Assembly (NCBI GenBank): GCA_964508365.1
Contig: CAZDTP010000018.1
Coordinates: 113-64,112 of the forward strand
Direction: 5' to 3'
From: an uncultured archaeon
GTDB lineage: Archaea; Asgardarchaeota; Lokiarchaeia; Sigyniarchaeales; SOKP01
DNA: 64,000 nt
The position numbers and the translations under genes were made by a program. This document shows, piece after piece, positions 1 to 64,000 of this stretch. The notes under the pieces were generated by a model, which saw nothing but the letters and a program-made list of their open reading frames with translations, did no database searches and had not been told where the DNA came from. Each line of letters starts with the position of its first letter. Positions within the stretch are counted from its first letter, which is position 1.

Positions 1-825
1 AAGAGCTAAGCAGAGTACAGAGGAATTAAATCCGGGTATTCCGTATTCGTGAGTATCAGTTATTTGTTTGATTATCATAATATCAACACTATTAATATTT
101 CCAGCTGTATCATTTACAAAAAACATAACCAGTAAATATCCTTGTGGTATAGTTTGCCATTCTGAAAATGGTAACCAAACTATGTTATTTCCCTGACTGA
201 CTACCCAGAAGTAACACTCATCTGAGCTATTGAATATAAACCAAAATTTATGGAAATTAACATCAGAAATAGATATATTAAAATCGGGGGGCTCCTCTCC
301 TACAATAGTTCCATTCAGAGGTGAATGTATGGCTATTATGGGTCGAATTGCATCTTTTATTATTTGCAAGTCTTTGAAACCCTCCTTACCAATAGAATTG
401 TTAGCATAAAATTTTATGACTACTATTCCTTCTGGTTGCATCTGCCATAAATTCATATCGATCTCTACTGAATTTCCCGGGAACGTTTTATTTTCACCAC
501 TTCCAATAATCATATACCATGTTTGATTGATTTCATAAGTATCGTTAACATTTATTTGAACTAAAGGGGGATTGTTATAATATGAATTATTTAAAGGTGT
601 AATTATGGTTATTTCGGGTAGAGTGGAATCTCCATTTTCCATGTGTATCTGAGATTTTAAAACCAGATTTTTATTTGATTCATTCATAATTTCCCAATTA
701 ATTTGATTACGGCTTAAATTATAATAGATGAGGGGTAGAAATGTGAGGAAACATATCAATATTATTAAATACCTTACTCTTCGTTTAAATTTAGGATCAA
801 AAAAGCTATTGCCTAAATCTGCCAT
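1..825 (-). CDS. Surface/secreted protein, C-terminus cut by window edge; N-terminal signal-anchor, Asn-rich beta-rich modules, PGF-CTERM-like tail
   Basis: Own translation of the minus strand from ATG (complement of 823-825): MADLGNSFFDPKFKRRVRYLIILICFLTFLPLIYY... The frame stays open to position 1. The last residues seen, ...THEYGIPGFNSSVLCLAL, resemble a PGF-CTERM sorting signal. Absent from the ORF track because there is no stop inside the window. Confidence 0.5.
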   Translation of the reverse strand, partial: MADLGNSFFDPKFKRRVRYLIILICFLTFLPLIYYNLSRNQINWEIMNESNKNLVLKSQIHMENGDSTLPEITIITPLNNSYYNNPPLVQINVNDTYEINQTWYMIIGSGENKTFPGNSVEIDMNLWQMQPEGIVVIKFYANNSIGKEGFKDLQIIKDAIRPIIAIHSPLNGTIVGEEPPDFNISISDVNFHKFWFIFNSSDECYFWVVSQGNNIVWLPFSEWQTIPQGYLLVMFFVNDTAGNINSVDIMIIKQITDTHEYGIPGFNSSVLCLAL

Positions 826-920
826 TATATTCCAAAATTTTCTACTATGTTAAGAAATATTTATTTCAGTTTTATTTAATTATATCTTAAATTTAAAAAG
901 TTAGTTTATCTTTAAAATTG

Positions 921-1003
921 GAAAATCGATTGAGCTGTTAGAAGTGAGATAGAGGTTGGGGTTGTGTTCCGGAGTTTTAACTCCACATTTTTCTATTTTT
1001 TCC
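921..1003 (+). repeat. Intergenic element copy E1 (purine-rich C-poor arm, core, hairpin, oligo-T)
   Basis: Core GGTTGGGGTTGTGTTCC at 954-970. Hairpin GGAGTTTTAACTCC at 971-984. T-rich run at 988-1001. Shares GAAGTGAGAT.GA.GGTT and TGTGTTCCGGAGTTTT(C)AACTCCA with E2. Confidence 0.6.
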
Positions 1004-1100
1004 TGAATTAAATTAATTTCGATCATATTTTTTCTTGGTTTTTAAATTTGCGATGAGAAATTTTGGTAATAAGAAATAAAAAAGGACAAACTGAGAAAAA

Positions 1101-1265
1101 TTGCCAAAATGCTTTCATTGTGGGGAACTCGGTTCTGATTTAACAACTTGTCATACTTGTTTGCATAGTTATTGTAAATTTCACATTGATCCCGTTGTTC
1201 ACGAGTGTAGCCTTATTCTTGAGTCTCGTAAGTTGCAGCACGAGTATAATGTAAGATTCCTATAG
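1101..1265 (+). CDS. AN1-type zinc-finger mini-protein (54 aa), TTG start
   Basis: Own translation: (M)PKCFHCGELGSDLTTCHTCLHSYCKFHIDPVVHECSLILESRKLQHEYNVRFL. It fits C-x2-C-x9-C-x2-C-x4-C-x2-H-x5-H-x-C, the full AN1 pattern. An in-frame TGA at 1092-1094 leaves TTG 1101 as the only possible start. Below the ORF-track size cut-off. Confidence 0.5.
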   Translation: MPKCFHCGELGSDLTTCHTCLHSYCKFHIDPVVHECSLILESRKLQHEYNVRFL

Positions 1266-1412
1266 TGAGTCATATTCGTATCACCTTTCTGTCCTTGTGG
1301 TTGAATTTCTGGAAACTCATTGAATATTTCAGTCAATTTTACTTGAAGTTTTTGTTTAAATTCTCTGGAAAAAGAATCAGATTCTTTTTCAAAAAATCAA
1401 TCTGGAGCTTCT

Positions 1413-1934
1413 TTAACCCGCAATATCAGAACCACAAGAGGGACAAATAGATATGCCCGTTTTAACGCTATTTCCACATTCTGGACAAACACTGCCAATT
1501 TGTAAGGTCTTGAAGAAATCTTCTTTTTTAATCTTTAGTTCAGCTAGCATTCCAGGAGATCTTTTTTTAGCACTAATATAACTTACTAGCAAACATACAA
1601 ATAAAAAGGTAGGAATGGGACTTGATGCGAGTAACCCAAATCCTGCGGCTGGAATATGTGATATAAAAACTAAGCCTAGAATAACTAAAGTTAGAATTAT
1701 CGGTAGTAAAATACTAAAAGCTATATAGTAACCACGTGGTGAGTAACTGTATTTTTTCATTTCATAATCATAATAACATGGCATGCAAAACTCATGCTGA
1801 GTAGCATATTGGCTCTCTTTGACACCATGAGTTATGCTAATTGGTTTTTTGCATTCTATGCATATCATCTTGTCACATTTTTCACATTTTGTTGTTGCTT
1901 CTCTATCTGGATGATAATAACATTTTAAACTCAT
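1413..1934 (-). CDS. Membrane protein with N-terminal B-box-like and C-terminal zinc ribbons
   Basis: N-terminus CYYHPDREATTKCEKCDKMICIECKK. Two central hydrophobic helices. C-terminus CPECGNSVKTGISICPSCGSDI. TATA-like TTTTTATA lies about 30 nt upstream of the ATG. Confidence 0.6.
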   Translation of the reverse strand: MSLKCYYHPDREATTKCEKCDKMICIECKKPISITHGVKESQYATQHEFCMPCYYDYEMKKYSYSPRGYYIAFSILLPIILTLVILGLVFISHIPAAGFGLLASSPIPTFLFVCLLVSYISAKKRSPGMLAELKIKKEDFFKTLQIGSVCPECGNSVKTGISICPSCGSDIAG

Positions 1935-2021
1935 ACTTATTTTTTAGACGCGCGTGTATAAAAATGTAAGTATTTCTTGAAAAAATTTTATTAAAGACAC
2001 AAGGCTTTATTCCCAAATACG

Positions 2022-2240
2022 GAGTTGAAAGTGAATCTTATAACTTCTTATTCGAAGACGGAAAGTAACAAGGTAACCAAAGTAAGGTTCAGGCTTAGAG
2101 CGGAAAGGTTTGTGTTGAGTGGTAGACGATGCGTGTTTGGAAAGTTTGTTTTGCGAAGTTGAGAGATAAGAAGTGAGATGGAAGGTTTGTATTTTGGTGG
2201 GAATGTGTTCCGGAGTTTTCAACTCCATACTTTTTTATTT
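2022..2240 (+). repeat. Intergenic element copy E2 (longest copy)
   Basis: Strongly C-depleted, G-rich arm at 2030-2200. Core GGTGGGAATGTGTTCC at 2196-2211. Hairpin GGAGTTTTCAACTCC at 2212-2226. Oligo-T at 2231-2240. GGAGTTGAAA at 2022-2031 is complementary to 2217-2226. Confidence 0.6.
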
Positions 2241-2278
2241 TATATTATCTTTTTATTCTAAAGAAGGCGGTGTTTTTT

Positions 2279-2404
2279 ATGGGTGAGAATGAGAACCAGT
2301 ATCGGCTGTTAGGTTCGTTGTATGTATTTTTAGGGCTTTGGTTCTTATTGTATTTTACAAATAGTAATTCAGTTAGTTTTTCTTTATTTGGGTATTATGG
2401 TTGA
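2279..2404 (+). CDS. Small single-pass membrane protein (41 aa), hypothetical
   Basis: Own translation: MGENENQYRLLGSLYVFLGLWFLLYFTNSNSVSFSLFGYYG. ATG is preceded by the SD-like GAAGGCGGTG with a 7-nt spacer. Lies directly downstream of E2. Below the ORF-track cut-off. Confidence 0.35.
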   Translation: MGENENQYRLLGSLYVFLGLWFLLYFTNSNSVSFSLFGYYG

Positions 2405-2505
2405 GGACCCGAGAAAACATCGAATAATGCCATGTGTTGATTTTCAATTTCTTTTGTCCACCATGATAAATACTTCCTAAATTTTGTAATGATAGTTTAA
2501 TTTAA

Positions 2506-3360
2506 TTAGGTTTTCAAGAACTCCATAATTAGTTTATTAATTTCCGGTGCCCTTGAGAGAGGAGAACTATGGCCTGCTTTGTCAATAACGGTTAGCTTGC
2601 TGTTTGGAATGACGTCATGCATTTCAATCATCGAATTACTCGAGGTTAATTTATCATGCGATGACGCAATTAATAAAGTTGGAGTTGTTATTTTTTTTAA
2701 ATCGTCTTTAGTTATCCGTTGTAAAAGAGCTGATGATTGATGTATTATATCTTGTGGTGTGAGAGGATTTAGGTTTTCGAACTTTATCAAGTCCTCAACC
2801 GACCATGACCCATGGAACTTTTTCTTGGGATTAGCTTTCATTTCTTTTCTAAAACCATGAGAAAACCCTAATCGTGCCCCATCCCAGAACGCCTGAACCG
2901 GATCTTTTTTCCGTGCTTCTAGGGTTTTGATATGATTATTTTTCAACATTTCTACGCCTTGATTGTCTGGTGCTCCCATGACGGTATTAATAAATATTAA
3001 CTTCTTTATTCGATTTGGATATTTGATTGCAAAGTTTTGTACAATAATTCCACCGAGTGACCACCCAATTATGTGAGATGTCTCAAGTTGGAGGTAATCC
3101 ATTAAACCTCTAACATCATCCGCAAGCATTTCGGCTGTATTTGGGATATGTGGTCGGTACGATTTTCCACCATTTCTATTATCAAAGCGTATCACCTTAA
3201 AATGTTCAGATAAAGGATAAAATTGAGCAATCCATCCTTCCTTATTACTACCAAATCCGTGAACCAAGATTACGGGCTCACCTTTCCCTCGTATTTCATA
3301 ACATATTTTAATTCCATTTACATCCGCAAATGTTTCCACCATGAAGGATCTAAACTCCAT
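2506..3360 (-). CDS. Alpha/beta-fold hydrolase
   Basis: HGFGSN oxyanion region, nucleophile elbow GWSLGG, C-terminal GH motif (DKAGHSS). Paralogous to 4824-5645. Confidence 0.8.
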   Translation of the reverse strand: MEFRSFMVETFADVNGIKICYEIRGKGEPVILVHGFGSNKEGWIAQFYPLSEHFKVIRFDNRNGGKSYRPHIPNTAEMLADDVRGLMDYLQLETSHIIGWSLGGIIVQNFAIKYPNRIKKLIFINTVMGAPDNQGVEMLKNNHIKTLEARKKDPVQAFWDGARLGFSHGFRKEMKANPKKKFHGSWSVEDLIKFENLNPLTPQDIIHQSSALLQRITKDDLKKITTPTLLIASSHDKLTSSNSMIEMHDVIPNSKLTVIDKAGHSSPLSRAPEINKLIMEFLKT

Positions 3361-3544
3361 TTAGCGTTTTATTTTTTATAGGTAATAAATAGAATTAAAC
3401 ATTTATGAAATAATGAAAAACAATAATGTTATTTTCTTTTAATCACCAATCTACTATTTAAATTCATGCATCGCTGATGAAAATTTTGCGCATGTTTTCG
3501 CAACTCTGCTATTTCGGCGTGATATATTATTGTTTTGGGGTAAT

Positions 3545-3650
3545 TGTTGGTCAATAGGTGAGGTGTATTATCGGACTTGAGGCGTGAGCTGAGCAGAGTT
3601 GTGGTGGGCGTGTGTTCTGGATTCTATTTTTTTTATTTTATGTTATTTTT
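3545..3650 (+). repeat. Intergenic element copy E3 (hairpin degenerate)
   Basis: G-rich arm ggtgaggtgtattatcggacttgaggcgtgagctgagcagagttgt. Core GGTGGGCGTGTGTTCT at 3603-3618, followed by T-runs at 3627-3650. Confidence 0.55.
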
Positions 3651-3691
3651 TTAATTCACGAATTAGGTTAATTCTTGAAATTTTGTATTGA

Positions 3692-3832
3692 ATGGTAAAT
3701 TCAAAGTTTGATTTGAAAGGAATTTTAGTTAAAAAAGATAAGATTGAATTTACTTCTGAAATCGTTGAGAAAGTATATAAGTTCGTTCCATCTGAGCAAA
3801 AATATCTTATTAATAGTTCTGGATATATCTAA
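3692..3832 (+). CDS. Small hypothetical protein (46 aa)
   Basis: Own translation: MVNSKFDLKGILVKKDKIEFTSEIVEKVYKFVPSEQKYLINSSGYI. Its start region is homologous to a decayed copy downstream of E5 (about 6984-7085), where ATG is AGG and stops interrupt the frame. Coding status is uncertain. Confidence 0.25.
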   Translation: MVNSKFDLKGILVKKDKIEFTSEIVEKVYKFVPSEQKYLINSSGYI

Positions 3833-3897
3833 ACAAAAAGGAAAAAAAAAAAGAAGTTATTATTTATACTTCAATATTGCATTTTTTCAATAAATTT

Positions 3898-4395
3898 TTA
3901 AGGAAGATATGTTTGAATTAACAACGTACTTTCCTCAATCTTATTATTCTGGAAGTTTCCCTGTATGCTTATAGTCGCAGTATGAAATCCTGGTAAAATT
4001 GTATCTATAGCCATTTGAAGTGTAACCGACCCACCTATAGCTAGATGATCACTAGAAAAGGTTACCTCTGGCGAAACAGGACTCGTTATTACAAATCCGT
4101 CTAGAACAAATCTGAATATAATAGCAGCCTCTCCAATATCAACTAATGTAGCGTATGTATTAAAAAGACCATAGACCGATTCTCCTGATTTTACCGTAAA
4201 ATTAATTGTAATTGCGTTGATAGGAATATCTGTGTAAGTTGGATTTGTGAAATGGACTCCTGAATCATATACAAACAAAGTTTTCTGAATACCACTATTT
4301 TGTTCCTGAGGGAAAATTAGAGAAATTACTCCTAACCCTAAACCCGCTATTCCAATAATAAGGGCAAAGATAGCTAACCCTTTTCCTTTTACCAC
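3898..4395 (-). CDS. Signal-anchored extracellular protein, hypothetical
   Basis: N-terminal hydrophobic helix GLAIFALIIGIAGLGLGVISLIF, followed by a beta-rich domain with no recognisable motif. Confidence 0.55.
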   Translation of the reverse strand: MVKGKGLAIFALIIGIAGLGLGVISLIFPQEQNSGIQKTLFVYDSGVHFTNPTYTDIPINAITINFTVKSGESVYGLFNTYATLVDIGEAAIIFRFVLDGFVITSPVSPEVTFSSDHLAIGGSVTLQMAIDTILPGFHTATISIQGNFQNNKIEESTLLIQTYLP

Positions 4396-4639
4396 AATAG
4401 ATTACCTCTTTCATTTTGTTTTATTATATTTATTTTTTTATCTTTTTAATTATCTTCCGCATCTGATGTATTATAAATTTTTTTGTATTTCTGTGTATTG
4501 AATTGTTATCAGACTCATTGGTATAATTATAGGGATTCTTATATGTTCTGTATTTGCCAATCTATTTGCCACATTAATCCCGTGAAAAAATTAAGTTAAA
4601 TTATTTTTTTTTCATTTTATGGATTCACTTTGACTGAAT

Positions 4640-4735
4640 CGAGTCTGTGTGAGTGGAAGGCGATAAAAGATTTGTTTCTAGATTGAAGGGTGGGAGTGTG
4701 TTCCTGAGTTTCTACTCCCTATTTTCTTTTTTTTT
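4640..4735 (+). repeat. Intergenic element copy E4
   Basis: Core GGTGGGAGTGTGTTCC at 4689-4704, an identical 16-mer to E5. Hairpin GGGAGT 4692-4697 / ACTCCC 4714-4719. Oligo-T at 4722-4735. Confidence 0.6.
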
Positions 4736-4823
4736 AAGTATGATTAAATACAAGAAGAAATTCAGGTTTCCATAAATCATTTAATATAATTCTTATTTAC
4801 TCATTTGTTAAAAAAATAAATGG

Positions 4824-5645
4824 GTGTTGGGAATACCAATATTCAAACACAATGATATTGAAATCAATTATATGATGAAAGGAAAAGGGGAGCCTTTAGT
4901 ACTCGTACATGGATTTGGTACAAAGTATCAAGGCTGGAATTTTCAAATCTCCTATTTTGAAAAAAGAATGAAAGTTATCGCATTAGATAATCGTGGAGTA
5001 GGAAAAAGTTCGCGACCAAATTATCATTATACAATGGATATGTTCGTGGATGATATTAAAGCTCTTTTAGATCATCTAAACATTCAAGATAAAATTCATT
5101 TATGTGGTATTAGTTTGGGAGGAATGATCGTTCAAAATTTTGTATTAAAATATCCAGAGAAAACAAAAACTTTAACGCTTTGTGCTACGTCAGCTTGTTA
5201 TGACCCTGGACCTTTATTTAAGAGTTTTGAATTAATAGAAGAATTGAATTTAGAAGAACGAGTTGAAGCTTTATTACCTTTTACACATTCAAGAGCCTTT
5301 ATTAGGAAATTAAAAAACGATCAAAAGTTATTTGATTCTTTTAAAGAAGATACCCTTTTTATTACTCCGATGAAGGATCCTACACGCTTTCAAGATTACA
5401 TGAATCAAGCTAATGCTATGTATACACATGATACACGTGAATTTTTAAATAAAATTAGAATTCCTACTTTAATAATTGGGGCAAATAAAGATAGATTAAT
5501 ACCTTATCCCCATCAAGAATTCTTGCATGAAAAAATTCTAAACTCACAATTAGAAATTCTCAAGGGTTGTGGTCATGCTTTTACTATAGAAATGCCTGAG
5601 AAAGTAAATGAGCTAATGTGGAATTTTATAAAAGACAATATGTAA
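4824..5645 (+). CDS. Alpha/beta-fold hydrolase
   Basis: HGFGTKYQGW, nucleophile elbow GISLGG, C-terminal CGH. GTG start as in the ORF track. Confidence 0.8.
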   Translation: MLGIPIFKHNDIEINYMMKGKGEPLVLVHGFGTKYQGWNFQISYFEKRMKVIALDNRGVGKSSRPNYHYTMDMFVDDIKALLDHLNIQDKIHLCGISLGGMIVQNFVLKYPEKTKTLTLCATSACYDPGPLFKSFELIEELNLEERVEALLPFTHSRAFIRKLKNDQKLFDSFKEDTLFITPMKDPTRFQDYMNQANAMYTHDTREFLNKIRIPTLIIGANKDRLIPYPHQEFLHEKILNSQLEILKGCGHAFTIEMPEKVNELMWNFIKDNM

Positions 5646-5715
5646 TTAAAAAAACCTAGTTATCTTTATTTTTTTTTATTATCATAATAAGAGAGATAAT
5701 ATAACTTGAAACCAA

Positions 5716-6633
5716 TCAGGCAAAACTCAATTCATAGAGTTTTTGATTTGAACTCATATCAGATTTTACATTTTTGACTACTTCAAATAAATCATCTGAA
5801 AGCTTTCTCATTTCATTTTTTGCAGCGTTTGCATGTCCTGATAGGGCGATTCTTCCAAATTCAGAGTTGAGAAGTTTAACCAGTTTTCTTTTAATAATAG
5901 ATGATGGGAACCAAGTAAACAGTTTAAATTTCTTGGGAAGAATAGGAATACTTAGCTCCTTTAACGCTTTAATGTTCTCTCGAAATCCTTGGAGTGCTAA
6001 GTCAAGGAGTTCTAAATCTGTTCCGAGCGTTTTATTTCGTTTCTTTGCGGCATAACCTCCCATCGCTAATGGACTTATAAAAGCTGCATGACTTTTTAAC
6101 CACGCATCAATATTTTCGCTCAAATCAACTTTAATTCCTGAATTTGTGAATACTTTTTCAATATTTTTTATTCGATCACTTATTGTACCATCAAGTTCCC
6201 CAAGATATAAAATAGCATCATCTACATAAGCCGCGATTATTTTATGACCTTCTCGATATCCCCCTGGACCTCCAAATCCAAGAAGGATTCTACTCTTTTC
6301 AATGCTATTTAAATATTCAGCCGCTCCTGAAGGATTATTTCCTGTAAAAATGATAATAGGACTAATATTCTCCTTTAGGATCGGTAAGATTTGACTTACT
6401 TGTTGCCGTTGCATGATTACTAAGACAATATCGTAATAATCATCTTTCTGCAATTCATCTACAACATTGACAGCTGTTTCGTATACTTTATGAAAAATGT
6501 CGTCTTGAACTATAAGCCCATGCTTCTTTAAATCTTCTAAACGCTTTCCTCTCGCAAGGATGGAAACATCATTCCCACCACTTTTAAGCTTATAGCCAAA
6601 AATGCTGCCAATTACTCCCGCACCATATATCAA
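5716..6633 (-). CDS. 2-dehydropantoate 2-reductase (ketopantoate reductase, PanE/ApbA) family oxidoreductase
   Basis: N-terminal Rossmann motif IYGAGVIGS and ApbA-like length and layout. TTG start. An in-frame upstream K-I-K-I-L suggests the real start might be a non-canonical codon a few residues earlier. Confidence 0.6.
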   Translation of the reverse strand: MIYGAGVIGSIFGYKLKSGGNDVSILARGKRLEDLKKHGLIVQDDIFHKVYETAVNVVDELQKDDYYDIVLVIMQRQQVSQILPILKENISPIIIFTGNNPSGAAEYLNSIEKSRILLGFGGPGGYREGHKIIAAYVDDAILYLGELDGTISDRIKNIEKVFTNSGIKVDLSENIDAWLKSHAAFISPLAMGGYAAKKRNKTLGTDLELLDLALQGFRENIKALKELSIPILPKKFKLFTWFPSSIIKRKLVKLLNSEFGRIALSGHANAAKNEMRKLSDDLFEVVKNVKSDMSSNQKLYELSFA

Positions 6634-6859
6634 TATTTTAATTTTTTTCCACCAAACATATAGAATTTCTTTAGCTAAATATAAATAATTGAATTTAGTA
6701 TTTAAATTTAGTCACGCCTAGATTATTATGAAAAATATTTAAAAGAATAATCCAAACGTTTTCATTCATTAATATCCATGAAGATACTTAACATTTATAA
6801 TCATTTCTCTTATCTAAAATAATGATAAAATATATAATTTAGAGTAGAAAGATTTTTAT

Positions 6860-6942
6860 TGAGCGACAGCAGTAAATGGGGCGAAATGAAGAGGCATTAT
6901 GAGAAGTTGGGAGGTGGGAGTGTGTTCCGCTTTATTTTTTTT
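6860..6942 (+). repeat. Intergenic element copy E5 (no hairpin)
   Basis: Sequence gagaagttGGGAGGTGGGAGTGTGTTCCgc. Core at 6913-6928, directly followed by tttatttttttt at 6931-6942. Contains a perfect SD-like GGAGGTG. Confidence 0.6.
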
Positions 6943-7164
6943 AAATATTATATTTTTCTATCTCAATAATTAAATTATATCATAAAATTTCGTATTAAAG
7001 GGTAAATTCCGAGTCTAACTGCTAGGAAATCCACCCAAAAATCAAAATGAATTAGATGAATCCCTTAAAATTAAAATCTGAAAAAATAGATTTAAATTTT
7101 TTTGGATGATATTAAGAGTTAAACAATTAACTTTTATATATCAAAAGGAAATTATTATACAATT

Positions 7165-9243
7165 ATGGAAATCTATAAAAAACATTTAAGTAAGTATTAT
7201 TCAGAACTGATCTTAATTAGCATAGTATTTCTCTTCTTTTTTCAGCAGATAACTGAATTCGTAGAGTCTATTTATCTATTAAATCTTATAGAAACAGATA
7301 TTAATGAAAATATAGCGGCGATATTATTTTTATTAACTCCGATAGTTTTACTGTTTTTTAAAAAGAAGTTTTCTAGTAAATTAATGGTAATCTTTGGGGA
7401 AATAATGATAATATGTAGGATTTTTCAGCCACTATTTGATACACAAATAAAAATGATAATTATTGGGGTAGGAGTTGGATCGTTTATGATTTTTTTGCCT
7501 GTATATCTTCAAAAAAAATCTTTGGAAAATAATGAAAAGGGTGGATTAATGTTAGGAGTTAGTTTAGGTTTCGGATTAGCACTTTCGATTATATTAAGAA
7601 CGCTTGGATCTTCAGTTGATTTATCTCTAACAGTCGGATTTCAATGGATAGGATGGATTCTTGCGGCTATAGCCGCAATAATGATGATAAACTTAGCAAA
7701 TCCCGATAGGATAACCGTTAATTCAGACAAAATAAGCAATACAGGAAAGATTGGAAGTAAATGGAAAATTTTAGCACTGTGTATGGGGTTATTTAGCGTT
7801 TTATTTTTGTACTATTTTGCGTTTAGTAGTCCAGCCGTTATTGTAAGATGGACAGAAGGAGATTTCGTAGGAATTACGTCCATTCTCATATTAGTAATAA
7901 CTGGTTTTATCATAATTGCTATTTTAAAGCCTGAGTTGATTAGTAAAATTCCTCTTAAATGTATTTTATTTTGGAATGGATTGTTTGTTTTAATGATGAC
8001 GCTGACTATCGGACTCAATCAAATTCCGTTTCCTTTTATTTCCTCATACCCCTTTTATGCTCCTGAAACAACTATATTTCATCAAATCGTTCTATACGTA
8101 ATGCTTTTACTCTCTCCGATTACGTTAATTGACGTTGTGATTTTAATAAGGGAATTATTTAGAAGTAGACCGTCAACTCGAAAAATGGGGGCAGCATTTT
8201 TTGCATCCGCGTTGTTTTTCATTCTTATGATTTTTTCGGCAGTATTTACCACTACTTGGGATTATATTCCGATTGTAGGTCCACTATTCGAAGACATGAT
8301 TTGGCTTGTATTATTAATCGGCGGAATAATAATAATTTTACCAATCCTTTTAGTCAAGAAAGAATCTTTGATTTTTTCGAAAATTTCGCGAAATAATATA
8401 AATAATAGGTATAAAAGCGTTATTATTATAGGAGTTATTGCTATAGGGACAATTCTGGGAGGGTTTATTGTTGAATTACCTAGGGTACAAGCCCCCACTG
8501 ACATTAATACTCTTTCGATTCTCACATATAATATTCAACAAGGTGCTGATGATCCTGGAAACATGAATCTTGAAGGTCAATGGGCGGTTATTAAGAATCT
8601 AAACCCGGACATCGTTGGTTTAGAAGAATCGGATACTGATCGAATCGCTAATGGAAATAATGATTATGTACGCTATATTAGTAATACTCTCGGATATTAC
8701 TCATATTTTGGACCCAAAACTGTTACTGGAACTTTTGGAATAGCGTTATTATCAAAATATCCTATTTTAAATGCTCGTACGTTTTATATGGAATGTGTAG
8801 AAGAACAAGCCGCAACAATTTGGGCTCAAATCGTCGTAGGTCCGAATACCTTCAATATTTTTGTCACTCACCTTGGAAATTATAGAAATACAACTAAAGG
8901 AGATAGAACGCAAATAGTCCAGCAAGAAAATATTTTAACAATAACTGCCGGAAAAGAAAATGTAATCTTAATGGGTGATTTTAATTTTGACCCCAATTCA
9001 GAACAATATAATATTACTATTGCACAACTATATGATTCTTGGGAATTAGTATCTGATGCTAATCCTGCAAACGCCATAGTCGATCCTATTATGCCCGGTG
9101 AACGTGTAATTCCAGAAGAAAGAATAGACCACATTTTTGTGTCTCACCATTTGAATGAATCAGTGATATATATTCGTTATACTGGGGGATTTGAGTCTGA
9201 CCATCCCGCTTTATATGCGAATTTAGATCTAACAAGTATTTAA
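7165..9243 (+). CDS. Polytopic membrane domain fused to a C-terminal endonuclease/exonuclease/phosphatase (EEP) domain
   Basis: About 440 aa with more than 10 hydrophobic helices. EEP motifs follow: LTYNIQQG, IVGLEE, LMGDFNF, DHIFVS, SDHPA. Confidence 0.7.
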   Translation: MEIYKKHLSKYYSELILISIVFLFFFQQITEFVESIYLLNLIETDINENIAAILFLLTPIVLLFFKKKFSSKLMVIFGEIMIICRIFQPLFDTQIKMIIIGVGVGSFMIFLPVYLQKKSLENNEKGGLMLGVSLGFGLALSIILRTLGSSVDLSLTVGFQWIGWILAAIAAIMMINLANPDRITVNSDKISNTGKIGSKWKILALCMGLFSVLFLYYFAFSSPAVIVRWTEGDFVGITSILILVITGFIIIAILKPELISKIPLKCILFWNGLFVLMMTLTIGLNQIPFPFISSYPFYAPETTIFHQIVLYVMLLLSPITLIDVVILIRELFRSRPSTRKMGAAFFASALFFILMIFSAVFTTTWDYIPIVGPLFEDMIWLVLLIGGIIIILPILLVKKESLIFSKISRNNINNRYKSVIIIGVIAIGTILGGFIVELPRVQAPTDINTLSILTYNIQQGADDPGNMNLEGQWAVIKNLNPDIVGLEESDTDRIANGNNDYVRYISNTLGYYSYFGPKTVTGTFGIALLSKYPILNARTFYMECVEEQAATIWAQIVVGPNTFNIFVTHLGNYRNTTKGDRTQIVQQENILTITAGKENVILMGDFNFDPNSEQYNITIAQLYDSWELVSDANPANAIVDPIMPGERVIPEERIDHIFVSHHLNESVIYIRYTGGFESDHPALYANLDLTSI

Positions 9244-9547
9244 AAATATCTTTTTTTTTTTTTAATTTAATTCTAAAAAAAACTTATACTTCAACTAATG
9301 AAATATAAACTCTCAATAATTTTATTGCTCGATTTTTGATATAAAATCAATTTCTTTCTTTTTCTCTTTTAATTAGTAGCTTTTCTAACATTTCTCTCCT
9401 AAAAAATTAGGCGTGGAAGGATATTAATTCAGCTAATATTGAAAATCAGTTATGTTAAAAAATAAAAATAAAAATAAAAATAATGATAAAATAAAAAAAA
9501 AAATGAAATATTTTATTCCATTACATCTAATGCTTATTTTTTAGACT

Positions 9548-10579
9548 TTAAATATATCTTTGGCTTATATTTGTTTGAAAATATTGTTCTTGCCGATCAG
9601 AATTGCTGCTTCCTCCTCTTTTTGAAACGATATAAAACTGAACTAACGAATTTTCGTGGACTAGGGTGTTGCCTCTCCATTTTTTATCCTGCGACTCAAA
9701 TTCGACCACTTCACCAAGTCCTATACCTTTTCTTTCGGAAAAATTCAACTTTAAACTTTGTAATGCCTTTATCAGGTGCTTATCGTATTGACTTGACCCT
9801 TCCTTATAGGATTTATCTTTAAATCTCAGCGATTCGATCGCAAAGGCTTTAAGGATGTCGTTGTTCATTGTTTCCCATACTTTAGGATTTGCGTAAAACT
9901 CTATACCAATAAACTCACCGTTGATAAAGGTTGCTATTCCGCATTGATTTTCTTGATTTTTAAAAGAATTCACTATCTCGTCTGTTTCTTTATCAATATT
10001 TTCTGTCATTTCAAGATAGCTTTGAGATGGGGCAATTGTATTGCTATATTTCATTTCAGTTCTATAAGCTTGGATTTCGTTCCAAACTGAACCCTGACCT
10101 GCCGAAGATATCGCTTCGTAGGCAACATTAGGATGTAATCTTGTATTAGAAGATTTAAATCCTTTTCCTTTTCGATAATTCCATCTCGACTGTTCGACGC
10201 ACTTAGCTGGAACGGTATATTTTTGTTCCATAGGACCGTTATTGCCACCAGATAAGTTTTTTTTTCCTCCAACAGCCAATAGGATTGGTTCCCATATTGT
10301 TCTATCTTGTTTTCCGCCATGGACTGTTACGCCGAAAGGGATCAACACTTGTTTATCGCTATTATTAATTACCTCTAATTGACTAACGGTATCTGTTTCA
10401 TTTATACTTATTAAGCCAAGGTCTTCAGCTTCTTTAACGCTAATAAAATCTAAGGTTTTACCCTTATAGATAATCGGGATAACTGTCATATTACCATGAG
10501 ATTGAGGTTTTCCAAGTTCTAAAATTTCTAAAGGATTCTCAAACAGCATTTCTACCATTTGAACACTTACATTTTTCAT
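9548..10579 (-). CDS. Conserved hypothetical protein (343 aa)
   Basis: Long clean ORF. Its start overlaps the stop of the upstream wHTH gene by 4 nt (ATGA). No motif I can name with confidence. Confidence 0.55.
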   Translation of the reverse strand: MKNVSVQMVEMLFENPLEILELGKPQSHGNMTVIPIIYKGKTLDFISVKEAEDLGLISINETDTVSQLEVINNSDKQVLIPFGVTVHGGKQDRTIWEPILLAVGGKKNLSGGNNGPMEQKYTVPAKCVEQSRWNYRKGKGFKSSNTRLHPNVAYEAISSAGQGSVWNEIQAYRTEMKYSNTIAPSQSYLEMTENIDKETDEIVNSFKNQENQCGIATFINGEFIGIEFYANPKVWETMNNDILKAFAIESLRFKDKSYKEGSSQYDKHLIKALQSLKLNFSERKGIGLGEVVEFESQDKKWRGNTLVHENSLVQFYIVSKRGGSSNSDRQEQYFQTNISQRYI

Positions 10580-11004
10580 AATTTACTTTCCTCCTTTTTT
10601 TTCTTATTAACACTTTCTTCTTTATGCTCTTTTTCCACCATTACTTCTTCGTAAAGGGGGTCTACAAATTGGTTTACGACGTCTTTACCGTTTTTAGTAA
10701 GTTCGACGCCATAGGAGATTTTTAATTTTCCTTCCTTGGTCACTTTGTTAACTATTGCTCCTTTCAATTTTGAGGCTTCCTCCTGAGAAACTTCCATTTT
10801 CTGCGTTTTGATTATTCCCCCTCTCTTTAAGGCGCTTATGTGATAATTAATGTTTTGACGGTCAACTTCTAATTTATTTGCTAAGTCTATTGGTCTTTGT
10901 GAGTTTGTAGATAACTCTCTTACTATATCAACCCTCGTGGGATTTCGAAACACAAGACCGACCTTTTCGAAAATAGGTTTTTTTTTTTCTTTCTTTTCAG
11001 GCAT
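10576..11004 (-). CDS. Winged helix-turn-helix (ArsR-like) transcriptional regulator
   Basis: RVDIVRELSTNSQRPIDLANKLEVDRQNINYHISALKRGGIIKTQ is a typical ArsR/wHTH recognition region. Lysine/glutamate-rich tails. Confidence 0.6.
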   Translation of the reverse strand: MPEKKEKKKPIFEKVGLVFRNPTRVDIVRELSTNSQRPIDLANKLEVDRQNINYHISALKRGGIIKTQKMEVSQEEASKLKGAIVNKVTKEGKLKISYGVELTKNGKDVVNQFVDPLYEEVMVEKEHKEESVNKKKKEESKL

Positions 11005-11188
11005 AAAATGATCACATTTTTTTTACTGTAAAAACTATTTTTACTATAAAAACAATTATTACTTTTCCTATTTAAATATATGCGTTGAATTTAGTTTCTT
11101 CTTAAGTTAAAATAGAATGCTATTAAGCAAAAAGGAAGAGTTTTAGGCGTCCTTGGCAAGAAGACTAATTATTAATTAAAATAGTAGG

Positions 11189-11410
11189 TTAAATTTTGAT
11201 GCTAACTTGTTCTTGAGTTAAAAATTTCGAAGGATTTAAACTTCTTCTTGGGGAAGCTAAGGTTGTTTCTCGTAATTGTTCTTGATTTGCTTCAATTTTG
11301 AAATTTGCTCTTTTTAAAAATAGGTTCACAATGTTTAATTCGTTTAATGTTAATGTTAAAGATTGTAGAAATTTAGGATGACGAAAATTGTTCCAGTCGA
11401 TATTACCCAT
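11189..11410 (-). CDS. Hypothetical 73-aa ORF
   Basis: The only ORF in a 612-bp spacer. No motif, so it may be non-coding. Confidence 0.2.
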   Translation of the reverse strand: MGNIDWNNFRHPKFLQSLTLTLNELNIVNLFLKRANFKIEANQEQLRETTLASPRRSLNPSKFLTQEQVSIKI

Positions 11411-11616
11411 AATACTATTGTTGTGATCTGTTTAAGATATAAATACAAAGACTATGAGAGTTTTCTATTATTTTTACCGAAAAGAACATAAATATCTTAT
11501 TTCGAATAATTTAACTTAATTCAAACTTTTTCTAGCGCAGTTAGTTACCCTTTATCATATCAATCTCGTAAAGTTGTTTTTATAGATTAAATCTTTAAAA
11601 ATCCACAAAGGTTTGC

Positions 11617-13095
11617 ATGAAAATGGAAAGTGATAACATAATCGATGTATTTTTACACCCTAAGTCCGTAGCTGTTATTGGCGCTTCAAAAAAATTAACA
11701 AAAGGCGGATTCCGGATTGCTACCAACCTTATTACTAACAATTTCAAAGGTAGAGTTCATCTTGTAAACCCTAATGCGAAAGGAAAGCTCTACGATATAG
11801 ATTTTAAAAGGAGTATTTTAGAAATCGAGGACGAAGTTGACATTGCAATCTTTTACGTTCCAAATCGACTTATTCCAGACATCTTAAGGGATTGCGTGAA
11901 AAAAGGAGTAAAAGGAGCGATAATAGAAGCATCGGGTTTCGAAGAAGTAGGAGAGAAAGGTCTTCAATTAAAAGAAAAAATAGTTGAGATAACAGACAAT
12001 TTTACTAAATTAAGGATTGTTGGTCCTAATTGTATGGGTCTTAGCACCATCAATGGAGACAGCGATAGTAAAGAAAAGGAAGGTTTTTTTTCTGGATTTG
12101 GTGTTTTTTCTACCTATAAGAGAGGTAATATTGCGTTAATTAGCCAATCTGGGATGCTAAATGGCGGTTATTTAATGCATATAATGACAAAATATCCGAA
12201 TCTAGGATTTCGATATGCTTGTTCAATCGGAAACAAGATGGATTTGAGTGAAATTGAATTTCTGGAATATCTAATAAAAGACGATACTGTAAATGTTATA
12301 GCAATATACCTAGAATCGTTTAAAGACTCAAGAAAATTTATTGAACTATGCAAAAAAGCTAGGTCTATGCCAGATAAGACTATTATTCTGCTTAGAGGGG
12401 GAATTACGCCTCAAGGTCAAAAAGCAACTAGAAGCCACACAGGTTCTTTAGCAGAAAATTCAAATTTAATTAACGGGATCGTAAAACAATCAGGAGTAAT
12501 CAATGCCAACAATTTTTACGAGTTATTTCAATATGCGCGCACCTTCTCGTTAATGTACTTGTCAGGTAAAGAGCTCCCTAAAAAGGGTAACGCTTCATTT
12601 GTAGCGGGCTCCGGAGGTGCAGGAACGATTACAACGGATCTTACGGTGAAATATGGTTTAAAATTTCCTGTTCTTGGTGAGAAAACCTACGCTGCTCTAG
12701 TTGAAGTGTTTCCCGAGTGGATGCCTCCAAACAACTTTGCGTTTGTGGATATATGGCCTGCAATGGAAAAAGCGATGATGAATAATGTAAAACCCGAGGT
12801 TGTAACATCTCAAGTGTATGAAGCTTTATTTAAAGATCCCAACATTGAAGGTATCTTCACCATGATGTTTTGCTCTCGGCAATTTAGATTTATGAATAAT
12901 GTGGACGATATCATAGCCAACGCAAAACAATCATCAAAACCAATATTTTTTTGGTTAATTGGTGAGGCAAAGGAAGTTGAGAGAGTCTCCCAAAAATTAG
13001 CTGTGCATCATCTACCTAATTTTCCCAGCTTAGAAGAGATGGTTAAAAATTTCAGTATTTTAGTACAGAAATCAAAGAATATGAATGTGTCTTAA
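11617..13095 (+). CDS. ADP-forming acyl/acetyl-CoA synthetase alpha-type protein (CoA-binding plus SCS-like flavodoxin domains)
   Basis: FLHPKSVAVIGASKK..VNP CoA-binding start. GPNCMG, ISQSG and a phosphohistidine-loop-like SHTGSLA. Confidence 0.7.
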   Translation: MKMESDNIIDVFLHPKSVAVIGASKKLTKGGFRIATNLITNNFKGRVHLVNPNAKGKLYDIDFKRSILEIEDEVDIAIFYVPNRLIPDILRDCVKKGVKGAIIEASGFEEVGEKGLQLKEKIVEITDNFTKLRIVGPNCMGLSTINGDSDSKEKEGFFSGFGVFSTYKRGNIALISQSGMLNGGYLMHIMTKYPNLGFRYACSIGNKMDLSEIEFLEYLIKDDTVNVIAIYLESFKDSRKFIELCKKARSMPDKTIILLRGGITPQGQKATRSHTGSLAENSNLINGIVKQSGVINANNFYELFQYARTFSLMYLSGKELPKKGNASFVAGSGGAGTITTDLTVKYGLKFPVLGEKTYAALVEVFPEWMPPNNFAFVDIWPAMEKAMMNNVKPEVVTSQVYEALFKDPNIEGIFTMMFCSRQFRFMNNVDDIIANAKQSSKPIFFWLIGEAKEVERVSQKLAVHHLPNFPSLEEMVKNFSILVQKSKNMNVS

Positions 13096-13191
13096 CTTTC
13101 GTGAGTAAAGCAAAAATCAAAATTCATAATTTTAAAAAAAAAGGGGATCTCCGCTTCAATATTATTAGTTAAAATGACTGAGATATGTAAT

Positions 13192-13902
13192 CTAAAATCT
13201 TATTTTATATTTTTGTAGCTTCCAAGCTCCGTATCCTTGAATCAAAAAGCAGAGTAAAAAGGAATATTGAGATATTTTTTGCATGGAAGCTTGTAATATT
13301 AGCCCATCTAAAGTGATAGATTTAGGTATACTTATTAAGACAATAGTGTAAGCAATTCCGACGATTAGCAGGGCAATATAAACGAAGGCATACCGGTTAG
13401 GATAATCCTTGTTGTAAAAAACTGCGATAGTAAAAAATATAATTCCTAAAACGCCGGTAACATTGAACAAATTGGCGAAAATTAGATGAGTTTTTCCAAA
13501 GATGTCCCAGGGAGTGAGAATCGTACCGATCATAAAAATTATTGAACTAAGACAAACTAACGAGCCAATTCTTACTACTAAGTATAACTTTCGATCGCTT
13601 TTGAAAAACGAAGTAATTGCAAAAGCGAAAGGTATAAACGAGGCACTTAGAATTAACGCAGTAATCGTAAATATTACGAACGAAATATTGTTAGGAGCAC
13701 CTGAAAGTGCGATAACTCGACCTAAATCGCTAAAAAAATTACCCCAAAAATAATATCCTGGACTTAAGGGATTGAAAAGGGTTCCCCCGGCGTAAAACAG
13801 CATAGCTACTGCGGTTAGAATAATATATTGAGCGGGACCGAATACTATGAACAGTGAAGCAAATATTTTCCAATTTTTATGTATCTTCATTAACACCACC
13901 AA
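13192..13902 (-). CDS. Polytopic membrane protein, hypothetical
   Basis: Six to seven hydrophobic helices, no catalytic motif recognised. Confidence 0.55.
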   Translation of the reverse strand: MVVLMKIHKNWKIFASLFIVFGPAQYIILTAVAMLFYAGGTLFNPLSPGYYFWGNFFSDLGRVIALSGAPNNISFVIFTITALILSASFIPFAFAITSFFKSDRKLYLVVRIGSLVCLSSIIFMIGTILTPWDIFGKTHLIFANLFNVTGVLGIIFFTIAVFYNKDYPNRYAFVYIALLIVGIAYTIVLISIPKSITLDGLILQASMQKISQYSFLLCFLIQGYGAWKLQKYKIRF

Positions 13903-14043
13903 ATGGTTTAACTACTTATATTTTTGAATTTATCTTTTTAAAGCTCGAAAATTATCCAGAGAACGTAAAAAAAAATCAAGAAAAAAATGTTAGTTCTAAA
14001 TAAGCATTCAGAGGAACTTCAATTTAGACCGTAAAAAGCACTA

Positions 14044-14856
14044 TTATCTAGCATATTTAGGTTTCGTTATGAATCCTATAAACATAAGTAGGTTTACTCC
14101 TATATCGATAATTTCAGCGATTGTACTAAAATAAAGATTGGTAGAAATGAGAATCGTCCTGAGTAAATTTGAAGCTATAAAGCAGATAAATGCTATTCCG
14201 ATTATTAACCCGTTTGCCTGAGAGAGTCGCTTATTTTTGTACATAAATAAAAACATAAACGCAATGGCAATAAAGCTGATAATTGTCATGAAAGGAAAAA
14301 CTAGATTGAGGAAATCTAAGCTTGGGGCTAAAACTATTACTGATATGGTTATCAAAACAAAAATTAAAATGATCCTTAACCTAAGCTTGTTAAATTGCTT
14401 TTTCTTCATCTCTTTATTCTTGTTCATATTAATGTATACAAGAATCGCATCTAAACCAATATACAATATTGGCATCAAATTTGCGATTATTATAAAAAAT
14501 CTGATTTTTACCAACATTAGAATGAACCCCGTATCAAATAAGCCTGATATTACCGCAGAATTATAGAAAACATCGTAAACCTTCGCCCATGTAAATATTC
14601 CAAAAAACGATCCAAATAAGAAGTAGGCATCTGAAATATAAATGGCTTCTTGCTTTAACCATTTACGATAGAGAAAGAACGACATAATACCTAAGATTAC
14701 AATTCTACTCGTTATCGCAATTAAACCAATATCATTATCAAATATAGTGGCCGCCAAAATTGGCCCGTAGAAAGAAAACAACAAGACGAAGGCTACGATT
14801 AAAGCAAGATTTATAGTTAGAACGCTGCACAGGAACTTCTTCTTTTTATCTTCCAT
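14044..14856 (-). CDS. Polytopic membrane protein, hypothetical
   Basis: Seven to eight hydrophobic helices, no catalytic motif recognised. Confidence 0.55.
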   Translation of the reverse strand: MEDKKKKFLCSVLTINLALIVAFVLLFSFYGPILAATIFDNDIGLIAITSRIVILGIMSFFLYRKWLKQEAIYISDAYFLFGSFFGIFTWAKVYDVFYNSAVISGLFDTGFILMLVKIRFFIIIANLMPILYIGLDAILVYINMNKNKEMKKKQFNKLRLRIILIFVLITISVIVLAPSLDFLNLVFPFMTIISFIAIAFMFLFMYKNKRLSQANGLIIGIAFICFIASNLLRTILISTNLYFSTIAEIIDIGVNLLMFIGFITKPKYAR

Positions 14857-14899
14857 TATTAAATCCCTTTTTTTTAATTGAAAACTGCATCAATTTTCA

Positions 14900-15235
14900 A
14901 TGTATTTTGAAATAACAATTTATTCTAATCATTATTTTGCAAATTGGTTTTATAAACCCTCTTCTTTTTTAATTAATACAAAACTTAATTTTAAAGAAGA
15001 AATAACAAAGATATTGCTTAAGATTTTTAACCTCGAAAGTAAATCCAAATACATCGAACTTGATTTTAATATAGAAAAAGCAGAAAACACTGAAAAAAAC
15101 GGCGATTTAATCAATAGCATCAATTATTACCAACAAGCGTTAAAAATTCTCGATGGATTCAAAGTGTACAATGTCATAGACTCCAGAATAAGAAAATTCA
15201 AAAAAAAAATCCAAAAACTCAGAGAAGAAATATAA
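14900..15235 (+). CDS. Hypothetical protein with a C-terminal MIT/TPR-like helical hairpin
   Basis: KAENTEKNGDLINSINYYQQALKIL resembles the A-x3-G-x3-A-x2-Y-Y-x2-A-l pattern of MIT/TPR helices. This is weak evidence. Confidence 0.35.
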   Translation: MYFEITIYSNHYFANWFYKPSSFLINTKLNFKEEITKILLKIFNLESKSKYIELDFNIEKAENTEKNGDLINSINYYQQALKILDGFKVYNVIDSRIRKFKKKIQKLREEI

Positions 15236-15458
15236 ATACACTCGCCATCTAGAAAAACTTTAAATTGTTTGCCTTTCAAAGACTCCTATAAGATTTTAAT
15301 TGGCTTTTTAGGAGCATAACAGGTAAAGGGCACAACTTATACGACTTTTTTGTAAAACGCTATAAAATGCCTGATATTAAGAATATTTTTTTACATGTTA
15401 ATATTACACAATTCAATATCATAAATTATGTTTTTAATTTAGATTAGCACAGTTAACC

Positions 15459-15974
15459 TTGATTACGATGAAAACTGTAAAAGTTATTGTGTCAGGAGAC
15501 GGAAGAGTAGGAAAAACCTCGTTTTTAAACCGACTCGTCCACAATAGCTTTGATGAAGATAGAGAATTAACCAAAGGTGTTGATTTTTATTCGAAAAACA
15601 TCACGGTCAATGGGATTGAATTTAATTTTATTATGTGGGACTTTGCTGGCCAAGCTCAGTTTAGAAAACTTCTAAATGATTTTGTTGAGGGTTCTATCGC
15701 AGCTGTTATTCTTTTTGACTTAACACGGATTAATACCATTGAAAATGTGTACGATTGGATAAAAACTTTTGAAGCTTTTGGAAACCTTCCTATCTTATTA
15801 ATAGGAACAAAAAGTGATCTTATTCCGTCATCTGATAACCAGGCAATAGACAATTACATCCATGATATTGTAAACGAGTACGAAAATATTATAACTTACC
15901 TTAAAATATCTTCAAAGACGGGAGAAAATATAAAAAACGCTTTTGAAATCTTAATTGGTAATCTATGCCTTTAA
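15459..15974 (+). CDS. Ras/Rab-like small GTPase
   Basis: G1 GDGRVGKTS, G3 WDFAGQ, G4 GTKSDL, G5 SSKTG. The start could be ATG 15468 (MKTVKV...). Confidence 0.8.
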   Translation: MITMKTVKVIVSGDGRVGKTSFLNRLVHNSFDEDRELTKGVDFYSKNITVNGIEFNFIMWDFAGQAQFRKLLNDFVEGSIAAVILFDLTRINTIENVYDWIKTFEAFGNLPILLIGTKSDLIPSSDNQAIDNYIHDIVNEYENIITYLKISSKTGENIKNAFEILIGNLCL

Positions 15975-15999
15975 TTAGATGTGAGACCATATTCATACT

Positions 16000-17034
16000 C
16001 TAAATTTTCTCAACCCATCCAAATTCGTCTTCTATATCCAAACGCTGAATGCCAGTGAGCATTTCGTATCCCTTTCGAGTAATCTCTCCCGGTTCCCCTT
16101 CGCTAAAAATCCGCTTTTTTTCCTCGAGAACAATTGATTTAATTGGAGTAATAACAGCAGCAGTTCCCGCGCAAAAAGCTTCGGTACAAGATACTTCAAA
16201 AAGCTCTTTGTAAGAAATGTCTCTTTCTTCTATTACCATTCCAATTTTTTTTGAAGCTAACTCTAAAATTGATTTTCGTGTAATTCCCGGTAAAATTGTG
16301 CCAGCAGTTTTCGGAGTTACTAAGACACCGTCAATTACAGCAAAGAAGTTTGCAGTTCCAACCTCATCAATATATTCTTTATGAACAGCGTCTAAAAAAA
16401 TAACTTGCGCAAAACCTTTTTCCTTAGTTTCCTTGGCGGGTAACATGGAACCTGCGTAATTGCAACACGTTTTGCTCGAGCCCGTTCCACCTGGAGCCGC
16501 TCTTGTGTATTTCTTCGTGATTTCTAAATCAATACCTTTAAATCCTTCTGGAAAATAAGGGCCTACCGGGACGGTAAAGATTATCATTTTATACTCCTTC
16601 GCAGGTTTTACTCCAACTACAGGACCCGTTCCAATCATTATAGGGCGAATGTAAAGAGCTCCACCACTATCATAAGGTGGTATATAATCCTCATTAGCCC
16701 TTACTACTTTTTTAACGGCAGAAACAAAGCTATTTACGTCATATTTGGGCATGAGCAATCTACTAGCACTATCGTTGAATCTCTTTGCGTTCTCCTTTGG
16801 TCTAAAGAGAACGTGATCGCCCTTTTTCGTCTTTAATGCTTTCATCCCTTCGAAAATTCCTTGTCCATAGTTTAATATGCACGCTGCAGGTGAAATCTCG
16901 AAGTTACCAAACGGTACTAATGTACCTTCTTCCCATCTCTCGTCTTTGTAATTTGATACAAACATGGTCTTCGTTTCAATAAATTCGAATCCTAGAGAGT
17001 AGTAATCTATATCTTTGGCATCCATAAATATCAT
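16000..17034 (-). CDS. ilvE: Branched-chain amino acid aminotransferase (fold type IV)
   Basis: FEGMKA, YIRP, SSKTCCNYA, GITR and a BCAT-like length. Confidence 0.8.
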   Translation of the reverse strand: MIFMDAKDIDYYSLGFEFIETKTMFVSNYKDERWEEGTLVPFGNFEISPAACILNYGQGIFEGMKALKTKKGDHVLFRPKENAKRFNDSASRLLMPKYDVNSFVSAVKKVVRANEDYIPPYDSGGALYIRPIMIGTGPVVGVKPAKEYKMIIFTVPVGPYFPEGFKGIDLEITKKYTRAAPGGTGSSKTCCNYAGSMLPAKETKEKGFAQVIFLDAVHKEYIDEVGTANFFAVIDGVLVTPKTAGTILPGITRKSILELASKKIGMVIEERDISYKELFEVSCTEAFCAGTAAVITPIKSIVLEEKKRIFSEGEPGEITRKGYEMLTGIQRLDIEDEFGWVEKI

Positions 17035-17439
17035 ATTCTAGTTAATTTTATCAGAATTATTTAATGATTTGTTTCCTAAAAAATCTTATTGATAAACCGA
17101 GATCGTCCTAATTGTTGGTTTATGTGTGAAAATCTAAAAAATCAATAAATTAACCGAGATTTAAATAAGGAACGAGTTACACGATTTTCAAAGCGTATTG
17201 CTAAGAAACTTATTCTAAGAACATGGAGAATAGAAATCGTGGCATTTTTTTTCGAAAAAGAAAATGAGCGTTAGGTAAGTTACAATCATCTCTATTTCCC
17301 TAACTTTCACTACTCATTGAATAAATTAACGCAATATATTAAAGATCTGTAAGGGATTGAAAATTATTTTTGTTACTGAGAAAGATAGGTCTATTTAAAC
17401 AAACAAAACATTTTTCTGAAGGATAATGTTACTTTATCT

Positions 17440-18327
17440 ATGGCCTTACAAAAAATGACTGCTCAAAAAATAATTGAGAAGAAAAAAAACGGAGAAAAAA
17501 TAGTAACTATCACTTCTTACGACTATTCGTTTGCTAAGATCGTTGACGGATGTGGAATTGATTTAATTCTCGTAGGTGATTCTCTTTCCATGGTAATTCT
17601 TGGATATAAAAATACTTTGGCAGTTACAATGGAAGAAATGATTCACCATACAAAAGCAGTGTCTCGTGGAGTTTCAAATGCGATGATAGTTGCGGATATG
17701 CCCTTTTTATCGTATAAAATCACCATACCCGAAGCAGTTAAAAACGCGGGAAGGTTCATTCAGGAAGGTGGAGCTGAAGCCGTGAAAGTTGAGGGAGGTA
17801 CGAAAATTTGTCCCACAATAAAAGCGATGATTGATGCTGATATTCAAGTCATGGGGCACATAGGACTTACACCTCAGGCTATTTATGAGTTTGGAGGATT
17901 TTTAGTTCAAGGGAAAACGATAGAAACCGCAAAAAAGCTGATTATCGACGCAAAAAAGTTAGAAAAATCAGGGGTGTTTTCAATTGTCCTAGAAAGTATT
18001 CCTTGGCAAATAGCTAAATTAATTACTAAATCGATCGACATTCCAACCATAGGTATTGGAGCGGGTTCTTACTGTGACGGCCAAATTTTAGTTATTAACG
18101 ATATGTTAGGGCTTTTTACCGACTTCAAACCTAAATTTCTCAAATATTTTGGAGATGTGGGAAAATCCGTCCGAAACGCATTATTTAACTATAAAAACGA
18201 AGTAGAAAAAGGGATTTATCCCGATAGAGAGCACTCATACGAATTTCCACAAGAATCCTTAGAACAAATTAACGATTGGTTTGAAAATGTAGATATTGAA
18301 GAAGAGTCAAACAAAAGAACACTATAA
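17440..18327 (+). CDS. panB: 3-methyl-2-oxobutanoate hydroxymethyltransferase (ketopantoate hydroxymethyltransferase)
   Basis: LVGDSL.MV..G, ADMPF.SY, VK.EGG, GH.GLTPQ, GIGAG..CDGQILV. Confidence 0.85.
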   Translation: MALQKMTAQKIIEKKKNGEKIVTITSYDYSFAKIVDGCGIDLILVGDSLSMVILGYKNTLAVTMEEMIHHTKAVSRGVSNAMIVADMPFLSYKITIPEAVKNAGRFIQEGGAEAVKVEGGTKICPTIKAMIDADIQVMGHIGLTPQAIYEFGGFLVQGKTIETAKKLIIDAKKLEKSGVFSIVLESIPWQIAKLITKSIDIPTIGIGAGSYCDGQILVINDMLGLFTDFKPKFLKYFGDVGKSVRNALFNYKNEVEKGIYPDREHSYEFPQESLEQINDWFENVDIEEESNKRTL

Positions 18328-18600
18328 TTCAATGATTTCCAGTTAATATATAAAGTCCCCGTTAAAATCGTTTTTTAAAGGATTCTTAAAAAATTTTAAA
18401 TATTTAATGGGTAAAAGCTTCCAAAATTCTTTTAAAAAGTGCCCAACAACCGCAGTTACCAACACATAAATTAGATAATATGATGTAAAATAACCAAAAG
18501 TATAATTAAATAAATTTTTATTAATAATAATAATATAACAACTTTGATTATTATAAAAAATTCTAATACAAAAACCGAATAAAGTAATGGAAGAATTGAA

Positions 18601-20340
18601 ATGGTTGAAGAATACGATTATCTTTTTAAATCTATTGTGGTAGGAGATGGCGGGGTCGGTAAAACCGCATTGACACTCCGATTTTCGAAAGGATTCTTTA
18701 CTGAAGATTATAAAATGACTATCGGTGTTGATTTTCATGTAAAAACGATCTCGATTGATACTTTTGAAGGACCAATCAAATGTAAGCTCCAACTCTGGGA
18801 TACTGGTGGCCAAGAACGATTTAGCTCTATAAGACCTATGTATTATAGAGGATCGCTCGGTTCAATCCTCGTCTTCGATCTTACGAATTCTGCAAGTTTT
18901 GAACATTTACCACAGTGGATTGAAGAAGTTAGGGCTAACATAAATGCTGAAATACCTGTATTACTTGTTGGCAATAAAAGCGATTTAACTAACCAGAGAG
19001 CAGTTTCAATTGAAGAAATTAATAATTTTACCAGAGATTTCAACTTATATTATATGGAGACGTCTGCTAAGACTGGTGATGGCGTAGGAGATTGCTTTTA
19101 CATTCTCGCTTGCTTGATGATAGGACAAGGAGTTCCTGAACAACTGATAGCTAGCACAACCGTTTACGCTCCAGGACAAATAATTATAGGAAGTGAACCC
19201 ATCGAAAAGCCAGTTGTTCAACCCACAATACCTCAAAACGAGTATTTAGCTCCACCAGTACCAGAACCAATAAATACCTACCCTAAAGAACCCATACCTA
19301 GTTTTGAACCCGAACCCGAACCTGAATATGATGCGCCCCCAGTACCAGAACCTGAATATGATGCACCCCCAGTACCAGAACCTGCTCCTGTGTTTCAACC
19401 TCAAGTTAATCAAGAAATTTTTACGCCCGAGCCAACAGACATAGAATTTAAAACGCCTGATCAGATTATGGCTGAGAAACCTCAGCCGTCAGAACAAGAT
19501 ACTATAACAACTGATGACGAAACGTACAAGCCTAAAACTATACCATTTACATCAAATGTTCCAATCCCAGCACCTACTCCTAAAGAATTCCAAACAGCTA
19601 AAACAGAAAAACCCACGGAGGGTACTTCTTTCCAAACTCCATTCCGTGTCACGAAAAGAGAAGAACCACCTAAACCACGACCCGCCGCTATGACATTTGA
19701 ACCAACTCCCCAGCCACAACAAGAAGTAGCCGTCGAACCGCCATTTTTTCAAGCACCAGTTTCCCAACCTGCAACTTCGGAATCGTTAGTCGACTATATG
19801 CCCCAAACAATAATACCTAAAAAAGAAATGAAAAAATTAGCTAAAGAGAAAAAGAAACTAGGTAGGGAAAAGGCTAAAATCGAAAAAGAAAAGAAAATTT
19901 CTGAAAAACGGGAGAAACAAGGGGAGTTATTTGAAGCGATGAAGACATCAAAAAAAAGTAAAAAAGAAAAAAAGCCTACTGATGAAGGTTTGACACTCGA
20001 ACAAACATCACCTCAAGTATCACCGAGTTCCGAATCAAGTTCATTGTTCCAGACTTTAACTCAAAGAACGGAAGAAATCGCAGAGGAAAGTAGCGCACCC
20101 TTCGCTCCTTTTACCGATACAAAAAGGATTGACGAAGAAGAGAAATCTAAATTACGAATAATTCCTAATATAGCAGACATAGATAGCAATTTCACATCGT
20201 TTACAGCAATTACATCCTCTCATTCAGTTCAAGAAGAAAAGCAAAAAGAGAAGAAAAAAGATCTACTTATTTGCGAACAATGTGGAACAATATTATCTTC
20301 CGATTACGCTTTTTGTAATAAATGCGGTAATAAACTCTAA
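18601..20340 (+). CDS. Rab-like small GTPase with a roughly 400-aa Pro/Glu/Lys-rich disordered extension and a C-terminal zinc ribbon
   Basis: YDYLFK, GDGGVGKT, IGVDF, WDTGGQERF, YYRGS, LVFDLT, GNKSDL, SAKTG (Rab-family-type motifs). The tail ends CEQCGTILSSDYAFCNKCGNKL and has no CaaX or CC prenylation motif. Confidence 0.85.
   Translation: MVEEYDYLFKSIVVGDGGVGKTALTLRFSKGFFTEDYKMTIGVDFHVKTISIDTFEGPIKCKLQLWDTGGQERFSSIRPMYYRGSLGSILVFDLTNSASFEHLPQWIEEVRANINAEIPVLLVGNKSDLTNQRAVSIEEINNFTRDFNLYYMETSAKTGDGVGDCFYILACLMIGQGVPEQLIASTTVYAPGQIIIGSEPIEKPVVQPTIPQNEYLAPPVPEPINTYPKEPIPSFEPEPEPEYDAPPVPEPEYDAPPVPEPAPVFQPQVNQEIFTPEPTDIEFKTPDQIMAEKPQPSEQDTITTDDETYKPKTIPFTSNVPIPAPTPKEFQTAKTEKPTEGTSFQTPFRVTKREEPPKPRPAAMTFEPTPQPQQEVAVEPPFFQAPVSQPATSESLVDYMPQTIIPKKEMKKLAKEKKKLGREKAKIEKEKKISEKREKQGELFEAMKTSKKSKKEKKPTDEGLTLEQTSPQVSPSSESSSLFQTLTQRTEEIAEESSAPFAPFTDTKRIDEEEKSKLRIIPNIADIDSNFTSFTAITSSHSVQEEKQKEKKKDLLICEQCGTILSSDYAFCNKCGNKL
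19318..19377 (+). repeat. Perfect-frame 30-bp tandem duplication (2 units) encoding EPEYDAPPVP
   Basis: gaacctgaatatgatgcRcccccagtacca occurs twice (19318-19347 and 19348-19377) with one substitution. Confidence 0.85.
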
Positions 20341-20376
20341 GAACGAGAACTGAAACGCTTAGCTTAATAATTTTAT

Positions 20377-21183
20377 CTAAAGATTTTTACCGCAAATGGG
20401 GCATGTGCTCCACATCTTTTTGATTTTTGAATTACAATAAGAGCAAACTTTCAACTCTGGGTCTATCTGAGTTTGAAGAGTTCCAAAAATCGTTTTTGTA
20501 TCGTCAACATGGTATTTTTTTGGTTGAGGGGGTTGTACATCGCTTTGATTATTTATATGAAGTTCAGAGAGTTGGATTGATTCATCAAAAATTATTTTAT
20601 CAAGTTCATCCTCGAGATCGACCTTGGGTTTTTCGATACTTTCTGAGGTTTGAGCAGATTGATTCGATACCAAGGAAGTTTGATCTTCTGAGGAATGTGT
20701 AGTACTTTCAGTGGATTGACTCTTATCGCTTCCTAAAGGTTCCCCAGGTAAGCCTACTTTATAACGAAAGTACATACCGTTGTTATTTTCAACGATTTTT
20801 TCACCATGTGCTAATAACACTTCAATGTAATAAATAACTACTGTACCCAACGGAACTTCAACTATTTCGGCAATAAAATAATCTAACTCTCTTTCCATCC
20901 TCAAGCTATACCACGAAACCCCCTGATCAGCGCTAAAAATTAGTAGTATCCGTTCAAAAGAGTCATCAAAATCTTCTTCCGTTATTTTTACGACAATTTT
21001 AATCGTTTTTCTCAATACTTCTTTTTTTCCGACAAATAGGTCTACCTTATCAGAATCCCAAGCAGAACCGCATTTAGGACAATTAGTAAACCAATTAGGG
21101 TATTCGTAATTACAACTGGTACATGTTTTCGTATAATATCTCGTTGTTTTTATTCCAAGCTTTTTTTTTTTATCTTTTGCCAT
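20377..21183 (-). CDS. Hypothetical protein bracketed by N- and C-terminal zinc ribbons
   Basis: CTSCNYEYPNWFTNCPKCGSAW at the N-terminus and CSYCNSKIKKMWSTCPICGKNL at the C-terminus. Central beta-rich domain and acidic/Ser-rich linker. Confidence 0.6.
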   Translation of the reverse strand: MAKDKKKKLGIKTTRYYTKTCTSCNYEYPNWFTNCPKCGSAWDSDKVDLFVGKKEVLRKTIKIVVKITEEDFDDSFERILLIFSADQGVSWYSLRMERELDYFIAEIVEVPLGTVVIYYIEVLLAHGEKIVENNNGMYFRYKVGLPGEPLGSDKSQSTESTTHSSEDQTSLVSNQSAQTSESIEKPKVDLEDELDKIIFDESIQLSELHINNQSDVQPPQPKKYHVDDTKTIFGTLQTQIDPELKVCSYCNSKIKKMWSTCPICGKNL

Positions 21184-21301
21184 TCTCTAACTCATTTCTA
21201 AAAAGGATTTTAACCCTATTTAATTTTAATACATTACGACACTATTATTTGACTTGTGATATATTAATAATGTATAGTATAAAATTCTCTATCATTACTT
21301 T

Positions 21302-22477
21302 TTATAATTTTAGTTTTTTTACGATTTTTTCTAAATCGGAACTAAATTCGATTAAATGTTCTCTTTTTACATGAGGCATAATCACCACTCTCACTAAATT
21401 GAAATCCAGAAATTTTCCTAACATCCATTTGTTGTTACGTAAATTTTTTTCAAGTTCACACATACTTTCTCCACTTTCAGTAGTGATTCCTATTACATTC
21501 ATAACTGGGTCAACCGCTAATTTTACACCATCAATTTCGGTTATTCTTCGTGCGAGGAATTTTGTATTTTCCATACATTTTTTCACAATCTCCTTAAAGC
21601 CATTAATCCCTAAAAGCTTAATTATTGCCCAAAACGCTATGATCGGACCTCCTGGTCTAGTACCTACGATGTGAAAATGTTGAAAATTCCCACCTGCTAA
21701 ATAGGGAATTTCAAATCCTGTTTTTTGTAAAATCGAAGCGTCTTTAATGAAATATCCACCTGAAGGTATAATTCCTAAACCCATTTTATGAGGATCTGCG
21801 GTAATTGAATCCACACTTTTCACTGAAAAGTCCCAAGATGGAACAAGATAACCTAACTCCCTTAGAAAAGGTAACACAAATCCACCAAACGCAGCATCTA
21901 CATGAAAAAATATGTTTCGACCTTCAATATATTCCCCAATTTCTTCAATAGGATCAACTAAACCTAAGGAAGTTGTACCCGCAACTCCAACGACAGCGCA
22001 CGTGTTATCATTAACGAGAGATTTAAAATGACTCAAATCTAATTGAAAATTATCAAGAAGATCCACCTTTCTTAACTTAATATTTAGGAAATCTGCTGCT
22101 TTATCAAAGGATATATGAGCTGAGCATGGAAGTACGACCTCTGGTTTTTTAATATTAGGTCGTAAATTTCTAGCAATCCGCATCGCTATTAAATTCGCTT
22201 CTGATCCTCCTGTTGTAAATGTACCAAAAATATTGCTATTACCAAATAATTCGCCAATTTCGCGTATAACTTCATCTTCTAATTCAGCGGTGCCTAAAAA
22301 TAATCCTGGATCTCCCAAATTTTTTGATATATACTTATTATGTATTTCTTTAGCAATGTTTAAAGGCTCTGAGCACATAGAACCTAAAATTGAGCCTGAA
22401 TCGTAGGATAAATCCTTTTTTAGCTTTTTTTCAAGCAGTTCAAGTATTTTTTGTTTCTCTATGCCTTCTTTCTGCAT
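21302..22477 (-). CDS. mfnA: PLP-dependent group II decarboxylase (MfnA-type tyrosine/aspartate decarboxylase)
   Basis: GGSEANL, HVDAAFGG, and the PLP-lysine motif DPHKMG. Archaeal MfnA-like length. Confidence 0.75.
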   Translation of the reverse strand: MQKEGIEKQKILELLEKKLKKDLSYDSGSILGSMCSEPLNIAKEIHNKYISKNLGDPGLFLGTAELEDEVIREIGELFGNSNIFGTFTTGGSEANLIAMRIARNLRPNIKKPEVVLPCSAHISFDKAADFLNIKLRKVDLLDNFQLDLSHFKSLVNDNTCAVVGVAGTTSLGLVDPIEEIGEYIEGRNIFFHVDAAFGGFVLPFLRELGYLVPSWDFSVKSVDSITADPHKMGLGIIPSGGYFIKDASILQKTGFEIPYLAGGNFQHFHIVGTRPGGPIIAFWAIIKLLGINGFKEIVKKCMENTKFLARRITEIDGVKLAVDPVMNVIGITTESGESMCELEKNLRNNKWMLGKFLDFNLVRVVIMPHVKREHLIEFSSDLEKIVKKLKL

Positions 22478-22606
22478 TCTATATCAATCTAAAACAATTT
22501 TTAATGATATTTCTCATATACTACAAAATAAAAAGCTTAAAAGAATTAAAATTTTACAAAATATGATACATAAATTGAAAAGGTTTTAATAAAATTCTTT
22601 GACTTT

Positions 22607-22921
22607 TTAAAATCTTTTAGCATCTCTTTTTGTATATTTTTCAATTACGGCATCTAATTCGTAGCTAATGTCAATTTTATAGGAATTAGCTAGACAAATC
22701 AAGGCAAAAATGACATCTGCGAGCTCCTCACCCAAATTGGATGAAATTGTATCTGATTTTTTAGGTTTAAAACCTTCTAAATGATTAATTTCTTTTGCGA
22801 GTTCCCCAATTTCTTCTACAATCGCACTAAGCATGGAAAGAGGCGGCCAATATCCTCCGTGATGCACAATCCAATCTTCTATTTTCTTTTGAAATTCTTT
22901 TAGTGATATGTCTTTACTCAT
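22607..22921 (-). CDS. MazG-like nucleotide pyrophosphohydrolase
   Basis: EE.GEL..E......LGEELADV, the EExxE...ExxD four-helix motif. Confidence 0.7.
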   Translation of the reverse strand: MSKDISLKEFQKKIEDWIVHHGGYWPPLSMLSAIVEEIGELAKEINHLEGFKPKKSDTISSNLGEELADVIFALICLANSYKIDISYELDAVIEKYTKRDAKRF

Positions 22922-22964
22922 AATAAGAATAATATTTAAAAGTATATAAAAAAATCAAAATAAA

Positions 22965-25103
22965 CTATTTAATCAGATATTCTCGTTTTCTTGCCTCCCA
23001 TTCGGCTTTTTTACCAGGATTATACCTATCTACTTCGCTATAGTACCCCGTAATTCTAGAGTATACTTTTATGTCGGTGGAATGGCATTGAGGACATGTG
23101 AAACTGCCACCTCGAAACATTTTTCTACAATGAGGGCAATAAGTAAAATCGGTAGTGTAAGCAAAATAAGCCGTATTAGTGTTGAGACAAATATTTTTAG
23201 TCAATTCCCATAAACCCTGAATATCAGGTTTTTGTTCACCTAACCAAATATGTGTAATAACACCTCCGTTTACAATAGGATGATATTCTGCCTGCAATTG
23301 TATTCTTTTTGACAATGGTATATCTGCATCATAACGAATATGATCTGAATTTGTATAATAAGCAGAGATTCCACTTGATTGAGGTATAGCTTTTTTGGGG
23401 AAATGTTTTAAATCTAATCTCGCTAACCTATTCGATGTCGATTCACTAGGTTGTTGCCATAGAGAAAAGCTAATTCCATACGTTTCTGTCATGGAATTGC
23501 ACTTAGCAACCATATATTCTAATATCCTTCTGCCGAATTCGTAAGCAGTAGTGTTTTCGTGCAGCTCAAAACCTATAAGACTTTTTACCGCTTCGTTTAG
23601 ACCCGTATATCCTATGGAGACATTTTGGTCTTTTAAGTTAAAAATCGGTCGACCATTAATTTCTCCGCTACATAAAGGCAAGTGGCCCGATTTTAGACGT
23701 TTTTCGATTAATCTCCATTTTTTAAGTAAAATTCTAGCCGAAAGTTCCATGTTTTCTTCTAAAACCCTTAAATAATCGTCTTCATCCTTAGAAATATAAG
23801 CATAGCGAGGTAAATTTAGACTGACGCTTTGTAAGGAACCGATAGATACGTAATTTTCCCACACATTAGCAGATTTTCTCTCCTCAGGGTCTAACACGCA
23901 CTTTTCTATAATTTGGTTTCCGCTTAAAAATTTTCGACAACATTGGCTATGAATCTCGTCTGGCATCCACTCGGGGCACATGTTAAGAAAATAAGGCGTG
24001 CCCATTTTTGCGACCTCTTCCATCAATTTTATGTACGACGGTTCAAATTCTTTAAGCCACTCTTTTTTAATTTTCACCTCGTGTTTTGGGAACGCAAATA
24101 ATTTTCCGTCGTAATCTCCATGGATATACACATCCGTAAGGGCGTCAAATAGCTTAAGGCATTCGCTCTTATAATCTCCATATTTCCCATAAAGCTTTCC
24201 ATGAGGACCTACCGCAGGTATGTCTAGCAAACCTTCTGGAACGGTCGGAGTGCACGAGATAGATGTGAAGGGAACTTGACCACCTCTAGCCGCAAAAATT
24301 TGGTTAGTTTCAAATATTAAACATTGCATCGATTGATCGATTTCTCTTTGTGAGAGTCTTTTTGCGTAGGGAGCAAGAAATGTCGTTATATAGTCATATC
24401 CCTGACCCCCACTAAATTCACCCTGAATCGTCCCTAACCACTTTGCCAAGTGAGTTACAGCCACTCTCAAACTACCCGCAGGACCAGACTTGCTACAATG
24501 TGCCCAACTATTCACGGGAGGAAGTCCATGTTCGAGAACCATGCGAGGATCCCATTCCATGCAAAATGGGCGCAAATCAAAATACCTTAGCATGTGGACA
24601 TGTAAATTGCCATACAAGTGAGCGTGCGCCTCCTCTGAGTCTAATATTCTTAAAAGAGCGTATTCATCAGAGATTCTATTAGCAGCCCAGTGATGAATAC
24701 TTTCAGGATTCATGTCTTGATTAGCATTTTCGTTTACGCCCTTTTCTAATATAGCTTCGTAATCCATTAATGGCATTCCTATTCGGGTATATAACTTCCT
24801 TTCTTCTTCGTAGTGCTGTTCAGATAAAATAGAACACACAATTTCTCTTATGTGTGGACCTGAGAGAAAACTTATGCTGGAAGAAATAATCCTTCTGACT
24901 ACTAATTCAGTGATTTGAGCTGCAGATTTTTCATCCAAACCGGTTTCCTTAATAATACTCTGTTTTATCTTTAACGGTTCAAAGGGTACAACATCTCCCT
25001 CCGTTCTTGAGACGCTTGGTAATAAATTTTTTAGAAATCCCCTTTCAAGCCCTTTTCCATCTTTCCTTGTATCAGATTCTGGAGTCAATATCATATTAAT
25101 CAT
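22965..25103 (-). CDS. nrdD: Anaerobic (class III) ribonucleoside-triphosphate reductase with N-terminal ATP-cone
   Basis: ATP-cone-like VVPFEPLKIKQSI...; C-terminal zinc site CPHCRKMFRGGSFTCPQCHS; glycyl-radical motif SRITGYY. Confidence 0.85.
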   Translation of the reverse strand: MINMILTPESDTRKDGKGLERGFLKNLLPSVSRTEGDVVPFEPLKIKQSIIKETGLDEKSAAQITELVVRRIISSSISFLSGPHIREIVCSILSEQHYEEERKLYTRIGMPLMDYEAILEKGVNENANQDMNPESIHHWAANRISDEYALLRILDSEEAHAHLYGNLHVHMLRYFDLRPFCMEWDPRMVLEHGLPPVNSWAHCSKSGPAGSLRVAVTHLAKWLGTIQGEFSGGQGYDYITTFLAPYAKRLSQREIDQSMQCLIFETNQIFAARGGQVPFTSISCTPTVPEGLLDIPAVGPHGKLYGKYGDYKSECLKLFDALTDVYIHGDYDGKLFAFPKHEVKIKKEWLKEFEPSYIKLMEEVAKMGTPYFLNMCPEWMPDEIHSQCCRKFLSGNQIIEKCVLDPEERKSANVWENYVSIGSLQSVSLNLPRYAYISKDEDDYLRVLEENMELSARILLKKWRLIEKRLKSGHLPLCSGEINGRPIFNLKDQNVSIGYTGLNEAVKSLIGFELHENTTAYEFGRRILEYMVAKCNSMTETYGISFSLWQQPSESTSNRLARLDLKHFPKKAIPQSSGISAYYTNSDHIRYDADIPLSKRIQLQAEYHPIVNGGVITHIWLGEQKPDIQGLWELTKNICLNTNTAYFAYTTDFTYCPHCRKMFRGGSFTCPQCHSTDIKVYSRITGYYSEVDRYNPGKKAEWEARKREYLIK

Positions 25104-25510
25104 TAATTTTTTTTAATTTAGTATTCCTAAATATGTGGTAAAGGTATATGATTAGGTTTAGAGTCTAAAATTTTTGTCGGCGCTATGAACCGAAACAATA
25201 CCCTTAACGAATATTTATTATCGTTTATACTTTGCCTCTTTTGATATAAAAATGTATTTTTTTTTCCGTTATAAACTTAATCTATTACTACTTTATTCAA
25301 AACCTGAATTATCAGCTCAAAAGTTCACAGAATAAACTCTGTTCTTTTCGAAAATTTCATTCGGGTAATTACTATTCTCGATATTTCACGCAATATAATA
25401 AAATTGTCGTCTTTCCCGATTTTGTAATTTTTTATTGAACTCTACTAAATTTAATAACTATTAACTACGATTACATATAAAGAAAAAGTTGAAGCAATCA
25501 AAAATATGAC

Positions 25511-25849
25511 GTGTTTAATTTGAGCAAAAAATCAGTAAGTAAAAATTCTGTTAATGCTGTTGAAATGTTACCTGGAATTTACAGGAAGACATTAGTGTAT
25601 AATAATAGCGTGATGTTATGTCATTTTTCGTTGGACAAAAATTCGTATATACCTTTACACTTTCATAAGGAGCATCAAATAGGTTATGTGATAACAGGAA
25701 AGTTACAATTCGAAACTGAAAAAGGACATTTTGTAGTACGAGCCGGTGATAGTTATGTTTTTGAATCAAATGAAAAACATGGAGCAACAATCTTAGAAGA
25801 TTCAGAGGTTATTGATGTGTTTAGTCCCTCAAGAGAGGATTATAAGTAG
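25511..25849 (+). CDS. Cupin-domain protein
   Basis: H.H....GYV..G......G and GD......HG cupin motifs. GTG start. Confidence 0.6.
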   Translation: MFNLSKKSVSKNSVNAVEMLPGIYRKTLVYNNSVMLCHFSLDKNSYIPLHFHKEHQIGYVITGKLQFETEKGHFVVRAGDSYVFESNEKHGATILEDSEVIDVFSPSREDYK

Positions 25850-25874
25850 TTGTTCAATCAATAGTAAAAGGTCC

Positions 25875-26228
25875 CTACCATTGATAAACAGCAACAACTA
25901 GAATCGCGATCACGCAAAACAGAAATTCGCCCTTCAACCAATCAACAAACAATTTCTTTTTTTGATCTCTATTTTTTTTAATTCTCGTTGCGAGAGCAAA
26001 ACTTATTGCACTATTAGTTCCCGTGAAAATGATCACGCTAAAACTAGGTGCGTTTAGCTGTAATTCAATCAAACCAAAAATAAAATCAAAAACCAAAAAC
26101 GCTCCGAGAAATACGAGTAAGATTAGTAAAAAAATCCACCCTGAAAAATAAATAATTTTCTCGAATATTAAATCTTCTTCCGACAAGCTCCCGTCTAAAT
26201 TAGTTGATTTTTTCTTTACTTTTGACAT
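25875..26228 (-). CDS. Small membrane protein, hypothetical
   Basis: Three hydrophobic helices. Confidence 0.45.
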   Translation of the reverse strand: MSKVKKKSTNLDGSLSEEDLIFEKIIYFSGWIFLLILLVFLGAFLVFDFIFGLIELQLNAPSFSVIIFTGTNSAISFALATRIKKNRDQKKKLFVDWLKGEFLFCVIAILVVAVYQW

Positions 26229-26314
26229 GTTGTTGATACCATAGTAATTATAAAAAATGGAATGGTTTATGATTCTTAATATTTTTTTTTTTCCAAGGGC
26301 ACTTATCGCGAATT

Positions 26315-26812
26315 TTAAGGTTTGTTTTTTAGATATATAATCGCTTTAGCAATATCTCCGTTGCTATCTATTAACGCCGCATTAGCCTCTTCTTTATCCA
26401 CATTTGCTTGAGCGGCTACTAACATGATATCATTTTCGGTAATAACAGGTTTCAATATGTTCTCTTCCGTTGATTCAACACTCTCTGCTTCTACTCTATC
26501 TTCAATTGTAAATTCTCCTGAGGAATATTCCTCTGCGTCGCCAATGATTTGATACATCTCCTGACCCATCTGCTTCATTAGGATGACCTCTGGCTGATCG
26601 ATTACCAAGGTTTTATCCTCACTTTCGATAATAACACGCGTCGCATCGATCTGCTCCATGTCAATTCCTTGTTGTTGCATTCGGCGACGCATCTGTCTGG
26701 ATGCAACTTGCTGACCTTCTCTCTTCTTAGTTGCTTGGGGGCGAGTTGGTTTACTTTTTTCTTTTTTTTGCATCTCTTTTGGTAATTTTACCATTGTTTT
26801 CAACATCTCCAA
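26315..26812 (-). CDS. nac: Nascent polypeptide-associated complex protein (NAC domain plus UBA-like C-terminus) with a basic N-terminal extension
   Basis: RQMRRRMQQQGIDMEQIDATRVIIESEDKTLVIDQPEVILMKQMGQEMYQIIG, plus the C-terminal ITENDIMLVAAQANVDKEEANAALIDSNGDIAKAI. Confidence 0.8.
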   Translation of the reverse strand: MEMLKTMVKLPKEMQKKEKSKPTRPQATKKREGQQVASRQMRRRMQQQGIDMEQIDATRVIIESEDKTLVIDQPEVILMKQMGQEMYQIIGDAEEYSSGEFTIEDRVEAESVESTEENILKPVITENDIMLVAAQANVDKEEANAALIDSNGDIAKAIIYLKNKP

Positions 26813-26842
26813 ATGTTATATGTTACCCTAATTTAATTAAGC

Positions 26843-27334
26843 TTATAATTTAGTTTTACCTATTCCTTTCCTTATTTTTAGTGCAATTCCAGTTTGAAAA
26901 CTCCTAACATATGGGACTGGAATCACTAATTTACCAATTGCTAATAAATCGTTGTTTTGATTAACTACGATAACCTCATCGTTGGGTCGTAATGCAATAT
27001 CGATATCAACTATATGCTTACAAAAGACGTTTCGACCTTTTCTAATGAATTCCGAGATTTCACTCATAACAACTGCCCTAAGTTTAGGTGAAGGCGTGTT
27101 ATTGATTATCCTTTCTGCTGAAAATAGACTAAGTGTGAAAAAGCCATTCGTAGGTCTTAAATTAAGCAATAAATTATTATCTTGGTAAATATGTTTTATT
27201 TTTCCTGTGTTTCTGGAAAAAATAATTTGAATCTCGCTTTCGTTTTCAAACAAAATATCCGTTATCGTTTGCCCAAATTGGTAATCGCAAATAGCTTTAA
27301 CTTTTCTTAAAGCCAAAATGAATTTAATATCCAT
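26843..27334 (-). CDS. PUA-domain RNA-binding protein
   Basis: N-terminal KAICDYQFG and C-terminal PUA-like RPNDEVIVVNQNNDLLAIGKLV... Confidence 0.6.
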   Translation of the reverse strand: MDIKFILALRKVKAICDYQFGQTITDILFENESEIQIIFSRNTGKIKHIYQDNNLLLNLRPTNGFFTLSLFSAERIINNTPSPKLRAVVMSEISEFIRKGRNVFCKHIVDIDIALRPNDEVIVVNQNNDLLAIGKLVIPVPYVRSFQTGIALKIRKGIGKTKL

Positions 27335-27404
27335 ATTGATTTACTAACAAAAGATTTAACAAAAAATAAGATTGGAGGTAATAAATATGTTTGGCTAAAA
27401 ATTG

Positions 27405-28616
27405 TTAGGAGTATAACCTCGATTGAATCGCTTTGTCTTTTATCTTACTCATTACTTTATTTGCCGCTTCTATAAAATCTTCTTTAATAATCATTTCTGA
27501 GTTTTTTCTTATTGCGAACATTCCAGCTTCAGTACAAATAGCTTTAATATCTGCTCCAGTAGCACCTTCAGTTAAATCGACTAAATTCTTAAATTTAACC
27601 TCACCTTCAATGTTTAGTTTTCTTGAGTGTATATTAAAAATTGATTCTCTTGCTTTCTGATCAGGCACGGGAAAATCGATCATGCGATCAAACCTTCCTG
27701 GTCTTAATAAAGCAGGATCTAAGATATCAATTCGATTTGTAGCGCCAATTATCTTCACGTCTCCGCGTTCCTCAAATCCATCTAACTCACTTAGTAGTTG
27801 CATTAATGTTCGTTGAACTTCACGATCCCCAGAAGTTGCAATTTTTAATCTCTGAGACCCAATAGCGTCTAATTCGTCTATAAATAAAATTGTTGGGGCT
27901 TTCTGTTTAGCTAAATTAAAAACCTCTCTTACTAAACGAGCACCTTCCCCTATAAACTTTTGTACTAGTTCCGAACCTATAATCCTAATGAATGTCGCTT
28001 CTGTTTCGTGTGCAACGGCTTTTGCTACTAGAGTTTTCCCAGTTCCGGGTGGACCATAAAGTAAAACTCCTCTAGGGGGATCAATTCCTACCTTTTTAAA
28101 CAGATCTGGTTTTAATAGCGGTAATTCAACGGTTTCACGAACTTCCATAATTTGATCGTCTAGTCCGCCTACATCCTCGTACGATATATCTGGGACTGCA
28201 TCAATAACTTCCATTCCTTTAACAAAGGGATCTAACTTTGTTGGTAAAGTTTCCATTATAGCGAATGTTCTCTGATTTAATGCTACTCTCATCCCAGGAG
28301 TTAAACTCTCGTTTTTTACTTTCCTACTTGGGTTAACGACAAAGCTAGGACCAGTAGAGCTTTTTACGATTACTTTCCCGGAATCATCTAACATATCTAT
28401 TACAGTAGCTGTTACTAAAGGTGGTTCTCTTAACCTATCTATCTCATTTCGTAAGCTGCTTAACTCTTGTTCTAACCTCAAACGCTCAGCATCTAGTAAC
28501 TGTTTTTCAGTTTCTAAATTTCTCAACCTTTTTTCTAAATGTCTGGTATAGGTAATTAAATATTCTTCATCTTTTGTTTCTTCTTTTTTTTTTCTGCTTT
28601 CTTTGGTCGTTGTCAA
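27405..28616 (-). CDS. pan: Proteasome-activating nucleotidase (AAA+ Rpt-like ATPase)
   Basis: N-terminal coiled coil, Walker A GPPGTGKT, Walker B LFIDELD, second region of homology, and a C-terminal HbYX motif (LYS). Confidence 0.9.
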   Translation of the reverse strand: MTTTKESRKKKEETKDEEYLITYTRHLEKRLRNLETEKQLLDAERLRLEQELSSLRNEIDRLREPPLVTATVIDMLDDSGKVIVKSSTGPSFVVNPSRKVKNESLTPGMRVALNQRTFAIMETLPTKLDPFVKGMEVIDAVPDISYEDVGGLDDQIMEVRETVELPLLKPDLFKKVGIDPPRGVLLYGPPGTGKTLVAKAVAHETEATFIRIIGSELVQKFIGEGARLVREVFNLAKQKAPTILFIDELDAIGSQRLKIATSGDREVQRTLMQLLSELDGFEERGDVKIIGATNRIDILDPALLRPGRFDRMIDFPVPDQKARESIFNIHSRKLNIEGEVKFKNLVDLTEGATGADIKAICTEAGMFAIRKNSEMIIKEDFIEAANKVMSKIKDKAIQSRLYS

Positions 28617-28858
28617 GTGATTAAATCCCCATCTTAAACTTATTTTATTATTAAGCTACTACCTAAATTAATAATAACAATGTGTTCATATAAATTTAAG
28701 GTAATACGCTAATATCATAAAAAACTTGAGTTTTAAAAAATTTTTGGATTATAAATTATAACGAGCGTTGTCTATAAACCAAAAATTATAAGAGTTCTCT
28801 TTCCCAATCATAATATGTAGTTCCGTTCCTTGAAAATTAATGAAAGCATGGTTATTTT

Positions 28859-29395
28859 ATGTCGAAAAAAATGTCGAGTCAATTTGAGAAGGAATGCCCT
28901 ATATGTGGTGGAAAAATATGGGGGCGAGGGCAAAAAGTCTTAATAGAAGGAGCAAAAATCACTGTATGTCAAAGCTGTGCCCAGTACGGTGTTAAAATCA
29001 AAAATGAACCTATAACTAACGGCAAAGTCAAGCAGAACTATGCTAAACCTAAATCTCCTGCCAAGAAAAAGGAGTATAATAGAGAAATTGACGACGGTTT
29101 AGAAATAGTGTCAGACTATGGTACTAGGATTAGAGACGCTCGCAACTCTCGAGGATTGAATCAAGATCAATTTGCTCAAAAATTAAATGAAAAACCCTCC
29201 TTACTTCGGAGAATCGAAACAGGAAAAGTTGAACCCACAATTAAACTAGCCAAGAAAATTGAACAAGTGTATGAAATTACTCTAGTCAAAAAAGTAGACG
29301 AAATTGAGCCTAGTATCACGCAGAACAAATATATGAAGAAATCTAGCAGTTCCTCTTTAGGGGATATTGCCATGGTGAAGAGAAGAAAAAAATGA
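28859..29395 (+). CDS. mbf1: Archaeal multiprotein-bridging factor 1 (zinc ribbon plus XRE-type HTH)
   Basis: CPICGGKI...CQSCAQYG zinc ribbon, then the HTH IRDARNSRGLNQDQFAQKLNEKPSLLRRIE.G. Confidence 0.8.
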   Translation: MSKKMSSQFEKECPICGGKIWGRGQKVLIEGAKITVCQSCAQYGVKIKNEPITNGKVKQNYAKPKSPAKKKEYNREIDDGLEIVSDYGTRIRDARNSRGLNQDQFAQKLNEKPSLLRRIETGKVEPTIKLAKKIEQVYEITLVKKVDEIEPSITQNKYMKKSSSSSLGDIAMVKRRKK

Positions 29396-29515
29396 TAATC
29401 TAACAGCTTTAAATTTCTTAAAATCGAAAGTAAATTGTTAATTATTTTAAACTTAGCACACTGGTCTTATGATGGAAAGATTAAATTTAGAGTTCTAAGG
29501 AAAATCTAACTCAAT

Positions 29516-30097
29516 CTAATTAACTACTAAATCAAGATTTTCAATTAAAACAATTTTTTCTTTTAAAAATTGAATCAGTTCTTGATTATCTTGAGCTTCT
29601 AATGGATTACCACATTTGGGGCACTTAAAATTTAATTCAAAAGCTGTGTCAAAGTCAAATTTTAAGGTCGAATCTTGGCAATTTTTACATACAAAAAAGT
29701 AATTATTTTCCTCGAACTTTAACCGTTCCCTTAGTTTTGTCTCAATAAGTCTCTTTTTTTCCATTAGAATTTCTTCGAATAAGTCAAATTCATGCCACCA
29801 ATAATATATAAACCAACCCGTAGATTTATCGCGTATTCTCCTAAATTGAGCTAGTTTCCCATTATACAACTTGTAGAGTGTTTTACGAACTGTATTTAAT
29901 TTCAAAACTTCAAGACCGTCTTCTTCAAAACTTATTTCCGGATCTAAATTTTTTATGCGTGCTTTAATATTTTCCGTTATTCCTTCATCTGTGATATCTT
30001 TTTCTTCAGAATTCAATAATTCTATGCCAACCTCGATAGCGATATCTCCGCCTATAACGAATAAAAAGGTCCTTAATAATGGGCTTAAATCCTTCAT
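29516..30097 (-). CDS. tfe: Transcription factor E (TFIIE-alpha homolog)
   Basis: Winged-helix N-terminal domain and zinc ribbon CKNCQDS...CPKCGNPL. Confidence 0.7.
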   Translation of the reverse strand: MKDLSPLLRTFLFVIGGDIAIEVGIELLNSEEKDITDEGITENIKARIKNLDPEISFEEDGLEVLKLNTVRKTLYKLYNGKLAQFRRIRDKSTGWFIYYWWHEFDLFEEILMEKKRLIETKLRERLKFEENNYFFVCKNCQDSTLKFDFDTAFELNFKCPKCGNPLEAQDNQELIQFLKEKIVLIENLDLVVN

Positions 30098-30200
30098 TTT
30101 GTTCTGTCTCCTATGAGTTCACTATTCATTATAAATTTCAGTCTTTCATAAAAGTTAAATTTTGTGAAATGTATTGAAAAAGACCTAAGGTTCCATTTCA

Positions 30201-30998
30201 TTATACTACGATAGAATACTGTTTTTCGATAAGGTCGCCATCAATCTCAAGAGACCGAATCATCTTGCCTTTTCTTATCCCCATGATCCTTAATAATCGA
30301 GTATCTTTTACGTTTGTTGGAATCTCGATTTGGTTTATGTTATAATTGTTAAGTATTGTAAGTGATTTCCAATTATTTGGAAGTTCTGATTTAAAATCAG
30401 GGACTGTTAAATCTAACATCATTTCGAGATTAGCGTCTGTATTATTGAGCATTCCAGTGCAAAACTGTATTCTCTTGCTTATGTCGTCGTCTTCTACCTT
30501 TTTTTTAGACGGTTGAGGTATATTTTTTTTCGTGGTAACTCTGCAATTTGCATTTCTGTTATACGATAAAAGTAAATAGCTATTTTCTCGAAATACATCA
30601 ATAATTTGGAGCAACAAATCCTTATTTATTTGATCGACGATCTCTGCTTTATAATTTTTTGTTTTACCCGATGATTTTTTCAAAACCCAGTTTAAGCCTA
30701 ACTCTGATATGATTTTTGTCATATCGCTACCACTTATCAAATTTCCCCTAATCTCGAAAATCTCCTGAGAATTAGAAATTGTTTTTGTTACTATTTCTAA
30801 AATTAAATCTTCATATTCATGAGTACCTTTCATGGTGATTTTTGCTTTAGTTTTAGAGATTTTTAAAGCAGGGCCAATAAAAACCCCCTTAGAATACCGG
30901 TAAAAATGACGATGGATGTTCAAGTGCTGCCTAAAAGGATCTTCTAAAATGGGATTTTTCACTAGTTCGCTCAAAAAATGCATTTTTATATCAACCAT
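30201..30998 (-). CDS. Hypothetical protein (265 aa)
   Basis: Clean ORF with no recognisable motif. Confidence 0.5.
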   Translation of the reverse strand: MVDIKMHFLSELVKNPILEDPFRQHLNIHRHFYRYSKGVFIGPALKISKTKAKITMKGTHEYEDLILEIVTKTISNSQEIFEIRGNLISGSDMTKIISELGLNWVLKKSSGKTKNYKAEIVDQINKDLLLQIIDVFRENSYLLLSYNRNANCRVTTKKNIPQPSKKKVEDDDISKRIQFCTGMLNNTDANLEMMLDLTVPDFKSELPNNWKSLTILNNYNINQIEIPTNVKDTRLLRIMGIRKGKMIRSLEIDGDLIEKQYSIVV

Positions 30999-31077
30999 TT
31001 ATTTCTTTATTAATATAAATCTAAATATGATAATATTATTAGAAGATATCTTTAAATTTTAATTTATACAATAAGTA

Positions 31078-31965
31078 GTGAATAAAATCAAAGGAGTAGA
31101 CAATATAACTTCAAGTATCATTAAATATTTACTGACTAATTTAAAAGGCGATATTATTAGCATTTTTGGTATTGGGAGTTATTATGATAAAAATCTTCCA
31201 TCCAATTGGAGAAATACTGATATTGATGTAATTGTAATAGTAGCAACCTTGGATAAAATTACGAAACTCGATTGGACCGATGTTCGTTACGAACTTAGAA
31301 AATTTGATAGCCATAATGTATGGATAGGATATAACACTTTTCAAGGACTAAAAACAAAAAAGCTTTTCGTTCAGGAATCCTTCGCAAATTATGAATGGAG
31401 CCTATTGGATTTAAAATTTAAAGAAAATTCTCAACTTTTATACGGAGAAGATATTAGAGAACAAGTTCCAGACCCTTTTACTCTTGATTTTGATTATAAC
31501 GATATTTTAGCTAGATGCCTTTATCATTTGGATAAAAGTTTAAAAGAGAGCAAAATTCAGGAGAATTCTACACAAGCTATGAGAGAATTTACAAAAGCGG
31601 TATTTAAATTTGGATTCTATTTGTGCCTTTTCTTCAGCAAAAGGTACTATCTTACTTCAGTGCATAACATTTCATTACAACTTGATAAATTGTTATTGGA
31701 TAACGATATACAGAATTCCATGCTTAATTTCATGAATGAGTCTATGATTTATAGGAGAACAAATAAATTTTCTAAAAAATTCGAAATCCTAAGAAAAAAT
31801 TACATTTTATTTATGCTTTCTTTGCTTAGAAGTGGAATTCTTCATAGAAAGTATGAGTTTCGAGAGTTGTTGATATTTCTTAAAAATAAGTATAATGGTA
31901 TGCCGTATCTTATCTCTTACCTTAAAAAAGCAAAAAATGTATTTTATTCTTCTAAAATAAATTGA
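31078..31965 (+). CDS. Pol-beta-superfamily nucleotidyltransferase domain protein with a helical C-terminal domain
   Basis: FGIGSYYD...TDIDVIVIV, a G-S...D-x-D minimal NTase signature. Confidence 0.5.
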   Translation: MNKIKGVDNITSSIIKYLLTNLKGDIISIFGIGSYYDKNLPSNWRNTDIDVIVIVATLDKITKLDWTDVRYELRKFDSHNVWIGYNTFQGLKTKKLFVQESFANYEWSLLDLKFKENSQLLYGEDIREQVPDPFTLDFDYNDILARCLYHLDKSLKESKIQENSTQAMREFTKAVFKFGFYLCLFFSKRYYLTSVHNISLQLDKLLLDNDIQNSMLNFMNESMIYRRTNKFSKKFEILRKNYILFMLSLLRSGILHRKYEFRELLIFLKNKYNGMPYLISYLKKAKNVFYSSKIN

Positions 31966-32076
31966 CTTATTTTTTTATCCTCCCATTATCGACATGTTTA
32001 ATTTCAGATTGATAAAGTTAAAAAAAAATAAATTATAAGATCTTACTCAAACTACAAAAATATAATACGATTTTTA

Positions 32077-32304
32077 ATGTTATTTATATTACTACAAATC
32101 GACGGATTTCAAATTCCCTCATTATCTATATGGATATTAGCGTGGATTTTTCTCATAATTGGATTATTAGCTTTAACTACTTTAGTCGTTTATACAAGAT
32201 ACGGCAGAGAAATATCCATTAAACTCTCTATTATTTCAATAAGTATTTCTGCAGTTTTGTTGGGTTTTTCTCTCCACTTCTTCTTAATTACATTTGGGAT
32301 ATAA
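32077..32304 (+). CDS. Small membrane protein (75 aa)
   Basis: Two to three hydrophobic helices. Confidence 0.4.
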   Translation: MLFILLQIDGFQIPSLSIWILAWIFLIIGLLALTTLVVYTRYGREISIKLSIISISISAVLLGFSLHFFLITFGI

Positions 32305-32488
32305 TTCTGCTTGGCATAATTGAGGATTGACTTTCTTCTAATACAAATACGCTTATAAATATTGTTATGAGTTAACTCCTATCTCTTAAAAAATTAATAT
32401 TATATTTGTTAATATTTATAAAAGAAGGAGAGTATTTTTTCTTAATTTAAAAAAAAATAAATTTAACTCAATTAAAAGGAGAATAAAA

Positions 32489-32926
32489 ATGTTATTTCAA
32501 TTATCAGAACCCCTTTTATTTATATTATGGTTAATCCTGGCGACTGTCGTAGTATTTCTAATTATGTACATTGCTGTTCGGGTAGTTGTGTCAAAAACTA
32601 AAGCTTCAGACAAATGGGTTTTAATTCTCGTCTTAGCTTTCATTGCAGTTTTACTCCTTCCCGTGATCGTCAACGCAATTATGTTAGTGTTGAATGTAAT
32701 AGGCAATGCATTGGCTTCTTTAAGATCAGCGATTGATGGTGGAGGACATAACTTTCTTGGAAATTTTGCGCCAATAATATTCTTTCTATTACTGCTAGCT
32801 TTTACTAAATTCTTAGTTGATATTTCTTGGGAACATGCATTATGGGTTTCGCTCTTAACATTATTCATTTTATACATAATATATTCCCTGATTCCAGAAT
32901 TGTATTATTTTGTTCAATTCGGTTAA
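32489..32926 (+). CDS. Membrane protein (145 aa)
   Basis: Four hydrophobic helices. Strong SD (AAAGGAGAATAAAAATG). Confidence 0.55.
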   Translation: MLFQLSEPLLFILWLILATVVVFLIMYIAVRVVVSKTKASDKWVLILVLAFIAVLLLPVIVNAIMLVLNVIGNALASLRSAIDGGGHNFLGNFAPIIFFLLLLAFTKFLVDISWEHALWVSLLTLFILYIIYSLIPELYYFVQFG

Positions 32927-33008
32927 TTCAAAGACCCTATCTATTATTTTTTTCTTTATTTTTTAAACTGTACTAAAAGAAAATTAAAATAAAACCAGAG
33001 AAAAAAAA

Positions 33009-36000
33009 TTATATTTTTTCTTTCAATTTGAGCCTAGGAGCTAATCCAAGAGACATCATTTCTTGGAGAAGTAGTTTGAATGCATAAGAACATACAACCT
33101 TAGATATAACCGTTCCTTCCCCACATACCGGACAATATCTCTTATCTCTGTTTCTATCATAAACTGCAAGAAGCCCACACTTCTCGCAAACTAAGACGAC
33201 AGTTCTATCGGATTCATCAAGAAGCCTCTCCTTTAACAATAAAGCAGATCCATGCCCTACTAAGCAATCTCTTTCCATCTCGCCAAATCGTAATCCCCCT
33301 TCTCTTGCTCTGCCTTCTGTTGGTTGTCTTGTTAAGATTTGAACGGGTCCTCTCGCCCTAGCGTGGAGTTTATCAGCAACAAGATGATACAATTTTTGAT
33401 AATAAATTGGGGCGCAGTAGATTCCTGCTTCATATTTTTTACCAGTAATACCGTTATACATTACTTCTCTACCGTTAAATTCAAATCCCGCTTCAACCAA
33501 TTGTTCTTGGAGTTTTGTGATGTCTTTCCACTCGAAGGCAGTTGCATCACCTAATTTACCGGTTGCACATGCTATTTTACCGCTAATACCTTCAAAAAGT
33601 TGTCCAAGCGTCATTCGTGAAGGCATTGCATGAGGATTTACAATAATATCTGGAATCACACCTTTGGATGTGAAGGGCATATCTTCAGCTGGTTGAACTA
33701 ATCCAAGCACTCCTTTCTGCCCATGCCTGGAGGAAAATTTATCACCTAATTCTGGAATGCGTAAATCTCTGACTTTAATTTTTACCAGTTTATTTCCATC
33801 TACGGTTTCTGAAATTATAACCGTGTCGACGATGCCTTTTTCGTTATGGCGCATGTTTTTTGATGTTTCCCGTCTGTTAGGCTGCATCAATTCAAATTCT
33901 TCGTAAGATTTAATGAACCGAGGGGGTGAAGTTCTACCGATAAGGACATCACCGCCATTAACAGTAGTTTCAGGTTCGATAATGCCATCTTCTTCAGATA
34001 GCAATCTATAAGATTCAGCAGATTTAAACCCTCTTACGCCTCTCTCTGGTATCTCAAATTTATCTAATTCTCCTCCCGGATATTTTCTCTCTTCGGCGTC
34101 GTAAGTTCTAAAGAAGTGACTCCGAGCTAATCCTCGCTCGATGGAGGCTTTGTTAATTACTATAGCGTCTTCAATGTTGTATCCCTCAAAGCTCATCATC
34201 CCGATTATGAAATTCTGTCCAGCAGGTCTACGGTTAATTCCTATTATTTCCATAGGACTGGTTTTTACGAGCGCTTGTTGGGGGTAATGAAGTGTATGAC
34301 CCCGCGTATCAAGCCGTAGATGCATATTTGCCGCAAATAATCCTAAAGCTTGTTTAACCATTCCTGCTTCGTAAGTGTTTCGTGGAGACTGATTGTGTTC
34401 TGGAAATGGAATAATAGAAGCGCAAATTCCTAATATAGCTGCCGGGGAGATTTCTAAATGTGTGTGCTCAGCCGTTATATCTTCTTCAAACATCGCAATA
34501 TAGGCGTTCTCTTCTTCTTCTGCGTCTAAGTATTCTATAATGCCTTTCTGAATTAAATCTGACCAATTATACTTACTTTGCTTGAGTTTTTCAATATCTT
34601 CCTTTGTAATCAATAATTCCTTATTTTTGATGATAAATAAGGGACGCGTGGCTCGTCCAGCGTCACAATTAATCTGCACCTCTTTAGAATCGCGATAATA
34701 CCCAATATTAACATGTTGACCAATTTCACCTTTCCGTCTCTTTTCTCGAAGTTGATTTGTGAATGGGTTATATTTTTGATGAATCCCAACTAATTTTCCG
34801 TTTAGAAAAATGTTCACTTTTTCTCCTCTTACGCTTTTTACTTCGCTTATTGGAATTACTCCGAGATCAAATAATATATTTTCTATAATTCTTTCATCGG
34901 TACCAACGGAAATTATTGAAGCAAGTCCAAGATTTTTAACTAGCCCACAGTTTGGTCCTTCTGGTGTTTCTGCAGGACAAATCTTCCCCCACTGTGTAGG
35001 ATGCAAATCTCTCGCCTCAAAATGAGGTTGACTTCTGCTTAATGGAGATATAACTCTTCTTAAATGGCTCAAAGTTCCTACATGATTTGTTCGATTTAAT
35101 AATTGACTAACCCCAGCTTTTCCTCCAACCCAATTACCTGTTGCTAAAGCGTGTCTAATTCTTTCAGTAATTACATCTGCTCTCACAGCAGTTTTAATAT
35201 TAGGAGCTCGTCCTCGTACCGCGGTACGTTCTAATTGATATTTAATGTCTTTTACGAGGTTTAGAAACGCAACTCTGAAAAGAGAAGTGAATAATTCTCC
35301 AGCTAATTTCAACCTTTTATTAGCGTAATGGTCTTTATCATCCGCTTCTCGAAGTCCTAAGTTAAGTTCCATAACTTTTTGAGCCATCTGTCCTAAATAA
35401 TACGCTTTTTTTATACGGTCCTCTTCGGCATTTCCAACATGAGGTAAAAGATATCGATCTAAAACTTGAAGGGCTCTCCGAATACGATAATCTTTTGTTT
35501 GGCCAATGGCGACTCTTTTTCCAATATAATCTAATGAATTTTGTTGGGATTTCTCCGAGTCTCTTAAAACCTGGATTTCGGACGCAACATCTATAACTGG
35601 AATTAATTCTTTTTGAATATCTTCATTTTCCGAGATGGCTTCAAAAATTTCTTTGTCCGATTGTAATCCTAAAGCACGCATTAATATCGCGAGGGGAATC
35701 TTCCCAGGAACCGAGGGAAAAGAAACTCTTAAATTGCCATCTTTCTTTCTCTCAATAGTTACTGGTGCTCGAAATCCACTTCTCGTTGAAAAAACCTTTG
35801 CTTGGTGTGTAGCACTCGAGCTCCGACTTGCCTCTTCAGCTAAAATTCTATTAGGAGCTAAATCTTCTTGAGTCACTAGTACACGCTCAGTTCCATTAAT
35901 GATAAAATATCCTCCTGGATCAAGTGGATCTTCTCCTCGATTAACTAATTCTTGTTCAGTCAGATTTTCTAAAGGGCATCGACAACTTTTTAGCATTATA

Positions 36001-36380
36001 GGAATCTTACCAATATATATGTCTAAAGTTTCTTCTGCCTCCTCCCTTTGAGTTCGTTCATCTATAGTTATAGGTGTCATTTCTAGGATAATATCTGCTG
36101 CATAACTTAACTCTCGTATCCTAGCCTCAATGGGCGTGATTTCCATAGTAGCACCATCTGCTTCTCTAACTTTTGGTATTCCTACTTTAATCTTCCCGAA
36201 ATTGATTTTGAATCCCGGGATATCTGGTATTACTTCGCCAGATTCATCAACGATGTTTTGCATTTCTTCTTCAATAAAATTATTGTAAGAATCGAGGTGC
36301 TGGCGAACTAAACCTTTTTCGTCAAATAAGCTTTTTAACACGACCCACTTGTCGTTATTGGATAAATTTTCAGAACTCAA
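33009..36380 (-). CDS. rpoB: DNA-directed RNA polymerase subunit B (unsplit)
   Basis: 1123 aa with Rpb2-type motifs: GYFIINGTERV, PEHNQSPRNTY, SRHGQKGV, GEMERD, and the C-terminal zinc ribbon CEKCG...CPVCG. Confidence 0.95.
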   Translation of the reverse strand: MSSENLSNNDKWVVLKSLFDEKGLVRQHLDSYNNFIEEEMQNIVDESGEVIPDIPGFKINFGKIKVGIPKVREADGATMEITPIEARIRELSYAADIILEMTPITIDERTQREEAEETLDIYIGKIPIMLKSCRCPLENLTEQELVNRGEDPLDPGGYFIINGTERVLVTQEDLAPNRILAEEASRSSSATHQAKVFSTRSGFRAPVTIERKKDGNLRVSFPSVPGKIPLAILMRALGLQSDKEIFEAISENEDIQKELIPVIDVASEIQVLRDSEKSQQNSLDYIGKRVAIGQTKDYRIRRALQVLDRYLLPHVGNAEEDRIKKAYYLGQMAQKVMELNLGLREADDKDHYANKRLKLAGELFTSLFRVAFLNLVKDIKYQLERTAVRGRAPNIKTAVRADVITERIRHALATGNWVGGKAGVSQLLNRTNHVGTLSHLRRVISPLSRSQPHFEARDLHPTQWGKICPAETPEGPNCGLVKNLGLASIISVGTDERIIENILFDLGVIPISEVKSVRGEKVNIFLNGKLVGIHQKYNPFTNQLREKRRKGEIGQHVNIGYYRDSKEVQINCDAGRATRPLFIIKNKELLITKEDIEKLKQSKYNWSDLIQKGIIEYLDAEEEENAYIAMFEEDITAEHTHLEISPAAILGICASIIPFPEHNQSPRNTYEAGMVKQALGLFAANMHLRLDTRGHTLHYPQQALVKTSPMEIIGINRRPAGQNFIIGMMSFEGYNIEDAIVINKASIERGLARSHFFRTYDAEERKYPGGELDKFEIPERGVRGFKSAESYRLLSEEDGIIEPETTVNGGDVLIGRTSPPRFIKSYEEFELMQPNRRETSKNMRHNEKGIVDTVIISETVDGNKLVKIKVRDLRIPELGDKFSSRHGQKGVLGLVQPAEDMPFTSKGVIPDIIVNPHAMPSRMTLGQLFEGISGKIACATGKLGDATAFEWKDITKLQEQLVEAGFEFNGREVMYNGITGKKYEAGIYCAPIYYQKLYHLVADKLHARARGPVQILTRQPTEGRAREGGLRFGEMERDCLVGHGSALLLKERLLDESDRTVVLVCEKCGLLAVYDRNRDKRYCPVCGEGTVISKVVCSYAFKLLLQEMMSLGLAPRLKLKEKI

Positions 36381-36425
36381 TTTTGATTAACCTATTAAAA
36401 TATTATTTTTAATTATAAAGTTTTT

Positions 36426-36716
36426 CTACACTTTTTCTTTCTTGACATAACGGTAATAATTTATAAATTTTACTGTTGTATGAGATTCTCTTACAATCTT
36501 TATGATGTCTCCTTCTTTTGCGCCAATTGCGATTGAAACCGGGTCATTATCAAACATTTGGGGTAAATCAGAAATATTAATTTTGTATTTCTCTAATAAA
36601 TTCTGCGATTCTTCTTTCGTTAAAAGGTAATGTTTCGGGACTAGTTCATGAAGCAGAACATCTATTTTTCTTTTCTTTGTCAAAAAAAAATCATCTTTCC
36701 TCGCTAATTGTTTCAA
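36426..36716 (-). CDS. rpoH: RNA polymerase subunit H (Rpb5 homolog)
   Basis: HELVPKHYLL..EE...LL.KY.I....LP.....DPV....GAK.GD..KI.R.S. Sits directly upstream of rpoB. Confidence 0.85.
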   Translation of the reverse strand: MKQLARKDDFFLTKKRKIDVLLHELVPKHYLLTKEESQNLLEKYKINISDLPQMFDNDPVSIAIGAKEGDIIKIVRESHTTVKFINYYRYVKKEKV

Positions 36717-36828
36717 AAAATATTCTATTTCTAAAAAATTTTACCATTTTCATTATTATTCTATTAAATTTTTACAAATGCTAATCGTGGTATAGGTATT
36801 TTAAAAGAAGAAAACTTCAACATTTCCT

Positions 36829-37467
36829 CTAAATTGACACCAAACTGAAAATCCAATATCCTGATCTCTTAAAAGTCACATTTATTTTTTCATATAAACC
36901 TGAAAGATTTTGGATTAAATAATTGTAAATATAATTTGCTCCCATTTTTTTTCTTATTACAAATTGAAATTGTCCATTTCTTTTCAGAAACGATGGTATA
37001 TCTTTGCACAATGCGAGAAATTCTTTTCTGCCATTATTTAGTGGAGGATTCATATAAATCGCATCAAATTTTATATTTTTGTTTTGTAAAGGTTTAAAAT
37101 AACTACCATGCAATACTATTACTTTACCTGATCTTTCGGATAAATTATATCTTATGTTCTCCTTAGTGCACCAGAGTGCTCTTTTATTTGTATCAATTAA
37201 ATAAACAGAGCTTTGCGGATTCAAGTACGCTAGAACTATCCCTATAGCCCCATAACCACATCCTAAATCAAGTAAATGATCTCCTTTTTTTGGTAGAGTC
37301 ATGTGTTCAATAAACACTTTTGTACCCAAATCCAATTTTTTATAGGAAAAAATCCCCGTAACTGTTTTAAACAAGTACAAATGGCGATGGAGGCTCACTG
37401 GAACGGTAAAGACTTTAACTCCAACGTCAGGAAATTGCGAGGAATAGTGTTGGTTTTTTTTCTCCAT
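36829..37467 (-). CDS. Class I SAM-dependent methyltransferase (RsmC/MTS-type)
   Basis: LLDLGCGYGAIG SAM motif I and the MNPP motif. I place the start at internal ATG 37467 (MEKKNQ...), because the longer ORF to 37554 overlaps the cbf5 3' end. Confidence 0.65.
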   Translation of the reverse strand: MEKKNQHYSSQFPDVGVKVFTVPVSLHRHLYLFKTVTGIFSYKKLDLGTKVFIEHMTLPKKGDHLLDLGCGYGAIGIVLAYLNPQSSVYLIDTNKRALWCTKENIRYNLSERSGKVIVLHGSYFKPLQNKNIKFDAIYMNPPLNNGRKEFLALCKDIPSFLKRNGQFQFVIRKKMGANYIYNYLIQNLSGLYEKINVTFKRSGYWIFSLVSI

Positions 37468-37483
37468 GTTCGTCGATCTTTTC

Positions 37484-38494
37484 CTATTCGGTTTTAATTT
37501 CGTTCCACCTTGGATAGACACCTCGTTCCATAAAAATTTTATTCGTTTTAGCAATTATTCCTGATTTAGCTTTGTAGATTTTCATGGCTTCCGTTATAGC
37601 TGTACCAAAACCTATTAATTCTTTTTTGAGGGTCATATACACAATTTGCATGTTAGATTGAATTCTTGCATCAATGTAACACACTCCAGCAGAAGCTAAG
37701 TCTGCTCCATGGCATAAAGCGTCTACGGCAGTATCTCTCACATAAATTTTAGGGAGGTGGGATACGATCTTCTCCATAGGAAAAATAATTTTCCTTAAAT
37801 AAGAATCGTCACCCTCATTTCTGTAAATGGTGTAAGCATCTTTTAGATTTTGCAAAGTTATTAAAGTCTCATCTTCTCTGAAATGACCCACCCTCGTTCG
37901 CCTTAACTCCAACATGTGGGCTCCCGAGCATAATGCTTCACCGATATCAAAACAAAATTTTCGAATATACGTACCAGCTTCACATCCAATTTTAAATAAG
38001 ATGTGGTTATTATTTACTTCTAAGATTTTTGCATAGTAAATCTCTCTTACTCTTAATCTTCTCACGACTGAAGATTTAATTGGAGGAGTTTGATAAATTT
38101 TACCTGTAAAAATTTTAAACACTTTTTCAATTTTTTTTATATTTTCGGGTGTATGTAATAGCATAACTCCTACATATTCTTTCCCCGCATACAATAATGC
38201 CGATAGAACCCGAGTGGCTTTACCAAGTGCACAAGGTAATACTCCAGTAACTTTTGGATCTAATGTTCCCCCATGTCCAGCATTATCAGTTTCTATAATT
38301 TTACGAGCCCATGATACTACTTCGTGACTCGTGGGACCGCTCGGTTTATCTAAATTTATAACTCCATATTTTAATAAGTCCTCTATCTTTCTTTTGTAAG
38401 GTTCACATCCATAATCTTCATTAGAAGCATCTTGGGATTTTACAAGTAATTGTTCTGATTCATCAGAAGGCAATCTAAATTCTGAATCTTGCAT
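37484..38494 (-). CDS. cbf5: tRNA/rRNA pseudouridine synthase Cbf5 (H/ACA RNP catalytic subunit) with PUA domain
   Basis: NLDKPSGPTSHEV, catalytic GHGGTLDPKVTG, C-terminal PUA. Confidence 0.9.
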   Translation of the reverse strand: MQDSEFRLPSDESEQLLVKSQDASNEDYGCEPYKRKIEDLLKYGVINLDKPSGPTSHEVVSWARKIIETDNAGHGGTLDPKVTGVLPCALGKATRVLSALLYAGKEYVGVMLLHTPENIKKIEKVFKIFTGKIYQTPPIKSSVVRRLRVREIYYAKILEVNNNHILFKIGCEAGTYIRKFCFDIGEALCSGAHMLELRRTRVGHFREDETLITLQNLKDAYTIYRNEGDDSYLRKIIFPMEKIVSHLPKIYVRDTAVDALCHGADLASAGVCYIDARIQSNMQIVYMTLKKELIGFGTAITEAMKIYKAKSGIIAKTNKIFMERGVYPRWNEIKTE

Positions 38495-38640
38495 ACGGAT
38501 TAACTGTAAAGGATAATATTACGAATTGTAATTCTTGGTGAAATTAATGTTTATCGATTATTGGATTCAAACTAGAAGATGAAAAAGGAATACTTATTTT
38601 TGATTTAAACTCTATTATAATACAGAAATATTGAAAATTG

Positions 38641-38744
38641 CGGGCCATGTGGGAGTTTCGCATTTGCTCTACACGAACAAACATATCGAACCCACGACCT
38701 TCAGGTTAAAAGCCTGCTGCGCTACCTGCCTGCGCTAATGGCCC
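38641..38744 (-). tRNA. tRNA-Lys(UUU) with a 30-nt intron in the T-loop (59/60)
   Basis: Minus-strand read: GGGCCAT TA GCGC AGGCAGGTA GCGC A GCAGG CTTTTAA CCTGA AGGTC GTGGG TTCGAT[30 nt]T CCCAC ATGGCCC G. Intron at 38655-38684. BHB: T-stem, bulge ACT, helix TTCG/CGAA, bulge ATA, helix TGTTTG/CAAATG. The 27:43 pair is G:A. Confidence 0.8.
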
Positions 38745-38892
38745 ATTTCTAAAATTTAGTGTCAAGATTAGATATAAAATGTGGTAAAGTGTTATATACA
38801 TAAAAATGTAATAGATCAAATCTATTATAATTTATAACTTTTTCTGTAATCATCTATGTAGTACCTTATGTGAATGATTTCCCTAAGTTAAA

Positions 38893-39909
38893 TTACTTGA
38901 AATGTTCATAGCCTTGACTTTTTAGGTCAAACCTTTTGTCTTTTTTTAAAAAATAGATTTTCTCGTCAGAAATTGCTTTTCCAATATTAAATAGCCTTCC
39001 TCCTTTAGATATTACTAACTTTTGAGCTTTATCAAAGTCGTCGGGATCAATTGCAAATAGATGAATGAATTCCTCTCCCCCTTCAAAAATCAATTTTTCT
39101 AACGATATAGAAAATTCTTTTGAATATTCCCTAGCTTTTTCGTGAATTAAATTTTCATTGAAATTTATTTCAAAGCCCAAATTAGGATTAGATAAAGTTA
39201 AGTCTTTTAAAGTTTTTGATAAACCATCAGAAGAGTCTATACTAGCTGTAGCTAATTTATTATCCGCTAGAATATAAGCTTCTTTTCCCAAGTCGTTTGG
39301 TTCCAGAACACTATTGATTGCCCCAAGATATTTTGGGCAGTCTTTAATGTTCACATCTCTGTGTAAGAGGATATCAAAACCTACACCTGTTAAGCCAAAT
39401 TTGTTGTTAATTGCTAGTATATCCCCCGGGTTTATACCTTTCCGATATATTATCTCTTTAGGATTCTTAAAACCAAATACAGTTGGATTTATGATAATCT
39501 CTTTAGATGTGTTAAGATCGCCCCCAAGATAATTAAGATTCCATTTATTCGAGTAATCGACAATACCCTCTATTAATCGTTTAAAATTTAATACAGGTAA
39601 ATCATTAGGAAGCCCTAGCGAAACTATAATACCTTCTGGTTTTACTCCCTTAACAACAAGATCGCTAAGATTCATGAGAACAGCCTTAAGTCCCATTTGA
39701 TAGAAATCCATTTGTTTTGGAGCATCAGTTGTAGCGTTAAACATGTCTGAGTTAAGAACAAGGCAATCTCCTTCTTTTTGGTATTTATTTTTAAAAAAAA
39801 AAGAATCGTCTCTTCGTAACCTTTTACCTGTTTTGCTATAAATTACCCCATCTATTAATTCAATTAGTCCAGATTCACCGTAAAAACTAATATTTTCGTT
39901 CTGTTTCAT
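38893..39909 (-). CDS. thiL: Thiamine-monophosphate kinase-like (PurM/AIR-synthase-related superfamily)
   Basis: N-terminal GESGLI...DDSFF and D.F...TD....MD...G.KAV..N.SD, a ThiL-like layout. Confidence 0.55.
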   Translation of the reverse strand: MKQNENISFYGESGLIELIDGVIYSKTGKRLRRDDSFFFKNKYQKEGDCLVLNSDMFNATTDAPKQMDFYQMGLKAVLMNLSDLVVKGVKPEGIIVSLGLPNDLPVLNFKRLIEGIVDYSNKWNLNYLGGDLNTSKEIIINPTVFGFKNPKEIIYRKGINPGDILAINNKFGLTGVGFDILLHRDVNIKDCPKYLGAINSVLEPNDLGKEAYILADNKLATASIDSSDGLSKTLKDLTLSNPNLGFEINFNENLIHEKAREYSKEFSISLEKLIFEGGEEFIHLFAIDPDDFDKAQKLVISKGGRLFNIGKAISDEKIYFLKKDKRFDLKSQGYEHFK

Positions 39910-39961
39910 TAGTAAAATTTTATAATTTTCTAAACTTTATAATTTCTATATTAGTTCGTTT

Positions 39962-40051
39962 GCCTTTGTGGCTTAGTCGTAGAGCGACTGATTCGTAAAA
40001 TTTTCGATTCGAATCATCAGTAGGTCGGGGGTTCAAATCCCCCCAAAGGCT
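39962..40051 (+). tRNA. tRNA-Thr(CGU) with canonical 18-nt intron (37/38)
   Basis: GCCTTTG TG GCTT AGTCGTA GAGC G ACTGA TTCGTA[AAATTTTCGATTCGAATC]A TCAGT AGGTC GGGGG TTCAAAT CCCCC CAAAGGC T. Intron at 39998-40015. BHB central helix TTCG/CGAA, bulges TAA and TCA. Confidence 0.85.
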
Positions 40052-40055
40052 CTCG

Positions 40056-41138
40056 TTAAAAGTCTTGAGTTTCAATAAATTTGTTAATTATTTGTAAAGC
40101 AAGCATTTTGAAGGCATCATTTATATTTTCTCCTGTTTTAGCGGAGGTTTCGATATAAGTCAATGTCAATTTTTGCGCTAATGCCTCTCCCTCGTCGCGA
40201 GACACTACTCTCTCAGACTCTAAATCTATTTTATTTCCCACTAAAATGAGTGCAATATCAGGAGACGCTTTATTAATCTCAATATACCAATTTTTATCTA
40301 TATTTTCGAAACTAGATCGATTAGTTACGTCATAAACTAAAATACCCGCTTCGGCGTTAGCTAAATACGACTGTCTAACGCGTTTAAACTGAGCTTGGCC
40401 GGCTAAATCCCATATTACGAACCTTACAATGCTTTCAAGTTCTTTAAACGTACACTCTTTCTTCATAATAGAAGTTCCAATAGTGGATTTATAATCAGTT
40501 GCAAACTCATTTTCAACATATCTATGCACCATACTCGTTTTACCTACTGCACCGTCACCTCCTAGAATTAACTTAAAGGCATATTCTCCTGATTTGATTT
40601 TAACTTTTTGAAATGTATCCAGTTTTCGCTGAACATTATTAGCACCCCTTTCTGTAATTAATTTAGGTATAACGGGACTTACAGGTCTACCGTCAAAAAT
40701 TCTCGCGATCTTTTCAGCAGCCAAATAAGCGTAAGGGAAAACAGAATCAACACCTGCTATAGCATCCATTACAGTAACTAAAACTGCTTCTGGACCAGAT
40801 TCGCAGAATATGAACCTATAATCTTCTGTATCGAAGGTTCCCGTTCCAAAAGATCCTGAACTAAATTCTTCAGTAATTCTAGTTAAAACTGGTTCTACTA
40901 ACGCACTTACTCCACCGATTATTTCTTCGTCAAGTGATTTTTCCGAAGACCCTACTAAAGAATCCATGATCAATCCATCTCTATTTACTACGAGGGCGGC
41001 AACTAAATTATCACCAATGCTCTGCTTGTACCACTGTAGTAACGCTCCTAACTTTTTTGTATCGACTGACAATCTCTTATAACATCTTTTTTTTGTATTA
41101 AATAGCACTATAATACTAATATGTAAATATTCTTGCAT
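40056..41138 (-). CDS. Roadblock/LC7 (MglB-like) domain fused to a Ras/Rab-like small GTPase domain
   Basis: N-terminal half LVAALVVNRDGLIMDSL...GGVSALVEPV...AVLVTVMD is roadblock-like. C-terminal half has GDGAVGKTS, WDLAGQ, GNKIDL, SAKTG. The true start may be TTG near 41072, which is preceded by a TATA-like ATTTAATA. Confidence 0.75.
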   Translation of the reverse strand: MQEYLHISIIVLFNTKKRCYKRLSVDTKKLGALLQWYKQSIGDNLVAALVVNRDGLIMDSLVGSSEKSLDEEIIGGVSALVEPVLTRITEEFSSGSFGTGTFDTEDYRFIFCESGPEAVLVTVMDAIAGVDSVFPYAYLAAEKIARIFDGRPVSPVIPKLITERGANNVQRKLDTFQKVKIKSGEYAFKLILGGDGAVGKTSMVHRYVENEFATDYKSTIGTSIMKKECTFKELESIVRFVIWDLAGQAQFKRVRQSYLANAEAGILVYDVTNRSSFENIDKNWYIEINKASPDIALILVGNKIDLESERVVSRDEGEALAQKLTLTYIETSAKTGENINDAFKMLALQIINKFIETQDF

Positions 41139-41213
41139 AAAAATTTTTTTACTATAAAAAAGTAAGAACGAACTGGTTAGACGATTGCATCAAAGAAAAA
41201 AACGCCGAGAACT

Positions 41214-42011
41214 TCAATCACCCTTAAAAATTGGTTTTCTCTTCTCTAAGAACGCATTAATACCTTCTTGAAAATCTTTAGTTCCAGCACAAATTTTTAT
41301 CTTTTCAGATTCATTTTTTAAATGTGATATAAGATCACTATTATAGGAATTATTTAACAAATCTTTAATATTTTGATAAGCGATTGTAGGACCTTGGCTT
41401 ATTTTTAATGCAATTTTATTTATTTCACTTAGGAAATCTTTTTCATCTGAAATAGTCATCGATACTAACCCAGAATTCTTTGCTTCTTTTGCTGTAATTG
41501 TTCGATTTAAGAGAATCATTTCTGTTGCTAAGGATAAACCTACTAATTTTGGCAAGTGATAAGAAGTTGAAGAATCAGGAGACAATCCAATCCCTGCGAA
41601 GGCAGCTCCAAATTTTGCGCTATCACAGCAGATTCTTATATCACAGCTACAAGCGTAACCGAGAGACGCTCCAAAACATGGACCATTGATAGCCGCTAAA
41701 GAGGGAACGCGCAAATCATTCAATAATGTTATCCCTTCGTGTAATTTATCTGCTAGTTTACCCATAAACTCTTGGGGTGCCTTGGCTTCTTTAAATTCCT
41801 TTATATCGCCCCCCACCGAAAAATTTTTTCCCATTCCCGTGATAATAAGGCATTTTAACGATTTAAACGATTTCAAATCATTAATAGCTAAACAGAATTC
41901 ACTTACAAGTTTAAAATTAAAAGCGTTCATTGATTTTGGTCTGTTAAAATAAAGGGTTACGATCCCATTGGATTCTTCTAACTCAATTTTAATATTTTCG
42001 TAATCAAACAT
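41214..42011 (-). CDS. Enoyl-CoA hydratase/isomerase (crotonase) family
   Basis: NRPKSMNAF, FSVGGDIKEF, AAINGPCFGA. Start chosen at internal ATG (MFDYENIK...). Confidence 0.8.
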   Translation of the reverse strand: MFDYENIKIELEESNGIVTLYFNRPKSMNAFNFKLVSEFCLAINDLKSFKSLKCLIITGMGKNFSVGGDIKEFKEAKAPQEFMGKLADKLHEGITLLNDLRVPSLAAINGPCFGASLGYACSCDIRICCDSAKFGAAFAGIGLSPDSSTSYHLPKLVGLSLATEMILLNRTITAKEAKNSGLVSMTISDEKDFLSEINKIALKISQGPTIAYQNIKDLLNNSYNSDLISHLKNESEKIKICAGTKDFQEGINAFLEKRKPIFKGD

Positions 42012-42159
42012 AAAAATCATTTCAAAAAAAGTACTTAAATGATTAAAGAATCTAAACAAATAAAATTTTTAACATTTCATTAATTTAATTCGATTAAAAC
42101 AAGTTTTATTTGTATTTAAGTCTTATAAAGAAATATAACATTATAACTCGTAATATCAA

Positions 42160-42277
42160 GCAGGAGTTGCCAAGCCTGGTCTACGGCGCTAGATTGAGGT
42201 TCTAGTGACATAGGTCTTCGTGGGTTCGAATTCGTTTAACGCCTTGACGGCATCGATTGAAATTCCCACCTCCTGCA
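42160..42277 (+). tRNA. tRNA-Leu(GAG), class II, with a 33-nt intron in the T-loop (59/60)
   Basis: GCAGGAG TT GCC..GGC G CTAGA TTGAGGT TCTAG [variable arm TGACATAGGTCTTC] GTGGG TTCGAA[33 nt]T CCCAC CTCCTGC A. Intron at 42231-42263. Splicing restores the canonical T-loop TTCGAAT. BHB-like, with central helix TTCG/TGAA. Confidence 0.8.
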
Positions 42278-42538
42278 TCTATTTTAATTATAAGAGCAAA
42301 ATATAAAAAAAAAAGATTTCTTAGATTAATTGTTTACTTAGTTTTAAGTTAATTTCAGAGAGTAAAAAGTGGTAATAATAAGTTTAAGATAACAACATAA
42401 AAATGTGACTGTAATTTTAGGCTTAAATTAGTAGGATCCTCACGCTACACACCCGAAAAATGCAGTCCTGAAAATTTGAACGGTTGTTTAGATATCTGTC
42501 ACGATACGATAAGAACAATCGACTCATCTAAGCGTAAC

Positions 42539-45500
42539 TTAAAAGAAATTTGATAATTTTTGTTGCTTTATTTTAGGATTATTCGTAAGACTTTCAACAT
42601 ATTCTTTTACTAGTTCCATTCGTTGTATAGTATAAGCGTCCAAATTAAAATCTCTGCTAATTTTTATAGCCTTTGGTATATATTTTTCAATTCCACCGCG
42701 GTTGACTGTCAATATAACATTGCCTCCACATTTTGGACACTTTCCCGCATTTGAGAGGGGTGGACGTCTATATTTCTCGTTACATTTCACGCACCTAAAA
42801 TGCTGTACAGAAAATTTTCTTAGGTTTCCCATTATATCGGGATTAAAGTGTGTTGTCAAAATCTTCTCAGCAACATTTTTATCGTTGACTGCTTTTATAA
42901 TTTTAGCTAGGTGCAGTTGCGCGTTTATCTTTTCTTCCATACTTGCATAGGTCTTATACGCTGTTGTTGTAGGACCGTTGTTAATATCGTTGGTTGGTAT
43001 GTTGAAACCCAGATTTTCGTACTGCGCTTGTGTCCCTAACCGGCTTTTCACTAAATACATTTTCTTTTCTATCTCAAATGGCATAAGATATTCCTGTGTA
43101 GCTGTATAGAACTCTAAAGGATATTTAAATAATGTATCGATATTATGAGCTTCACTATCGATTTCATTAGGGTCTAATATCGAGGATATCACCAAAGTAG
43201 CGTCCATTCTACCTCCTATTTTGCTTGGTAAATAATACCTCGAAAAATTTAACAAAGGATCTAAAAGAAGCATAATCCCATCTTCATCCCCATCGCAGTT
43301 TCGACGTTTGGCTGCATGCCAAAAGGGGTGGGCGTAGATCGAACGTGCCGGCGAAAAGCCAATGATTCTACCGACAATTCCCGCGCTTGTATGAGGAGCA
43401 AGTCCTACAACTAAATGCCCAATTAAGTCTTCTCTCTTAGTAACATTGTAAAATTTGTCAAGATTATAAAATAATTCTAATTCATCATCAATGAAATTAG
43501 CGATTTTAATAAAATATTTAGCGCAATCGTCTGAAAGAATGACATCTTGCACATTTAGCTCTACAATCTGATTTTCGTTATTTAATTCGTTAGATTTATA
43601 ATCAAATTCATATCCCAATTCATTTAACCTGTTTACAGGAGTTGTAATTTCTATAGGTTTGAAATGAGTTAATGGAATATCCGTTGCGTCGTATCGAATT
43701 TCTGCGGTTTTGTATACAAGTAACTCATGCTTAGCCCTAAGAATTCCCTTCATTAGCGGCTCAGGGACTTTAAATTGATTTGTTAATCCAATAATTCCTT
43801 TAAATTTGTTTGGTAAAGACATATTTAAAGAGTTGAGTACTGTTTTTGAATAATTTTGCATATTAAAAGAAGCTTCCTTAGAGAGCTTTAATAAGCCTCC
43901 GCATCGCTGGCACTTTTCTTCGTTTTTAGGGTAGTACATATTACATTTTGGACATATTTTTTGAAATTCAGTATGAGATCCACATTTAGGACATAGATTA
44001 AATGGTGTAATGGATGCACAATCTGGACATTTCTTTCTACATATATCAATTTTAATTTTTCCCAGATCTATCGCCTTCTGCACTAATCTTGTATTACCAA
44101 CTTTATCACTGAGAGGAAATAAGCTTTGAATGCCTTTCATGCTTTTTCTTTCAGATTTCTCAGGGCGTCCCATGCGAGTTCCCATAAAGTAAGGAGCTTT
44201 ATTTCTAATTTCAATGGGAGAAATGCTTGAAAAATAATTGAAAACGTTGTTTTCATTTTTCCCATCAATAAATTCCTTATGGCTTAAATTGAATATAGTT
44301 TCGTATATTTCTGTCGTTGCATCGTCTAGAATAATACAATTTTCATTAACTGTATGAGGAACAAATGCTCTTTCTAAAATATCCTTAATGGCAGTTCTAT
44401 TTTTTAAATTTATTTTCTTAGTCTTATTATCATAATCCTCGGTTAAAGCTTCTCTTAAAGTACTCAAATCACCTACAGAAATGTTCCCCCAAAAATCAGT
44501 GTACTTAGGATGCAAGGGCACAGAAAATTTATTTGCCAAATTGATCGCCTCTTTTGCTGAGGGAATGTTATTAAAAGGATCTTCGATAAATTTATTCAAT
44601 TCCTTGCTCGATCTTTGTTCAATTTTTAATGCTTCCTCTAACTCTAAAGCCCACCATTCTTCAACATAACCAGATGGAACCAGTTTATGGTTGTTTTCGG
44701 AAAATTCCCCAAATCCAAAGAGAATATCTCCTAGAAAAAGAATTTCTTTTATGTTATGAAAGATCTCTGTTGCCTTTTTTGCGCTCGAAATCCTTACCAC
44801 GTTTCCATTTTTGAGTTTTACTATAGGTGGTTCTATCGAGGACACAGGACAAATACTGGTACTTTTTCCAGGTCTTTCAATTCTCAATTGTGTTCCAATT
44901 GCTATAAAACCATCTAAAACAGACATAGTGGCTGGGTGCAATCCCCCCGCAGCTAATCCAGTATTGCGCGATCTTCCATAACGTATTCTATGGCCGCCAA
45001 TTTTGGACGGATGACTAAAAACTGGTCTACCAGCGATAATATCAGAAACATATTTAGAGTTAGGTGTAATTTTAATAGTAGATGTGCTCTCTAAATCATC
45101 TGTTTTCTTTACTTTATCTTCCTTTTGTGCGATATCTTTTAGTTTTCCTAACCAATTCCAACCTTCTAATTTCATGTTTTGAGCAATTTTAAGAAGTTTT
45201 GGAGCTTTAAGTAATATCCCATCGTTTAGTACCAAACAAGCACCTCCTCGAATTTTGTTCGTTTCGATTCTTGGTAATCCTCTAAACGCTGATACTTCTT
45301 CATCTTCAGTAGAGTCTCCGTTTATTTCAACAGGTAAATGCTCTATAGCGTATCGAATTTCATCGTTAGATGATGGATATTGTAAATGAACTCTCCGATC
45401 GTATAGTTTGACCTCTTCTACATATCGTCCAATTTCCCCTTCAGTGGCTACATATTTTGGAATATTTGATCGTTTCCTAACATAATCTGCAATCAAAACG

Positions 45501-45973
45501 CATAAAGCGGCTGTAGTGCCTCCAGCAGCCCTAATCGGCCCTGCAAAATATAAAGATAAGTATTTATTGTTGTGTTGATCTTCACGTATTAATATTTTTG
45601 AAATACCTTCAAGGGGAGCGCTAACGACACCCATAGTTTTTATTGCAAGACCCACCCGGATAGCTCTTTCAACCCTTTCCTCTAACGATTCAATTTTTCC
45701 TATTTTTTGGCTCAGAATGTCAGAAACTACTTGAAACACAATCTCATCTTCGTTTTTTCCTTGATTTTTTAAAACTCTTATAACATCAGCGACGCCCTTT
45801 GGTCCTACAAGCTTTTCTACTCTTCCTGCTAAATCTTTAGCTTGAGGAGATTCTACAAAAGTTTCAGGATCAAGTCCCTTTTTACGAGCTTTTTCTGCAA
45901 TTTCGTAGCATTTATCAACATCTCTTTGCAACAGAGAAAAGTAGTCTTCCATCTTCTTACTCATTTCTACCAT
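42539..45973 (-). CDS. dp2: DNA polymerase II (PolD) large catalytic subunit DP2
   Basis: 1144 aa. Multiple CxxC zinc modules (CPDC..CPKCG, CPKC..CQRCG, CVKC...CPKCGG) and DP2-type conserved blocks (GRPEKS, LLDPLLNFS). No intein apparent. Confidence 0.9.
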   Translation of the reverse strand: MVEMSKKMEDYFSLLQRDVDKCYEIAEKARKKGLDPETFVESPQAKDLAGRVEKLVGPKGVADVIRVLKNQGKNEDEIVFQVVSDILSQKIGKIESLEERVERAIRVGLAIKTMGVVSAPLEGISKILIREDQHNNKYLSLYFAGPIRAAGGTTAALCVLIADYVRKRSNIPKYVATEGEIGRYVEEVKLYDRRVHLQYPSSNDEIRYAIEHLPVEINGDSTEDEEVSAFRGLPRIETNKIRGGACLVLNDGILLKAPKLLKIAQNMKLEGWNWLGKLKDIAQKEDKVKKTDDLESTSTIKITPNSKYVSDIIAGRPVFSHPSKIGGHRIRYGRSRNTGLAAGGLHPATMSVLDGFIAIGTQLRIERPGKSTSICPVSSIEPPIVKLKNGNVVRISSAKKATEIFHNIKEILFLGDILFGFGEFSENNHKLVPSGYVEEWWALELEEALKIEQRSSKELNKFIEDPFNNIPSAKEAINLANKFSVPLHPKYTDFWGNISVGDLSTLREALTEDYDNKTKKINLKNRTAIKDILERAFVPHTVNENCIILDDATTEIYETIFNLSHKEFIDGKNENNVFNYFSSISPIEIRNKAPYFMGTRMGRPEKSERKSMKGIQSLFPLSDKVGNTRLVQKAIDLGKIKIDICRKKCPDCASITPFNLCPKCGSHTEFQKICPKCNMYYPKNEEKCQRCGGLLKLSKEASFNMQNYSKTVLNSLNMSLPNKFKGIIGLTNQFKVPEPLMKGILRAKHELLVYKTAEIRYDATDIPLTHFKPIEITTPVNRLNELGYEFDYKSNELNNENQIVELNVQDVILSDDCAKYFIKIANFIDDELELFYNLDKFYNVTKREDLIGHLVVGLAPHTSAGIVGRIIGFSPARSIYAHPFWHAAKRRNCDGDEDGIMLLLDPLLNFSRYYLPSKIGGRMDATLVISSILDPNEIDSEAHNIDTLFKYPLEFYTATQEYLMPFEIEKKMYLVKSRLGTQAQYENLGFNIPTNDINNGPTTTAYKTYASMEEKINAQLHLAKIIKAVNDKNVAEKILTTHFNPDIMGNLRKFSVQHFRCVKCNEKYRRPPLSNAGKCPKCGGNVILTVNRGGIEKYIPKAIKISRDFNLDAYTIQRMELVKEYVESLTNNPKIKQQKLSNFF

Positions 45974-46241
45974 AATACTGTCCGTACGTTGATAAGATAA
46001 TTAATCTTATTGTTGAAAATTAGGTTACATAATGTAAAATTTTTAGGTTCAAAATAAAATGTATTATTAATAGGTTAGTTGAATCGTACTATTTGAATTT
46101 GAAGAGATTTAAAGTTTTTGATAAAAGTATGAGAATTAGTATGCCCTCCTAATTATTATAAACATTGTTTAATCATTAATAATAAACAATTTATCTTTAT
46201 CTTTTAATAAATATAATAATTCTATCAAGGGAGATTCAGAC

Positions 46242-48020
46242 TTGGAAACTAGAACCACAGAGCATAAGAAGGTTATTCTTAATAAACTAATAGATTCAGG
46301 GATAAATATCTCTCCTACAATGCTAGAAAGCATTCTAAATATGAATAATCCATTGAAACACTTAAATCTCCTTATAAAACAAACGAGTTTCATTCCCTCA
46401 TTTAAGAGTCACTTAACAGAAACTATTGTAAAAGACATTTCAGACGAAAAACTACAAAAAATGCTTAAACGCACCATATCTAAAACAAATTCTCTGCAAT
46501 TACAAGAAGAAACTAAAATATCCTTCGAATATTCCAATCTTCCACAAAAAGCAGTTGAAAACTCTTTAATGGATAAAAATCTCCCATCAGAATTTTCACC
46601 CCTTTTTGAAAAATCTAAAAGAGAATACGAAAGTCAAGAGACTTCTATTACAGATCTCTTACCCGAACAAAGTACCACAATGAAAAACACAAAAAAAACT
46701 CCAAGATTCGAATCCACCAAATCTGTTTTTACCTTCAAACCTATTGCAAAAGAATACAAATCTAACTATAAAGTTATTCAAGATCCTTCAAATGAATTAT
46801 TTACTACTGGAGATTACAATGATTTTTACGAATTAACGCTTGACAAATATAATAAACTTAGGAATCTTATCAGAAAAAGACCGGAAGTAAGTTCGGCTAT
46901 TAAAATCAATAACATATTTAGGATATCTAATGGGATTGAAATATCAACATTAGGTTTAGTAGATGGTATTCATCAAACAAAAAAAGGGAATTTTCTTTTT
47001 ACATTGGAGGATTTAACTGGTAAAATTAGCGTATTGGTTCAAAATAATTCAGAAAATTTAGAGTTCGTCAAAATTATGGAAAGAACTCTCGACGATCAGA
47101 TGTTGTTCGTTAAGGGTTTGTATAATCCTGGTGAACACGGGAGAAAAGGTATCATTTTTGCCTCTTACATCTCAAAAATAGATATTCCAACAAATTTTCA
47201 ACCAAATTTATCCCCAGATCCTCTCTCTATCGCTTTAATTTCAGATACTCACATTGGAAGCAAAGAGTTTGAAGAAAGCTTATTCACCAAATTTATTAAT
47301 TTTTTAAACGGTAAAAGTAAGAATAAACTTCTAAGAGAAAAGGCTGGAAGAATAAAGTATTTAGTCATTAATGGCGATCTAATTGATGGAGTAGGTATAT
47401 ATCCCAATCAACAAGAAGATCTCGTTATCACAGATATTTATAAACAATTCAAAAAAGCTTCAGAAATTCTTATGGAAATTCCGGAATATATTAAAATATT
47501 TTTTGTATCTGGAAATCACGAACCAGTACGAAACGCAATACCTCGACCTGCAGTACCCCGGAAATATTGCGAAGATTTAGTCAATATGGGAGTTAAGTGT
47601 TTGGGTAACCCTTCTTTGCTTAAAACTCATAATGTTAACACACTTATTTATCATGGTGAGGGTATGCACGATATTAATAGATTAATTCACGATTTAGATA
47701 TAAATAAACCGGTCGACACCATGAAGGAATTTCTAATCTGTAGACATCTTGCTCCGGTATATGGTGAAAAAACGCAAATTGCCCCTGTAAGCACTGATCA
47801 TCTAGTAATAGAAAAGATTCCTGATATCTTTCATACAGGACACATACATATAAACGGGATAGGAAAATACAGGAATGTAACTCTCGTAAATTCGGGATGT
47901 TTTCAAGCTCAAACTGACTTTATGAAAAGCTTTGGGATAATACCTACGCCAGGTATAGTACCAGTAATTGAGTTGGATTCTTTAGATTTTTTATCACTCG
48001 ATTTTAATAAAATTAATTAA
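46242..48020 (+). CDS. dp1: DNA polymerase II (PolD) small subunit DP1 (OB fold plus calcineurin-like phosphoesterase)
   Basis: ISDTHIGS, INGDLIDG, GNHE, HTGHIH metallophosphatase motifs. TTG start as in the ORF track. Divergent from DP2. Confidence 0.85.
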   Translation: METRTTEHKKVILNKLIDSGINISPTMLESILNMNNPLKHLNLLIKQTSFIPSFKSHLTETIVKDISDEKLQKMLKRTISKTNSLQLQEETKISFEYSNLPQKAVENSLMDKNLPSEFSPLFEKSKREYESQETSITDLLPEQSTTMKNTKKTPRFESTKSVFTFKPIAKEYKSNYKVIQDPSNELFTTGDYNDFYELTLDKYNKLRNLIRKRPEVSSAIKINNIFRISNGIEISTLGLVDGIHQTKKGNFLFTLEDLTGKISVLVQNNSENLEFVKIMERTLDDQMLFVKGLYNPGEHGRKGIIFASYISKIDIPTNFQPNLSPDPLSIALISDTHIGSKEFEESLFTKFINFLNGKSKNKLLREKAGRIKYLVINGDLIDGVGIYPNQQEDLVITDIYKQFKKASEILMEIPEYIKIFFVSGNHEPVRNAIPRPAVPRKYCEDLVNMGVKCLGNPSLLKTHNVNTLIYHGEGMHDINRLIHDLDINKPVDTMKEFLICRHLAPVYGEKTQIAPVSTDHLVIEKIPDIFHTGHIHINGIGKYRNVTLVNSGCFQAQTDFMKSFGIIPTPGIVPVIELDSLDFLSLDFNKIN

Positions 48021-48054
48021 ATTCTTCTGCTTTTAATTGTATTAGGTGCTTTAA

Positions 48055-48738
48055 TTGAATTTTACTATTCCACGTGGCAATAACTCGGAGATGGTTTTAC
48101 ACATTTGGAAAATAATAGAGCTTCCAAGTATACAACAAGATGATTTATTGCGCAAAATTTCTTTTGAACTGTTTCTTTTCTCGCCTAAAGAGGCAAAGGA
48201 ATTCATAGAAATGGCTATTCATAAAGGTTATCTAATATTAGAAGGCGATGGGCGAATAGAATTATCAGAATCCTTAGCTCTCGACTTAAACAAATGGCAT
48301 GAAGAGAGAAAAACCCACATTTCAGAAAAGATAAAAGATGTCAACGATCTCAAAGAATTCACTAATGAATCTAAAAATAATAGTATAAATAAATTCAAAC
48401 TTTTATTAATAGCTTTACTTGATAAAGGAACGATAAATAGAGCGGTAGCAGAGTCTGATAGCGCGTACAAATTTGGATTAATCGATTCTGCTCAAAAAAT
48501 TATTAAAGCTGAAGTTCAAGGTTCTCAGAAGATTCCTTATTACATTGATATAAACATAACTGAAAAAGTGATAAAACATAATTGCCATGATTTTCTGACT
48601 AAAAGAGCAGTAAATAAAAAATTCTGTAAACACTTAGCGAAATTATTTCTCCTCTTAAAAATTAAAAACGCGGATTTGGCATCGTACTTTCTTGAGTGTA
48701 TTACCAAAGATATTAATAATTGGAGTTTTCTTTCTTAA
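48055..48738 (+). CDS. Hypothetical protein with a C-terminal SWIM-like zinc finger
   Basis: PYYIDINI...HNCHDF...FCKHLAKLFLL resembles the SWIM C-x-C...C-x-H core with H-x-C in the first half. The start may be ATG 48091 (MVLHIW...). Confidence 0.5.
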   Translation: MNFTIPRGNNSEMVLHIWKIIELPSIQQDDLLRKISFELFLFSPKEAKEFIEMAIHKGYLILEGDGRIELSESLALDLNKWHEERKTHISEKIKDVNDLKEFTNESKNNSINKFKLLLIALLDKGTINRAVAESDSAYKFGLIDSAQKIIKAEVQGSQKIPYYIDINITEKVIKHNCHDFLTKRAVNKKFCKHLAKLFLLLKIKNADLASYFLECITKDINNWSFLS

Positions 48739-50057
48739 ATTAGCTTTTTAAACACCACATTCTTTATCTTAACTTTATCGGTTTGAAGTATTATCGGTTT
48801 ATAATCTAATAAGCGATATTCTTTAATTATTTTAATTTGCGATAAAACTCGTTCTATTAGGTTAAAATCGATGTCAAGTTTTACAATTTTCGTTCGACCA
48901 TAATGACCCATCGATTTTGTTATAGCTGTTATTAATCCTGATAACGCTAATTCATTAATATAGTCACTAATCCTTCTATGCGTCAATTGTTTCACATTTG
49001 GAATGAATGATGCTAATTCTGAATGAACCTCGTAAATATCGCCCGAAGTAATTATGTGTTCTTTAGTGTTTTTTGACAATAAAAAGATGGCCGTTAATGT
49101 TAATTTTGATTGAAGAGGCATCGAAAAGATATATTCAACAATATGATCTTTATCTATATCTTTTTGAGCTTTTTCTACATGAGTTTCCATTATTTTTTTA
49201 GTTTGATCTCGTTCAGCGATTTCTCCAGCTTTTCTTAACAATTGAAGAGCTTTTCTCGCATCACCATGTTCTTTTGCTGCTAGACCTGCACATAGCTTTA
49301 TAACTCCATCGTCAATAACGCCTTCCTGAAAAGCTACTTCTGTTCTTAATTTAAGAATATCGTAGAGTTGGTTAGCATCATATGGTTTAAAGACAATTGG
49401 CTCTTCTTCCTCTAGATTGGATGTAACTCTCGCATCGAGGAATTGCATGAATTTTAGTTTATTAGATATCCCGATAACACTCGTTCTACAGTGATCTAAG
49501 TTCTCATTTAACCTCGTTAAGTTATACAAGATTTCATTTCCTCCTTTTTTCTCAATTAGAATATCTATTTCATCTAATACAAGAAAACAGATACTATCTT
49601 TGATATATTCATCCAATAAACCTAACAATTTCTTGAGAATTACGTCTTTAGGTAAACCCGTTGATGGGATTTTTTCTTTGCCAACTATCGTATTGTAGAT
49701 ATGAGCTAAGATTCTATAAGGTGTGGATACTACTGTACAATTAATATATACCCACCAAGGAGGTTTGGTGGAGCAATGTTGCGCAAGTTTTTGTGAGATG
49801 TACCTTACAGTAGCCGTTTTACCCGTACCAGTCATCCCATAACACACGAAATTAGGAGGAACATCACCTTTTAACGCACAAGCAGTTATACCAGCTATCT
49901 TCTCGATCTCCGAATTTCTGTGAGGTAATTCATCAGGAATAAAAGATGGTTCGAGAGCTTCTCGTTTTTTAAAAAGTTTCGGTCCTTTTAAGTAATTCTG
50001 ATAAAATTTATCGATATTGAATGAATACATTCCTCTTTCATTATGGTTAGTCAACAC
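48735..50057 (-). CDS. cdc6: Orc1/Cdc6 replication initiator (AAA+ plus winged helix)
   Basis: LPHRNSEI, Walker A GMTGTGKT, Walker B LVLDEID, sensor GISN, C-terminal wH. Confidence 0.9.
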   Translation of the reverse strand: MLTNHNERGMYSFNIDKFYQNYLKGPKLFKKREALEPSFIPDELPHRNSEIEKIAGITACALKGDVPPNFVCYGMTGTGKTATVRYISQKLAQHCSTKPPWWVYINCTVVSTPYRILAHIYNTIVGKEKIPSTGLPKDVILKKLLGLLDEYIKDSICFLVLDEIDILIEKKGGNEILYNLTRLNENLDHCRTSVIGISNKLKFMQFLDARVTSNLEEEEPIVFKPYDANQLYDILKLRTEVAFQEGVIDDGVIKLCAGLAAKEHGDARKALQLLRKAGEIAERDQTKKIMETHVEKAQKDIDKDHIVEYIFSMPLQSKLTLTAIFLLSKNTKEHIITSGDIYEVHSELASFIPNVKQLTHRRISDYINELALSGLITAITKSMGHYGRTKIVKLDIDFNLIERVLSQIKIIKEYRLLDYKPIILQTDKVKIKNVVFKKLI

Positions 50058-50333
50058 TCATTTCCACCACATAAAAATTTTCCACGCGAAATAATGCCAA
50101 TATTTAACATTTCGATTCCGCGCTATTTAAATTTATTTATTAATCGAAAAATTAAGAATAATATGTTAAAGCTTTAATATGCTAGTTTCATATCATTTGA
50201 TTTGCAGCTATTAAATCGATAGTTTATAATAATATTGTCGGAGCTTTAAAAGATAATTATTTAGGAAGCAATATTATTAAGGGTTTAGTATAATTTGTTA
50301 TATTTACCAAAATTTAATTTTAATTAAAAATTA
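50058..50333. other. Candidate replication-origin region (AT-rich spacer upstream of orc1/cdc6)
   Basis: Position is directly upstream of cdc6 and next to the PolD genes. Two direct TTTCCAC-containing elements (cATTTCCACCAC, aTTTTCCACGCGAAAt) lie at about 50061-50090 and resemble mini-ORB TTCCAGTGGAAA. Very AT-rich tract at 50120-50330. No clear inverted ORB pair. Confidence 0.3.
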
Positions 50334-51137
50334 TTGAATCCATTCATTTTAATTACTGGAAAATTTATGTCTGAAAATATTAACGGAGATATTGAGAGAA
50401 GAAATGTAAGAGTCGCTATAATATTGACTTTGACATTTATCAGTTTGCTTTTTTTTAACTTTCTGATTATCTCTATGATCTTTACATGGGCTGATTGGTT
50501 AGCAACTTTAATTTTTAGCATACTTTTTATTGTCCCAGCATATTTTTCGAACGCAGGAATGGTTATTGTTGGAGGTGGAAAACCATTAGATAAAGGTAAA
50601 CTTTGGAGCGATGGCCGTAGAATTTTAGGAGATCATAAAACAGTATCTGGACTTGTCAAGGGACCTTTATACATAGGGATACCCTTAAGTAGTGCATTAT
50701 TCTTTCTGTTTTTTATTTTATGGCCCATCATACAACAGATTCCAAACGAAGGTGCTTCTCTTGGAGTTTACAAATTATATTCTGAATTGTTTTATTATCA
50801 GTATTATTTTGTTGGAGGTTCATTTCCAATAGGAATAGTTATTATACTTTTAAGGATTATCTTTTGTTCCTACGGTGCAGCTTTTGGAGATTTAGCTGGA
50901 TCTTTTCTGAAAAGAAGGGTTAATATTAAAAGTGGAGCGCCTTTTTGGATCGTAGATCAATTAGATTTTGTAGTAGGAGCTCTAATTTTTGCTTTAATTC
51001 CAGTTATTTTTTTTCCAGGATTGTACGTGATCCCAGATCTTAACATCGTAATATTTCTTTTCATTTTAACCCCCTCTGTAAGCCTTATATCTAATACAAT
51101 AGCGTATCTAATTAATTTAAAAGATGTGCCTTGGTAA
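50334..51137 (+). CDS. carS: CDP-archaeol synthase with N-terminal membrane extension
   Basis: GDHKT..G, then GDLAGSFLKRR....G.P....DQLDF. The start may be ATG 50367. Confidence 0.7.
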   Translation: MNPFILITGKFMSENINGDIERRNVRVAIILTLTFISLLFFNFLIISMIFTWADWLATLIFSILFIVPAYFSNAGMVIVGGGKPLDKGKLWSDGRRILGDHKTVSGLVKGPLYIGIPLSSALFFLFFILWPIIQQIPNEGASLGVYKLYSELFYYQYYFVGGSFPIGIVIILLRIIFCSYGAAFGDLAGSFLKRRVNIKSGAPFWIVDQLDFVVGALIFALIPVIFFPGLYVIPDLNIVIFLFILTPSVSLISNTIAYLINLKDVPW

Positions 51138-51146
51138 AAAAAATAC

Positions 51147-51662
51147 TTATATTTTAACTACATCACACTTAATTCTAATTTGAAATCCGTTACTATTAAC
51201 AAAAATAACATACCGTTCGAAAATCTCGTTAACTGCTTTTATGTAATTACCGTTACACCCTAACGCAATTCCTCGTTCCTCGTACGAAAGAAAACCTACC
51301 ATTACCTCCGTTTTACCAGTATATACATTTCTTTCGATTCTAACTGTATGAATATAAGGATCTGGAAAGAAACCATAAACTAAGTTAACTAGTACGTCTT
51401 CTTCCCGTACAATCACTACTTTCCTATGCTGAAATTTTTTTCTAAGATAGGGTAATTTTGACTTCGCATTAAAATAATTTTCATTTTTTAGGAAAAAAAA
51501 TACAAATTCGTTTACTATAAGTACATTTTGAGGAAAAATCTTCGTTATTTCATGAAAAAAGTGAAAAAGTAAAAGTTGTTCATTTGAAAATTTCTTTTTT
51601 ATCGTTAATCTTTGATAAAAAAGTACCGTGTCATTAAGTGTAGAATGAATTGCACTCAACAT
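51147..51662 (-). CDS. NusA-like KH-domain RNA-binding protein (tentative)
   Basis: RKVVIVREEDVLVNLVYGFFPDPYIHTVRIE...GKTEVMVGFLSYEERGIALGCNGNYIKAVNEIF parallels the archaeal NusA KH layout (..V.V.Y.ED...F..N...P..V..V.I....AIGK.G.NIK...). Confidence 0.4.
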   Translation of the reverse strand: MLSAIHSTLNDTVLFYQRLTIKKKFSNEQLLLFHFFHEITKIFPQNVLIVNEFVFFFLKNENYFNAKSKLPYLRKKFQHRKVVIVREEDVLVNLVYGFFPDPYIHTVRIERNVYTGKTEVMVGFLSYEERGIALGCNGNYIKAVNEIFERYVIFVNSNGFQIRIKCDVVKI

Positions 51663-51783
51663 ATAATTAAGATTTTAGATGTATAGTTTTAAACTCCCCG
51701 ATGCAAAATCAATCAAACGAAAAAACTTATTTTTTATTAAACAATTATCTAAAGTAGATTTTTAACAAATATGAAAAAAAATA

Positions 51784-52221
51784 ATGAAAAAAGCAGGATT
51801 TGAGTATAGAGATCATACTGCCGATGTTCAAGTTAGATGTTGGGGGCCTACTTTGCAAGCGGCCTTTTCGCAAGCTGCATATGGTCTAATGACAACGATA
51901 ACACCAGACCTAAAGAAAGTTACTCCTAATCTTGAAAAGAAAATAGTAGTTAAAGCTGAAGATAAAGCATCATTATTATTTGATTTTCTCTCTGAATTCC
52001 TTTACATCTTTGATGTAGATGAGTTAGTTTTTAGTCAGATTCATGTGAATAAAATTGAAAAAACAAACGGTATTTACATCTTGGAAGCGAAACTTAAAGG
52101 CGAGAAGTTTAATAGAAATAAGCACGATATTGGGATCGAAGTTAAAGCTATTACTTATTCTTTTCTAAATATAGAAGAAAGGAAAAAAAGCACGATAATA
52201 GACATTGTATTTGATATTTAA
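51784..52221 (+). CDS. Archease (RtcB activator)
   Basis: Y.DHTADV.V...G.TL..AF..AA.....I and C-terminal KAITY....I. Confidence 0.85.
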   Translation: MKKAGFEYRDHTADVQVRCWGPTLQAAFSQAAYGLMTTITPDLKKVTPNLEKKIVVKAEDKASLLFDFLSEFLYIFDVDELVFSQIHVNKIEKTNGIYILEAKLKGEKFNRNKHDIGIEVKAITYSFLNIEERKKSTIIDIVFDI

Positions 52222-52507
52222 CGAAATTTTTAATTATATTTTATTAAACCCGCTTGATGGGTTTGCTATCATATTATAAGATTTTGAAAATCCCAGAAAT
52301 ATTTGAAATTAATAGATAAAAATCTCCAAACAAAATGCTAAAAATCTTATTCCAGTTTTAGTTGAGTCTATAAAGAAATAATTAAAAATATATTAACTAT
52401 TGTTGAGTTTAGTAAAGCTTCAAGGTTAATCGTTACACTTAAATTTATTTAAAATTAGGGAGATTTTAAGATGCCAACAAATTGTGACACAATACCAAAT
52501 GCATAAA

Positions 52508-52545
52508 ACTACAGTCTGTAGTTGTATTTTTTTTCTTTTTTTGTA
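52508..52545. terminator. Palindromic hairpin plus T-run between convergent transcription units
   Basis: ACTACAGTCTGTAGT at 52508-52522, followed by tgtattttttttcttttttt on the + strand. On the minus strand the same hairpin lies about 35 nt past the rtcB stop and is followed by TTTTAT. Confidence 0.4.
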
Positions 52546-52579
52546 AAATTCAAATTAAATAATAGGAAGAAGTAAATAT

Positions 52580-54052
52580 TTAACCTTTTACAACGCCAAT
52601 TGGAACTAATCTAACAATTTTTTCCACAATGCCGAGATCATGGCTCACTTGGACAACTTGATCTATATCTTTATATGCTCCAGGAGCTTCTTCAGCAATC
52701 ACTTTAGGAGAAGCGGCTCTTATGGTAATTCCTTTATTATATAGATCTTCCTTTATTTTAGCACCCCAATATTGCTTTGTTGCCTTAGACCTTGACATTA
52801 TACGCCCAGATCCATGAGCTGTAGAACCAAAAGAGAGATTCATTGCTTTTGGTCTTCCTACACATAAATACGAAGCGGATCCCATAGTTCCAGGAATTAA
52901 AGCTGGTTGACCTACACTTTTATAATCATGGGGTATATCTGGATGCTCTGGTGGGAAAGCTCTAGTTGCACCTTTTCTATGGATGTTTAATTTCATTTTT
53001 TTTCCGTCAACTTCATGTTCTTCTATCTTTAAGATATTGTGACAAACACCATAAATCAATTTGAAATCCAGATCGTCAAAACTCCTTTTAAAATGCTCTT
53101 GGAAAGATTCTCTTAACCAATGCGTTATTAATTGGCGATTAGCAAACCCAAAATTTGCAGCACATGCCATGTTTTTCAAGTATTGCATTGCTTCTGGAGT
53201 ATCGGCTGGTACACAAGCTAATTCGCGATCTGGTACTTCAATTTTATATTTTCTCATTGCTTGCTCGATATTTCTAAGTGAATCCGTGCACACTTGATGA
53301 CCAAGAGCCCGAGAACCAGTATGAACCATGACAGCTATTTGATCCTTATCAAAGATTCCCAATTTCTTTGCTACTGACTTGTTATAAATCTCATCAACTT
53401 TTTGTATCTCGAGAAAATGATTACCACTCCCTAAAGAACCGAGTTGTTTTATGCCTCTTTGCTTTGCTTTTTGAGATACTAATTTTGAATCTGCGTTTGT
53501 CAAAAAACCGTTTTCTTCGCAATGCTCTAAATCCTCTTTTATAGCGTACTCATTATCTAATGCCCAATTTAAGCCGTTATCTAAAACCTCATCTAATTCC
53601 GAAGAACTGATAATTAATTTTCCTTTACTTCCTAATCCGGATGGAATATTTCTAAAAATCGTATCTAGTAAGTTAGGAATTGAACTTTCAATATCTTTAA
53701 GGTGAAGATTTGATTTCAACAAATTTACACCACAGTTAATATCGTATCCTACCCCACCTGGGGAAATCATTCCCGAATAAGCGTCTGTTCCTGCTACTCC
53801 CCCAATACAAAACCCATAACCTTGGTGTGCGTCAGAGAGTGCGATAGCGTGCTTTTGTATGCCGGGAAGACAAGCTACATTACAAATTTGATCCAAGGTT
53901 CTATCGTTTTTGATTTTTTCTAAAATGTACTCGTTAGCATATATATGGACAGGTACTTTCATTTGAAATTTTTTGATCTTTCCTTCCACTCGAGCCATTA
54001 AAGTTTTTTGAGGGATTTCGTAGATGTTTTCATCTATTTTATTCACATTCAT
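52580..54052 (-). CDS. rtcB: RNA-splicing ligase RtcB
   Basis: DAHQGYG, GGVGYDINCG, GSGNHF, HTGSR, SYL..G, HG.GR are all RtcB signature blocks. Confidence 0.95.
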   Translation of the reverse strand: MNVNKIDENIYEIPQKTLMARVEGKIKKFQMKVPVHIYANEYILEKIKNDRTLDQICNVACLPGIQKHAIALSDAHQGYGFCIGGVAGTDAYSGMISPGGVGYDINCGVNLLKSNLHLKDIESSIPNLLDTIFRNIPSGLGSKGKLIISSSELDEVLDNGLNWALDNEYAIKEDLEHCEENGFLTNADSKLVSQKAKQRGIKQLGSLGSGNHFLEIQKVDEIYNKSVAKKLGIFDKDQIAVMVHTGSRALGHQVCTDSLRNIEQAMRKYKIEVPDRELACVPADTPEAMQYLKNMACAANFGFANRQLITHWLRESFQEHFKRSFDDLDFKLIYGVCHNILKIEEHEVDGKKMKLNIHRKGATRAFPPEHPDIPHDYKSVGQPALIPGTMGSASYLCVGRPKAMNLSFGSTAHGSGRIMSRSKATKQYWGAKIKEDLYNKGITIRAASPKVIAEEAPGAYKDIDQVVQVSHDLGIVEKIVRLVPIGVVKG

Positions 54053-54205
54053 ACTAATTAGACTAGTGATATTTTTTTCATAAATTTTATGTTTACCAAT
54101 TTTAATAGGACAAGCTTATTTAATTTAATAAAAATAGAAAAATAAACCAACTCAGATTCAAGAAATTAGAAGGTGTAGGTTAAAGGTTATAGGAAAAAAC
54201 TTATG

Positions 54206-54940
54206 TTATTTTATATCAATAAACTTGATCAAACCAAGACCGTCTAAATCATCGATCATTACATCAATCTCCGCCTTTGGAACGCCAGCTTCCTCTGCTA
54301 TATCTGCTACAGTGTGAAAACCATCGGCCAGATGAGCAATCTTATACTGTTCTTTGTTTAAAAAACCCTGAATGATTACTTGGGTAGGAAGACGTTTTGA
54401 AGCCCATACGGGTTTCTGGTCCTGAACTTTTCGTAAATCTTCCTCCGAAAGCACTATACCCTTTTTATTTATTAGTTTCTGAGATTTTAAATAGTCTTTT
54501 TCATAGATTTTTAAAATTGGAATCTTTAGAGGAATTTCTGCTATATGGCCGTTTTTTAACATTTTATCCATAACATTTTCAAATCCTTTGAACATCCTAA
54601 CATCTCCTGACCATTCCTCCATTAGATTTCCATACTTTTCCAAGAATTTGTCGATAATGTCACTTAAGATTTTGTGTGTTATTTTAGCATCATCATTCTT
54701 ATCAGCAGCTGCTGTGCACAAGATTCCTTCCTTAAAAACAAGAAGGAGATAAAATATTTGCATATCAATGATTTTCAATTCACCCGATCCTTTCGAGAAC
54801 TCAACTGAAAAATCTTTTAATGCTGTTAAAAAACCAGATACTAAATCTTGATTAAACTCAATCGTCCCATACTTCCTATGGATTAAACAAATGCCCGTAA
54901 AATTTGATATTAGGTAAACGTTATGAAGGATTGCAATCAA
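54206..54940 (-). CDS. Longin/SNARE-like-fold N-terminal domain fused to a C-terminal winged-helix domain (tentative)
   Basis: Predicted b-b-a-b-b-b-a order: IAILHNVYLISNFTGICLIHRKYG / DLVSGFLTALKDFSVEF / ELKIIDMQIFYLLLVFKEGILCTAAADKNDD / AKITHKILSDIIDKFLEKYG. This parallels sigma-adaptin/longin blocks. The C-terminus KIAHLADGFHTVADIAEEAGVPKAEIDVMIDDLDGLGLIKF is HTH-like. Confidence 0.45.
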   Translation of the reverse strand: MIAILHNVYLISNFTGICLIHRKYGTIEFNQDLVSGFLTALKDFSVEFSKGSGELKIIDMQIFYLLLVFKEGILCTAAADKNDDAKITHKILSDIIDKFLEKYGNLMEEWSGDVRMFKGFENVMDKMLKNGHIAEIPLKIPILKIYEKDYLKSQKLINKKGIVLSEEDLRKVQDQKPVWASKRLPTQVIIQGFLNKEQYKIAHLADGFHTVADIAEEAGVPKAEIDVMIDDLDGLGLIKFIDIK

Positions 54941-55203
54941 CTCCTTAAAGCATAATTATATTTTTTTTTATTAATAATATAAGTTCTCCTATTTATAATT
55001 TCATTTAAGAAAAAATAGCATTTCCTAGATAAAAAAACATAGGAGAAATATTAAAACTAAAATCTGTTTTTCCTCCCTTTTGCAAAAATGATTTATAATG
55101 ACTATTAACTTAATTCTTTTTGTTTATGAAATGCTTTTATCGTAATTAGATTGAAATTGATTTGTACATTATTAGAATCAGATATCATACCTAAGGGAAA
55201 AAA

Positions 55204-55518
55204 ATGGATTATTACACATTTTTCGTCACTGTACCTAATTTTGAACAAGGTAATATAATTGCAAACTTATTAGTTGAAAACAAATTAGCAGCCTGTGTAA
55301 ATATCATACCTAATTTAACTTCGATATATTGGTGGGAAGGAAAAATAGAAAGAAATAACGAGTTACTATTAATAATTAAAACTACTGAAAAAAATTGCGA
55401 TTTTATAATTCAAAAAATCGGAGAAGTTCATAGTTATTCAAACCCCGAATGCGTTGCTTTCAAAATCGAGAAGGGATCTAAGAAATATTTGGATTGGATT
55501 GACGAAGTTGTAGATTAA
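55204..55518 (+). CDS. cutA: Divalent-cation tolerance protein CutA
   Basis: LAACVNI.P...S.Y.W.G.I......L.IKT. Confidence 0.8.
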   Translation: MDYYTFFVTVPNFEQGNIIANLLVENKLAACVNIIPNLTSIYWWEGKIERNNELLLIIKTTEKNCDFIIQKIGEVHSYSNPECVAFKIEKGSKKYLDWIDEVVD

Positions 55519-55542
55519 TATAAGTAGTGCATTGTAAATATC

Positions 55543-56355
55543 ATGACATTTGACATCTTTCAAGTAGATTGGATTACAATTGATATTATTATAATTGTAT
55601 TGTTAATCCTACTTTTAATCGGTGTAAAGGTACTTAAAGAAATATATCGGTGGAGATTTTTTTTTTCAAATGTTTCAACGATTAGGATAGTTGATAACCT
55701 TCAGCATATTAACAATCAGTTTTCGTCTATATCTATAAAAAAGTGCAATTTAACTAAATCTAGCGTTTTTCAGCAAGAAGATTTAATAAAACCGACAATA
55801 ATCTTAATAAGAAGGTATCGAAAACTAATGTTATTGAAAGCACTCACAGAAGCATTTTGTACGTTTGGATATAATGTGATAAACCTTCGGCTTAAAATGC
55901 TAACTAAAAGCATGAAGGAACGATTGATACTTGATATCGAAAAAGAGTTGCATCAAACGTTTCCTACTATTTTAACATTTAACACTCAATATTTTAAATT
56001 ATTGAGTCAGAATTATAATGTTATTGATTTTACTAAAAAAAATTTACCTTTGAATCTTCTTTTGAAAGACTACCATTGTAGGAACATAATTTTGATTAAT
56101 CCTCGCTTAAAATCTTATAATCTGGAAGTTTTTTTAACTTTACTAAATGATTCAAACAAAAATCCTAAATTATCTACGATATTTAGTGAGAAATTAAATC
56201 CAATTTTTAAAAACAAGATTGTGAAAACGATATTACATAATAATAAAACATTTAAATACGCCCCATATACTATTATCCAAAAAACTAAAAGCACATTCAA
56301 GTATTACGAAACATTACTTTTAAGCATAATAATTAGATATATAGAGAAACAGTAA
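55543..56355 (+). CDS. Hypothetical protein with N-terminal TM helix
   Basis: ITIDIIIIVLLILLLIGV anchor. The rest has no motif. Confidence 0.45.
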   Translation: MTFDIFQVDWITIDIIIIVLLILLLIGVKVLKEIYRWRFFFSNVSTIRIVDNLQHINNQFSSISIKKCNLTKSSVFQQEDLIKPTIILIRRYRKLMLLKALTEAFCTFGYNVINLRLKMLTKSMKERLILDIEKELHQTFPTILTFNTQYFKLLSQNYNVIDFTKKNLPLNLLLKDYHCRNIILINPRLKSYNLEVFLTLLNDSNKNPKLSTIFSEKLNPIFKNKIVKTILHNNKTFKYAPYTIIQKTKSTFKYYETLLLSIIIRYIEKQ

Positions 56356-56380
56356 AAAAGATAAAAGCGATTAAATTCTG

Positions 56381-57088
56381 ATGAAAGGACATAAAATTCT
56401 AAGAGATCATTTTAATACCGTTACATACTCTGAAAATCATTTGACACTATTAAAACAAAAAAGAGAACGATCTAAAAAACTGCTGGAGATGTTCGCTAAA
56501 GAGGGTTTGAATCCATTTTTATATGGTAGTATTGCTCGAGGCGATGTGCATAACGATAGCGATATCGACATTGTTTTAATCCAATCAATCGCTCCGTATC
56601 AAATAGAAGTAATACTCGAAAACAACGGTTTTAATAACTACTTCAGAGAAATTATTATGGCAACTCCTGCTGACACTTTGAAACTCTACATTTATTTAAA
56701 CGAGTTAGAGAGCATAACAATTCCATTATCTAAGTTCGATAAAAAATCAAGAGAATTTTACGATTATGGAGGAAAAATTGATATAAACCAATTAAAAAAT
56801 AGTATTAGAGTGCCTGGAATCGATAAAAGGTTAGTTTTTATTCAACCCATTTCTGATGGTCATGAAGAATATTCGATTATTGGAAACGAAAATTTAGCTG
56901 CAAAGCAGTTGAATATTAGTATTGATTTGATTAATGAAAGAAAAAAAGTTCTTTTAAAGAGAGAAAAATTTGGAAAAACAGGTGTATTTTTAAAGAGATC
57001 AATTGAAATATACGAAACTACCGAAGATGTGTTAAAAAAATTAGCCAATAAAAAATCGATTGTGAGAAAAAAGCTGTTCCAAAGATGA
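56381..57088 (+). CDS. Pol-beta-superfamily nucleotidyltransferase
   Basis: LYGSIARGDVHNDSDIDIVLI, a G-S-x9-D-x-D motif. The stop overlaps the next gene's start (ATGA). Confidence 0.65.
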   Translation: MKGHKILRDHFNTVTYSENHLTLLKQKRERSKKLLEMFAKEGLNPFLYGSIARGDVHNDSDIDIVLIQSIAPYQIEVILENNGFNNYFREIIMATPADTLKLYIYLNELESITIPLSKFDKKSREFYDYGGKIDINQLKNSIRVPGIDKRLVFIQPISDGHEEYSIIGNENLAAKQLNISIDLINERKKVLLKREKFGKTGVFLKRSIEIYETTEDVLKKLANKKSIVRKKLFQR

Positions 57089-58236
57089 GAAATCCAGCGA
57101 TTTTAGAATCTAGAGCACATACATTTTATGTGAAAAAAAAAGGAATCCCTAAAGGATGTCAACAATGTTTAAAGGGTGCCAAAGCAGTATTATTTCTTAA
57201 TGGAATCTGCCAGAATCCAAAACATTGTTGGTGGTATTGTCCGATTTCTGAAAAACGAAAAGGTAAGAAAGATACCTATATAAACGAGATTCAAATATCT
57301 TCTAAAGAGCAGATACTACATGAAATCAAAGCTATTAATGCGAAAGGCATGAGTATTACAGGTGGAGAGCCATTATTTGAACCCAACTTAAAAAAAACGC
57401 TAGAATATATCAAATTCATCAAAGAAAATAAAGGAAAAAAGTTCCATATTCACCTTTACACCAACGGTCTTAATTTTAACGAAGAAATTGCGGCAAAACT
57501 CGCTCGAGCAGGGTTAGACGAAATTAGATTCAACCCTGCAAAAGAAAATTGGAATGTGATTAAATACGCATTAAACAAGGGTATGTCCGTAGGAGCTGAA
57601 GTTCCTGTGATTCCAGATGTGGAATATATAGAAAATTTGAAAAAATTCATCTTTTATGTGAATAAAATAGGTGCAGATTTTATTAATTTGAATGAATTTG
57701 AATATACTTTGCCAAATAGCCAAAACCTTAAGGACCGAAATTTTAAGTTGGAAGCAGGTACAATAGCATCTGTAAAGAATAGTAAAGAATGTGCAATTAA
57801 ACTCATACATGATATCCTTCCATATGTTTCAATAAAAATTCATTTTTGTACGATTATAGCTAAGGATTATTGGCAATTGAGAGAAAGATATTTAAGACGT
57901 GCAAAAACTATTAAATTACCATACGAAGAAATCACGAGAGATGGTTTGCTATTATACGCTCAAATAGAAGGCGAGAAGAAGGACATTAAAGCGTTTTATA
58001 ATCTTTTATTAAATGAGCTAAAAATCCCTCAAAACTTCTTATCTTACGAAATAACTTATATTAAATTACCCATAAAGTTTGCTTTGAAAGAATTTTTTAT
58101 GGATTTACTAATTCAACATAATTTAAAAGGATATATAATAGAAATGATACCGTTTCGAGAAGAAATATATCAACAAATAACGGAAAAAACACCTATAAGG
58201 TTATTCAAAGAAGAGATGGGACTAAATGATTATTGA
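57085..58236 (+). CDS. Radical-SAM-like protein
   Basis: Cys cluster CQNPKHCWWYCP, SITGGEPL, TIM-barrel-like length. The Cys spacing is non-canonical (C-x5-C-x3-C). Confidence 0.55.
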   Translation: MRNPAILESRAHTFYVKKKGIPKGCQQCLKGAKAVLFLNGICQNPKHCWWYCPISEKRKGKKDTYINEIQISSKEQILHEIKAINAKGMSITGGEPLFEPNLKKTLEYIKFIKENKGKKFHIHLYTNGLNFNEEIAAKLARAGLDEIRFNPAKENWNVIKYALNKGMSVGAEVPVIPDVEYIENLKKFIFYVNKIGADFINLNEFEYTLPNSQNLKDRNFKLEAGTIASVKNSKECAIKLIHDILPYVSIKIHFCTIIAKDYWQLRERYLRRAKTIKLPYEEITRDGLLLYAQIEGEKKDIKAFYNLLLNELKIPQNFLSYEITYIKLPIKFALKEFFMDLLIQHNLKGYIIEMIPFREEIYQQITEKTPIRLFKEEMGLNDY

Positions 58237-58672
58237 TACAGTCACTCTTAAAGATTTAGATGAAATTTACAATTTAGAAAGACAATATTTCAAGAAAGAC
58301 TCATTTTCAAAAGAATTAATTTTTAATTTGATAAAAACGAACACATTTTTTTTTAAGCTTATCGATGACGAACTATCGAATAATATTATAGGGTTCATCA
58401 TTATTATTCAAGATCGAGAAGAAAGATTAAACTTGATTAACTTTTTAATTAGAAAGGGGGAAAGAAAAAGAGGTTATGGGAGTTCTCTTTTAAGATATAC
58501 TCTGAAAAAAGTAATAGCATTAGATAAGATAAAAACAATTATATTGAATGTGAACTCTAAAAATAAAGCTGCTATAAGCTTGTATCAAAAATTTAATTTT
58601 CAGATTGTCGAAAGAATAGAAAATTATTATCGGGACAAGCAAAGCGCTTACTTAATGATATTGAACGTTTAA
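58226..58672 (+). CDS. rimI: GNAT N-acetyltransferase (RimI/Ard1-like)
   Basis: R..G.G..LL acetyl-CoA motif (RKRGYGSSLL) and N..A..LY.K.GF. Overlaps the previous gene by 11 nt. Confidence 0.7.
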   Translation: MIIDTVTLKDLDEIYNLERQYFKKDSFSKELIFNLIKTNTFFFKLIDDELSNNIIGFIIIIQDREERLNLINFLIRKGERKRGYGSSLLRYTLKKVIALDKIKTIILNVNSKNKAAISLYQKFNFQIVERIENYYRDKQSAYLMILNV

Positions 58673-58782
58673 TCATTTTCTAAAAACCAAGACTTATAAA
58701 TAAATTCTATTATAAATTTTGTATAGAAAGCATTGATAATGTGTTCAAAAAAAGGAAACAAAAATAAAAGTATTGAGTGATT

Positions 58783-58938
58783 ATGACGCCCTTAGGTACC
58801 GAATTAAAAGATGAAATTAAAAAAGGTGTTACTCTCCAAAAGGTTGACGAGGAAGATATGAAAAAACGTGAAGAAGAGAAAAAGAAGCGAATGGAAGAAT
58901 TAGAAAAAGTTAAAGAAGCCTTAGGAGCAAAAGATTAA
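58783..58938 (+). CDS. 51-aa WH2 / beta-thymosin-like mini-protein (candidate actin-monomer binder)
   Basis: Own translation: MTPLGTELKDEIKKGVTLQKVDEEDMKKREEEKKKRMEELEKVKEALGAKD. Residues 7-20, LKDEIKKGVTLQKV, fit the WH2 pattern L-x3-I-x2-G-x2-L-[KRQ]-K-[VT]. Same strand as its neighbours. Below the ORF-track cut-off. Confidence 0.45.
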   Translation: MTPLGTELKDEIKKGVTLQKVDEEDMKKREEEKKKRMEELEKVKEALGAKD

Positions 58939-59085
58939 ATTTTATCTGTTTTTTGTATTTATTATTTTTTTTCTTTATTCTTAGTTTAACTCACAAATCC
59001 CCAAGCAAAATGCAATTTAAGTGTGTTAAACTTAATTGTTAGTGTTAATTATAAAAATTTAGGAATTTTGAGTTTGAAGTGCCTA

Positions 59086-60159
59086 ATGAAAATTCTGGAT
59101 ATTGATAAGAAGGAGGAAACCATTTCATTAAGAACCGAAGATTTAAACGATCTATGGACACTCTATAATATTATTGCTAAAAATGACCACGTAACGGCAA
59201 GAACAAACCGTAGAATAGTTTTAAAAGAAGGTTCTAAAGGAGAAAGAAAACAAATGAAATTGAAAATAAATGTCGATTCTATTTCATTCCACGAGTTTTC
59301 AAATCGGTTAAGAGTAAAAGGAACTATCTTAGAAGGACCAGAGGATTTTGTTTCGTATGGGACATATCACACAATTAATATAGAACTAGGACTAAAATTA
59401 ACAATTAAAAAACCTAAGTGGTTAAATAGTGAGATTAAACGCCTTAGCAAATCGCCTAGATTTCAAACTGATTTTGTCATGCTAATAATAGCGATCGAAA
59501 CAGGGTTAGCAACAATCGCTCTTATTACAAATTATAGCCATAATAGAATCGCTACTGTAAAAAAAAACATCCCAGGCAAAAGATACGAGCAATCCTATCG
59601 AAACAAAGCTTATGAAGAATTCTATAGTGATATTAGCAACATAATTAAAGAAAAAACAGACAGTATAAACTTAAAAATCATTATAATATGTGGCCCTGGG
59701 AGCACAAAGGATCACTTAACACAATATATTAAAGAAAAAGCCCAAATAACGAGGTTACCGAAAATCGTAAACATTCAAGCTAGCTCTGGAACTGAAAGTG
59801 CAATCCTGGAAACTCTTAAATCAAAAGAACTCAAACTTCTAAAGAAAAATGTTAAAATCTTCCATGAAACTGAGAAAATTGAGGAAATTTTTCAGTTGTT
59901 TAGCACCAATTCAGATTTAATTGCAATTGGATTCGATGAAATCTCGAAAGCTATTGAAAAAAGAGCTGTAAAGGAACTTTTTTGTGCAGATATTCTTATA
60001 AGAGGTGCATCAAAAAAACAGAAATTAAGAATAGAACAATTATTAAACGGTGTAGAATCTTTAGGTGGAGAAATTCATATTTTAAGTAGCGAACACCCAA
60101 CAGGGCAACAAATAATTGATTTGGGATCTATCGTTGCTATTTTAAGATTTAAAATTTAA
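59086..60159 (+). CDS. pelA: Pelota (Dom34 homolog), mRNA surveillance/ribosome rescue
   Basis: MKILDIDKKEETISLRTEDLNDLWTLYNII is a typical Pelota N-terminus, followed by eRF1-like central and C-terminal domains. Start set at ATG 59086 rather than the upstream GTG of the track. Confidence 0.85.
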   Translation: MKILDIDKKEETISLRTEDLNDLWTLYNIIAKNDHVTARTNRRIVLKEGSKGERKQMKLKINVDSISFHEFSNRLRVKGTILEGPEDFVSYGTYHTINIELGLKLTIKKPKWLNSEIKRLSKSPRFQTDFVMLIIAIETGLATIALITNYSHNRIATVKKNIPGKRYEQSYRNKAYEEFYSDISNIIKEKTDSINLKIIIICGPGSTKDHLTQYIKEKAQITRLPKIVNIQASSGTESAILETLKSKELKLLKKNVKIFHETEKIEEIFQLFSTNSDLIAIGFDEISKAIEKRAVKELFCADILIRGASKKQKLRIEQLLNGVESLGGEIHILSSEHPTGQQIIDLGSIVAILRFKI

Positions 60160-60189
60160 GAACTGCAAAATCATAGTATTTATTCTAAC

Positions 60190-61230
60190 ATGAATGGTAA
60201 AATACAATATGTTGATAAAATCTCGAAAATCCCTCTAATGGGGGTAGATTTTCTAGGGATCATTGATAGAGGGACAAATGTAATCGAACTTAAACCACTT
60301 ACTCTTTGCAATCTCCAATGCAAGTACTGTTTTGTAAGTTCTGGTAAATACAACACTAACTTCGTTGTAGATTCCAACTATTTGATTGAAAAAGTTCTAG
60401 ATCTTGTCCAAATTAAAGGGGACTATAGTCTCGAAATTCACTTTTCACCTTATGGAGAGATATTACTTTACAAAGAACTCGAAATTCTTTTAAAAAAACT
60501 CTCAGATATCAAAGGAATCTCAATTATATCAATGCAAACTAATGGCTTATTACTTTCGAAACCAGTTATTGATAAATTAAAAAAATCCAGACTCACTCGG
60601 ATTAATATAAGCTTAAATAGTTTAAAAGAGGAGACAGATTGTTATTTATGTAATTGTACTCAATATGATGTCGACAAGCTTATTAAAAATATATATACGC
60701 TAATGAACTCCAACATACAGGTATTGATAGCGCCAGTATGGTTTCCCGGAGAAAATGACAAGGATATTGAAGAAATTATAGAATTTGTTCTTAATGTGAG
60801 GAATGAAGGATATTCAAAGAGTCAATTACAAATAGGTATCCAGAAATATTTAATTTACAAGACTGGTAGAACTCTAAAAAAAATACAACCAAAATCTTGG
60901 GATTACTTTTATTTATATTTATCAAAATTGGAGAAAAAATTCAATATTAAATTAAAACTCGGACCTAACGATTTTGGAATTCATAAACGAAAACGCGTAT
61001 CAACCTTGAATCTTCAGAAAAATGACTTAATTAAAATAGAAATAGTTTCGAGGGGAAGGTGGGAAAATGAGTGTATTGGTAAAATTAATAATTCTCTTGG
61101 AATAAAGGTATTATTGAAAAAACCCCTTGTTTTTTCGGATGAATTAATTGGAAAAGTTATTGAAGCTCAGGTAATAAAAGCAAATTATAAAGATAATATA
61201 CTCACTGCTTTATTTCCTTATAAATTGTAA
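60190..61230 (+). CDS. Radical SAM protein with a C-terminal TRAM/OB-like domain
   Basis: Canonical CNLQCKYC (C-x3-C-x2-C). Beta-rich C-terminal IKIEIVSRGRWENECIGKI... Confidence 0.7.
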   Translation: MNGKIQYVDKISKIPLMGVDFLGIIDRGTNVIELKPLTLCNLQCKYCFVSSGKYNTNFVVDSNYLIEKVLDLVQIKGDYSLEIHFSPYGEILLYKELEILLKKLSDIKGISIISMQTNGLLLSKPVIDKLKKSRLTRINISLNSLKEETDCYLCNCTQYDVDKLIKNIYTLMNSNIQVLIAPVWFPGENDKDIEEIIEFVLNVRNEGYSKSQLQIGIQKYLIYKTGRTLKKIQPKSWDYFYLYLSKLEKKFNIKLKLGPNDFGIHKRKRVSTLNLQKNDLIKIEIVSRGRWENECIGKINNSLGIKVLLKKPLVFSDELIGKVIEAQVIKANYKDNILTALFPYKL

Positions 61231-61313
61231 CTTAATAAAAAAACTAATAATTATAATTATGAAATTACATAAGAATAGTATCGCAATTTAGTATTCATCA
61301 ATATTTTTTTAGG

Positions 61314-61946
61314 TTGATTATAATGAGCCCAATTATAACGCATGAAGATGAATTTGATTTAGCAAGTATGGAAAAAGAATTAGTGACCCAAATAAGGAAA
61401 CTAGCAAAATCTCAGAGTACTTTAATTGATTCTCAAAAAAAATACGCCGAAAATTTAAAAAAAACAACACTTACTCGAGAAATGTTAAACAGAACATTTA
61501 GAGACGTATTGAAACACATGCAGACTCTAGTACGAGAGAAACGATCAAATATTAAAGAGGAAGAAGTGAAAATATTTCAAGATATTATCCACAAAAACGA
61601 TGGATACATAGAAGTTAACAACAAATATATTGATTCGATTAAGGATCTCGCCGTAAAAAAAGACTATTTAGTCGAAAAAAAATATGAATTTGCTTCGGCA
61701 TTAAGCGAAGTAGCAAACAAAAGAAACATAGTAATCAAAAAAGCATTATCTGTTGAGAAAAAAAAAAACGATTTAATCGAAGGAGAAAAAATGAAAATTT
61801 TAGAGTCCGAATTGAACGATTCGCAAAGAGACTTTGATCGTGCTCGAGATATTTTAATGAAAAAATTAGACCAATTTTTACAGATTAAGAACGAAGTAGA
61901 TGAATTGTGGGTAAATTTGAAAAATAGCGTTGACAAAGCAAGCTGA
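61314..61946 (+). CDS. All-helical coiled-coil protein (about 210 aa), hypothetical
   Basis: Heptad-rich K/E sequence in three long helical segments. No enzymatic motif. Confidence 0.55.
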   Translation: MIIMSPIITHEDEFDLASMEKELVTQIRKLAKSQSTLIDSQKKYAENLKKTTLTREMLNRTFRDVLKHMQTLVREKRSNIKEEEVKIFQDIIHKNDGYIEVNNKYIDSIKDLAVKKDYLVEKKYEFASALSEVANKRNIVIKKALSVEKKKNDLIEGEKMKILESELNDSQRDFDRARDILMKKLDQFLQIKNEVDELWVNLKNSVDKAS

Positions 61947-62078
61947 CTTTAAACTTTTTTTTATTTTATTTTTGTTCAAATTATCAAGTAGGAACTTAAA
62001 TTTATTAAATAGTTCAAATATATAATTATTAGAAAATATACTTGGATAAATCGTTATTATTAAACTAGAGAGAATACT

Positions 62079-62528
62079 ATGGCAGAAGAATTCGCAAATT
62101 TCATGAAAGAAACAAAAAAGGCTCCATTAGAAGAAAAACTAAACGCATTTGGAGACATCGTTGAAAGAATGATGTCTGTAATTCTAAGAATACCCGATTT
62201 AGTAGATCAGTCTTTAGCTACTGTAAATCAAAAAATATCTACATTGGAATCACGATTCAATACGTTTAACAATGAAGTATCAGCATTACGAACCAAAGGT
62301 GTTGGGGCATCTTCAGTAATCGCTGCACCTGCTTCCCCAAACAGCGCACCACCTCCTTCTGGAGGTCCACCTGGAGCTCCACCGCCACCGCCTGGAGGTC
62401 CACCTGGAGCGCCGCCTCCACCTCCTGGAAGTCCAGGAGCTGCTCGTCCAGCTAGCCCTGTGAGCTTAAGAGGTGCAATAATGGGCGAATTAAAGCAGCT
62501 ATTTTCTAAGAGAAATCAATCGGGATAG
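62079..62528 (+). CDS. Coiled-coil plus poly-proline plus C-terminal WH2/GAB-like helix protein
   Basis: N-terminal helix/coiled coil (LATVNQKISTLESRFNTFNNEVSALR). Then SGGPPGAPPPPPGGPPGAPPPPPGSPG. C-terminal SLRGAIMGELKQLFSKR. Good ATG context. Confidence 0.7.
   Translation: MAEEFANFMKETKKAPLEEKLNAFGDIVERMMSVILRIPDLVDQSLATVNQKISTLESRFNTFNNEVSALRTKGVGASSVIAAPASPNSAPPPSGGPPGAPPPPPGGPPGAPPPPPGSPGAARPASPVSLRGAIMGELKQLFSKRNQSG
62361..62426 (+). repeat. 33-bp tandem duplication (2 units), GC-rich, encoding GGPPGAPPPPP
   Basis: ggaggtccacctggagcNccNccNccaccNcct occurs twice (62361-62393 and 62394-62426). This is a local GC island in an AT-rich genome, and the differences are synonymous third-position changes. 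Confidence 0.85.
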
Positions 62529-62766
62529 TTAATTTACGAATTATGTTTTTAAAATAAATTCGCTCCATACCTTCCTGATTGAAGAAAAGTTCTCTGTATT
62601 AGTTAAAGTTGGTTTAACTTGAAGACTATTTAGTTTTAGTCGTTTGCTTTTAAGTATTAATCTAATTGTTTTTAAAATCAATTAAAATTAAAACTAAAAA
62701 AAAAATATATTACTATAAGAAGTATTCTGTTTTGATTTGATTTCTTTGGTGTAAGAATTATCAGTA

Positions 62767-64000
62767 AAGACTTAAAAGTAAATAGGGTAAATGTTGCTCA
62801 CGATCTACAAAGACAAATCCTAGAAATTACATCCTTCGTTAGGGTTTTAAATAATTATTATTATGAAAAAGCAAAAATAGAAAAAAAACTAAAACCTCTT
62901 GCACTAAAAAGCTTTAAAGATGAGTTAAAAAACATTGAAAGTGATGAAGATTCGCTTCACAGCGTTCCGCTAGCTATACACTCGTTAAGTGACGATTTAA
63001 ATATCAAGAAAGATTCTTTTAGATTTCCTGATAGCATAATTTTATTTGAGACTTGGATGAATTTAGGTTTTGGAGCGCTTTTTCCTAGATTAGCACTCCA
63101 TTACAAATTTCCTGGATTTTTAAATGGAGAAAAAACGAGGAATATGTTCCAATTCACATATTCAACTTCTAGAGGATTCGGATTCCCAATTTATTTTGGT
63201 CCAGAATTCTATGGGTATATATTAACTATAGGTAAATTTTTAGAATCTTTGTTTAAATGGAGTCACACTATCTGTCACAGAGCAAATCAAGCGATTTATC
63301 TTGTCGGAAAAAAATATGGAATTAAAAGACATCACCCAGGAGAATTTGAATCTGTAATTATATCAGAGTATAAAGACAACGTTTTTAAAGGAATTGACAC
63401 CCTTTTACACGGTTATTACACGCAAGACCCAAAAACATTTGGTGTGTTCTCAAGTTTAGAAAATGCACTTGATAACGTTACATTTTCTTATTCTGTAGGA
63501 GATCACGCAATGTCTGTCGAAAGCGAAAAATCAAAGAAAACAATTAGCGTACCTTTAATTACGCATGATACTATCGTTCGCAAATACAATGTGAATTTTT
63601 ACGACTATTTAAATAACTTATTAGCAACAGAAAAGTTGATAAAAAAAAAGATTATCCACTTTAAACAGCTAAAAAAAGAGTTTATTAATAATTTAAAGAG
63701 AATCGATAGAATTAAATTTAGGATCGATCAATCTAAATCATTTTCAGTTCCAAGTTTGAAAATATCTCAAAAATTTTCTAAAATTCAAGAATTTTCCCTT
63801 CATATTCGACTTATGGAATTAATTATAAAGATGCTATGGACAACTCCCCTTTATACCCATTCGATTCATAAAACTATCGACAACGAAATCAATCTTCAAA
63901 AGCAGAAACAAAATGATTCCACTACTGATTTTAACAACACATCAATAGATTCAATTTTTTTACTTTTTATAAAAAAATTCGAAGTATTAAATTCGTTTTC
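62767..64000 (+). CDS. Large hypothetical protein, runs off the window end; start codon unresolved (possible ATT)
   Basis: The frame is open from the TGA near 62743 to position 64000 (over 400 codons in an AT-rich genome). The first in-frame ATG/GTG/TTG is only at 63067. ATT 62767 is preceded by GGTG with a 5-nt spacer. Absent from the ORF track (no stop). Confidence 0.45.

Follow-up and report, generated by a model that had tools for sequence, protein, structure and literature searches.

What are the short repeats that stand between consecutive genes near one end of an archaeal contig, and do they serve the genes beside them? The stretch analyzed here (the window) is 64,000 nt of DNA from an uncultured archaeon (GCA_964508365.1, CAZDTP010000018.1:113-64112). 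A first-pass annotation had described five consecutive divergent gene pairs, each spacer holding one copy of an element, and had suggested that the elements more likely serve the plus-strand units, in an island that looked co-regulated or cassette-like. We consider it probable, at about 60%, that these copies, here called E, are sites of recombination in a hypervariable array of cassettes whose anchor is the rRNA operon, and that they double as terminator-like sequences on the plus strand.

Read 5′ to 3′, the modular and strand-asymmetric DNA repeat E consists of a G-rich, C-poor part of variable length, an invariant core (GGTGGGNNTGTGTTCCGGA; invariant partly by construction, since contigs were chosen for containing an exact core), in some copies a 5-bp hairpin (GGAGT-TTTT-ACTCC), and a T-run. 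The hairpin is missing in half of the copies, and a 19-nt conserved sequence stands before it. Apart from a central TCCGGA the element is non-palindromic. The 16-nt core G[GT]TGGGNNTGTGTTC[CT] has five plus-strand copies in the window, one per spacer. With up to three mismatches allowed, a pattern search gave six matches against 0.16 expected from shuffles, and the sixth (21871, minus strand, three mismatches) is noise. Scanning the full 64 kb with a profile HMM trained on 200 copies from outside the window picked up E1 to E5 and nothing more. The claim of one element in each of five spacers was thus borne out, and the named genes and ORFs were all recovered at the same positions and on the same strands. 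The divergent-pair arrangement holds for the five spacers of the window but its strict periodicity does not, successive cores being 1241, 1407, 1086 and 2224 nt apart.

The window opens inside a unit that begins at a further copy, E0, to its left; the gene at 1-825 (minus strand) encodes the N-terminal 275 aa of a 292-aa protein with a weak Ig-like match. E1 (939-1001, plus strand; HMM E = 8.5e-10) has a short 5′ part, the core at 955-970, a hairpin at 971-984 (GGAGTTTTAACTCC) and a T-rich tail. Downstream are a truncated AN1-type zinc-finger ORF of 54 aa (1101-1265, plus), whose full gene in relatives encodes 311-312 aa, and the cargo of unit E1 to E2, a 173-aa zinc-ribbon membrane protein (1413-1934, minus). 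The TATA-like box reported for this last gene is visible as TTTTTATA, ending 17 nt before the ATG. E2 (2083-2242, plus) is a long form, with a trailer-like 5′ part of about 113 nt starting AAGGTTCAGGCTTAGAG, the core at 2196-2211, a hairpin at 2212-2226 and a T-run. The 41-aa transmembrane ORF after it (2279-2404, plus) is conserved in relatives (90% in contig L226; about 50% in L156, L126, L240 and L239) and moves together with the E2 core. A 284-aa alpha/beta hydrolase (2506-3360, minus) is the cargo of unit E2 to E3; its TATA-like box, TATAAAAAATA, is likewise visible and starts 22 nt before the ATG.

E3 (3569-3640, plus; HMM E = 0.0026) has a weak 5′ part, a variant core (...TTCT) at 3603-3618 and a T-run at 3626-3634, without a hairpin. 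The complete unit E3 to E4 (3603-4688) holds a 46-aa ORF (3692-3832, plus) and a 165-aa membrane protein (3898-4395, minus). The 41-aa and 46-aa ORFs at least are conserved proteins. E4 (4628-4737, plus) has a 5′ part of about 60 nt (TGTGTGAGTGGAAGGCGAT...GATTGAAGG), the core at 4689-4704, a GGGAGT...ACTCCC pairing and a T-run to 4737. It is followed by a 273-aa alpha/beta hydrolase (4824-5645, plus) with its own promoter region (4747-4823) and by a 305-aa ApbA/PanE-family reductase-like protein (5716-6633, minus), the cargo of unit E4 to E5. E5 (6862-6943, plus; HMM E = 1e-5) has a G-rich lead-in, the core at 6913-6928 and a T-run but no hairpin, and its 5′ limit is uncertain. The last unit, after E5, is strain-specific. 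It encodes a 692-aa membrane protein of the endonuclease/exonuclease/phosphatase family (7165-9243, plus) and is missing at the corresponding position of a relative contig, Ga0255055_10001315.

The variable array ends at a conserved right-hand flank (9476-11004, minus) with ARPP-1 (9548-10579) and HTH (10576-11004) genes. This flank is 79-91% identical to contigs L188 and L164 from about 9464-9487 onward, and the right end of the array has no core. Two independent assemblies identical to the window (L001, L002) carry two further co-oriented copies to its left, so the array extends leftward. JGI and Logan assemblies, made independently, show the order seen in the window, and the array is therefore not an assembly artefact. 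Together, E1 to E5 and at least two left copies are the right-hand part of a hypervariable array ending at ARPP-1/HTH. E0 lies between two converging genes, one of them a 71-aa zinc-ribbon gene whose stop codon is 17 nt upstream, and has no plus-strand gene downstream. The proposed tie to divergent pairs thus fails at the very next spacer, and the family occurs in all spacer types (divergent, convergent and both co-directional) to a roughly equal extent. The view of the locus as a cassette-like island rather than core genome fared better: its inter-core stretches recur in other contigs with different neighbours, and the remaining 57 kb of the window carries housekeeping genes (RpoB, PolD, Cdc6, RtcB, proteasome ATPase) and zero copies of E.

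E is present in Lokiarchaeal (Asgard) genomes, where it separates modules of roughly 1 kb that are reshuffled between strains. We found 222 distinct copies in 118 low-GC marine-sediment contigs. Eight stretches from seven Promethearchaeota genome bins also carry E and are the only low-GC matches among 118 genome matches. All copies lie on one strand in 72 of 73 multi-copy contigs; by HMM detection (292 cores in 126 contigs) a single contig has both strands. The genes flanking 135 copies are oriented (+,+) in 47 cases, (+,-) in 31, (-,+) in 31 and (-,-) in 26. E keeps the direction of the array it belongs to, whatever the direction of the genes beside it. The median of the 105 unique core-to-core stretches is 959 nt; just one ORF of 60 aa or more is present in 70 (45 plus-strand and 25 minus-strand, relative to E).

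Modules are exchanged between strains, and homologous stretches in other contigs almost always lie beside unrelated neighbours. Among blocks of homology between contigs (at least 85% identity, reaching an E), 57 of 63 stop at E and six run through. Unit E3 to E4 recurs core-to-core in L195/L226 (90.7% over 1-1087 of the unit) with both neighbours different, and is also matched in L223 (88%) and L164 (87%). Homology to L226 (96.4%) begins at the E2 core, and that between L001 and L197 (95.5%) at the E0 core, the upstream side being unrelated in L197. Some whole modules match at 99-100% although their surroundings differ (L149/L182, L195/L234). The switch between upstream and downstream partners falls within the invariant TGTGTTCCGGA. 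Variable positions -1 and +4 track the upstream flank (concordance 0.94 against a background of 0.68, and 0.88 against 0.58), and position +17 and the hairpin track the downstream flank (concordance 1.0; background 0.5). The left junctions are less regular. In some copies the core is incomplete on its left side, and the junction to unrelated sequence lies 0, 2, 4, 6, 10 or 11 nt into it, a scatter that a single precise cleavage site would not give.

In Lokiarchaeia the sequence of E is also that of the 23S rRNA 3′ trailer, in the order trailer, core, optional hairpin and T-run. In contig L158 the archaeal LSU rRNA model ends at 2142, the trailer spans 2143-2267 and the core starts at 2268; this trailer aligns to 2083-2239 of the window at E2 (E = 1.2e-20). 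An rRNA trailer also aligns to 939-1003 at E1 (E = 1e-4). The full-length AN1 gene stands directly 3′ of the rRNA-trailer copy of E in L193, L129, L229 and L158. Ga0255055_10001315 shows the 23S gene, then 14 co-oriented copies over 14 kb, then the ARPP-1/HTH right flank (90.6% identity). Strains whose 23S ends are 83-97% identical differ in the modules that follow the trailer E. The 5′ extents of copies range from the hairpin only, part of the core or the core only (about 100 copies), through roughly 35-45 nt past the core and roughly 100-135 nt, to 420 nt or more into 23S rRNA. Simple core-to-core exchange leaves these lengths unexplained, as copies bear from 9 to at least 420 nt of the 23S 3′ end.

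If E copies are recombination junctions, the co-oriented copies would be the boundaries of modules of about 1 kb, mostly single-gene. Recombination between two co-oriented cores would loop a module out as a circle with one E, and the circle could reinsert by recombining with any E. Reinsertion between a circle E and an array E would keep all copies co-oriented. The agent might be a recombinase encoded elsewhere, or recombination using the short shared sequence. No circular contig was found, nor a clean one-module insertion/deletion pair or a filled-versus-empty site pair. No integrase, transposase or reverse transcriptase turned up among the Pfam families listed for proteins of the window and of the related contigs, which are short; for about 170 of these proteins the listing covered the best 25 families. 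The core, hairpin and T-run may also terminate plus-strand transcription, presumably as for the rRNA operon, and such termination would insulate neighbouring modules. A terminator scan matches E1, E2 and E5, and the hairpin shows one compensatory change (GGAGA/TCTCC) plus G-U-compatible variants. Judged from sequence alone, the shape of E fits a terminator, and E lies at the end of the rRNA operon; its orientation, however, is independent of neighbouring genes.

That shape and position would also suit a passive repeat, a strong terminator or 3′-trailer module copied around an accessory region with no role in mobility, its mosaics arising by general homologous recombination. Copies directly after plus-strand stop codons (E0, L060), a median distance of 70 nt from the upstream plus-strand gene, the imprecise left junctions and the lack of a recombinase among the Pfam families listed all favour this reading. 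Yet E opposes its neighbours as often as it agrees with them (26 (-,-) plus 31 (-,+) of 135), the window's housekeeping operons make no use of it, and about one co-oriented repeat per gene over 14 kb needs a generating process. A sharply bounded core in at least seven species, beside variable flanks, suggests sequence-specific recognition. We regard a purely passive repeat as rather unlikely. Slightly less probable still is that the copies, perhaps whole modules, are DNA copies of transcripts ending at the E terminator. The rRNA precursor would then be the main template, reverse transcription from the 3′ end with an early stop would give 5′-truncated copies, and later recombination between copies would give mosaics. 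Retro-copying would account for a 3′ end common to all copies with a graded 5′ extent, and for module genes in either orientation, as expected from a plus-strand read-through template. In a relative, L204, the junction also coincides with the last position of the E4 T-run, the expected end of a transcript. On the other hand, no reverse transcriptase is seen among the Pfam families listed and no filled-versus-empty pair was found; 5′ ends cluster at a few block boundaries instead of being evenly spread, complete modules recur with cores at both ends, and near-universal co-orientation is unexpected for random retro-insertion.

The regulatory role first proposed, with E as an upstream activating site, leader or attenuator co-regulating downstream plus-strand ORFs, now appears very improbable. 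Each E in the window does have a plus-strand ORF 70-240 nt downstream, these ORFs include the conserved 41-aa and 46-aa proteins, and the pair of E and hydrolase is retained in L124 at 68%. However, the downstream gene is on the minus strand in 57 of 135 copies, 31 of the 135 lie between converging genes, and E0 lacks a downstream plus-strand gene altogether. L204 keeps the 273-aa hydrolase gene with 75 nt upstream, including the TATA-like box, at 94% identity while E4 is absent, which argues that E does not serve the plus-strand ORFs. Genes kept in a relative without the element are the very outcome that the first-pass annotation had named as refuting its reading, and for E4 it is now observed. 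Because E closes with a terminator-like T-run, in many copies preceded by a hairpin, transcription entering from it would moreover be expected to halt before the next ORF. An equally improbable idea is that the copies are small non-coding RNA genes or hold a tiny ORF (a Shine-Dalgarno-like GAGGTG, then NTG TGT TCC GGA, encoding MCSG...). They are G+C-richer islands within AT-rich spacers and end in T-runs, and G, T or A precedes TG in 205 of 211 copies. The other six have CTG, two stop after three codons, and neither length (3-27 codons) nor sequence after codon 4 is conserved. Nor is there a conserved promoter upstream of the variable 5′ ends, and folding energies give no signal for the two strands (z-scores -1.6 to +1.25). 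A structured RNA family was rejected: Rfam gave no match at the gathering score or at E-values up to 5, and RNAalifold on 36 long copies gave -2.8 kcal/mol with 0 compensatory or covarying pairs.

Integron cassette arrays are among the closest known systems, above all chromosomal super-integrons with VCR-type repeats and attC clusters that lack an integrase. In these as in the E array, co-oriented conserved repeats separate mostly one-ORF modules of about 0.5-2 kb, one end of the repeat is conserved and the rest varies, exchange takes place within the conserved end and so leaves each repeat shared between two adjoining modules, and module order varies between strains with accessory or defence-type cargo. 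The E arrays fit this pattern in co-orientation (72/73 contigs), one-ORF modules (70/105) and blocks ending at E (57/63). E nevertheless lacks attC architecture, having no R″-L″/L′-R′ inverted repeats, GTTRRRY core or folded single strand. No E-associated inverted repeats were found and folding was unremarkable on either strand (the z-scores above); the candidate crossover GTTCCGG mismatches GTTRRRY, and the inverse core RYYYAAC is impossible because the plus strand is C-poor. No IntI/Phage_integrase match occurs at E arrays among the Pfam families listed (short contigs), one single-gene module in three lies in the opposite orientation, left junctions are imperfectly precise, the repeat is a homologue of the rRNA operon trailer, and the array may begin at the 23S gene, not at attI. 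Clusters of attC lacking an integrase have been reported in Asgard archaea (PMC9668308).

Genomic islands can accrete in tandem behind an RNA gene or a housekeeping gene, on its 3′ side, as in tRNA/tmRNA islands and in SCCmec composite islands, which are bounded by copies of the rlmH 3′-end integration sequence. There, too, 3′ pieces of the target locus form direct, co-oriented repeats that share their 3′ side and vary in 5′ extent, and successive insertions build an array beside an intact target, here the 23S trailer. The order of 23S gene, 14 copies and conserved flank follows this plan. E modules differ in being 10-50 times smaller, up to 14 in a row with about one per gene, and without an integrase of their own among the Pfam families listed; junctions scatter over 0-11 nt rather than marking one precise crossover, and a non-coding rRNA trailer/terminator serves as the target. 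Archaeal oligo-T and bacterial-type intrinsic terminators resemble E in a short GC-containing hairpin and/or direct T-run on the plus strand, at the rRNA operon end and sometimes right after stop codons. Unlike them, E has its 19-nt conserved sequence before the hairpin, lacks the hairpin in half of the copies, ignores the orientation of neighbouring genes and is missing from the core-genome operons of the window.

SINE-like elements can derive from structural RNAs, including rRNA, and R2 elements of eukaryotes are rDNA-specific. E is like such 5′-truncated retro-copies in its common 3′ tail, its graded 5′ truncation and its part from the large-subunit rRNA 3′ region. It differs in that no reverse-transcriptase (RVT) partner was seen among the Pfam families listed, copies are clustered and strictly co-oriented locally rather than dispersed in either orientation, and flanks recombine independently. 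Neisserial dRS3 mosaic elements, REP/BIME and Acinetobacter pdif modules are bacterial, with palindromic repeats or alternating orientation. As with E, these are short intergenic repeats acting as recombination or integration sites that bound small exchangeable modules; E instead is archaeal, one-directional and, outside its central motif, non-palindromic. A MITE or small DNA transposon was rejected, as terminal inverted repeats are absent, flanks recombine independently and no filled/empty pair was found.

Our literature search found no description of the site or mechanism of this integron-like cassette array. More tentatively, Lokiarchaeia may possess a gene-capture system of their own, unrelated to integrons, in which the 19-nt core would be the place where modules of about 1 kb enter, leave and are swapped, the site being the rRNA operon terminator/trailer and the agent a putative recombinase or an RNA-templated route. 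We hold this for possible but doubtful. An RNA-templated route via terminator-ended transcripts, if true, would explain the attached 5′-truncated 23S rRNA fragments. The module cargo includes eukaryote-like Ras GTPases, defence genes and enzymes.

The left end of the window carries an array of gene modules that are bounded by co-oriented repeats and are exchanged, the switch falling inside the conserved core of the repeat, and the repeat itself is an rRNA trailer. The first-pass annotation placed one element in each of five spacers between divergent genes, and both the elements and the ORFs it named are present as described. The five copies, E1 to E5 from left to right, have a 16-nt core, G[GT]TGGGNNTGTGTTC[CT], at 955, 2196, 3603, 4689 and 6913, all on the + strand. 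Shuffling the window gave 0.16 core matches versus the five found, and a profile HMM from about 200 copies in other contigs detects only these five in the 64 kb. A T-run lies 3' of the core in all five copies and a short hairpin in E1, E2 and E4. Two contigs, L001 from JGI and L002 from a Logan assembly, encode the 173-aa protein of the window, are identical to the window and reach further left, where they hold two further co-oriented copies. One of these two, E0, is 17 nt past the stop codon of a gene for a 71-aa zinc-ribbon protein and points toward the 3' end of the gene that follows. The divergent pairs reported earlier therefore hold within the five spacers of the window and fail one spacer further left.

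To survey genomes, one per species was scanned with the exact pattern, and at least 118 stretches matched. Eight of the genome matches listed are low-GC stretches, all from seven Promethearchaeota genome bins, and the remaining ones are single matches in unrelated bacteria, mostly GC-rich. Copies in the Promethearchaeota bins are again clustered and co-oriented, as with the eight that lie within 8 kb of JAUVNS010000015.1. A stricter pattern matched at least 118 marine-sediment contigs of about 31% GC in metagenomes, and a relaxed search of the sediment contigs listed yielded at least 222 distinct copies. The consensus is (GA)GG-TGGG[AG][GT]TGTGTTCCGGA with the T-run last, its invariance in the core being partly imposed by the search patterns used. 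About half of the copies have GTTTTTACTCCA after the consensus, giving a 5-bp hairpin, and 5' of the core the copies have in common a variable length of G-rich, C-poor sequence. The + strand of the elements is 34-42% G and 6-14% C (all five window copies and copies elsewhere), compared with 15.5% G and 16.9% C for the window. A literature search, in which the core sequence also served as a query, turned up no account of the element, and this is not proof of absence.

Between successive cores there are 105 distinct stretches with a median length of 959 nt, and 70 of them contain exactly one ORF of at least 60 aa. When such a module has a homologue of at least 80% identity in another contig, its neighbor modules are almost always unrelated. 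The earlier proposal of a cassette-like island is supported and greatly extended by this recurrence of modules beside different neighbors. The module from E3 to E4, with a 46-aa ORF and a 165-aa protein, is found end to end in L195 and L226 at 90.7% identity with other neighbors, and the homology of L226 (96.4%) starts at the E2 core. Between L001 and L197 the homology (95.5%) sets in at the E0 core, and the hairpin there carries a compensatory change. Among 63 homology blocks of at least 85% identity touching an element, 57 end in the element and six cross it. Some modules are 99-100% identical in different contexts, and exchange has therefore been recent. Assembly chimeras are an unlikely source of these mosaics because the common stretch is about 45 nt or less, many of the assemblies used k=141, and independent assemblies repeat the order of the window.

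Pairs of copies with one flank in common locate the switch. Where the upstream flank is the same and the downstream flank differs, the variable position -1 is identical in 94% of pairs against a background of 68%, and the variable position +4 in 88% against 58%; agreement at position +17 is no higher than background. Where the downstream flank is the same, all pairs (100%) match at position +17 against a background of 50%, and 52% match in the hairpin sequence against 11%. As -1 and +4 track the upstream side and +17 and the hairpin the downstream side, the switch is inside the invariant TGTGTTCCGGA. One pair of contigs shows it directly: L182 has a full core, and L149 has unrelated coding sequence up to ...GATGATA, followed by CCGGAGTTTTTACTCC and then 962 identical bases. 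The junctions of other left-truncated copies fall 0 to 11 nt into the core, so the process is not always precise.

The orientation of the copies belongs to the array and is independent of neighboring genes. Copies are on one strand in 72 of the 73 contigs having at least two copies among the matches listed, and HMM detection of 292 cores in 126 contigs gave mixed strands in one contig. That sole contig, L217, has copies at 7365 and 8023 on the - strand and 10021 on the + strand, and may be an inversion or a junction of two arrays. The genes flanking a copy occur in every orientation, (+,+) 47 times, (+,-) 31, (-,+) 31 and (-,-) 26, which excludes a promoter-proximal or gene-linked regulatory role and shows the run of divergent pairs in the window to be peculiar to this array. 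The suggestion that the elements serve the + strand ORFs is contradicted by these counts and by L204, which retains the 273-aa hydrolase gene and 75 nt upstream of it (94%) with no element, its homology to the window ending exactly where the T-run of E4 ends; a relative of this kind is what the first-pass annotation had itself named as refuting. No conserved promoter was found 5' of the variable starts of the elements.

Other readings of the element itself were rejected. A structured RNA is ruled out, since either strand folds with the same energy as shuffled sequence, RNAalifold on 36 long copies found no consensus structure and no compensatory pair, and Rfam gave nothing for the element even up to an E-value of 5. 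A mini-ORF (Shine-Dalgarno-like sequence followed by NTG-TGT-TCC-GGA, MCSG...) has CTG in 6 of 211 copies, stops after three codons in two copies, and is not conserved past codon 4. The gene caller placed a 73-aa ORF across E2, and coding on the minus strand (PEHTPT-like peptides) was dropped given stop codons, missing starts and non-synonymous variation. Resemblances to a C/D box, SECIS, group II intron, retron, DGR, ORB/origin box, dif/Xer site or uptake sequence were considered and discarded, as each would call for motifs, symmetry or partner genes that are missing here, or as the element is island-confined and one-directional. For a virus or plasmid origin there was one IMG/VR match, to a 72% GC contig, that we attribute to chance.

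In its long form, the element is the trailer at the 3' end of the rRNA operon. With E2 as query, about half of the matches have a sharp 5' limit at window 2081-2085 (AAGGTTCAGGCTTAGAG), and other copies run further 5', through GTGTGGCATTCGAAAGAGGAGCTCAA, into the GC-rich 3' end of archaeal 23S rRNA as recognized by Rfam. In L158 the match to the rRNA model stops at 2142 and the core begins at 2268, placing the core 3' of the 23S end. The core, hairpin and T-run lie at the expected termination point of the operon. The trailer of L158 aligns to E2 (2083-2239, E=1e-20), E4 (E=6e-8) and E1 (E=1e-4). Compared with this trailer as reference, the 5' starts of copies cluster at a few preferred points: about 100 copies are core-only, others start about 35-45, 100-110 or 135 nt 5' of the core, some start 25-40, 134, 184 or at least 420 nt inside the 23S gene, and a few are without the left 5-16 nt of the core. 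Isolated 3'-end fragments of 23S rRNA of 134, 184 and at least 420 nt (L175 2498-2631 and 4276-4459; L215 2219-2637) are within arrays that have no rRNA operon nearby, and one of the fragments is not followed by a core.

The operon also marks the chromosomal site. L188 and L129 together tile one 18.4-kb contig (Ga0255055_10001315) that, in window orientation, runs from the 23S 3' end through 14 co-oriented copies over 14.4 kb to genes for ARPP-1, an HTH protein and a CoA-ligase. That last end is 90.6% identical to window 9487-12000, so the window array is at the same site and forms the right-hand portion of a hypervariable region whose start, at least in this relative, is the rRNA operon. Strains with 23S ends 83-97% identical have different modules 3' of the trailer copy. 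The AN1 zinc-finger ORF at window 1101-1265 is cut short to an N-terminal fragment, with homology up to 1252, and marks a second, non-core recombination scar inside the unit from E1 to E2. Its position after E1 fits a start at the operon because the full-length homologue (311-312 aa) is directly 3' of the trailer copy in L193, L129, L229 and L158. The right limit of the variable region is at window 9243-9487, between an endonuclease/phosphatase-family gene and ARPP-1; no recognizable core is present there, though the last unit differs from that of the relative (L188 3514-4008). In the bins, arrays are at contig ends (L054 and L007, JAUVNS010000015.1 96-105.3 kb; L053, JAHQWJ010000062.1 168-169.7 kb; L044, JAHQWH010000088.1 1-8 kb), suggesting that the arrays or the adjoining rRNA operon break assemblies.

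Recombination of two cores would excise a circle with one element, and the circle could then recombine with any element, leading to insertion. Copies would stay co-oriented under such a scheme whichever enzyme acts. Among the contigs examined, no circular cassette contig with terminal overlap was found, nor was a clean one-module insertion or deletion between collinear contigs, the five candidates being paralogy or internal matches. The Pfam families listed for proteins of the window and related contigs (30 proteins individually, about 170 more by best-family summaries) include no integrase, transposase or reverse transcriptase. One GIY-YIG nuclease-like protein and one DprA homologue came up, and neither recurs beside arrays. 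The former, a 688-aa protein (L044 1349-5345) with a GIY-YIG domain (E=1.5e-8) and repeated helix-rich modules, was met once, beside a HerA/FtsK-like ATPase and just 5' of two element copies, and may be a homing-type nuclease that stands alone. Neither the graded 5' extents, 23S fragments among them, nor the imprecise left junctions suit a tidy site-specific system. Both features leave room for an RNA-templated origin of the copies or modules, or for simple recombination through short homology at a repeat whose primary role is that of a terminator. Tentatively, we give a probability of about 0.3 to the arrays being a separate system that has an enzyme of its own or follows an RNA-templated route. 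The extreme G-over-C asymmetry is accounted for by no RNA structure; we speculate that it is relevant to recombination, for example by R-loop formation on the heavily transcribed trailer.

We rate the arrays as belonging with site-bounded gene cassette arrays. Closest in architecture are integron cassette arrays, which with canonical attC sites have been reported from about 8% of Asgard genomes (PMC9668308). Tests of the element for the structure and core motifs that define attC were negative, and IntI was not found in the families listed, so the element should not be filed as an integron. Tandem accretion of islands at the 3' end of RNA genes is also similar, but the units here are miniature and integrase-less. 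Among known prokaryotes, Asgard archaea are the nearest relatives of eukaryotes, and their accessory genomes are unusually large. To our knowledge, their means of gene gain and shuffling are largely unknown, and a repeat-bounded cassette array is a concrete, testable route for this gene flux. Sediment Lokiarchaeia have an abundance of these arrays, which are anchored at the rRNA operon and carry Ras-like GTPases, TIR/PIN/Schlafen/Abi-type defence domains and hydrolases. Recognition of the 19-nt core by a dedicated enzyme, if it occurs, would amount to a new system of site-specific recombination that might serve as a genetic tool in Asgard archaea; an RNA-templated process would bear on the long-standing question of the origin of integron-type cassettes. 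The core motif is also a simple marker of hypervariable regions, and likely assembly breakpoints, in Lokiarchaeal bins.

The cargo is of the accessory type, as the first-pass annotation guessed. Modules code for Ras/Roc/Arf-type GTPases, alpha/beta hydrolases, GNAT and SAM-dependent transferases, and TPR, LRR, zinc-ribbon and membrane proteins. Defence-type domains include TIR, PIN, Schlafen AlbA_2, AbiEii-like AAA_21 with DUF4435, and OLD-like ATPases. OLD-like AAA_15, AAA_21 with DUF4435, Schlafen AlbA_2, TIR_2 and PIN_4 are found in units and flanks of related contigs, at L060 2604-4589 and in members of two alignments (A4 and A5), and the arrays may double as defence islands. The alpha/beta hydrolases of the window (2506-3360 and 4824-5645) are paralogues on opposite strands in adjacent units, with a 58-nt inverted match at 72%, and hydrolases of the family recur as cargo in the arrays of L054, L124 and L234. 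The 41-aa transmembrane ORF (2279-2404) and the 46-aa ORF (3692-3832) are conserved at the protein level, 90% and 89% in their closest relatives and about 50% in several others, and are probably real small proteins. Members of the 41-aa family are often directly 3' of an element.

Rightward from about 9.5 kb the window looks like core genome. The DNA is chromosomal and comes from a low-GC (32%) member of the Lokiarchaeal lineage of Asgard archaea (Promethearchaeota in current NCBI naming); it encodes an unsplit RNA polymerase subunit B, both PolD subunits, Cdc6/Orc1, RtcB, a proteasome ATPase and several Ras-family GTPases. The sole Rfam or ARAGORN match in the window is a tRNA-Tyr (GTA) at 39962-40052, which at 91 nt contains an intron. 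The Cdc6/Orc1 gene (48735-50057, - strand) adjoins the genes for the large and small PolD subunits (region 42539-50057), and the cumulative GC skew of the window has its minimum near 54-55 kb; together these suggest that a replication origin may be in this part of the window.

Follow-up and report, generated by a model that had tools for sequence, protein, structure and literature searches.

We found that a Ras-superfamily GTPase encoded in the analyzed stretch of 64,000 nucleotides (the window) carries a C-terminal tail of ~400 residues which is under purifying selection, ends in a C4 zinc ribbon and is retained throughout a GTPase family specific to Lokiarchaeia. According to the list of open reading frames (ORFs) with translations, a single ORF fills positions 18601..20340 of the + strand, from an ATG start to a stop codon at 20338-20340. 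It encodes a complete protein of 579 aa, exactly as given in the original prediction, in which a Ras-superfamily G domain (aa 1-180) is followed by the low-complexity tail and by a zinc ribbon of the pattern C-x2-C-x10-C-x2-C. No published description of this layout was found in the literature, nor of a Ras-like GTPase bearing a ribbon of the PF13240/PF12773 type, and the supplement of PMC10933270 does not mention a zinc-ribbon GTPase. The C-terminal 400 residues are most likely a selected functional appendage and not a linker to nothing. On balance, we favor a GTP switch of the Asgard Ras-like (RasL or "Rab-like") kind that is tethered and partnered via this selected tail.

The G domain (aa 1-180, 18601..19140, + strand) has a Ras-superfamily fold and is Rab-like, as judged from its Pfam and TIGR00231 matches, best PDB matches, conservation and dN/dS. 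It matched the Pfam Ras family (PF00071) at aa 10-170 with an E-value of 4.2e-53 (179.7 bits, cutoff 21.6) and TIGR00231 with an E-value of 1.5e-25 (89.8 bits, cutoff 42.5). The set of G1-G5 motifs is complete and invariant across the family. It comprises, all on the + strand, the P-loop GDGGVGKT (G1, aa 15-22, 18643..18666), the switch I segment (aa 37-45, 18709..18735), which contains the conserved Thr40 as well as IGVDF, the RabF1 motif, the G3/switch II motif DTGGQERF (aa 67-74, 18799..18822) with Gln71 at the catalytic position and the RabF2 equivalent KLQLW just before it, NKSD (G4, aa 125-128, 18973..18984) and SAK (G5, aa 155-157, 19063..19071); these assignments were made from the sequence and alignment A1, in which G1 and switch I are invariant. 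Column conservation in the G domain was 0.87-0.98, and its dN/dS 0.04-0.08. The Rab-type motifs quoted in the original prediction, IGVDF, WDTGGQERF, YYRGS and LVFDLT, were all found, at aa 41, 66, 81 and 90, respectively, and relative to the Pereira-Leal and Seabra consensus the RabF equivalents agreed at 5/5 (IGVDF), 4/5 (KLQLW), 4/6 (RFSSIR), 4/5 (YYRGS) and 4/6 (LVFDLT) positions.

The best 60 PDB matches of the G domain were eukaryotic Rabs plus one archaeal Rab, that of Thorarchaeota (Thor-Rab, PDB 7EZB, E = 1.8e-40), with Rab30, Rab8A, Rab1 and Rab2 at the top (E about 1e-43). In BLAST comparisons with human reference sequences, Rab1A, Rab11A and Rab5A gave 143-150 bits versus 95-109 bits for Rap, Ran, Ras and Rho, while Rab1A gave 150 bits versus 44 for Arf1, in agreement with the PDB ranking. 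A paralogue located 3 kb upstream scored 94 bits by BLAST, below the three Rabs. The G domain is closer to Rab/Ras/Rho/Ran than to Arf, Rag or MglA, as is characteristic of the Asgard RasL and archaeal Rab-like GTPases. The Rab affinity reported here is read from similarity ranking and from published trees, in which the Ras-like GTPases of Asgard archaea fall around a group formed by Rab, Ras, Rho and Ran. Since no Asgard sequences were specifically sister to Rabs in a published phylogeny (bioRxiv 10.1101/2024.02.28.582541), the label "Rab-like" given to the protein from the outset holds for similarity and for the motifs RabF1-F5, but not as a clade: it denotes resemblance.

The original prediction described the tail as disordered and rich in Pro, Glu and Lys. 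Residues 181-556 indeed contain 15% proline, 13% glutamate and 11% lysine, and by its charge-hydropathy balance the tail classifies as disordered, with 63% disorder-promoting residues. AlphaFold2 predicted it to be coil with a pLDDT mostly below 50, except for a helix spanning aa 407-452, with a pLDDT of about 80, and terminal hairpins; as the full-protein model was poor, G domain included (mean pLDDT 52), it was used for coarse secondary structure only, and the picture of disorder it gives is indicative only. The charge of the tail is arranged in successive blocks of -21, +14 and -10. Its first part (aa 181-400, 19141..19800, + strand) is an acidic proline-rich segment (22% proline, net charge -21) that is predicted to be disordered by AlphaFold2 and charge-hydropathy, and that showed a dN/dS of 0.23-0.30. 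Composition and predicted disorder are thus in line with the description, but uniformity is not: the tail is not low-complexity or disordered throughout, since several short conserved motifs and a long helix, the latter predicted, lie within it.

The most prominent of the short motifs (all on the + strand) is APPVPEP. In its first copy (aa 217-223, 19249..19269) conservation is 90% or higher from A217 to E222, while the second and third copies (aa 245-251 and 255-261, 19333..19383), of which A255 to P259 are invariant, lie within a perfect tandem duplication of EPEYDAPPVP at aa 240 and aa 250, as had been noted before. At the DNA level this corresponds to a 30-bp tandem at 19314-19384 (2.4 copies, 95% matches). 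At least two PP[VIM]P[ED] motifs were present in 120/120 homologues, and the number of APPVPEP copies varies among orthologues, being 2-4 in 41 of the 43 tallied. Five further motifs follow: EFKTPDQI (aa 282-289, 19444..19467; F283, P286 and I289 invariant, 112/120 homologues), where AlphaFold2 predicted a short helix at 286-290; YKPKTIPF (aa 309-316, 19525..19548; Y309, P311, P315 and F316 invariant, 100/120); SLVDYMP (aa 395-401, 19783..19803; L396, D398 and P401 invariant, 110/120), which abuts the predicted long helix on its N-terminal side; SLFQTL (aa 481-486, 20041..20058; L482, F483, Q484 and L486 invariant, 108/120); and LRIIPN (aa 518-523, 20152..20169; L518, I521 and P522 invariant, 117/120).

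Several known ligand motifs were considered for these segments. A WH2-like actin motif in LFEAMKTSKKSKK was dropped, as there was no Pfam match and the segment lacks the key Leu of LKKT in the WH2 consensus. APPVPEP matched the MIT-interacting motif 2 (MIM2) only partially: the MIM2 core reads phi-P-x-phi-P with a charged x, optionally followed by xxP-phi-P (PMC8970359), and here proline occupies x and the extension is missing. APPVP fits MIM2 only if any residue is allowed at x. Profilin is an unlikely reader of the proline motifs because Loki profilins have been reported not to bind polyproline (PMC8410842).

The K-rich block noted originally was recovered at aa 401-460 (37% lysine, net charge +14) and coincides with the lysine-rich, strongly basic predicted helix (aa 407-458, 19819..19974, + strand), which includes a conserved LFExMK patch. 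At the positions of K407, K408, K411, K415, K419 and K429, all 115 homologues have a basic residue, and the net charge of the block is between +7 and +16 in nearly all homologues. A classical membrane-inserting amphipathic helix was rejected on the basis of its mean hydrophobicity (about -0.6) and hydrophobic moment (at most 0.52), and a search of the tail for transmembrane or hydrophobic segments found none, with a maximum of 0.79 for the 19-residue Kyte-Doolittle mean.

The terminal ribbon ICEQCGTILSSDYAFCNKCGNKL (aa 557-579, 20269..20337, + strand) consists of two CxxC knuckles with a spacer of 10 (C558-x2-C561-x10-C572-x2-C575), the CEQCG...CNKCG ending of the original prediction. Its match to Pfam Zn_Ribbon_1 (PF13240) reached 21.3 bits here, below the curated cutoff of 25, while the same model matched 38/38 family members at E <= 0.01 (best E-value 1.7e-5), and several orthologues have a precomputed PF13240 match. 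The four cysteines are invariant in the alignments, the ribbon pattern occurs in 117/120 homologues and pN is 0-0.07. The domain is predicted to bind zinc. To our knowledge, no function has been established for the PF13240 and PF12773 families. The NZF/RanBP2-type ubiquitin-binding finger has the same spacing, but was rejected since no Pfam zf-RanBP match was obtained; the ribbon also lacks the Trp and Asn of the NZF/RanBP2 consensus.

Nucleic-acid binders just as typically combine a lysine-rich segment with a zinc ribbon, which counts against reading the tail as a tether. The tail might then direct the GTPase to RNA, DNA or the ribosome via the lysine helix and the ribbon, with a role in translation, ribosome biogenesis or chromatin and not at a membrane or the cytoskeleton. 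The lysine content and net charge of the block, its invariant lysines and a second basic cluster, KQKEKKK, immediately N-terminal of the ribbon would suit such a role, and many transcription and ribosomal proteins of archaea contain zinc ribbons. Some members also gave weak Pfam matches to K/E-rich nuclear protein families such as LUC7, CAF1A_acidic and SR-25, but these are compositional and concern 1-4 of 38 members. Moreover, the G domain is Rab-like and not of the ribosome-associated TRAFAC class, the remainder of the tail is acidic (net -21 and -10), the conserved proline motifs suggest protein ligands, and none of the neighboring genes suggests a role in translation. We consider this explanation rather improbable.

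About equally improbable in our view is a tail that serves mainly as spacer or in self-association or autoregulation, where the ribbon would homo-oligomerize and blocks of opposite charge would interact within or between molecules, possibly forming condensates, with no specific anchor site. The blocky charge pattern and the variable number of APPVPEP repeats are consistent with this idea, as is the variation of the basic block. In the divergent member P0130 the K block is a long, nearly neutral E/K/R repeat (net +4); such a repeat, resembling a single alpha-helix, takes the place of the K block in both P0130 and P0143, while in P0160 the basic block is shifted beside the ribbon. The block variation in P0130 and P0160 is as compatible with a spacer as with an anchor. 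A pure spacer, however, would not be expected to keep a dN/dS of 0.14-0.30 and invariant motif cores. The eight separate short motifs with invariant residues, together with a ribbon that is near-invariant even at its non-cysteine positions, point to specific ligands.

The presence of four cysteines in the last 22 residues raises the question whether these are prenylated or acylated as in eukaryotic Rabs, the tail being a very long hypervariable region; one report of archaeal protein isoprenylation is cited in PMC4915359. This is very improbable, because the C-x2-C-x10-C-x2-C arrangement fits zinc-ribbon models in 38/38 members, and the last cysteine is set back from the C-terminus by a variable 4-5 residues (the final residues here are CNKCGNKL), which is incompatible with CAAX, CC or CXC. 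Prenylation-like endings of these three types are absent here and were found in 1/120 homologues. In addition, BLAST of sequence databases has identified no homologues of Rab escort protein 1 and the Rab geranylgeranyltransferase subunits (PMC10933270). The original idea that the tail replaces a prenylation tail accordingly holds with respect to the missing motif, but not with respect to replacement: published archaeal Rab-likes never had such a tail. Since the Asgard Rab-likes described so far have short C-termini (PMC4915359; PMC10933270), the long tail is a lineage-specific addition.

The conservation of the gene speaks to its integrity. Within Lokiarchaeia (Promethearchaeota), the whole layout recurs in more than 115 full-length homologue clusters, and more than 100 clusters span 100% of the query at 54-94% identity; the homologues and genome records bear the name Promethearchaeota or Lokiarchaeota. 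The 115 full-length sequences share the same series of motifs, and a 100% identical protein was found on independent contigs. The survey of orthologues, proposed at the outset as a test of the tail, thus shows that they keep it, which removes the objection that orthologues lack it. The dN/dS of the tail was 0.14-0.30; for the whole tail it stayed below 0.31 in every computable comparison, and values all along the gene were well below 1. Low-complexity sequence and a perfect 30-bp tandem invite the suspicion that the long ORF is an artefact (a two-gene fusion, misassembly or non-coding low-complexity read-through), but this can be dismissed with near certainty given the same continuous ORF in more than 100 independent clusters (NCBI, JGI, ENA and Logan) and in 21 species-level genomes, the tail dN/dS and the invariant terminal domain. 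A search of 1.84 billion representatives with the tail only returned 75 proteins, and all strong full-length matches were GTPases with the tail. The tail is not a module common to other families, as the only matches beyond the GTPase family were ribbon-only matches to bacterial multi-zinc-ribbon proteins.

The GTPase gene is paired with a convergent neighbor (20377..21183, - strand), a candidate partner on the basis of alignments A2 and A3, an AlphaFold2 model and gene adjacency. Its unannotated product consists of a zinc ribbon, a beta-sandwich, a disordered linker and another zinc ribbon, in this order, for which Foldseek returned only weak, generic beta-sandwich matches. The neighbor is adjacent and convergent in 26/26 related contigs examined, lying 6 to 112 bp from the GTPase gene at the loci measured, and it is present even in contigs where the other flanking genes differ. 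Because of its convergent orientation, it is not co-transcribed with the GTPase gene. Local synteny is fairly conserved across the Lokiarchaeal lineage, which counts against reading much into the pairing. As a candidate, the two-zinc-ribbon/beta-sandwich protein is the leading one for a partner.

Our preferred reading, a different mode of anchoring or partner recruitment for an archaeal Rab-like switch, is plausible and would assign a role to each part of the protein. The tail begins with an acidic, proline-rich stretch, predicted to be disordered, that presents 2-4 copies of (E)Y(D/E)APPVPEP and other conserved short linear motifs. This is followed by the predicted helix of ~50 residues with invariant lysines (net about +10), and by a second stretch of predicted disorder with SLFQxL, FxPF and LRIIPN that leads to the terminal C4 ribbon. 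The ribbon, aided by the basic helix, may fix the C-terminus to a cellular target, be it a partner protein or some anionic surface. Being long and flexible, the tail would allow the G domain to sample a large volume while the short motifs recruit further partners, and the nucleotide state of the G domain would set the choice of effector via the Rab-type switch and interswitch surfaces. More tentatively, and with distinctly less confidence, the GTPase and its adjacent neighbor might form a two-gene Lokiarchaeal module for the lipid-free localization of a Rab-like switch. Ribbon and basic helix would then dock at a membrane-proximal or cytoskeletal site, perhaps via the neighbor protein, and the tail would be a multivalent motif hub (APPVPEP, xPF and LRIIPN), comparable to the disordered arms that endocytic adaptors have in eukaryotes.

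Asgard genomes contain dozens of genes for Ras-like or Rab-like GTPases, and published analyses describe these as lacking C-terminal extensions, polybasic regions, prenylation sites and other targeting signals (PMC4915359; PMC10933270). The present family is a conserved counter-example, with a strongly selected tail, a basic helix, a motif series, a zinc ribbon and a fixed neighbor gene. Its layout may point to a way in which the archaea most closely related to eukaryotes could position such switches without lipid anchors. If the two-gene module is true, it would represent an archaeal, prenylation-independent form of GTPase targeting that predates or parallels the hypervariable-domain system of Rabs. 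The four cysteines, the six invariant lysines and the APPVPEP repeats are mutable handles on attachment and recruitment, and what they attach and recruit bears on the way in which GTPase-based spatial control arose before eukaryotic endomembranes.

Among known systems, the best sequence matches are the eukaryotic Rabs (Rab1, Rab8, Rab30, Rab2 and Rab11), at about 41-44% identity. The present protein has IGVDF, KLQxW, YYRG, LVxDxT and G1-G5 in common with them, but differs in its P-loop (GDGGVGKT) and G3 (DTGGQ), in the absence of a hypervariable region ending in CC, CXC or CAAX, and, according to published trees, in its position outside the Rab clade. Eukaryotic Rabs further depend on escort protein, GDI and geranylgeranyltransferase, none of which has been reported in the literature as found on the Asgard side.

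Non-prenylated eukaryotic members of the Ras superfamily with basic C-terminal extensions include the RGK proteins. As in the present protein, the switch domain of RIT1 and RIT2 (PMC13565119) is followed by a lysine-rich C-terminal extension without lipid. In RIT, this extension is short and binds phosphoinositides directly, whereas the basic block described here lies 230 residues past the G domain, in the middle of a 400-aa tail and with the ribbon after it. A precedent for the proposed tethering is CdpC of Haloferax volcanii, which binds FtsZ1 through a C-terminal zinc ribbon carried by a long disordered linker, and the membrane through an N-terminal zinc ribbon plus amphipathic helix (bioRxiv 10.64898/2026.07.16.738847). 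Its order of ribbon, disordered linker and ribbon resembles that of the neighbor protein, compared by architecture alone, and CdpC has no GTPase domain, in contrast to the present protein; we regard the resemblance as an analogy and a lead, not as membership. Zinc ribbons of the PF13240 and PF12773 (DZR) families have the same CxxCG-x8-FCxxCG pattern and spacing as the terminal ribbon.

The nearest comparison is with the Asgard RasL and Rab-like GTPases (Klinger et al. 2016; PMC4915359; Thor-Rab PDB 7EZB, PMC10933270), with which the protein has in common the kind of G domain, the RabF-type motifs, a C-terminus that cannot be prenylated and the Asgard lineage. Published archaeal Rab-likes have short C-termini without a polybasic region or membrane-association signal (PMC4915359), and the Asgard GTPases tested in eukaryotic cells, which were different from the present one, showed no membrane targeting (PMC10933270), a point against the anchoring reading. 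A survey of MK-D1 labeled multidomain GTPases other than roadblock or longin fusions only with "?". Relative to the Asgard RasL and the Lokiarchaeum Rab-likes (Surkont & Pereira-Leal 2016), the present family adds a conserved tail of ~400 aa, with its +14 basic block and terminal zinc ribbon.

The tailed GTPase is encoded by one open reading frame with an ATG start (window 18601-20340, forward strand; 579 aa), and the G+C content of the window is ~32%. Its G domain matched Pfam Ras over aa 10-170 (E = 4.2e-53) and TIGR00231 (E = 1.5e-25). The four motifs named in the original prediction were all present (IGVDF at aa 41, WDTGGQERF at aa 66, YYRGS at aa 81 and LVFDLT at aa 90), and the G1-G5 elements are complete and invariant across the family (GDGGVGKT, Thr40, DTGGQ with Gln71, NKSD and SAK). 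When all PDB chains were searched, the 60 best matches were eukaryotic Rabs and the Thorarchaeota Rab, with E-values of ~1e-43 to 1e-42 for Rab30, Rab8A, Rab1A/B and Rab2A, and of 1.8e-40 for the Thorarchaeota Rab (7EZB). As a rough check, BLAST was run against approximate human reference sequences; this ranked Rab1A first (150 bits, 44% identity), followed by Rab11A and Rab5A (143 bits), Rap1A (109 bits), Ran and Rab7A (103 bits), HRas (99 bits), RhoA (95 bits) and Arf1 (44 bits), and a small GTPase from the same window, whose gene lies 3 kb upstream, scored 94 bits. By these scores and its RabF-type motifs the domain is therefore Rab-like in similarity, as had been proposed, rather than by clade, and its motifs indicate an intact switch. 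In a published analysis, Asgard Ras-like (RasL) sequences surround the whole Rab/Ras/Rho/Ran group, and no specific sister of the Rabs was recovered among them (bioRxiv 10.1101/2024.02.28.582541).

The tail is retained well beyond this contig. Among 5.8 billion protein clusters searched there were 698 matches, more than 100 of which span 100% of the query, tail included (54-94% identity, 546-604 aa), and the named clusters are GTP-binding proteins from MAGs of Promethearchaeota, Lokiarchaeota or Hermodarchaeota. Among the best 120 of the 698 homologues, all 120 carry at least two PP[VIM]P[ED] motifs and 117 share the terminal zinc ribbon; LRIIPN was found in 117, FKTP in 112, DYMP in 110, SLFQ in 108 and Y.PK..PF in 100. 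In 115 full-length sequences, per-column conservation was 0.87-0.98 over the G domain; along the tail, windows of 20 residues gave 0.29-0.81, invariant residues formed islands between G domain and ribbon, and the ribbon itself reached 0.90. Against three orthologues, dN/dS (Nei-Gojobori) was 0.04-0.08 in the G domain versus 0.14-0.30 in the tail, and non-synonymous change in the ribbon was ~0. A phmmer search of 1.84 billion representatives with the tail only returned just 75 proteins: the strong full-length matches were all GTPase plus tail, and the weak ones were bacterial multi-zinc-ribbon proteins aligned at the ribbon only. When each GTDB species was scanned through one genome, we found at least 21 loci, all in metagenome-assembled archaeal genomes, labelled mostly Promethearchaeota/Promethearchaeia, with six "uncultured archaeon" and a few Hod-, Hermod- or Thorarchaeota. 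Together, these comparisons show a selected, lineage-specific tail composed of short motifs, a conserved basic predicted helix and a C4 ribbon. An artefact as the source of the long reading frame was excluded. One homologue (P0048, 898 aa) has an N-terminal extension of ~310 aa that lacks a Met start and bears no relation to panB; it probably reflects gene-calling read-through and no real variant.

Proceeding from the G domain, aa 181-400 are acidic (net -21, 22% proline) and contain three APPVPEP copies, a number that differs among orthologues (2-4 in most), as well as the conserved motifs EFKTPDxI, YKPKxxPF, TPF and SLxDYMP. The perfect EPEYDAPPVP duplication reported earlier lies here, with copies at aa 240 and 250 and a 30-bp DNA tandem at 19314-19384 (2.4 copies). 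The lysine-rich block was likewise found (aa 401-460, 37% K, net +14). AlphaFold2 predicts a helix at aa 407-452 (pLDDT ~80), the sole long element of the tail with some confidence, in which 100% of sequences have a basic residue at each of K407, K408, K411, K415, K419 and K429, an LFExMK patch is >90% conserved, and nearly all family members have a net charge between +7 and +16. The segment at aa 461-556 is Ser/Thr/Glu-rich (net about -10), with SLFQxL, FxPF and S-LRIIPN motifs and a short basic cluster at aa 546-556. Disorder of the tail, as originally predicted, is backed by composition, charge-hydropathy position and low pLDDT, in a model that is poor overall (mean 52); the predicted helix is the part to which it would not extend. 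The terminal ribbon (aa 557-579) has its cysteines at 558, 561, 572 and 575 (C-x2-C-x10-C-x2-C); its Pfam Zn_Ribbon_1 score of 21.3 bits is under the curated cutoff of 25, and the match reached E <= 0.01 in 38 of 38 aligned family members. In the divergent homologues P0130 and P0143 the basic helix (window 19819-19974) gives way to a much longer E/K/R repeat (EEKERAKREA..., net +4) resembling single-alpha-helix or coiled-coil spacers, and in the homologue P0160 the basic block adjoins the ribbon.

No hydrophobic segment was found in the tail (top 19-residue Kyte-Doolittle mean 0.79), and the protein has neither a lipidation motif nor a hydrophobic anchor. The predicted helix is too polar (mean hydrophobicity ~-0.6, hydrophobic moment <=0.52) to be an amphipathic helix of the classical, membrane-inserting type.

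The gene is flanked by panB and a convergent gene (20377-21183, reverse strand; 268 aa). This neighbour belongs to a conserved Asgard family of 352 homologues annotated only as hypothetical. It begins with a zinc ribbon (C-x2-C-x2-EYPNWFTNCPKC), followed by a beta-sandwich (~aa 58-143; block-mean pLDDT 63-78), a disordered, variable linker and a second, C-terminal zinc ribbon; Foldseek gave only weak generic matches (CBM21, CBM48 and FN3-type sandwiches; best E = 3.5e-3). In all 26 distinct related contigs examined (six contigs of other genomes plus 21 species-level genomes, one overlap counted once), it is the next gene downstream, on the opposite strand, with gaps of 6 to 112 bp where measured. 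Flanking genes differ in several of these contigs, and the neighbour's adjacency alone never breaks. The GTPase gene is in a fixed pairing with a gene for a two-ribbon protein.

Upstream lies a class-IV aminotransferase gene, and downstream a PLP-dependent decarboxylase, MazG and NrdD. From their Pfam names, the branched-chain type aminotransferase, ketopantoate hydroxymethyltransferase (panB) and MfnA/PanD-like decarboxylase (16000-18327 and 21302-22477) look like a pantothenate/CoA precursor set around the pair. The tail-less small Ras-like GTPase 3 kb upstream (15459-15974, forward strand; 171 aa) is 36% identical to the tailed one and has an ortholog (~169 aa) near the tailed gene in 3 of 6 other contigs inspected; beside it, two ORFs of 236 and 270 aa without Pfam match (13192-13902 and 14044-14856, both reverse) keep their position in contigs of the same organism. 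Five related genomes (loci L004, 3798-4742; L005, 3769-4710; L006, 3709-4665; L007, 3880-4824; L009, 2183-3139) encode a Rag/Gtr1-like GTPase of ~315 aa upstream of the tailed one, at a distance of one or two genes; the window lacks it at the corresponding position. A third Ras-like GTPase (40056-41138, reverse; 360 aa, G domain aa 189-350) has a ~185 aa N-terminal extension resembling a domain of the roadblock/LC7 or longin type; this is the RB-GTPase architecture reported from MK-D1. Genes for the DNA polymerase D large subunit (DP2), a DP1-like subunit and Cdc6/Orc1 cluster at 42539-50057. Gene orientation, GC skew and AT skew change sign near an AT-rich, 600-bp divergent intergenic region (~54941-55542); a replication origin at ~55 kb is possible, the skew may merely follow gene strand, and no clear origin-type repeats were seen.

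From the intact switch, the selected tail, the lack of lipid motif or anchor and the fixed pairing, we infer that the tail is probably the device by which the switch is localised and recruits partners. Docking of the C-terminus, to a partner or an anionic surface, would be the task of the ribbon, possibly together with the basic helix; the disordered region would supply reach and display multivalent motifs, and the nucleotide state of the G domain would gate effector binding via Rab-type surfaces. A lysine-rich segment with a zinc ribbon is also a signature of nucleic-acid or ribosome binders, and such a role for the tail seems unlikely to us. A role as a spacer, in self-association or in autoregulation would fit the blocky pattern of charge and the E/K/R repeat found in place of the lysine block in some members; we regard it as improbable. 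It is very unlikely that the terminal cysteines are lipid-modified. This GTPase, whose function is putative, offers a concrete, mutable handle on the positioning of Asgard small GTPases.

Archaeal Rab-likes have been described with shorter C-termini and no extended region, and no polybasic stretch or other membrane-association signal was reported for them (Surkont and Pereira-Leal, PMC4915359), a view also reached for the crystallised Thorarchaeota Rab by Tran et al. (PMC10933270), who give MK-D1 multidomain GTPases besides roadblock or longin fusions only as "?". The tailed GTPase, in contrast, carries a long tail; rather than replacing a prenylation tail, as first worded, it adds a tail where relatives have none. 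The original observation is thus confirmed, and its interpretation is supported in part. Our literature searches turned up no Ras-like GTPase described as having a zinc-ribbon tail, and the family is therefore best seen as a new architecture on a known kind of protein. The haloarchaeal protein CdpC binds FtsZ1 through a C-terminal zinc ribbon carried on a long disordered linker, and the membrane through an N-terminal ribbon with an amphipathic helix (bioRxiv 10.64898/2026.07.16.738847). For the tail of the GTPase, CdpC offers, by analogy and not as a claim of homology, a recent precedent showing that a ribbon-on-disordered-linker design works in archaea. The neighbour's layout of ribbon, linker and ribbon also recalls CdpC.

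Follow-up and report, generated by a model that had tools for sequence, protein, structure and literature searches.

A 51-residue open reading frame in the genome of an uncultured member of the Lokiarchaeia encodes a mini-protein whose family resembles the eukaryotic WH2 domain at profile level. We propose, at a rough probability of 55%, that this mini-protein is a free-standing WH2/beta-thymosin-like binder of monomeric Lokiactin that would act one-to-one, and we infer every step of that binding. To our knowledge, work on Asgard actin regulators has so far dealt with profilins and gelsolins only. WH2 itself counts as an invention of eukaryotes that intracellular bacteria have copied; an archaeal family would show either a deep ancestry or the ready re-invention of a minimal actin-binding solution. 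A sequence-only reading of the same DNA had held that a free-standing WH2 peptide is not an established part of the Asgard toolkit, and our literature search found no paper describing one.

A small gene under strong purifying selection

The window, by which we mean the whole 64,000-nucleotide stretch of DNA that was analyzed, carries the mini-gene and its two neighbors on the same strand:

58226..58672, + strand: upstream neighbor, a GNAT (rimI-like) acetyltransferase (Pfam Acetyltransf_1, 50.9 bits)
58783..58938, + strand: coding sequence of the mini-protein, 51 residues, ATG to TAA (intact frame, homologues, dN/dS)
59086..60159, + strand: downstream neighbor, pelota, with eRF1 domains 1-3 (Pfam eRF1_1/2/3)

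The frame starts with ATG at 58783 and stops with TAA at 58936-58938. It had been described as a 51-residue frame on the plus strand between a rimI-like gene and pelota; its translation proved identical, and Pfam confirms both neighbors. In this analysis the Lokiarchaeal mini-protein family is defined through three alignments (A1, A3 and A5), its members being proteins of ~50 residues that match the profile over their full length. There are 219 homologues (48-51 residues, 71-94% identity). Both cultured Lokiarchaeia, Promethearchaeum syntrophicum (MK-D1; DSAG12_00453) and Lokiarchaeum ossiferum (WP_371806818.1), also have homologues. The window's own genome holds a single copy, which scores 105 bits (E 6e-30) with profile A1 and 78 bits with A5. 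A word-index search for longer fused relatives of the free-standing subfamily returned none.

Is the frame maintained by selection? Conservation and synonymous bias had been named as the features to look for, and both are evident. Of 153 genomes in the window's order, 141-142 carry the mini-gene; its frames are open over 48-66 residues and have no in-frame stops, and its dN/dS lies at ~0.04-0.4. At equal divergence its dN is ~3-4 times below that of the neighboring GNAT gene, and amino acid identity among orthologues is 73-98% for the mini-protein, as compared with 57-97% in pelota and 41-94% in GNAT. The mini-ORF is a real gene under strong purifying selection. Convincing matches to the family are confined to one order of Lokiarchaeia, those elsewhere being few and marginal, a distribution that argues against simple descent into eukaryotic WH2. 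It also counts against the reading as a Lokiactin-monomer binder, since Lokiactin itself is far more widespread.

Resemblance to WH2 domains and beta-thymosins

The AF2 model of the 51-mer has a helix at residues 6-15, a loop at 16-22 and a second helix at 23-46, and together with conservation it divides the protein into three segments:

58798..58827, + strand: residues 6-15, predicted N-terminal amphipathic helix (AF2; hydrophobic positions 4, 8 and 12; G15 at the helix end)
58825..58848, + strand: residues 15-22, G-V-T-L-Q-K-V-D, an LKKT/V-type extended segment (conservation, AF2 non-helical, alignments)
58849..58920, + strand: residues 23-46, long C-terminal helix (AF2 pLDDT 88-93; ER/K-type charged core K27-R36, hydrophobic stripe L40, V43, L47)

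Residues 7-20, which read ELKDEIKKGVTLQK and are followed by V21, had been matched to the WH2 signature from the letters alone; this stretch falls exactly on conserved positions of the family, and profile searches link the family to bona fide WH2 proteins. Residue frequencies were taken from 47 diverse family representatives, in which position 4 is hydrophobic in 76% and positions 8 and 12 in 98% each, and G15 is present in 94%, L18 in 100%, K20 in 83% and V21 in 77% (91% hydrophobic). The conserved positions of the free-standing proteins, L8, I12, G15, L18, K20 and V21, are WH2 positions. Their LxKV segment takes the form LQKV in the window copy; family f4 and many representatives have LKKV instead, and profile searches align residues 15-22 with the LKKV segments of N-WASP, Spire and MIM.

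How much weight can so short a motif bear? A strict WH2 regular expression, [LMIVF]xxx[ILVM][KR]xG[VILFA]xLx[KR][VT], applied to six-frame ORFs of at least 40 residues (2.53 million residues), has one match in the genome, the mini-ORF itself, where composition leads one to expect ~0.6 per genome. The motif by itself is about as frequent as chance predicts, and the caveat in the sequence-only reading that it might be fortuitous was well placed. It is conservation, profile-level similarity and domain fusions that raise the WH2 likeness of the mini-protein above chance.

Searches with the Pfam models, which had been suggested as a check, were silent on the window copy and more telling for its relatives. 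The window protein has no match to Pfam WH2, Thymosin or TMA7 at E<=10, and six-frame scans of the genome gave no match with Pfam WH2 and one unrelated place only with Thymosin (PF01290, E 0.76). Family member P0154, at 23.7 bits, exceeds the curated threshold of Pfam WH2 (PF02205, 23.1 bits), and the family profiles retrieve WH2 proteins. Other members stay below that threshold (P0143 16.5, L086 14.2, P0139 14.1, L085 13.1 and P0184 13.0 bits), and for these sub- or near-threshold members the best Pfam match is often WH2.

Against 177,635 PDB sequences, the best match to profile A1 is the tandem WH2 of N-WASP (E 1.3e-4), the top 10 also including another N-WASP chain and the MIM WH2, and the broader profile A5 places N-WASP and Spire-DDD at ranks one and two; single-repeat scores against PDB WH2 chains are 6-9 bits, and the significant E-values come from tandem-repeat sums. 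Profile A3 has 69 matches in all among 1.84 billion proteins. These include P0175 (E 2e-5), a six-WH2 protein certified by Pfam (80.8 bits), and P0179, whose three WH2-like repeats look WIP/verprolin-like by eye and are not certified (Pfam WH2 11.9 bits, E 0.2). Additionally, hhalign gives 95% probability for A1 against WH2 repeats, and a WH2-repeat HMM run over 26,912 genome ORFs finds only the mini-ORF (24.5 bits, runner-up 8.9), both results being subject to a circular-selection caveat. In the ESM Atlas the nearest named cluster is Thymosin (score 0.88), which we treat as a lead only. With phmmer, the MK-D1 mini-protein drew nothing relevant from the PDB and no thymosin chain, and the whole MK-D1 tandem protein (described below) likewise drew nothing relevant; Foldseek of the 51-residue model found no match in the PDB, a helix-loop-helix of this size being too small to be informative. 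The missing Pfam score of the window copy, the chance-level motif and the 6-9-bit single repeats all count against the reading as a monomer binder. A Pfam-level census of WH2 in prokaryotes returned mostly Alphaproteobacteria, Gammaproteobacteria, Babelota and Chlamydiota, and none in Asgard. Many members of these bacterial groups live inside eukaryotic cells.

Compared with the WH2 domains of PF02205 (N-WASP, WAVE, MIM, WIP and Spire), the mini-protein shares the amphipathic helix of 2-3 turns, the Gly and the L-x-K-V/T; the I-x-x-G-x-x-L-x-K-V spacing is identical to that of the aligned N-WASP and MIM segments, and single, tandem and multidomain occurrence is likewise common to both. The family differs in being archaeal, and where the canonical LLxxI helix has its second hydrophobic residue the mini-protein has K or Q, which counts against a WH2-type actin binder. 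Moreover, the motif is always trailed by a conserved charged helix of ~25 residues (EEKKKRxEEL) that WH2 domains lack. The acidic/basic continuation had been taken to match WH2 too; this is not supported, the C-terminal charged helix having no counterpart in WH2 or thymosin. Yet it is here that family conservation is strongest (R36, E39, L40, K33 and K35), with R36 and E39 invariant among the representatives, L40 at 96% and positions 43 and 47 hydrophobic, a pattern that weighs against the reading as an actin-monomer binder. The relationship of the mini-protein to WH2 may be one of homology or of convergence, the motif being too short to decide between them.

The likeness to beta-thymosins, proposed from size and charge, stands in its predicted layout of helix, extended LxKV and helix, which is beta-thymosin-like in the model, and falls short in the absence of a Pfam Thymosin score and in the longer C-helix. 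Like thymosin beta-4 (PF01290), the mini-protein is a free-standing, highly charged peptide of ~45-55 residues in which an N-helix, an LKKT-type strand and a C-helix follow one another, and tandem-repeat versions exist on both sides (Ciboulot, actobindin and tetrathymosin among the beta-thymosins). The MK-D1 and L. ossiferum copies read, by eye, EIE-x-H-DKS-x-M-x-[KH]-V, which resembles EIEKFDKSKLKKT of thymosin. The C-helix, by contrast, has twice the length of that in beta-thymosins, follows immediately on LxKV-D and has an unrelated sequence, and the repeat period of the Lokiarchaeal tandem proteins is ~47 residues versus ~38. The long helix also recalls ER/K single alpha-helices (SAH): residues 27-39, KKREEEKKKRMEE, pair Glu with Lys/Arg at i/i+4 as stable single helices do, and the AF2 model has a single long helix at high confidence. 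SAH segments lack position-specific conservation, whereas R36 and E39 are invariant here, and the likeness is one of physical type, not a family assignment.

Fusions, tandem arrays and a proposed Lokiactin contact

An exhaustive HMMER search found the module in larger proteins. It lies C-terminal to an Asgard profilin domain, in 1, 2 or 4 copies followed by a further domain of ~50 residues, and the profilin domain of these fusions matches the Loki profilin 5zza (E 1e-10). Other partners are LRR, Ras/Roc GTPase, RING and ribbon-helix-helix domains and transmembrane segments; profilin is the sole partner to recur in three architectures. The C-terminal helix part is kept in all fusion proteins, several of which match profile positions 10-47 or 15-47 only. 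That the C-terminal half, often without a clear N-helix, is joined to LRR, Ras/Roc GTPase, RING and ribbon-helix-helix partners, which have no known actin link, counts against an actin binder. The Asgard cytoskeletal setting in which the sequence-only reading had placed the peptide is supported by the profilin fusions; the family is not Asgard-wide.

Tandem arrays of 8-11 modules occur in MK-D1, L. ossiferum and relatives. The two cultured organisms have one protein each with 10-11 repeats (479-505 residues), in which helix, LxK[V/I]D and helix are kept in every repeat at a period of ~47 residues. AF2 predicts a tandem protein as 30-40-residue helices with low-confidence LxKxD loops and a pTM of 0.22, so no compact fold is predicted. 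Next to the genes for the tandem proteins and the profilin fusions lie those for a UPF0182 protein, an AsnC regulator, a methyltransferase and CheB, and no cytoskeletal gene.

How might a 51-residue peptide hold an actin monomer? WH2 domains bind actin monomers in the cleft that separates subdomains 1 and 3. We envision that G15 would terminate the N-terminal helix and that the extended V16-x-L18-x-K20-V21 would run up actin subdomain 1 as an LKKT/V motif does, with L18 in a hydrophobic pocket and K20 opposite an acidic Glu/Asp pair, the Lokiactin equivalent of actin 24-25. The charged helix 23-46 may then serve as a rigid ruler that takes the conserved patch (L40/V43/L47) in the direction of the pointed face, like the C-terminal helix of thymosin beta-4. 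An alignment of Lokiactins has the cleft segments YASGRTTG and WIGGSILSSLKTF kept, together with the acidic Glu/Asp pair of actin 24-25, and Asp25 of actin contacts the LKKT-like motif of the Loki two-domain gelsolin 2DGel (PMC9433394). The likely outcome would be that the Lokiactin monomer pool is buffered or sequestered, or that monomers are handed to filament ends. In the fusions, a module behind profilin would make a second actin contact, and a protein of 10-11 modules could line up several monomers, making it a candidate nucleator or filament-side binder.

Known systems offer partial precedents. The LKKT-like ('WH2-like') linker of Asgard two-domain gelsolins, which contacts actin subdomain 1 including Asp25, a residue conserved in Loki actins, is the only WH2-like Asgard element so far described (PMC9433394; bioRxiv 10.1101/2025.11.30.690169). 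It differs from the mini-protein in being a four-residue linker motif (LVDV/LKDV in Loki) with no amphipathic WH2 helix and no separate gene, and the mini-protein family is unrelated to gelsolin. Trypanosomatid profilin has a WH2-like insertion, so that a single polypeptide touches one actin monomer with both its profilin part and a WH2-like helix (PMC10907219). It sets a precedent for the Lokiarchaeal proteins that join profilin to the module, although the element is an internal insertion in Leishmania versus 1, 2 or 4 C-terminal modules and a ~50-residue domain in Lokiarchaeia, known from sequence. The tandem-WH2 nucleators (Spire, Cordon-bleu, VopL/VopF and Legionella RavH; PMC13481308) also carry WH2-type units in a row on an otherwise unstructured or helical protein. 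They have 2-4 units versus 8-11 in the Lokiarchaeal proteins, whose units lack separate linkers, each long helix running into the next, and in which no dimerization or membrane-binding domain was recognized. A role of the Lokiarchaeal tandem proteins as nucleators is purely hypothetical.

More broadly, Lokiarchaeia may own actin-monomer modules of the WH2/beta-thymosin type in three forms, namely a free sequestering peptide, profilin fusions and, in MK-D1 and L. ossiferum, 10-11-repeat candidate nucleators or organizers, a claim that we advance tentatively and regard as doubtful in this full extent. If true, the 10-11-repeat proteins would be the first candidate nucleators or organizers of Lokiactin filaments, and WH2-type actin regulation would extend beyond eukaryotes and their parasites, with an origin that is either independently archaeal or older than eukaryogenesis. 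We are drawn to the mini-peptide, the profilin fusions and the ten-repeat proteins of both cultured Lokiarchaeia as three cheap and direct handles on Lokiactin nucleation and monomer buffering.

Could the family instead be a generic charged-helix adaptor? In that case, which we consider unlikely, the conserved unit would be a single alpha-helix of the ER/K type that has a short hydrophobic end (approximately residues 18-47), and many Lokiarchaeal multidomain proteins would use it as a rigid spacer or for oligomerization or docking. The free-standing form would then regulate or cap these contacts, and residues 4-21 would look like WH2 by convergence or by chance. The mixed set of fusion partners, profilin included, fits such a role, as do the fusions that match only the later profile positions, the invariance of R36 and E39 with L40 nearly so, the E30-32/K33-R36 spacing, which is that of an ER/K single helix, and a WH2 motif that by itself is within chance. 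A pure spacer, however, leaves unexplained the near-invariant L8, I12, G15, L18, K20 and V21 of the free-standing proteins, the repeated retrieval of WH2 by unbiased profile searches and the P0154 score above the Pfam WH2 threshold; all tandem repeats, moreover, keep helix, LxK[V/I]D and helix, and profilin alone recurs as a partner in three architectures. Should actin binding fail, the family would still rank among the best-conserved small proteins that Lokiarchaeia have, and would be a promiscuous module.

It is less probable that the WH2 likeness misleads as to the target and that the protein binds another cytoskeletal or structural partner, for example the sides of Lokiactin filaments, or Asgard tubulin in the way that the K/E-rich stathmin helix binds tubulin. 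Conservation is dominated by the long charged helix, the prediction for the tandem proteins is a string of helices of 30-40 residues each, and no cytoskeletal neighbor genes constrain the choice of target. Nebulin, a filament-side binder, uses a helix-string geometry too. Nevertheless, in the Pfam, PDB and Atlas searches neither sequences nor profiles tied the family to stathmin, nebulin or tubulin binders, and fusion to profilin, itself a monomer binder, points to G-actin.

The locus and its neighbors

Around the mini-gene, three further elements can be read on the plus strand:

58682..58726, + strand: conserved upstream element, candidate BRE/TATA promoter (conservation; core ACTTATAAATAAATTCTATTATAA at 58692-58715)
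58775..58781, + strand: Shine-Dalgarno-like GAGTGAT, read from the sequence, of putative function, 1 nt (58782) before the ATG
58940..58980, + strand: T-rich tract 3' of the stop, archaeal terminator-like (T6 at 58949-58954, T8 at 58965-58972; read from the sequence)

The core of the upstream element occurs once in the window and once in the genome. It is almost unchanged in 15 orthologous loci of two genera (three loci have one substitution each), and its flanks diverge; the element has no Rfam match, a scan of 58400-59200 giving one sub-threshold chance match, and it is likely a BRE/TATA promoter. A GTTGAG-type stretch 5' of the start is kept in orthologues. The gaps to the neighbors are 110 nt on the GNAT side and 147 nt on the pelota side, and the T-rich tract and the latter gap suggest that the mini-gene is a separate transcription unit.

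The GNAT gene adjoins the mini-gene in 3/4 families of the window's order, and pelota is syntenic with it in the majority of the order's genomes; a synteny check of MK-D1 and L. ossiferum found no pelota within ~1.2 kb of the mini-gene. These neighbors belong to translation and housekeeping, not to the cytoskeleton, and so count against the reading as a monomer binder. Might the protein rather be a small translation-linked factor that acts with the N-acetyltransferase and pelota, such as a TMA7-type ribosome-associated K/E-rich protein? The order radical-SAM/GNAT/mini-gene/pelota/radical-SAM is kept across the window's family and partly in two others, and the C-terminal half (DEED...KK...EEL...K...G) recalls, by eye, what we take to be a TMA7-like pattern. 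We nonetheless judge such a role very improbable. A genome scan with Pfam TMA7 (PF09072) gave nothing at E<=10, by which we reject TMA7 identity, and the protein itself has no match; the mini-gene has its own conserved upstream element, T-rich stop region and intergenic gaps, the synteny does not extend to MK-D1 and does so only in part to L. ossiferum, and the fusion partners include none of translation. That the frame is a chance ORF in AT-rich intergenic DNA, as its shortness, its K/E-rich composition, the AT-rich genome and an RNA run without cover on it might suggest, is for practical purposes refuted by intact frames in ~140 genomes of the order, by a synonymous excess with dN/dS well below 1, by conservation above that of the flanking genes and by the homologues in both cultured Lokiarchaeia.

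Among minor observations, the only RNA run to include part of the stretch covered no more than part of pelota and T-rich sequence of low complexity. The frame had been described as unlisted, which holds in a relative sense: it is an ORF whose orthologues in public MAGs gene callers had already called, as 'hypothetical protein'. The JGI label 'multidrug resistance efflux pump' on some orthologues is spurious.

A conserved mini-gene between GNAT and pelota

The open frame that the sequence-only reading had placed between a rimI-like gene and pelota was recovered on re-reading at the same position and on the same strand (+), with identical residues:

ATG 58783, TAA 58936-58938, + strand: mini-protein coding sequence, 51 residues (read from the sequence)

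The mini-gene starts 110 nt past a GNAT acetyltransferase gene, pelota begins 147 nt beyond its stop, and a radical-SAM gene lies on either outer side of this block. A Shine-Dalgarno-like GAGTGAT stands just 5' of the start codon, and beyond the stop codon lie two runs of T (both read from the sequence). The full order radical-SAM / GNAT / mini-gene / pelota / radical-SAM (window 57085-61230) is kept throughout the window's family and partly in two other families, and the shorter run GNAT - mini-gene - pelota holds in three of the order's four families; gene order is broken around the orthologue of Promethearchaeum syntrophicum MK-D1 and partly broken in Candidatus Lokiarchaeum ossiferum.

Is this ORF a gene? 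It is. The sequence-only reading had proposed conservation in relatives and synonymous-biased divergence as checks, and both were found: six-frame searches of 400 whole genomes from the phylum show the frame present and open in 124 of the 134 that belong to the window's family and 141-142 of the 153 of its order, and dN/dS against 29 orthologues is 0.04-0.4 where dS is measurable, which together exclude a non-gene reading. Its dN is 3-4 times below that of the adjacent GNAT gene, and amino-acid identity in the same loci is 73-98%, compared with 57-97% for pelota and 41-94% for GNAT. Six-frame search did not find the mini-gene in the seven genomes that represent the class's other orders; elsewhere in the phylum it gave marginal matches (E ~5e-4) in 2-3 of ~240 genomes, and across 36,145 prokaryotic genera, with one genome per genus, carriers are confined to class Lokiarchaeia save for fewer than three weak actinomycete matches. 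A word-indexed search returned 219 proteins of 48-51 aa with 71-94% identity, all of them hypothetical proteins of Lokiarchaeota or Promethearchaeota MAGs, and exact look-up identified the orthologues of MK-D1 (QEE14640.1, DSAG12_00453) and L. ossiferum (WP_371806818.1). Several copies of the 51-aa protein (P0001/P0003 cluster) are labelled 'multidrug resistance efflux pump' by JGI, a spurious transfer.

Resemblance to WH2

A strict WH2 regular expression matches once in the genome's 2.53 million six-frame residues, in this ORF, where ~0.6 matches per genome are expected from a composition-based estimate; the motif by itself is thus not beyond chance, as the sequence-only reading had warned. 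Nor does the window's own copy score with the Pfam WH2, Thymosin and TMA7 models, of which the first two had been proposed as a check. The genome's sole match to the Thymosin model (L078, C3:35338-35406, minus strand; 12.4 bits, E 0.76) sits within a 201-aa ORF away from the mini-gene and is probably due to chance.

At the level of sequence, the resemblance does exceed chance through conservation, profile searches, reverse searches and a language model. Among 47 representatives clustered at 50% identity, positions 4, 8 and 12 are hydrophobic and share one helix face, G15 is conserved in 94%, L18 in 100% and K20 in 83%, and V21 is hydrophobic in 91%. As aligned, these conserved first-half positions coincide with those that define WH2, so that the signature claimed for residues 7-20 falls on what the family preserves; other families of the order carry a canonical LKKV, e.g. 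ELKKAIEAGASLKKVD. Searched against all PDB sequences, the narrow family profile ranks an N-WASP tandem-WH2 construct at the top (E 1.3e-4), with the MIM WH2 and another N-WASP chain also in its top ten, and the broad profile places N-WASP first and Spire-DDD second; because individual WH2 repeats in these matches score just 6-9 bits, significance derives from the sum over repeats and from WH2 enrichment among very few matches. Run exhaustively against 1.84 billion proteins, HMMER gave only 69 matches in total; those from outside the Lokiarchaeal family include P0175, a protein with six WH2 repeats (Pfam WH2 80.8 bits), and P0179, with three repeats that are WIP/verprolin-like by eye but reach only 11.9 bits (E 0.2) with Pfam WH2.

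In the reverse direction, the family member P0154 exceeds the Pfam WH2 gathering threshold (23.7 vs 23.1 bits), and five further members score 13-16.5 bits, often as their top Pfam match. Alignment of the family with the WH2 repeats by hhalign gave 95% probability, and an HMM built from those repeats found this ORF as its sole match among the genome's 26,912 ORFs (24.5 bits; runner-up 8.9), both tests being partly circular since the repeats themselves came from the family-profile search. The closest named cluster in the ESM Atlas is Thymosin (0.88), which we take as a lead only. A eukaryote-like protein on a JGI metagenome contig (P0166, 762 aa) carries FHA, one PP1-binding domain and a pair of SAP domains, together with roughly ten repeats by eye of the form 'TPLRNEIKAGxxLRxV'; these correspond to the family profile's first half and reach 18 bits with Pfam WH2, below threshold.

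The likeness to WH2 and thymosin is confined to the first half of the mini-protein, which differs from them in its distinctive conserved charged helix. That the family keeps to a single order of Lokiarchaeia speaks against its being the direct ancestor of eukaryotic WH2, and convergence is at least as likely. Our census of 36,145 prokaryotic genera located Pfam-level WH2 mostly in Alphaproteobacteria, Gammaproteobacteria, Babelota and Chlamydiota, and not in Asgard archaea. Many members of those four groups live within eukaryotic cells. Full-text searches for WH2 in Asgard archaea yielded just the four-residue LKKT-like linker motif of two-domain gelsolins, in keeping with the earlier view that a free-standing WH2 mini-protein is outside the established toolkit; from these searches and the census, the family is undescribed as far as searched. 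The latest L. ossiferum study names gelsolins and profilins as chief regulators.

Predicted anatomy and proposed actin binding

AlphaFold2 (AF2) with the family alignment predicts a helix at residues 6-15, a non-helical segment at 16-22 (VTLQKVD) and a single long helix at 23-46 (mean pLDDT 80.5, pTM 0.39). In the long helix, an ER/K-type core of charged residues (K27-R36) gives way to a hydrophobic stripe of L40, V43 and L47; R36 and E39 are invariant among the 47 representatives. Hydrophobic patches occupy residues 4-12 and 40-47; on the second helix, M26 alone lies close to the loop. Because the two patches are probably too distant to bury each other as a simple hairpin, they look like partner-binding surfaces.

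What might the partner be? We infer, with a probability of roughly 0.55, that the mini-protein is a WH2-like binder of actin monomers; of the interpretation offered from sequence alone, the sequence-level claim holds well and the function is putative. The mini-protein would bind one Lokiactin monomer in the manner of WH2 or beta-thymosin, its N-helix occupying the cleft between subdomains 1 and 3, its LxKV strand following subdomain 1, and its charged helix serving as a ruler that carries the L40/V43/L47 patch toward the pointed face. Across 19 aligned orthologues, Lokiactin retains the cleft-forming segments and an acidic Glu/Asp pair, which we take, by comparison with rabbit actin, to correspond to actin 24-25. 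Asp25 contacts the LKKT-like motif of Loki 2DGel (PMC9433394).

The genome has seven actin-family matches, on contigs C22, C60, C90, C23, C1, C15 and C103 (L001-L007). The copy on C60 is truncated by the end of its contig and shares 83% identity with the one on C22, as does (~83%) the widespread copy of congeners; the C60 actin may be the orthologue of that widespread copy, and the C22 actin, the copy used here, a paralogue that only some congeners carry. Outside the window on C22, the ORF next downstream from the best actin gene (L001:211-1458, minus strand) combines a profilin-like N-domain (5yed E 8e-5, 5zzb E 2e-4) with a TrmB winged-helix DNA-binding domain (45 bits).

The module in larger proteins

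Matches to the family profile also fall within bigger Lokiarchaeal proteins.

Larger proteins carrying the module
L038:2312-3748, - strand: tandem protein, MK-D1, annotated hypothetical
L081:864-2327, - strand: tandem protein, L. ossiferum, annotated hypothetical
L039, L040, P0122, P0168: tandem proteins, helix / LxK[V/I]D / helix module repeated, annotated hypothetical
L041:1017-1790, + strand: profilin fusion, profilin domain, modules and C-domain
L042:1501-2253, - strand: profilin fusion, same architecture
P0153, P0170, P0189: profilin fusions, same architecture
L043:1212-2144, + strand: LRR/GTPase/RING-type fusion, module second half as link
L044:955-2010, + strand: LRR/GTPase/RING-type fusion, same link
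P0167, P0182, P0185, P0176, P0190: LRR/GTPase/RING-type fusions, same link

The profilin fusions (251-387 aa) are the strongest contextual tie of the module to actin: an N-terminal Asgard profilin domain, matching Loki profilin-1 (5zza, E 1e-10) and also 7pbh, 5yed and 5zzb, precedes one, two or four modules, after which comes a conserved ~50-aa domain at the C-terminus. In the VASP GAB-profilin-actin complex, profilin and a WH2-like element reportedly sit together on one actin. Likewise, in the Leishmania profilin structure, profilin and a WH2-like helix share one actin (PMC10907219). In P0187, predicted membrane segments replace profilin ahead of a module and the same ~50-aa C-domain.

The tandem proteins (479-505 aa; MK-D1, L. 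ossiferum and relatives) consist of 8-11 units of ~47 aa, a sample unit containing LLEEISQAPQLKKVDEDDLKKYQKEK. AF2 with a six-sequence alignment predicts 13 long helices, with low-confidence loops coinciding with the LxKxD segments, and a pTM of 0.22 indicates the lack of a compact fold. Such proteins could line up several actin monomers in the way of Spire, Cobl or VopL, or else bind along filaments.

In a third group the module's second half joins LRR, Ras/Roc GTPase or RING domains to a ribbon-helix-helix (NikA/DUF6290-like) DNA-binding domain, which shows that the module is promiscuous. This promiscuity is the main support for a serious, if rather unlikely, alternative in which the module is an adaptor or a single-helix spacer; if the module instead binds actin, these fusions would be actin-sensing signalling or transcription proteins.

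A small factor linked to translation is given little weight, because the mini-gene has its own conserved upstream element. This 45-nt element (window 58682-58726, 57-100 nt before the ATG) occurs once in the genome and matched no Rfam family. Its 24-nt core, ACTTATAAATAAATTCTATTATAA, is nearly invariant across 15 orthologous loci of two genera, three of which have a single substitution each, and the intergenic DNA around the element diverges among the same loci; it is probably the mini-gene's strong BRE/TATA promoter or a regulator site.

Follow-up and report, generated by a model that had tools for sequence, protein, structure and literature searches.

WH2 domains bind actin in the cleft between its subdomains 1 and 3. 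To our knowledge, the binding of actin monomers is the only job known for the profilin domain in Asgard archaea, and rabbit actin binds both the profilins and the gelsolins of these organisms.

The regulation of Lokiactin by Asgard archaea has been attributed mainly to profilins and gelsolins (bioRxiv 10.1101/2025.11.30.690169). Asgard two-domain gelsolins contain WH2-like four-residue motifs, namely LVDV, LKDV, LRRV, and LKHV (PMC9433394, PMC7444086, bioRxiv 10.1101/2025.11.30.690169), and crystal structures have shown the gelsolin motifs on actin (PMC9433394, PMC7444086). The module described below is mentioned in none of these three gelsolin papers. In the searched, mainly non-subscription literature, we found no mention in archaea of a free-standing or tandem WH2- or thymosin-like protein or of a profilin-WH2 fusion, in agreement with the original prediction that a free-standing mini-protein of this type is not part of the described Asgard toolkit.

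A 51-amino acid protein under purifying selection is encoded between GNAT and pelota genes

The window, i.e. the whole 64,000-nucleotide stretch of DNA analyzed here, contains a 51-amino acid ORF with an ATG start that lies between a rimI-like gene and pelota on the same strand (Table 1). Its translation is identical to the sequence that had been quoted when the ORF was first proposed, and its coordinates and neighbors were likewise confirmed. Despite an in-frame GTG located 6 nt 5' of the ATG, the ATG is the likely start because orthologs start with M-T/A/S-P. The WH2-like motif of the mini-protein comprises residues 7-21, ELKDEIKKGVTLQKV.

Two TTATAAAT boxes in the upstream spacer are possible archaeal TATA elements that may provide the mini-gene with its own promoter, and the oligo-T runs that follow its stop codon appear terminator-like for archaeal RNA polymerase. 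Because of these upstream boxes and downstream runs, the mini-gene looks like a putative transcription unit of its own. Elsewhere in the window, a K/E-rich ORF with a coiled-coil-like appearance has no Pfam match (Table 1).

Table 1. Positions of the features discussed in the text, in the window or in the locus named.
Feature	Sequence	Position	Strand	Remarks
Mini-protein CDS	window	58783..58938	+	stop TAA 58936-58938; 5.96 kDa, net charge -1, pI 5.5
WH2-like segment, residues 4-21	window	58792..58845	+	short amphipathic helix (L4, L8, I12), G15, then L18-Q-K-V21
Residues 22-48	window	58846..58926	+	acidic linker (DEED), then conserved charged helix MKKREEEKKKRMEELEKVKEALG
Two TTATAAAT boxes	window	58694-58701 and 58710-58717	+	in the 110-nt upstream spacer; read from sequence
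Oligo-T runs 3' of the stop	window	T4 58940-58943, T6 58949-58954, T8 58965-58972	+	read from sequence
GNAT (RimI-like) acetyltransferase, upstream neighbor	window	58226..58672	+	Pfam Acetyltransf_1, 50.9 bits
Pelota (ribosome rescue factor), downstream neighbor	window	59086..60159	+	Pfam eRF1_1, eRF1_2, eRF1_3
K/E-rich ORF	window	61314..61946	+	210 aa
~10-unit ortholog P0241	L021	2312..3748	-	also L067-L070, P0121, P0158
~10-unit ortholog P0242	L022	1697..3172	-
RHH domain plus unit	L028	1431..1787	-
RHH domain plus unit	L071	1384..1773	-
P0184 family member	L079	5560..6339
P0184 family member	L080	3711..4490
Profilin domain plus extension	L073	1306..1926	-	G000 contig C25
Profilin domain plus extension	L075	1270..1908	-	G000 contig C61
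Profilin-like domain plus TrmB domain	L029	211..1458	-	G000 contig C22; 415 aa
Actin gene (Lokiactin paralog)	L029	1495..2640	-	G000 contig C22

Since the ORF is short and is unannotated or "hypothetical" everywhere, it could be read as a chance frame in K/E-rich or A-rich intergenic DNA. Transcript data do not speak to this reading: in two metatranscriptome runs with a small share of the stretch, coverage was confined to the oligo-T tract and some portions of pelota, and its absence over the ORF is uninformative. However, when conservation was checked as the original prediction had suggested, a six-frame search of relatives found the frame intact in all 24 of 24 same-genus genomes, and divergence among 17 same-genus orthologs was biased toward synonymous sites, with a median pS of 0.62 far exceeding the pN of 0.11 (dN/dS ~0.17). 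A word-indexed search of 5.8 billion proteins further returned 219 homologous clusters of 48-51 amino acids with E-values down to 2e-19, all of them nameless or "hypothetical" and derived from Lokiarchaeota/Promethearchaeota metagenome bins, and the sequence is also homologous to units of larger proteins (see below). The chance-frame reading is effectively refuted by this conservation: the 51-amino acid ORF is a genuine, strongly constrained small protein under purifying selection.

The mini-protein is more conserved than the adjoining pelota and GNAT proteins, with identities among orthologs of 70-98%, 61-97%, and 44-94%, respectively. Across 43 family members, Gly15, Leu18, Arg36, and Lys42 are invariant, while conservation is 90% or higher at L8, I12, K13, K14, V16, K20, V21, R29, E30-K33, M37-L40, and A46-G48. 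Because such positions fall in both parts of the protein, the WH2-like N-terminal segment and the charged helix are each under constraint. The window ORF conforms to the consensus of the family (49-51 amino acids), M-x-P-x-D-K-E-L-K-x-E-I-K-K-G-V-T-L-Q-K-V-D-E-E-x-(M/L)-K-K-R-E-E-E-K-K-K-R-M-E-E-L-E-K-V-K-E-A-L-G.

The mini-protein family is specific to one order of Lokiarchaeia

With either profile, the mini-protein family was found in 38 of 40 sampled genomes of the taxonomic family to which the window belongs and in the three remaining families of the order, while both profiles failed to detect it in 158 sampled genomes of 25 further Asgard families. The mini-protein family is thus specific to one order of Lokiarchaeia and is not a general item of the Asgard toolkit. 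NCBI bin labels of Thorarchaeota, Hodarchaeota, and Hermodarchaeota sit on proteins that are at least 71% identical to the ORF; such labels conflict with the single-order distribution and are probably wrong or unreliable.

Radical-SAM, GNAT, mini-protein, and pelota genes follow one another in this order throughout the genus. A second family, where pelota is just 40-45% identical, shows the same arrangement, and family f4 has lost it. GNAT and pelota are divergently oriented neighbors with no small ORF between them in several distant Asgard families (L099, L103, L105, L109, and L111), and a search of 23 genomes of other Asgard families revealed no positional ortholog upstream of pelota. The mini-gene therefore looks like an order-specific insertion into an old GNAT-pelota adjacency, and since this adjacency is older than the mini-gene, the kept synteny says little about its function.

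This neighborhood nonetheless raises the alternative that the mini-protein assists translation or ribosome rescue as a small accessory protein, acting with the neighboring GNAT and pelota. The gene order kept in the genus and the second family is compatible with such a role, as is the very high conservation, which is often seen in ribosome-bound proteins. We consider this alternative improbable, however, given that the adjacency predates the gene in other Asgard families, that family f4 lacks the synteny, and that an A/T-rich spacer and an oligo-T tail of its own flank the mini-gene. Moreover, with a pI of 5.5 the protein is near-neutral rather than basic like small RNA-binding proteins, it occurs in one order only, unlike core translation factors, and its module is used in arrays and profilin fusions. 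TMA7 (PF09072), a candidate that we considered for the C-terminal half, likewise gave no score, having no match in the genome at E ≤ 10.

The N-terminal segment resembles WH2 domains in register

The original prediction had identified a WH2 signature in the ORF and had named a blank search with the Pfam WH2 and thymosin models as counting against it. Neither model scores the ORF: Pfam WH2 gave no match on the ORF at E ≤ 10 in hmmscan and none when all six frames of the genome were scanned, so that the ORF does not reach the gathering threshold of PF02205 (23.1 bits), and Pfam Thymosin gave no match on the ORF in hmmscan or the genome scan, its sole match in the genome lying elsewhere (E 0.76). 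Among the genomes of relatives, the lone Pfam WH2 match in G032 and one of the four in G038 correspond to the repeat protein described below, at sub-threshold scores (E 0.4-0.7, 12.8-13.6 bits). NCBIfam models returned nothing on the ORF, and a Pfam DUF3006 match (E 0.12), whose 13 bits fall short of the 32.3-bit cut-off, was dismissed as noise.

In contrast with the curated models, profiles built from the family itself did point to WH2. When the family profile A1 was compared with 177,635 distinct PDB sequences, rank 1 was the N-WASP WH2 x3 construct 3m3n_W (E 4.8e-6), a match that leans on the engineered triple repeat, with three stretches of ~10 bits each. The natural N-WASP WH2 pair 2vcp_D followed at rank 4 (E 0.008) and the MIM WH2 2d1k_C at rank 8 (E 0.15), with the remaining matches being de novo TIM barrels. 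The top PDB match of profile A6, which was built from repeat units only, was again 3m3n_W (E 0.069). Single-domain WH2 scores of the family profile are only ~10 bits.

A search of 1.8 billion proteins with profile A3 retrieved P0181 (E 3e-4) and P0185 (E 8e-4) via residues 3-23 only, and both are WH2 proteins according to Pfam (45.8 and 80.8 bits, respectively). When profiles were aligned with the WH2 units of P0181/P0185 using hhalign, A3 gave a probability of 94% (P 1.5e-7, score 32.5, a score matched by 1 of 300 column shuffles), although this comparison is partly circular because the reference proteins were found by the family's own profile. The corresponding alignment with A6 gave a probability of 77% (P 1.9e-5) and a score of 22.3, which was reached by 0 of 300 column shuffles (null 6.7 ± 1.7). 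Because column shuffles rarely if ever reach these scores, the WH2 likeness is probably not a composition effect. By language-model features, the nearest named clusters were two Thymosin clusters (0.88 and 0.87), which we take as a lead only.

At the residue level, L8, I12, G15, L18, K20, and V21 align with the corresponding L, I, G, L, K, and V residues in the WH2 domains of N-WASP and MIM, and the segment also falls in register with the Pfam-verified WH2 units. Where WH2 domains have the first Leu of "LL", the mini-protein carries Glu; Gln takes the place of the first Lys of LKKV, and the LKKV position is variable in general (LQKV, LEKP, LSPV, and LDKV). Taken together, these comparisons suggest that the WH2 likeness of the N-terminus exceeds chance to a modest level: of the predicted signature, conservation in register and non-randomness (PDB ranks and shuffles) held up, while recognition by the Pfam WH2 and Thymosin models did not. 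Also at odds with the prediction, the best-conserved part of the module includes a 25-residue charged helix that is absent in WH2.

The strongest non-family match of the mini-protein profile was P0156, a Ki-67-like FHA/PP1-binding/SAP protein, and therefore such motifs also exist outside actin biology. P0156 is an eukaryote-type protein of 762 amino acids with ~14 tandem "TPLRNEIKAGxxLRxV" units that are sub-threshold with Pfam WH2.

These observations bear on the main alternative, in which the module serves as a helical interaction or spacer element specific to the lineage (an ER/K-type charged single helix plus a short docking helix) without an actin role, and its WH2-like N-terminus is convergent or fortuitous. 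We regard this as quite possible, though less likely than not. The silence of the curated WH2 and Thymosin models on the ORF fits it, as do the Ki-67-like protein with its similar repeated motif as the best non-family profile match and a charged helix (R29-L47) that is as conserved as the motif. It accounts less readily for the strong constraint on the motif part itself, in which G15 and L18 are invariant, or for the finding that two separately built profiles put WH2 first in the PDB while shuffles do not.

The mini-protein is one copy of a module found in tandem arrays and fusions

Judged by sequence, the ORF is one copy of a ~45-amino acid, largely unstructured module that is found in larger proteins. 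The module comprises an amphipathic N-terminal helix and a conserved, charged helix, with the extended G-x-x-L-x-K-V stretch lying between them. In other families of the order, proteins of ~480-497 amino acids carry ~10 tandem units with a period of 41-46 residues, such as LLEEISQAPQLKKVDEDDLKKYQKEKQ... and LMESINRGISLTKIKAEDLEEYEKRKRERIDEIK (Table 1). Since the repeat-unit profile A6, which was built without the mini-protein, retrieves the window ORF at E 1.3e-9, the homology of the mini-protein and the repeat units is secure. Across all repeat units, the counterpart of Arg36 is the sole near-invariant residue beside the motif Leu. The central part of the ~10-unit proteins is degenerate, and they have no Pfam annotation.

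An AF2 model of a 10-unit protein consists of 37-residue helices parted by non-helical, low-confidence stretches of 7-10 residues that match G..L.KV. No globular repeat fold was seen in this model, which has a pTM of 0.23 and was based on an alignment of 8 sequences only. The genes surrounding the 10-unit gene encode a thermosome protein, a HAD hydrolase, and a methyltransferase, with nothing cytoskeletal among them.

An exhaustive HMM scan of 1.8 billion representatives revealed fused architectures. A word-index search for longer, fused forms had found none, and this blank reflects a sensitivity limit because the exhaustive scan did reveal them; a language-model feature search with a single repeat unit gave no usable match. 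The unit lies behind an N-terminal domain in proteins of ~250-390 amino acids (P0184, P0169, and P0180), behind ribbon-helix-helix (RHH) domains (P0175, P0182, L028, and L071), and behind leucine-rich repeats (P0170 and P0178), the leucine-rich repeat forms having RHH or Zn-ribbon domains. The RHH and leucine-rich repeat fusions may be candidate actin-sensing regulators or, alternatively, a sign that the unit serves interactions of a more general kind.

An interaction or spacer element without an actin role would also be compatible with several of these features, namely the joining of the unit to the unrelated RHH, leucine-rich repeat, and Zn-ribbon domains, the near-invariance of R36 across units, and the non-cytoskeletal context of the 10-unit gene. 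Against it stands the recurrence of profilin as the fusion partner in a large subfamily.

The module is fused to a true profilin

Behind Asgard profilin domains, the unit is present in 1-4 copies, and the profilin-fusion family comprises 57 clusters. The N-terminal domain of P0184 matches the crystallized Odin, Thor, and Loki profilins in sequence (E 9.6e-10 for 5zza_P). An AF2 model of P0184, built on a 29-sequence alignment, had the OdinProfilin/actin structure 5zza_P as its best Foldseek match (TM 0.89, rmsd 1.6 Å), followed by Loki and then eukaryotic profilins. Thus, the fusion partner of the module is a true profilin. While the profilin domain was modeled with a pLDDT of ~80, the unit (pLDDT 37-62) packed against nothing and consisted of a helix (150-164), the loop GGKLEKPDE, and a second helix (174-205).

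Members of the P0184 family (alignment A4; L079 and L080) are ~255 amino acids long and combine the profilin domain and one unit with a conserved C-terminal domain of ~50 amino acids that carries the motif YIYDDFxLL. On one metagenome contig, a profilin-unit fusion gene lies directly downstream of two Arf/Ras/Roc GTPase genes, with a 1153-amino acid ORF after it.

In the genome from which the window comes, the profilin-domain proteins have C-terminal extensions other than the unit. Two of them (L073 and L075) combine a profilin domain with a shared DPxLKxEVxxFLxWIK... extension. A third protein (L029) has an Asgard-profilin-like N-terminal domain and a TrmB winged-helix DNA-binding domain, and its gene lies directly downstream of an actin gene encoding a Lokiactin paralog; this protein could be a candidate actin-linked transcription regulator. 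The genome has seven actin-family matches (G000 contigs C22, C60, C90, C23, C1, C15, and C103; loci L029-L035), among them two close Lokiactin paralogs that are 83% identical; one match is cut by a contig end. The C22-type actin is present in some genomes of the genus only.

Discussion

We infer from sequence and architecture that the module is a WH2/β-thymosin-type binder of monomeric actin, with a probability of roughly one half. This reading is favored because the in-register pattern is accompanied by reciprocal, if weak, profile links to WH2, because the module lacks an autonomous fold and occurs in tandem arrays, and, above all, because it is recurrently fused to profilin.

[quoted passage not shown] In its free-standing form, the mini-protein might then buffer or sequester actin monomers or pass them on. 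That the mini-protein binds actin, where on actin it would do so, and that it sequesters monomers are points that we infer rather than observe.

A broader version, which we consider possible but less likely than not as a whole, is that a WH2/β-thymosin-type G-actin module is deployed in a eukaryote-like manner: as a monomer buffer when free-standing, as a nucleator or filament ruler in the 10-unit proteins, behind profilin, and behind RHH domains for actin-sensing transcription control. The transcription control proposed for the RHH-unit fusions would be analogous to the actin-monomer sensing of RPEL/MRTF. The data do not support descent of the module from an ancestral WH2 domain in common with eukaryotes, and convergence or a lineage-specific origin is favored because the distribution is narrow.

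If the module does bind actin monomers, it would represent a third class of archaeal actin regulator beside profilin and gelsolin, one that includes the seemingly abundant 6-kDa mini-protein and its 10-unit and profilin-fused relatives, and the most widespread actin-monomer-binding motif of eukaryotes would be present, or have been separately invented, in archaea. Even if actin is not the partner, the mini-protein is an unannotated protein that ranks among the most conserved of its lineage, above pelota.

Compared with the motifs of the Asgard gelsolins, the module occurs in the same organisms and offers the same kind of L-x-x-V contact element. The gelsolin motifs, however, are linkers between gelsolin domains, whereas the mini-protein is encoded by a separate gene and has its own helix and no gelsolin domain. 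The Asgard profilins (Loki, Odin, Thor, and Heimdall; 5zza, 5zzb, 5yed, and 7pbh) are related to the module as its fusion partner, but no profilin domain is present in the mini-protein.

The module resembles WH2 domains (PF02205), such as those of N-WASP, WAVE, MIM, and WIP, in its amphipathic helix with hydrophobic residues four apart, followed by Gly and L-x-K-V at the same spacing. Like them, it adopts no independent fold in the models and is used singly, in arrays, and beside an actin-regulator domain. It differs from WH2 domains in that the curated model does not score the ORF, in the replacement of the first helix Leu by Glu and in having LQKV rather than LKKV/T, in the obligatory, conserved 25-residue charged helix after the motif, and in the restriction of the family to one archaeal order. 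Canonical WH2 domains have no counterpart of this charged helix, the position of which resembles that of the C-terminal helix of β-thymosins.

The β-thymosins (PF01290; thymosin β4, Ciboulot, actobindin, and tetrathymosin) are matched by a free-standing, acidic peptide of ~45-50 residues and by repeat versions of the module with a ~45-amino acid period. Thymosin β4 is laid out as an N-terminal helix, an LKKT-like stretch, a linker, and a C-terminal helix, as in the mini-protein, and a helix/extended/helix layout was seen in the AF2 models of the units homologous to it. The module differs from β-thymosins in its much longer, ER/K-type C-terminal helix, and the comparison is one of layout, with no Thymosin-model match on the ORF. 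Finally, the tandem-WH2 nucleators Spire, Cordon-bleu, and VopL/VopF, together with nebulin-type rulers, are comparable to the ~10-unit arrays of family f2, although the nucleators have short linkers where the f2 arrays have long, charged 37-residue helices as spacers.
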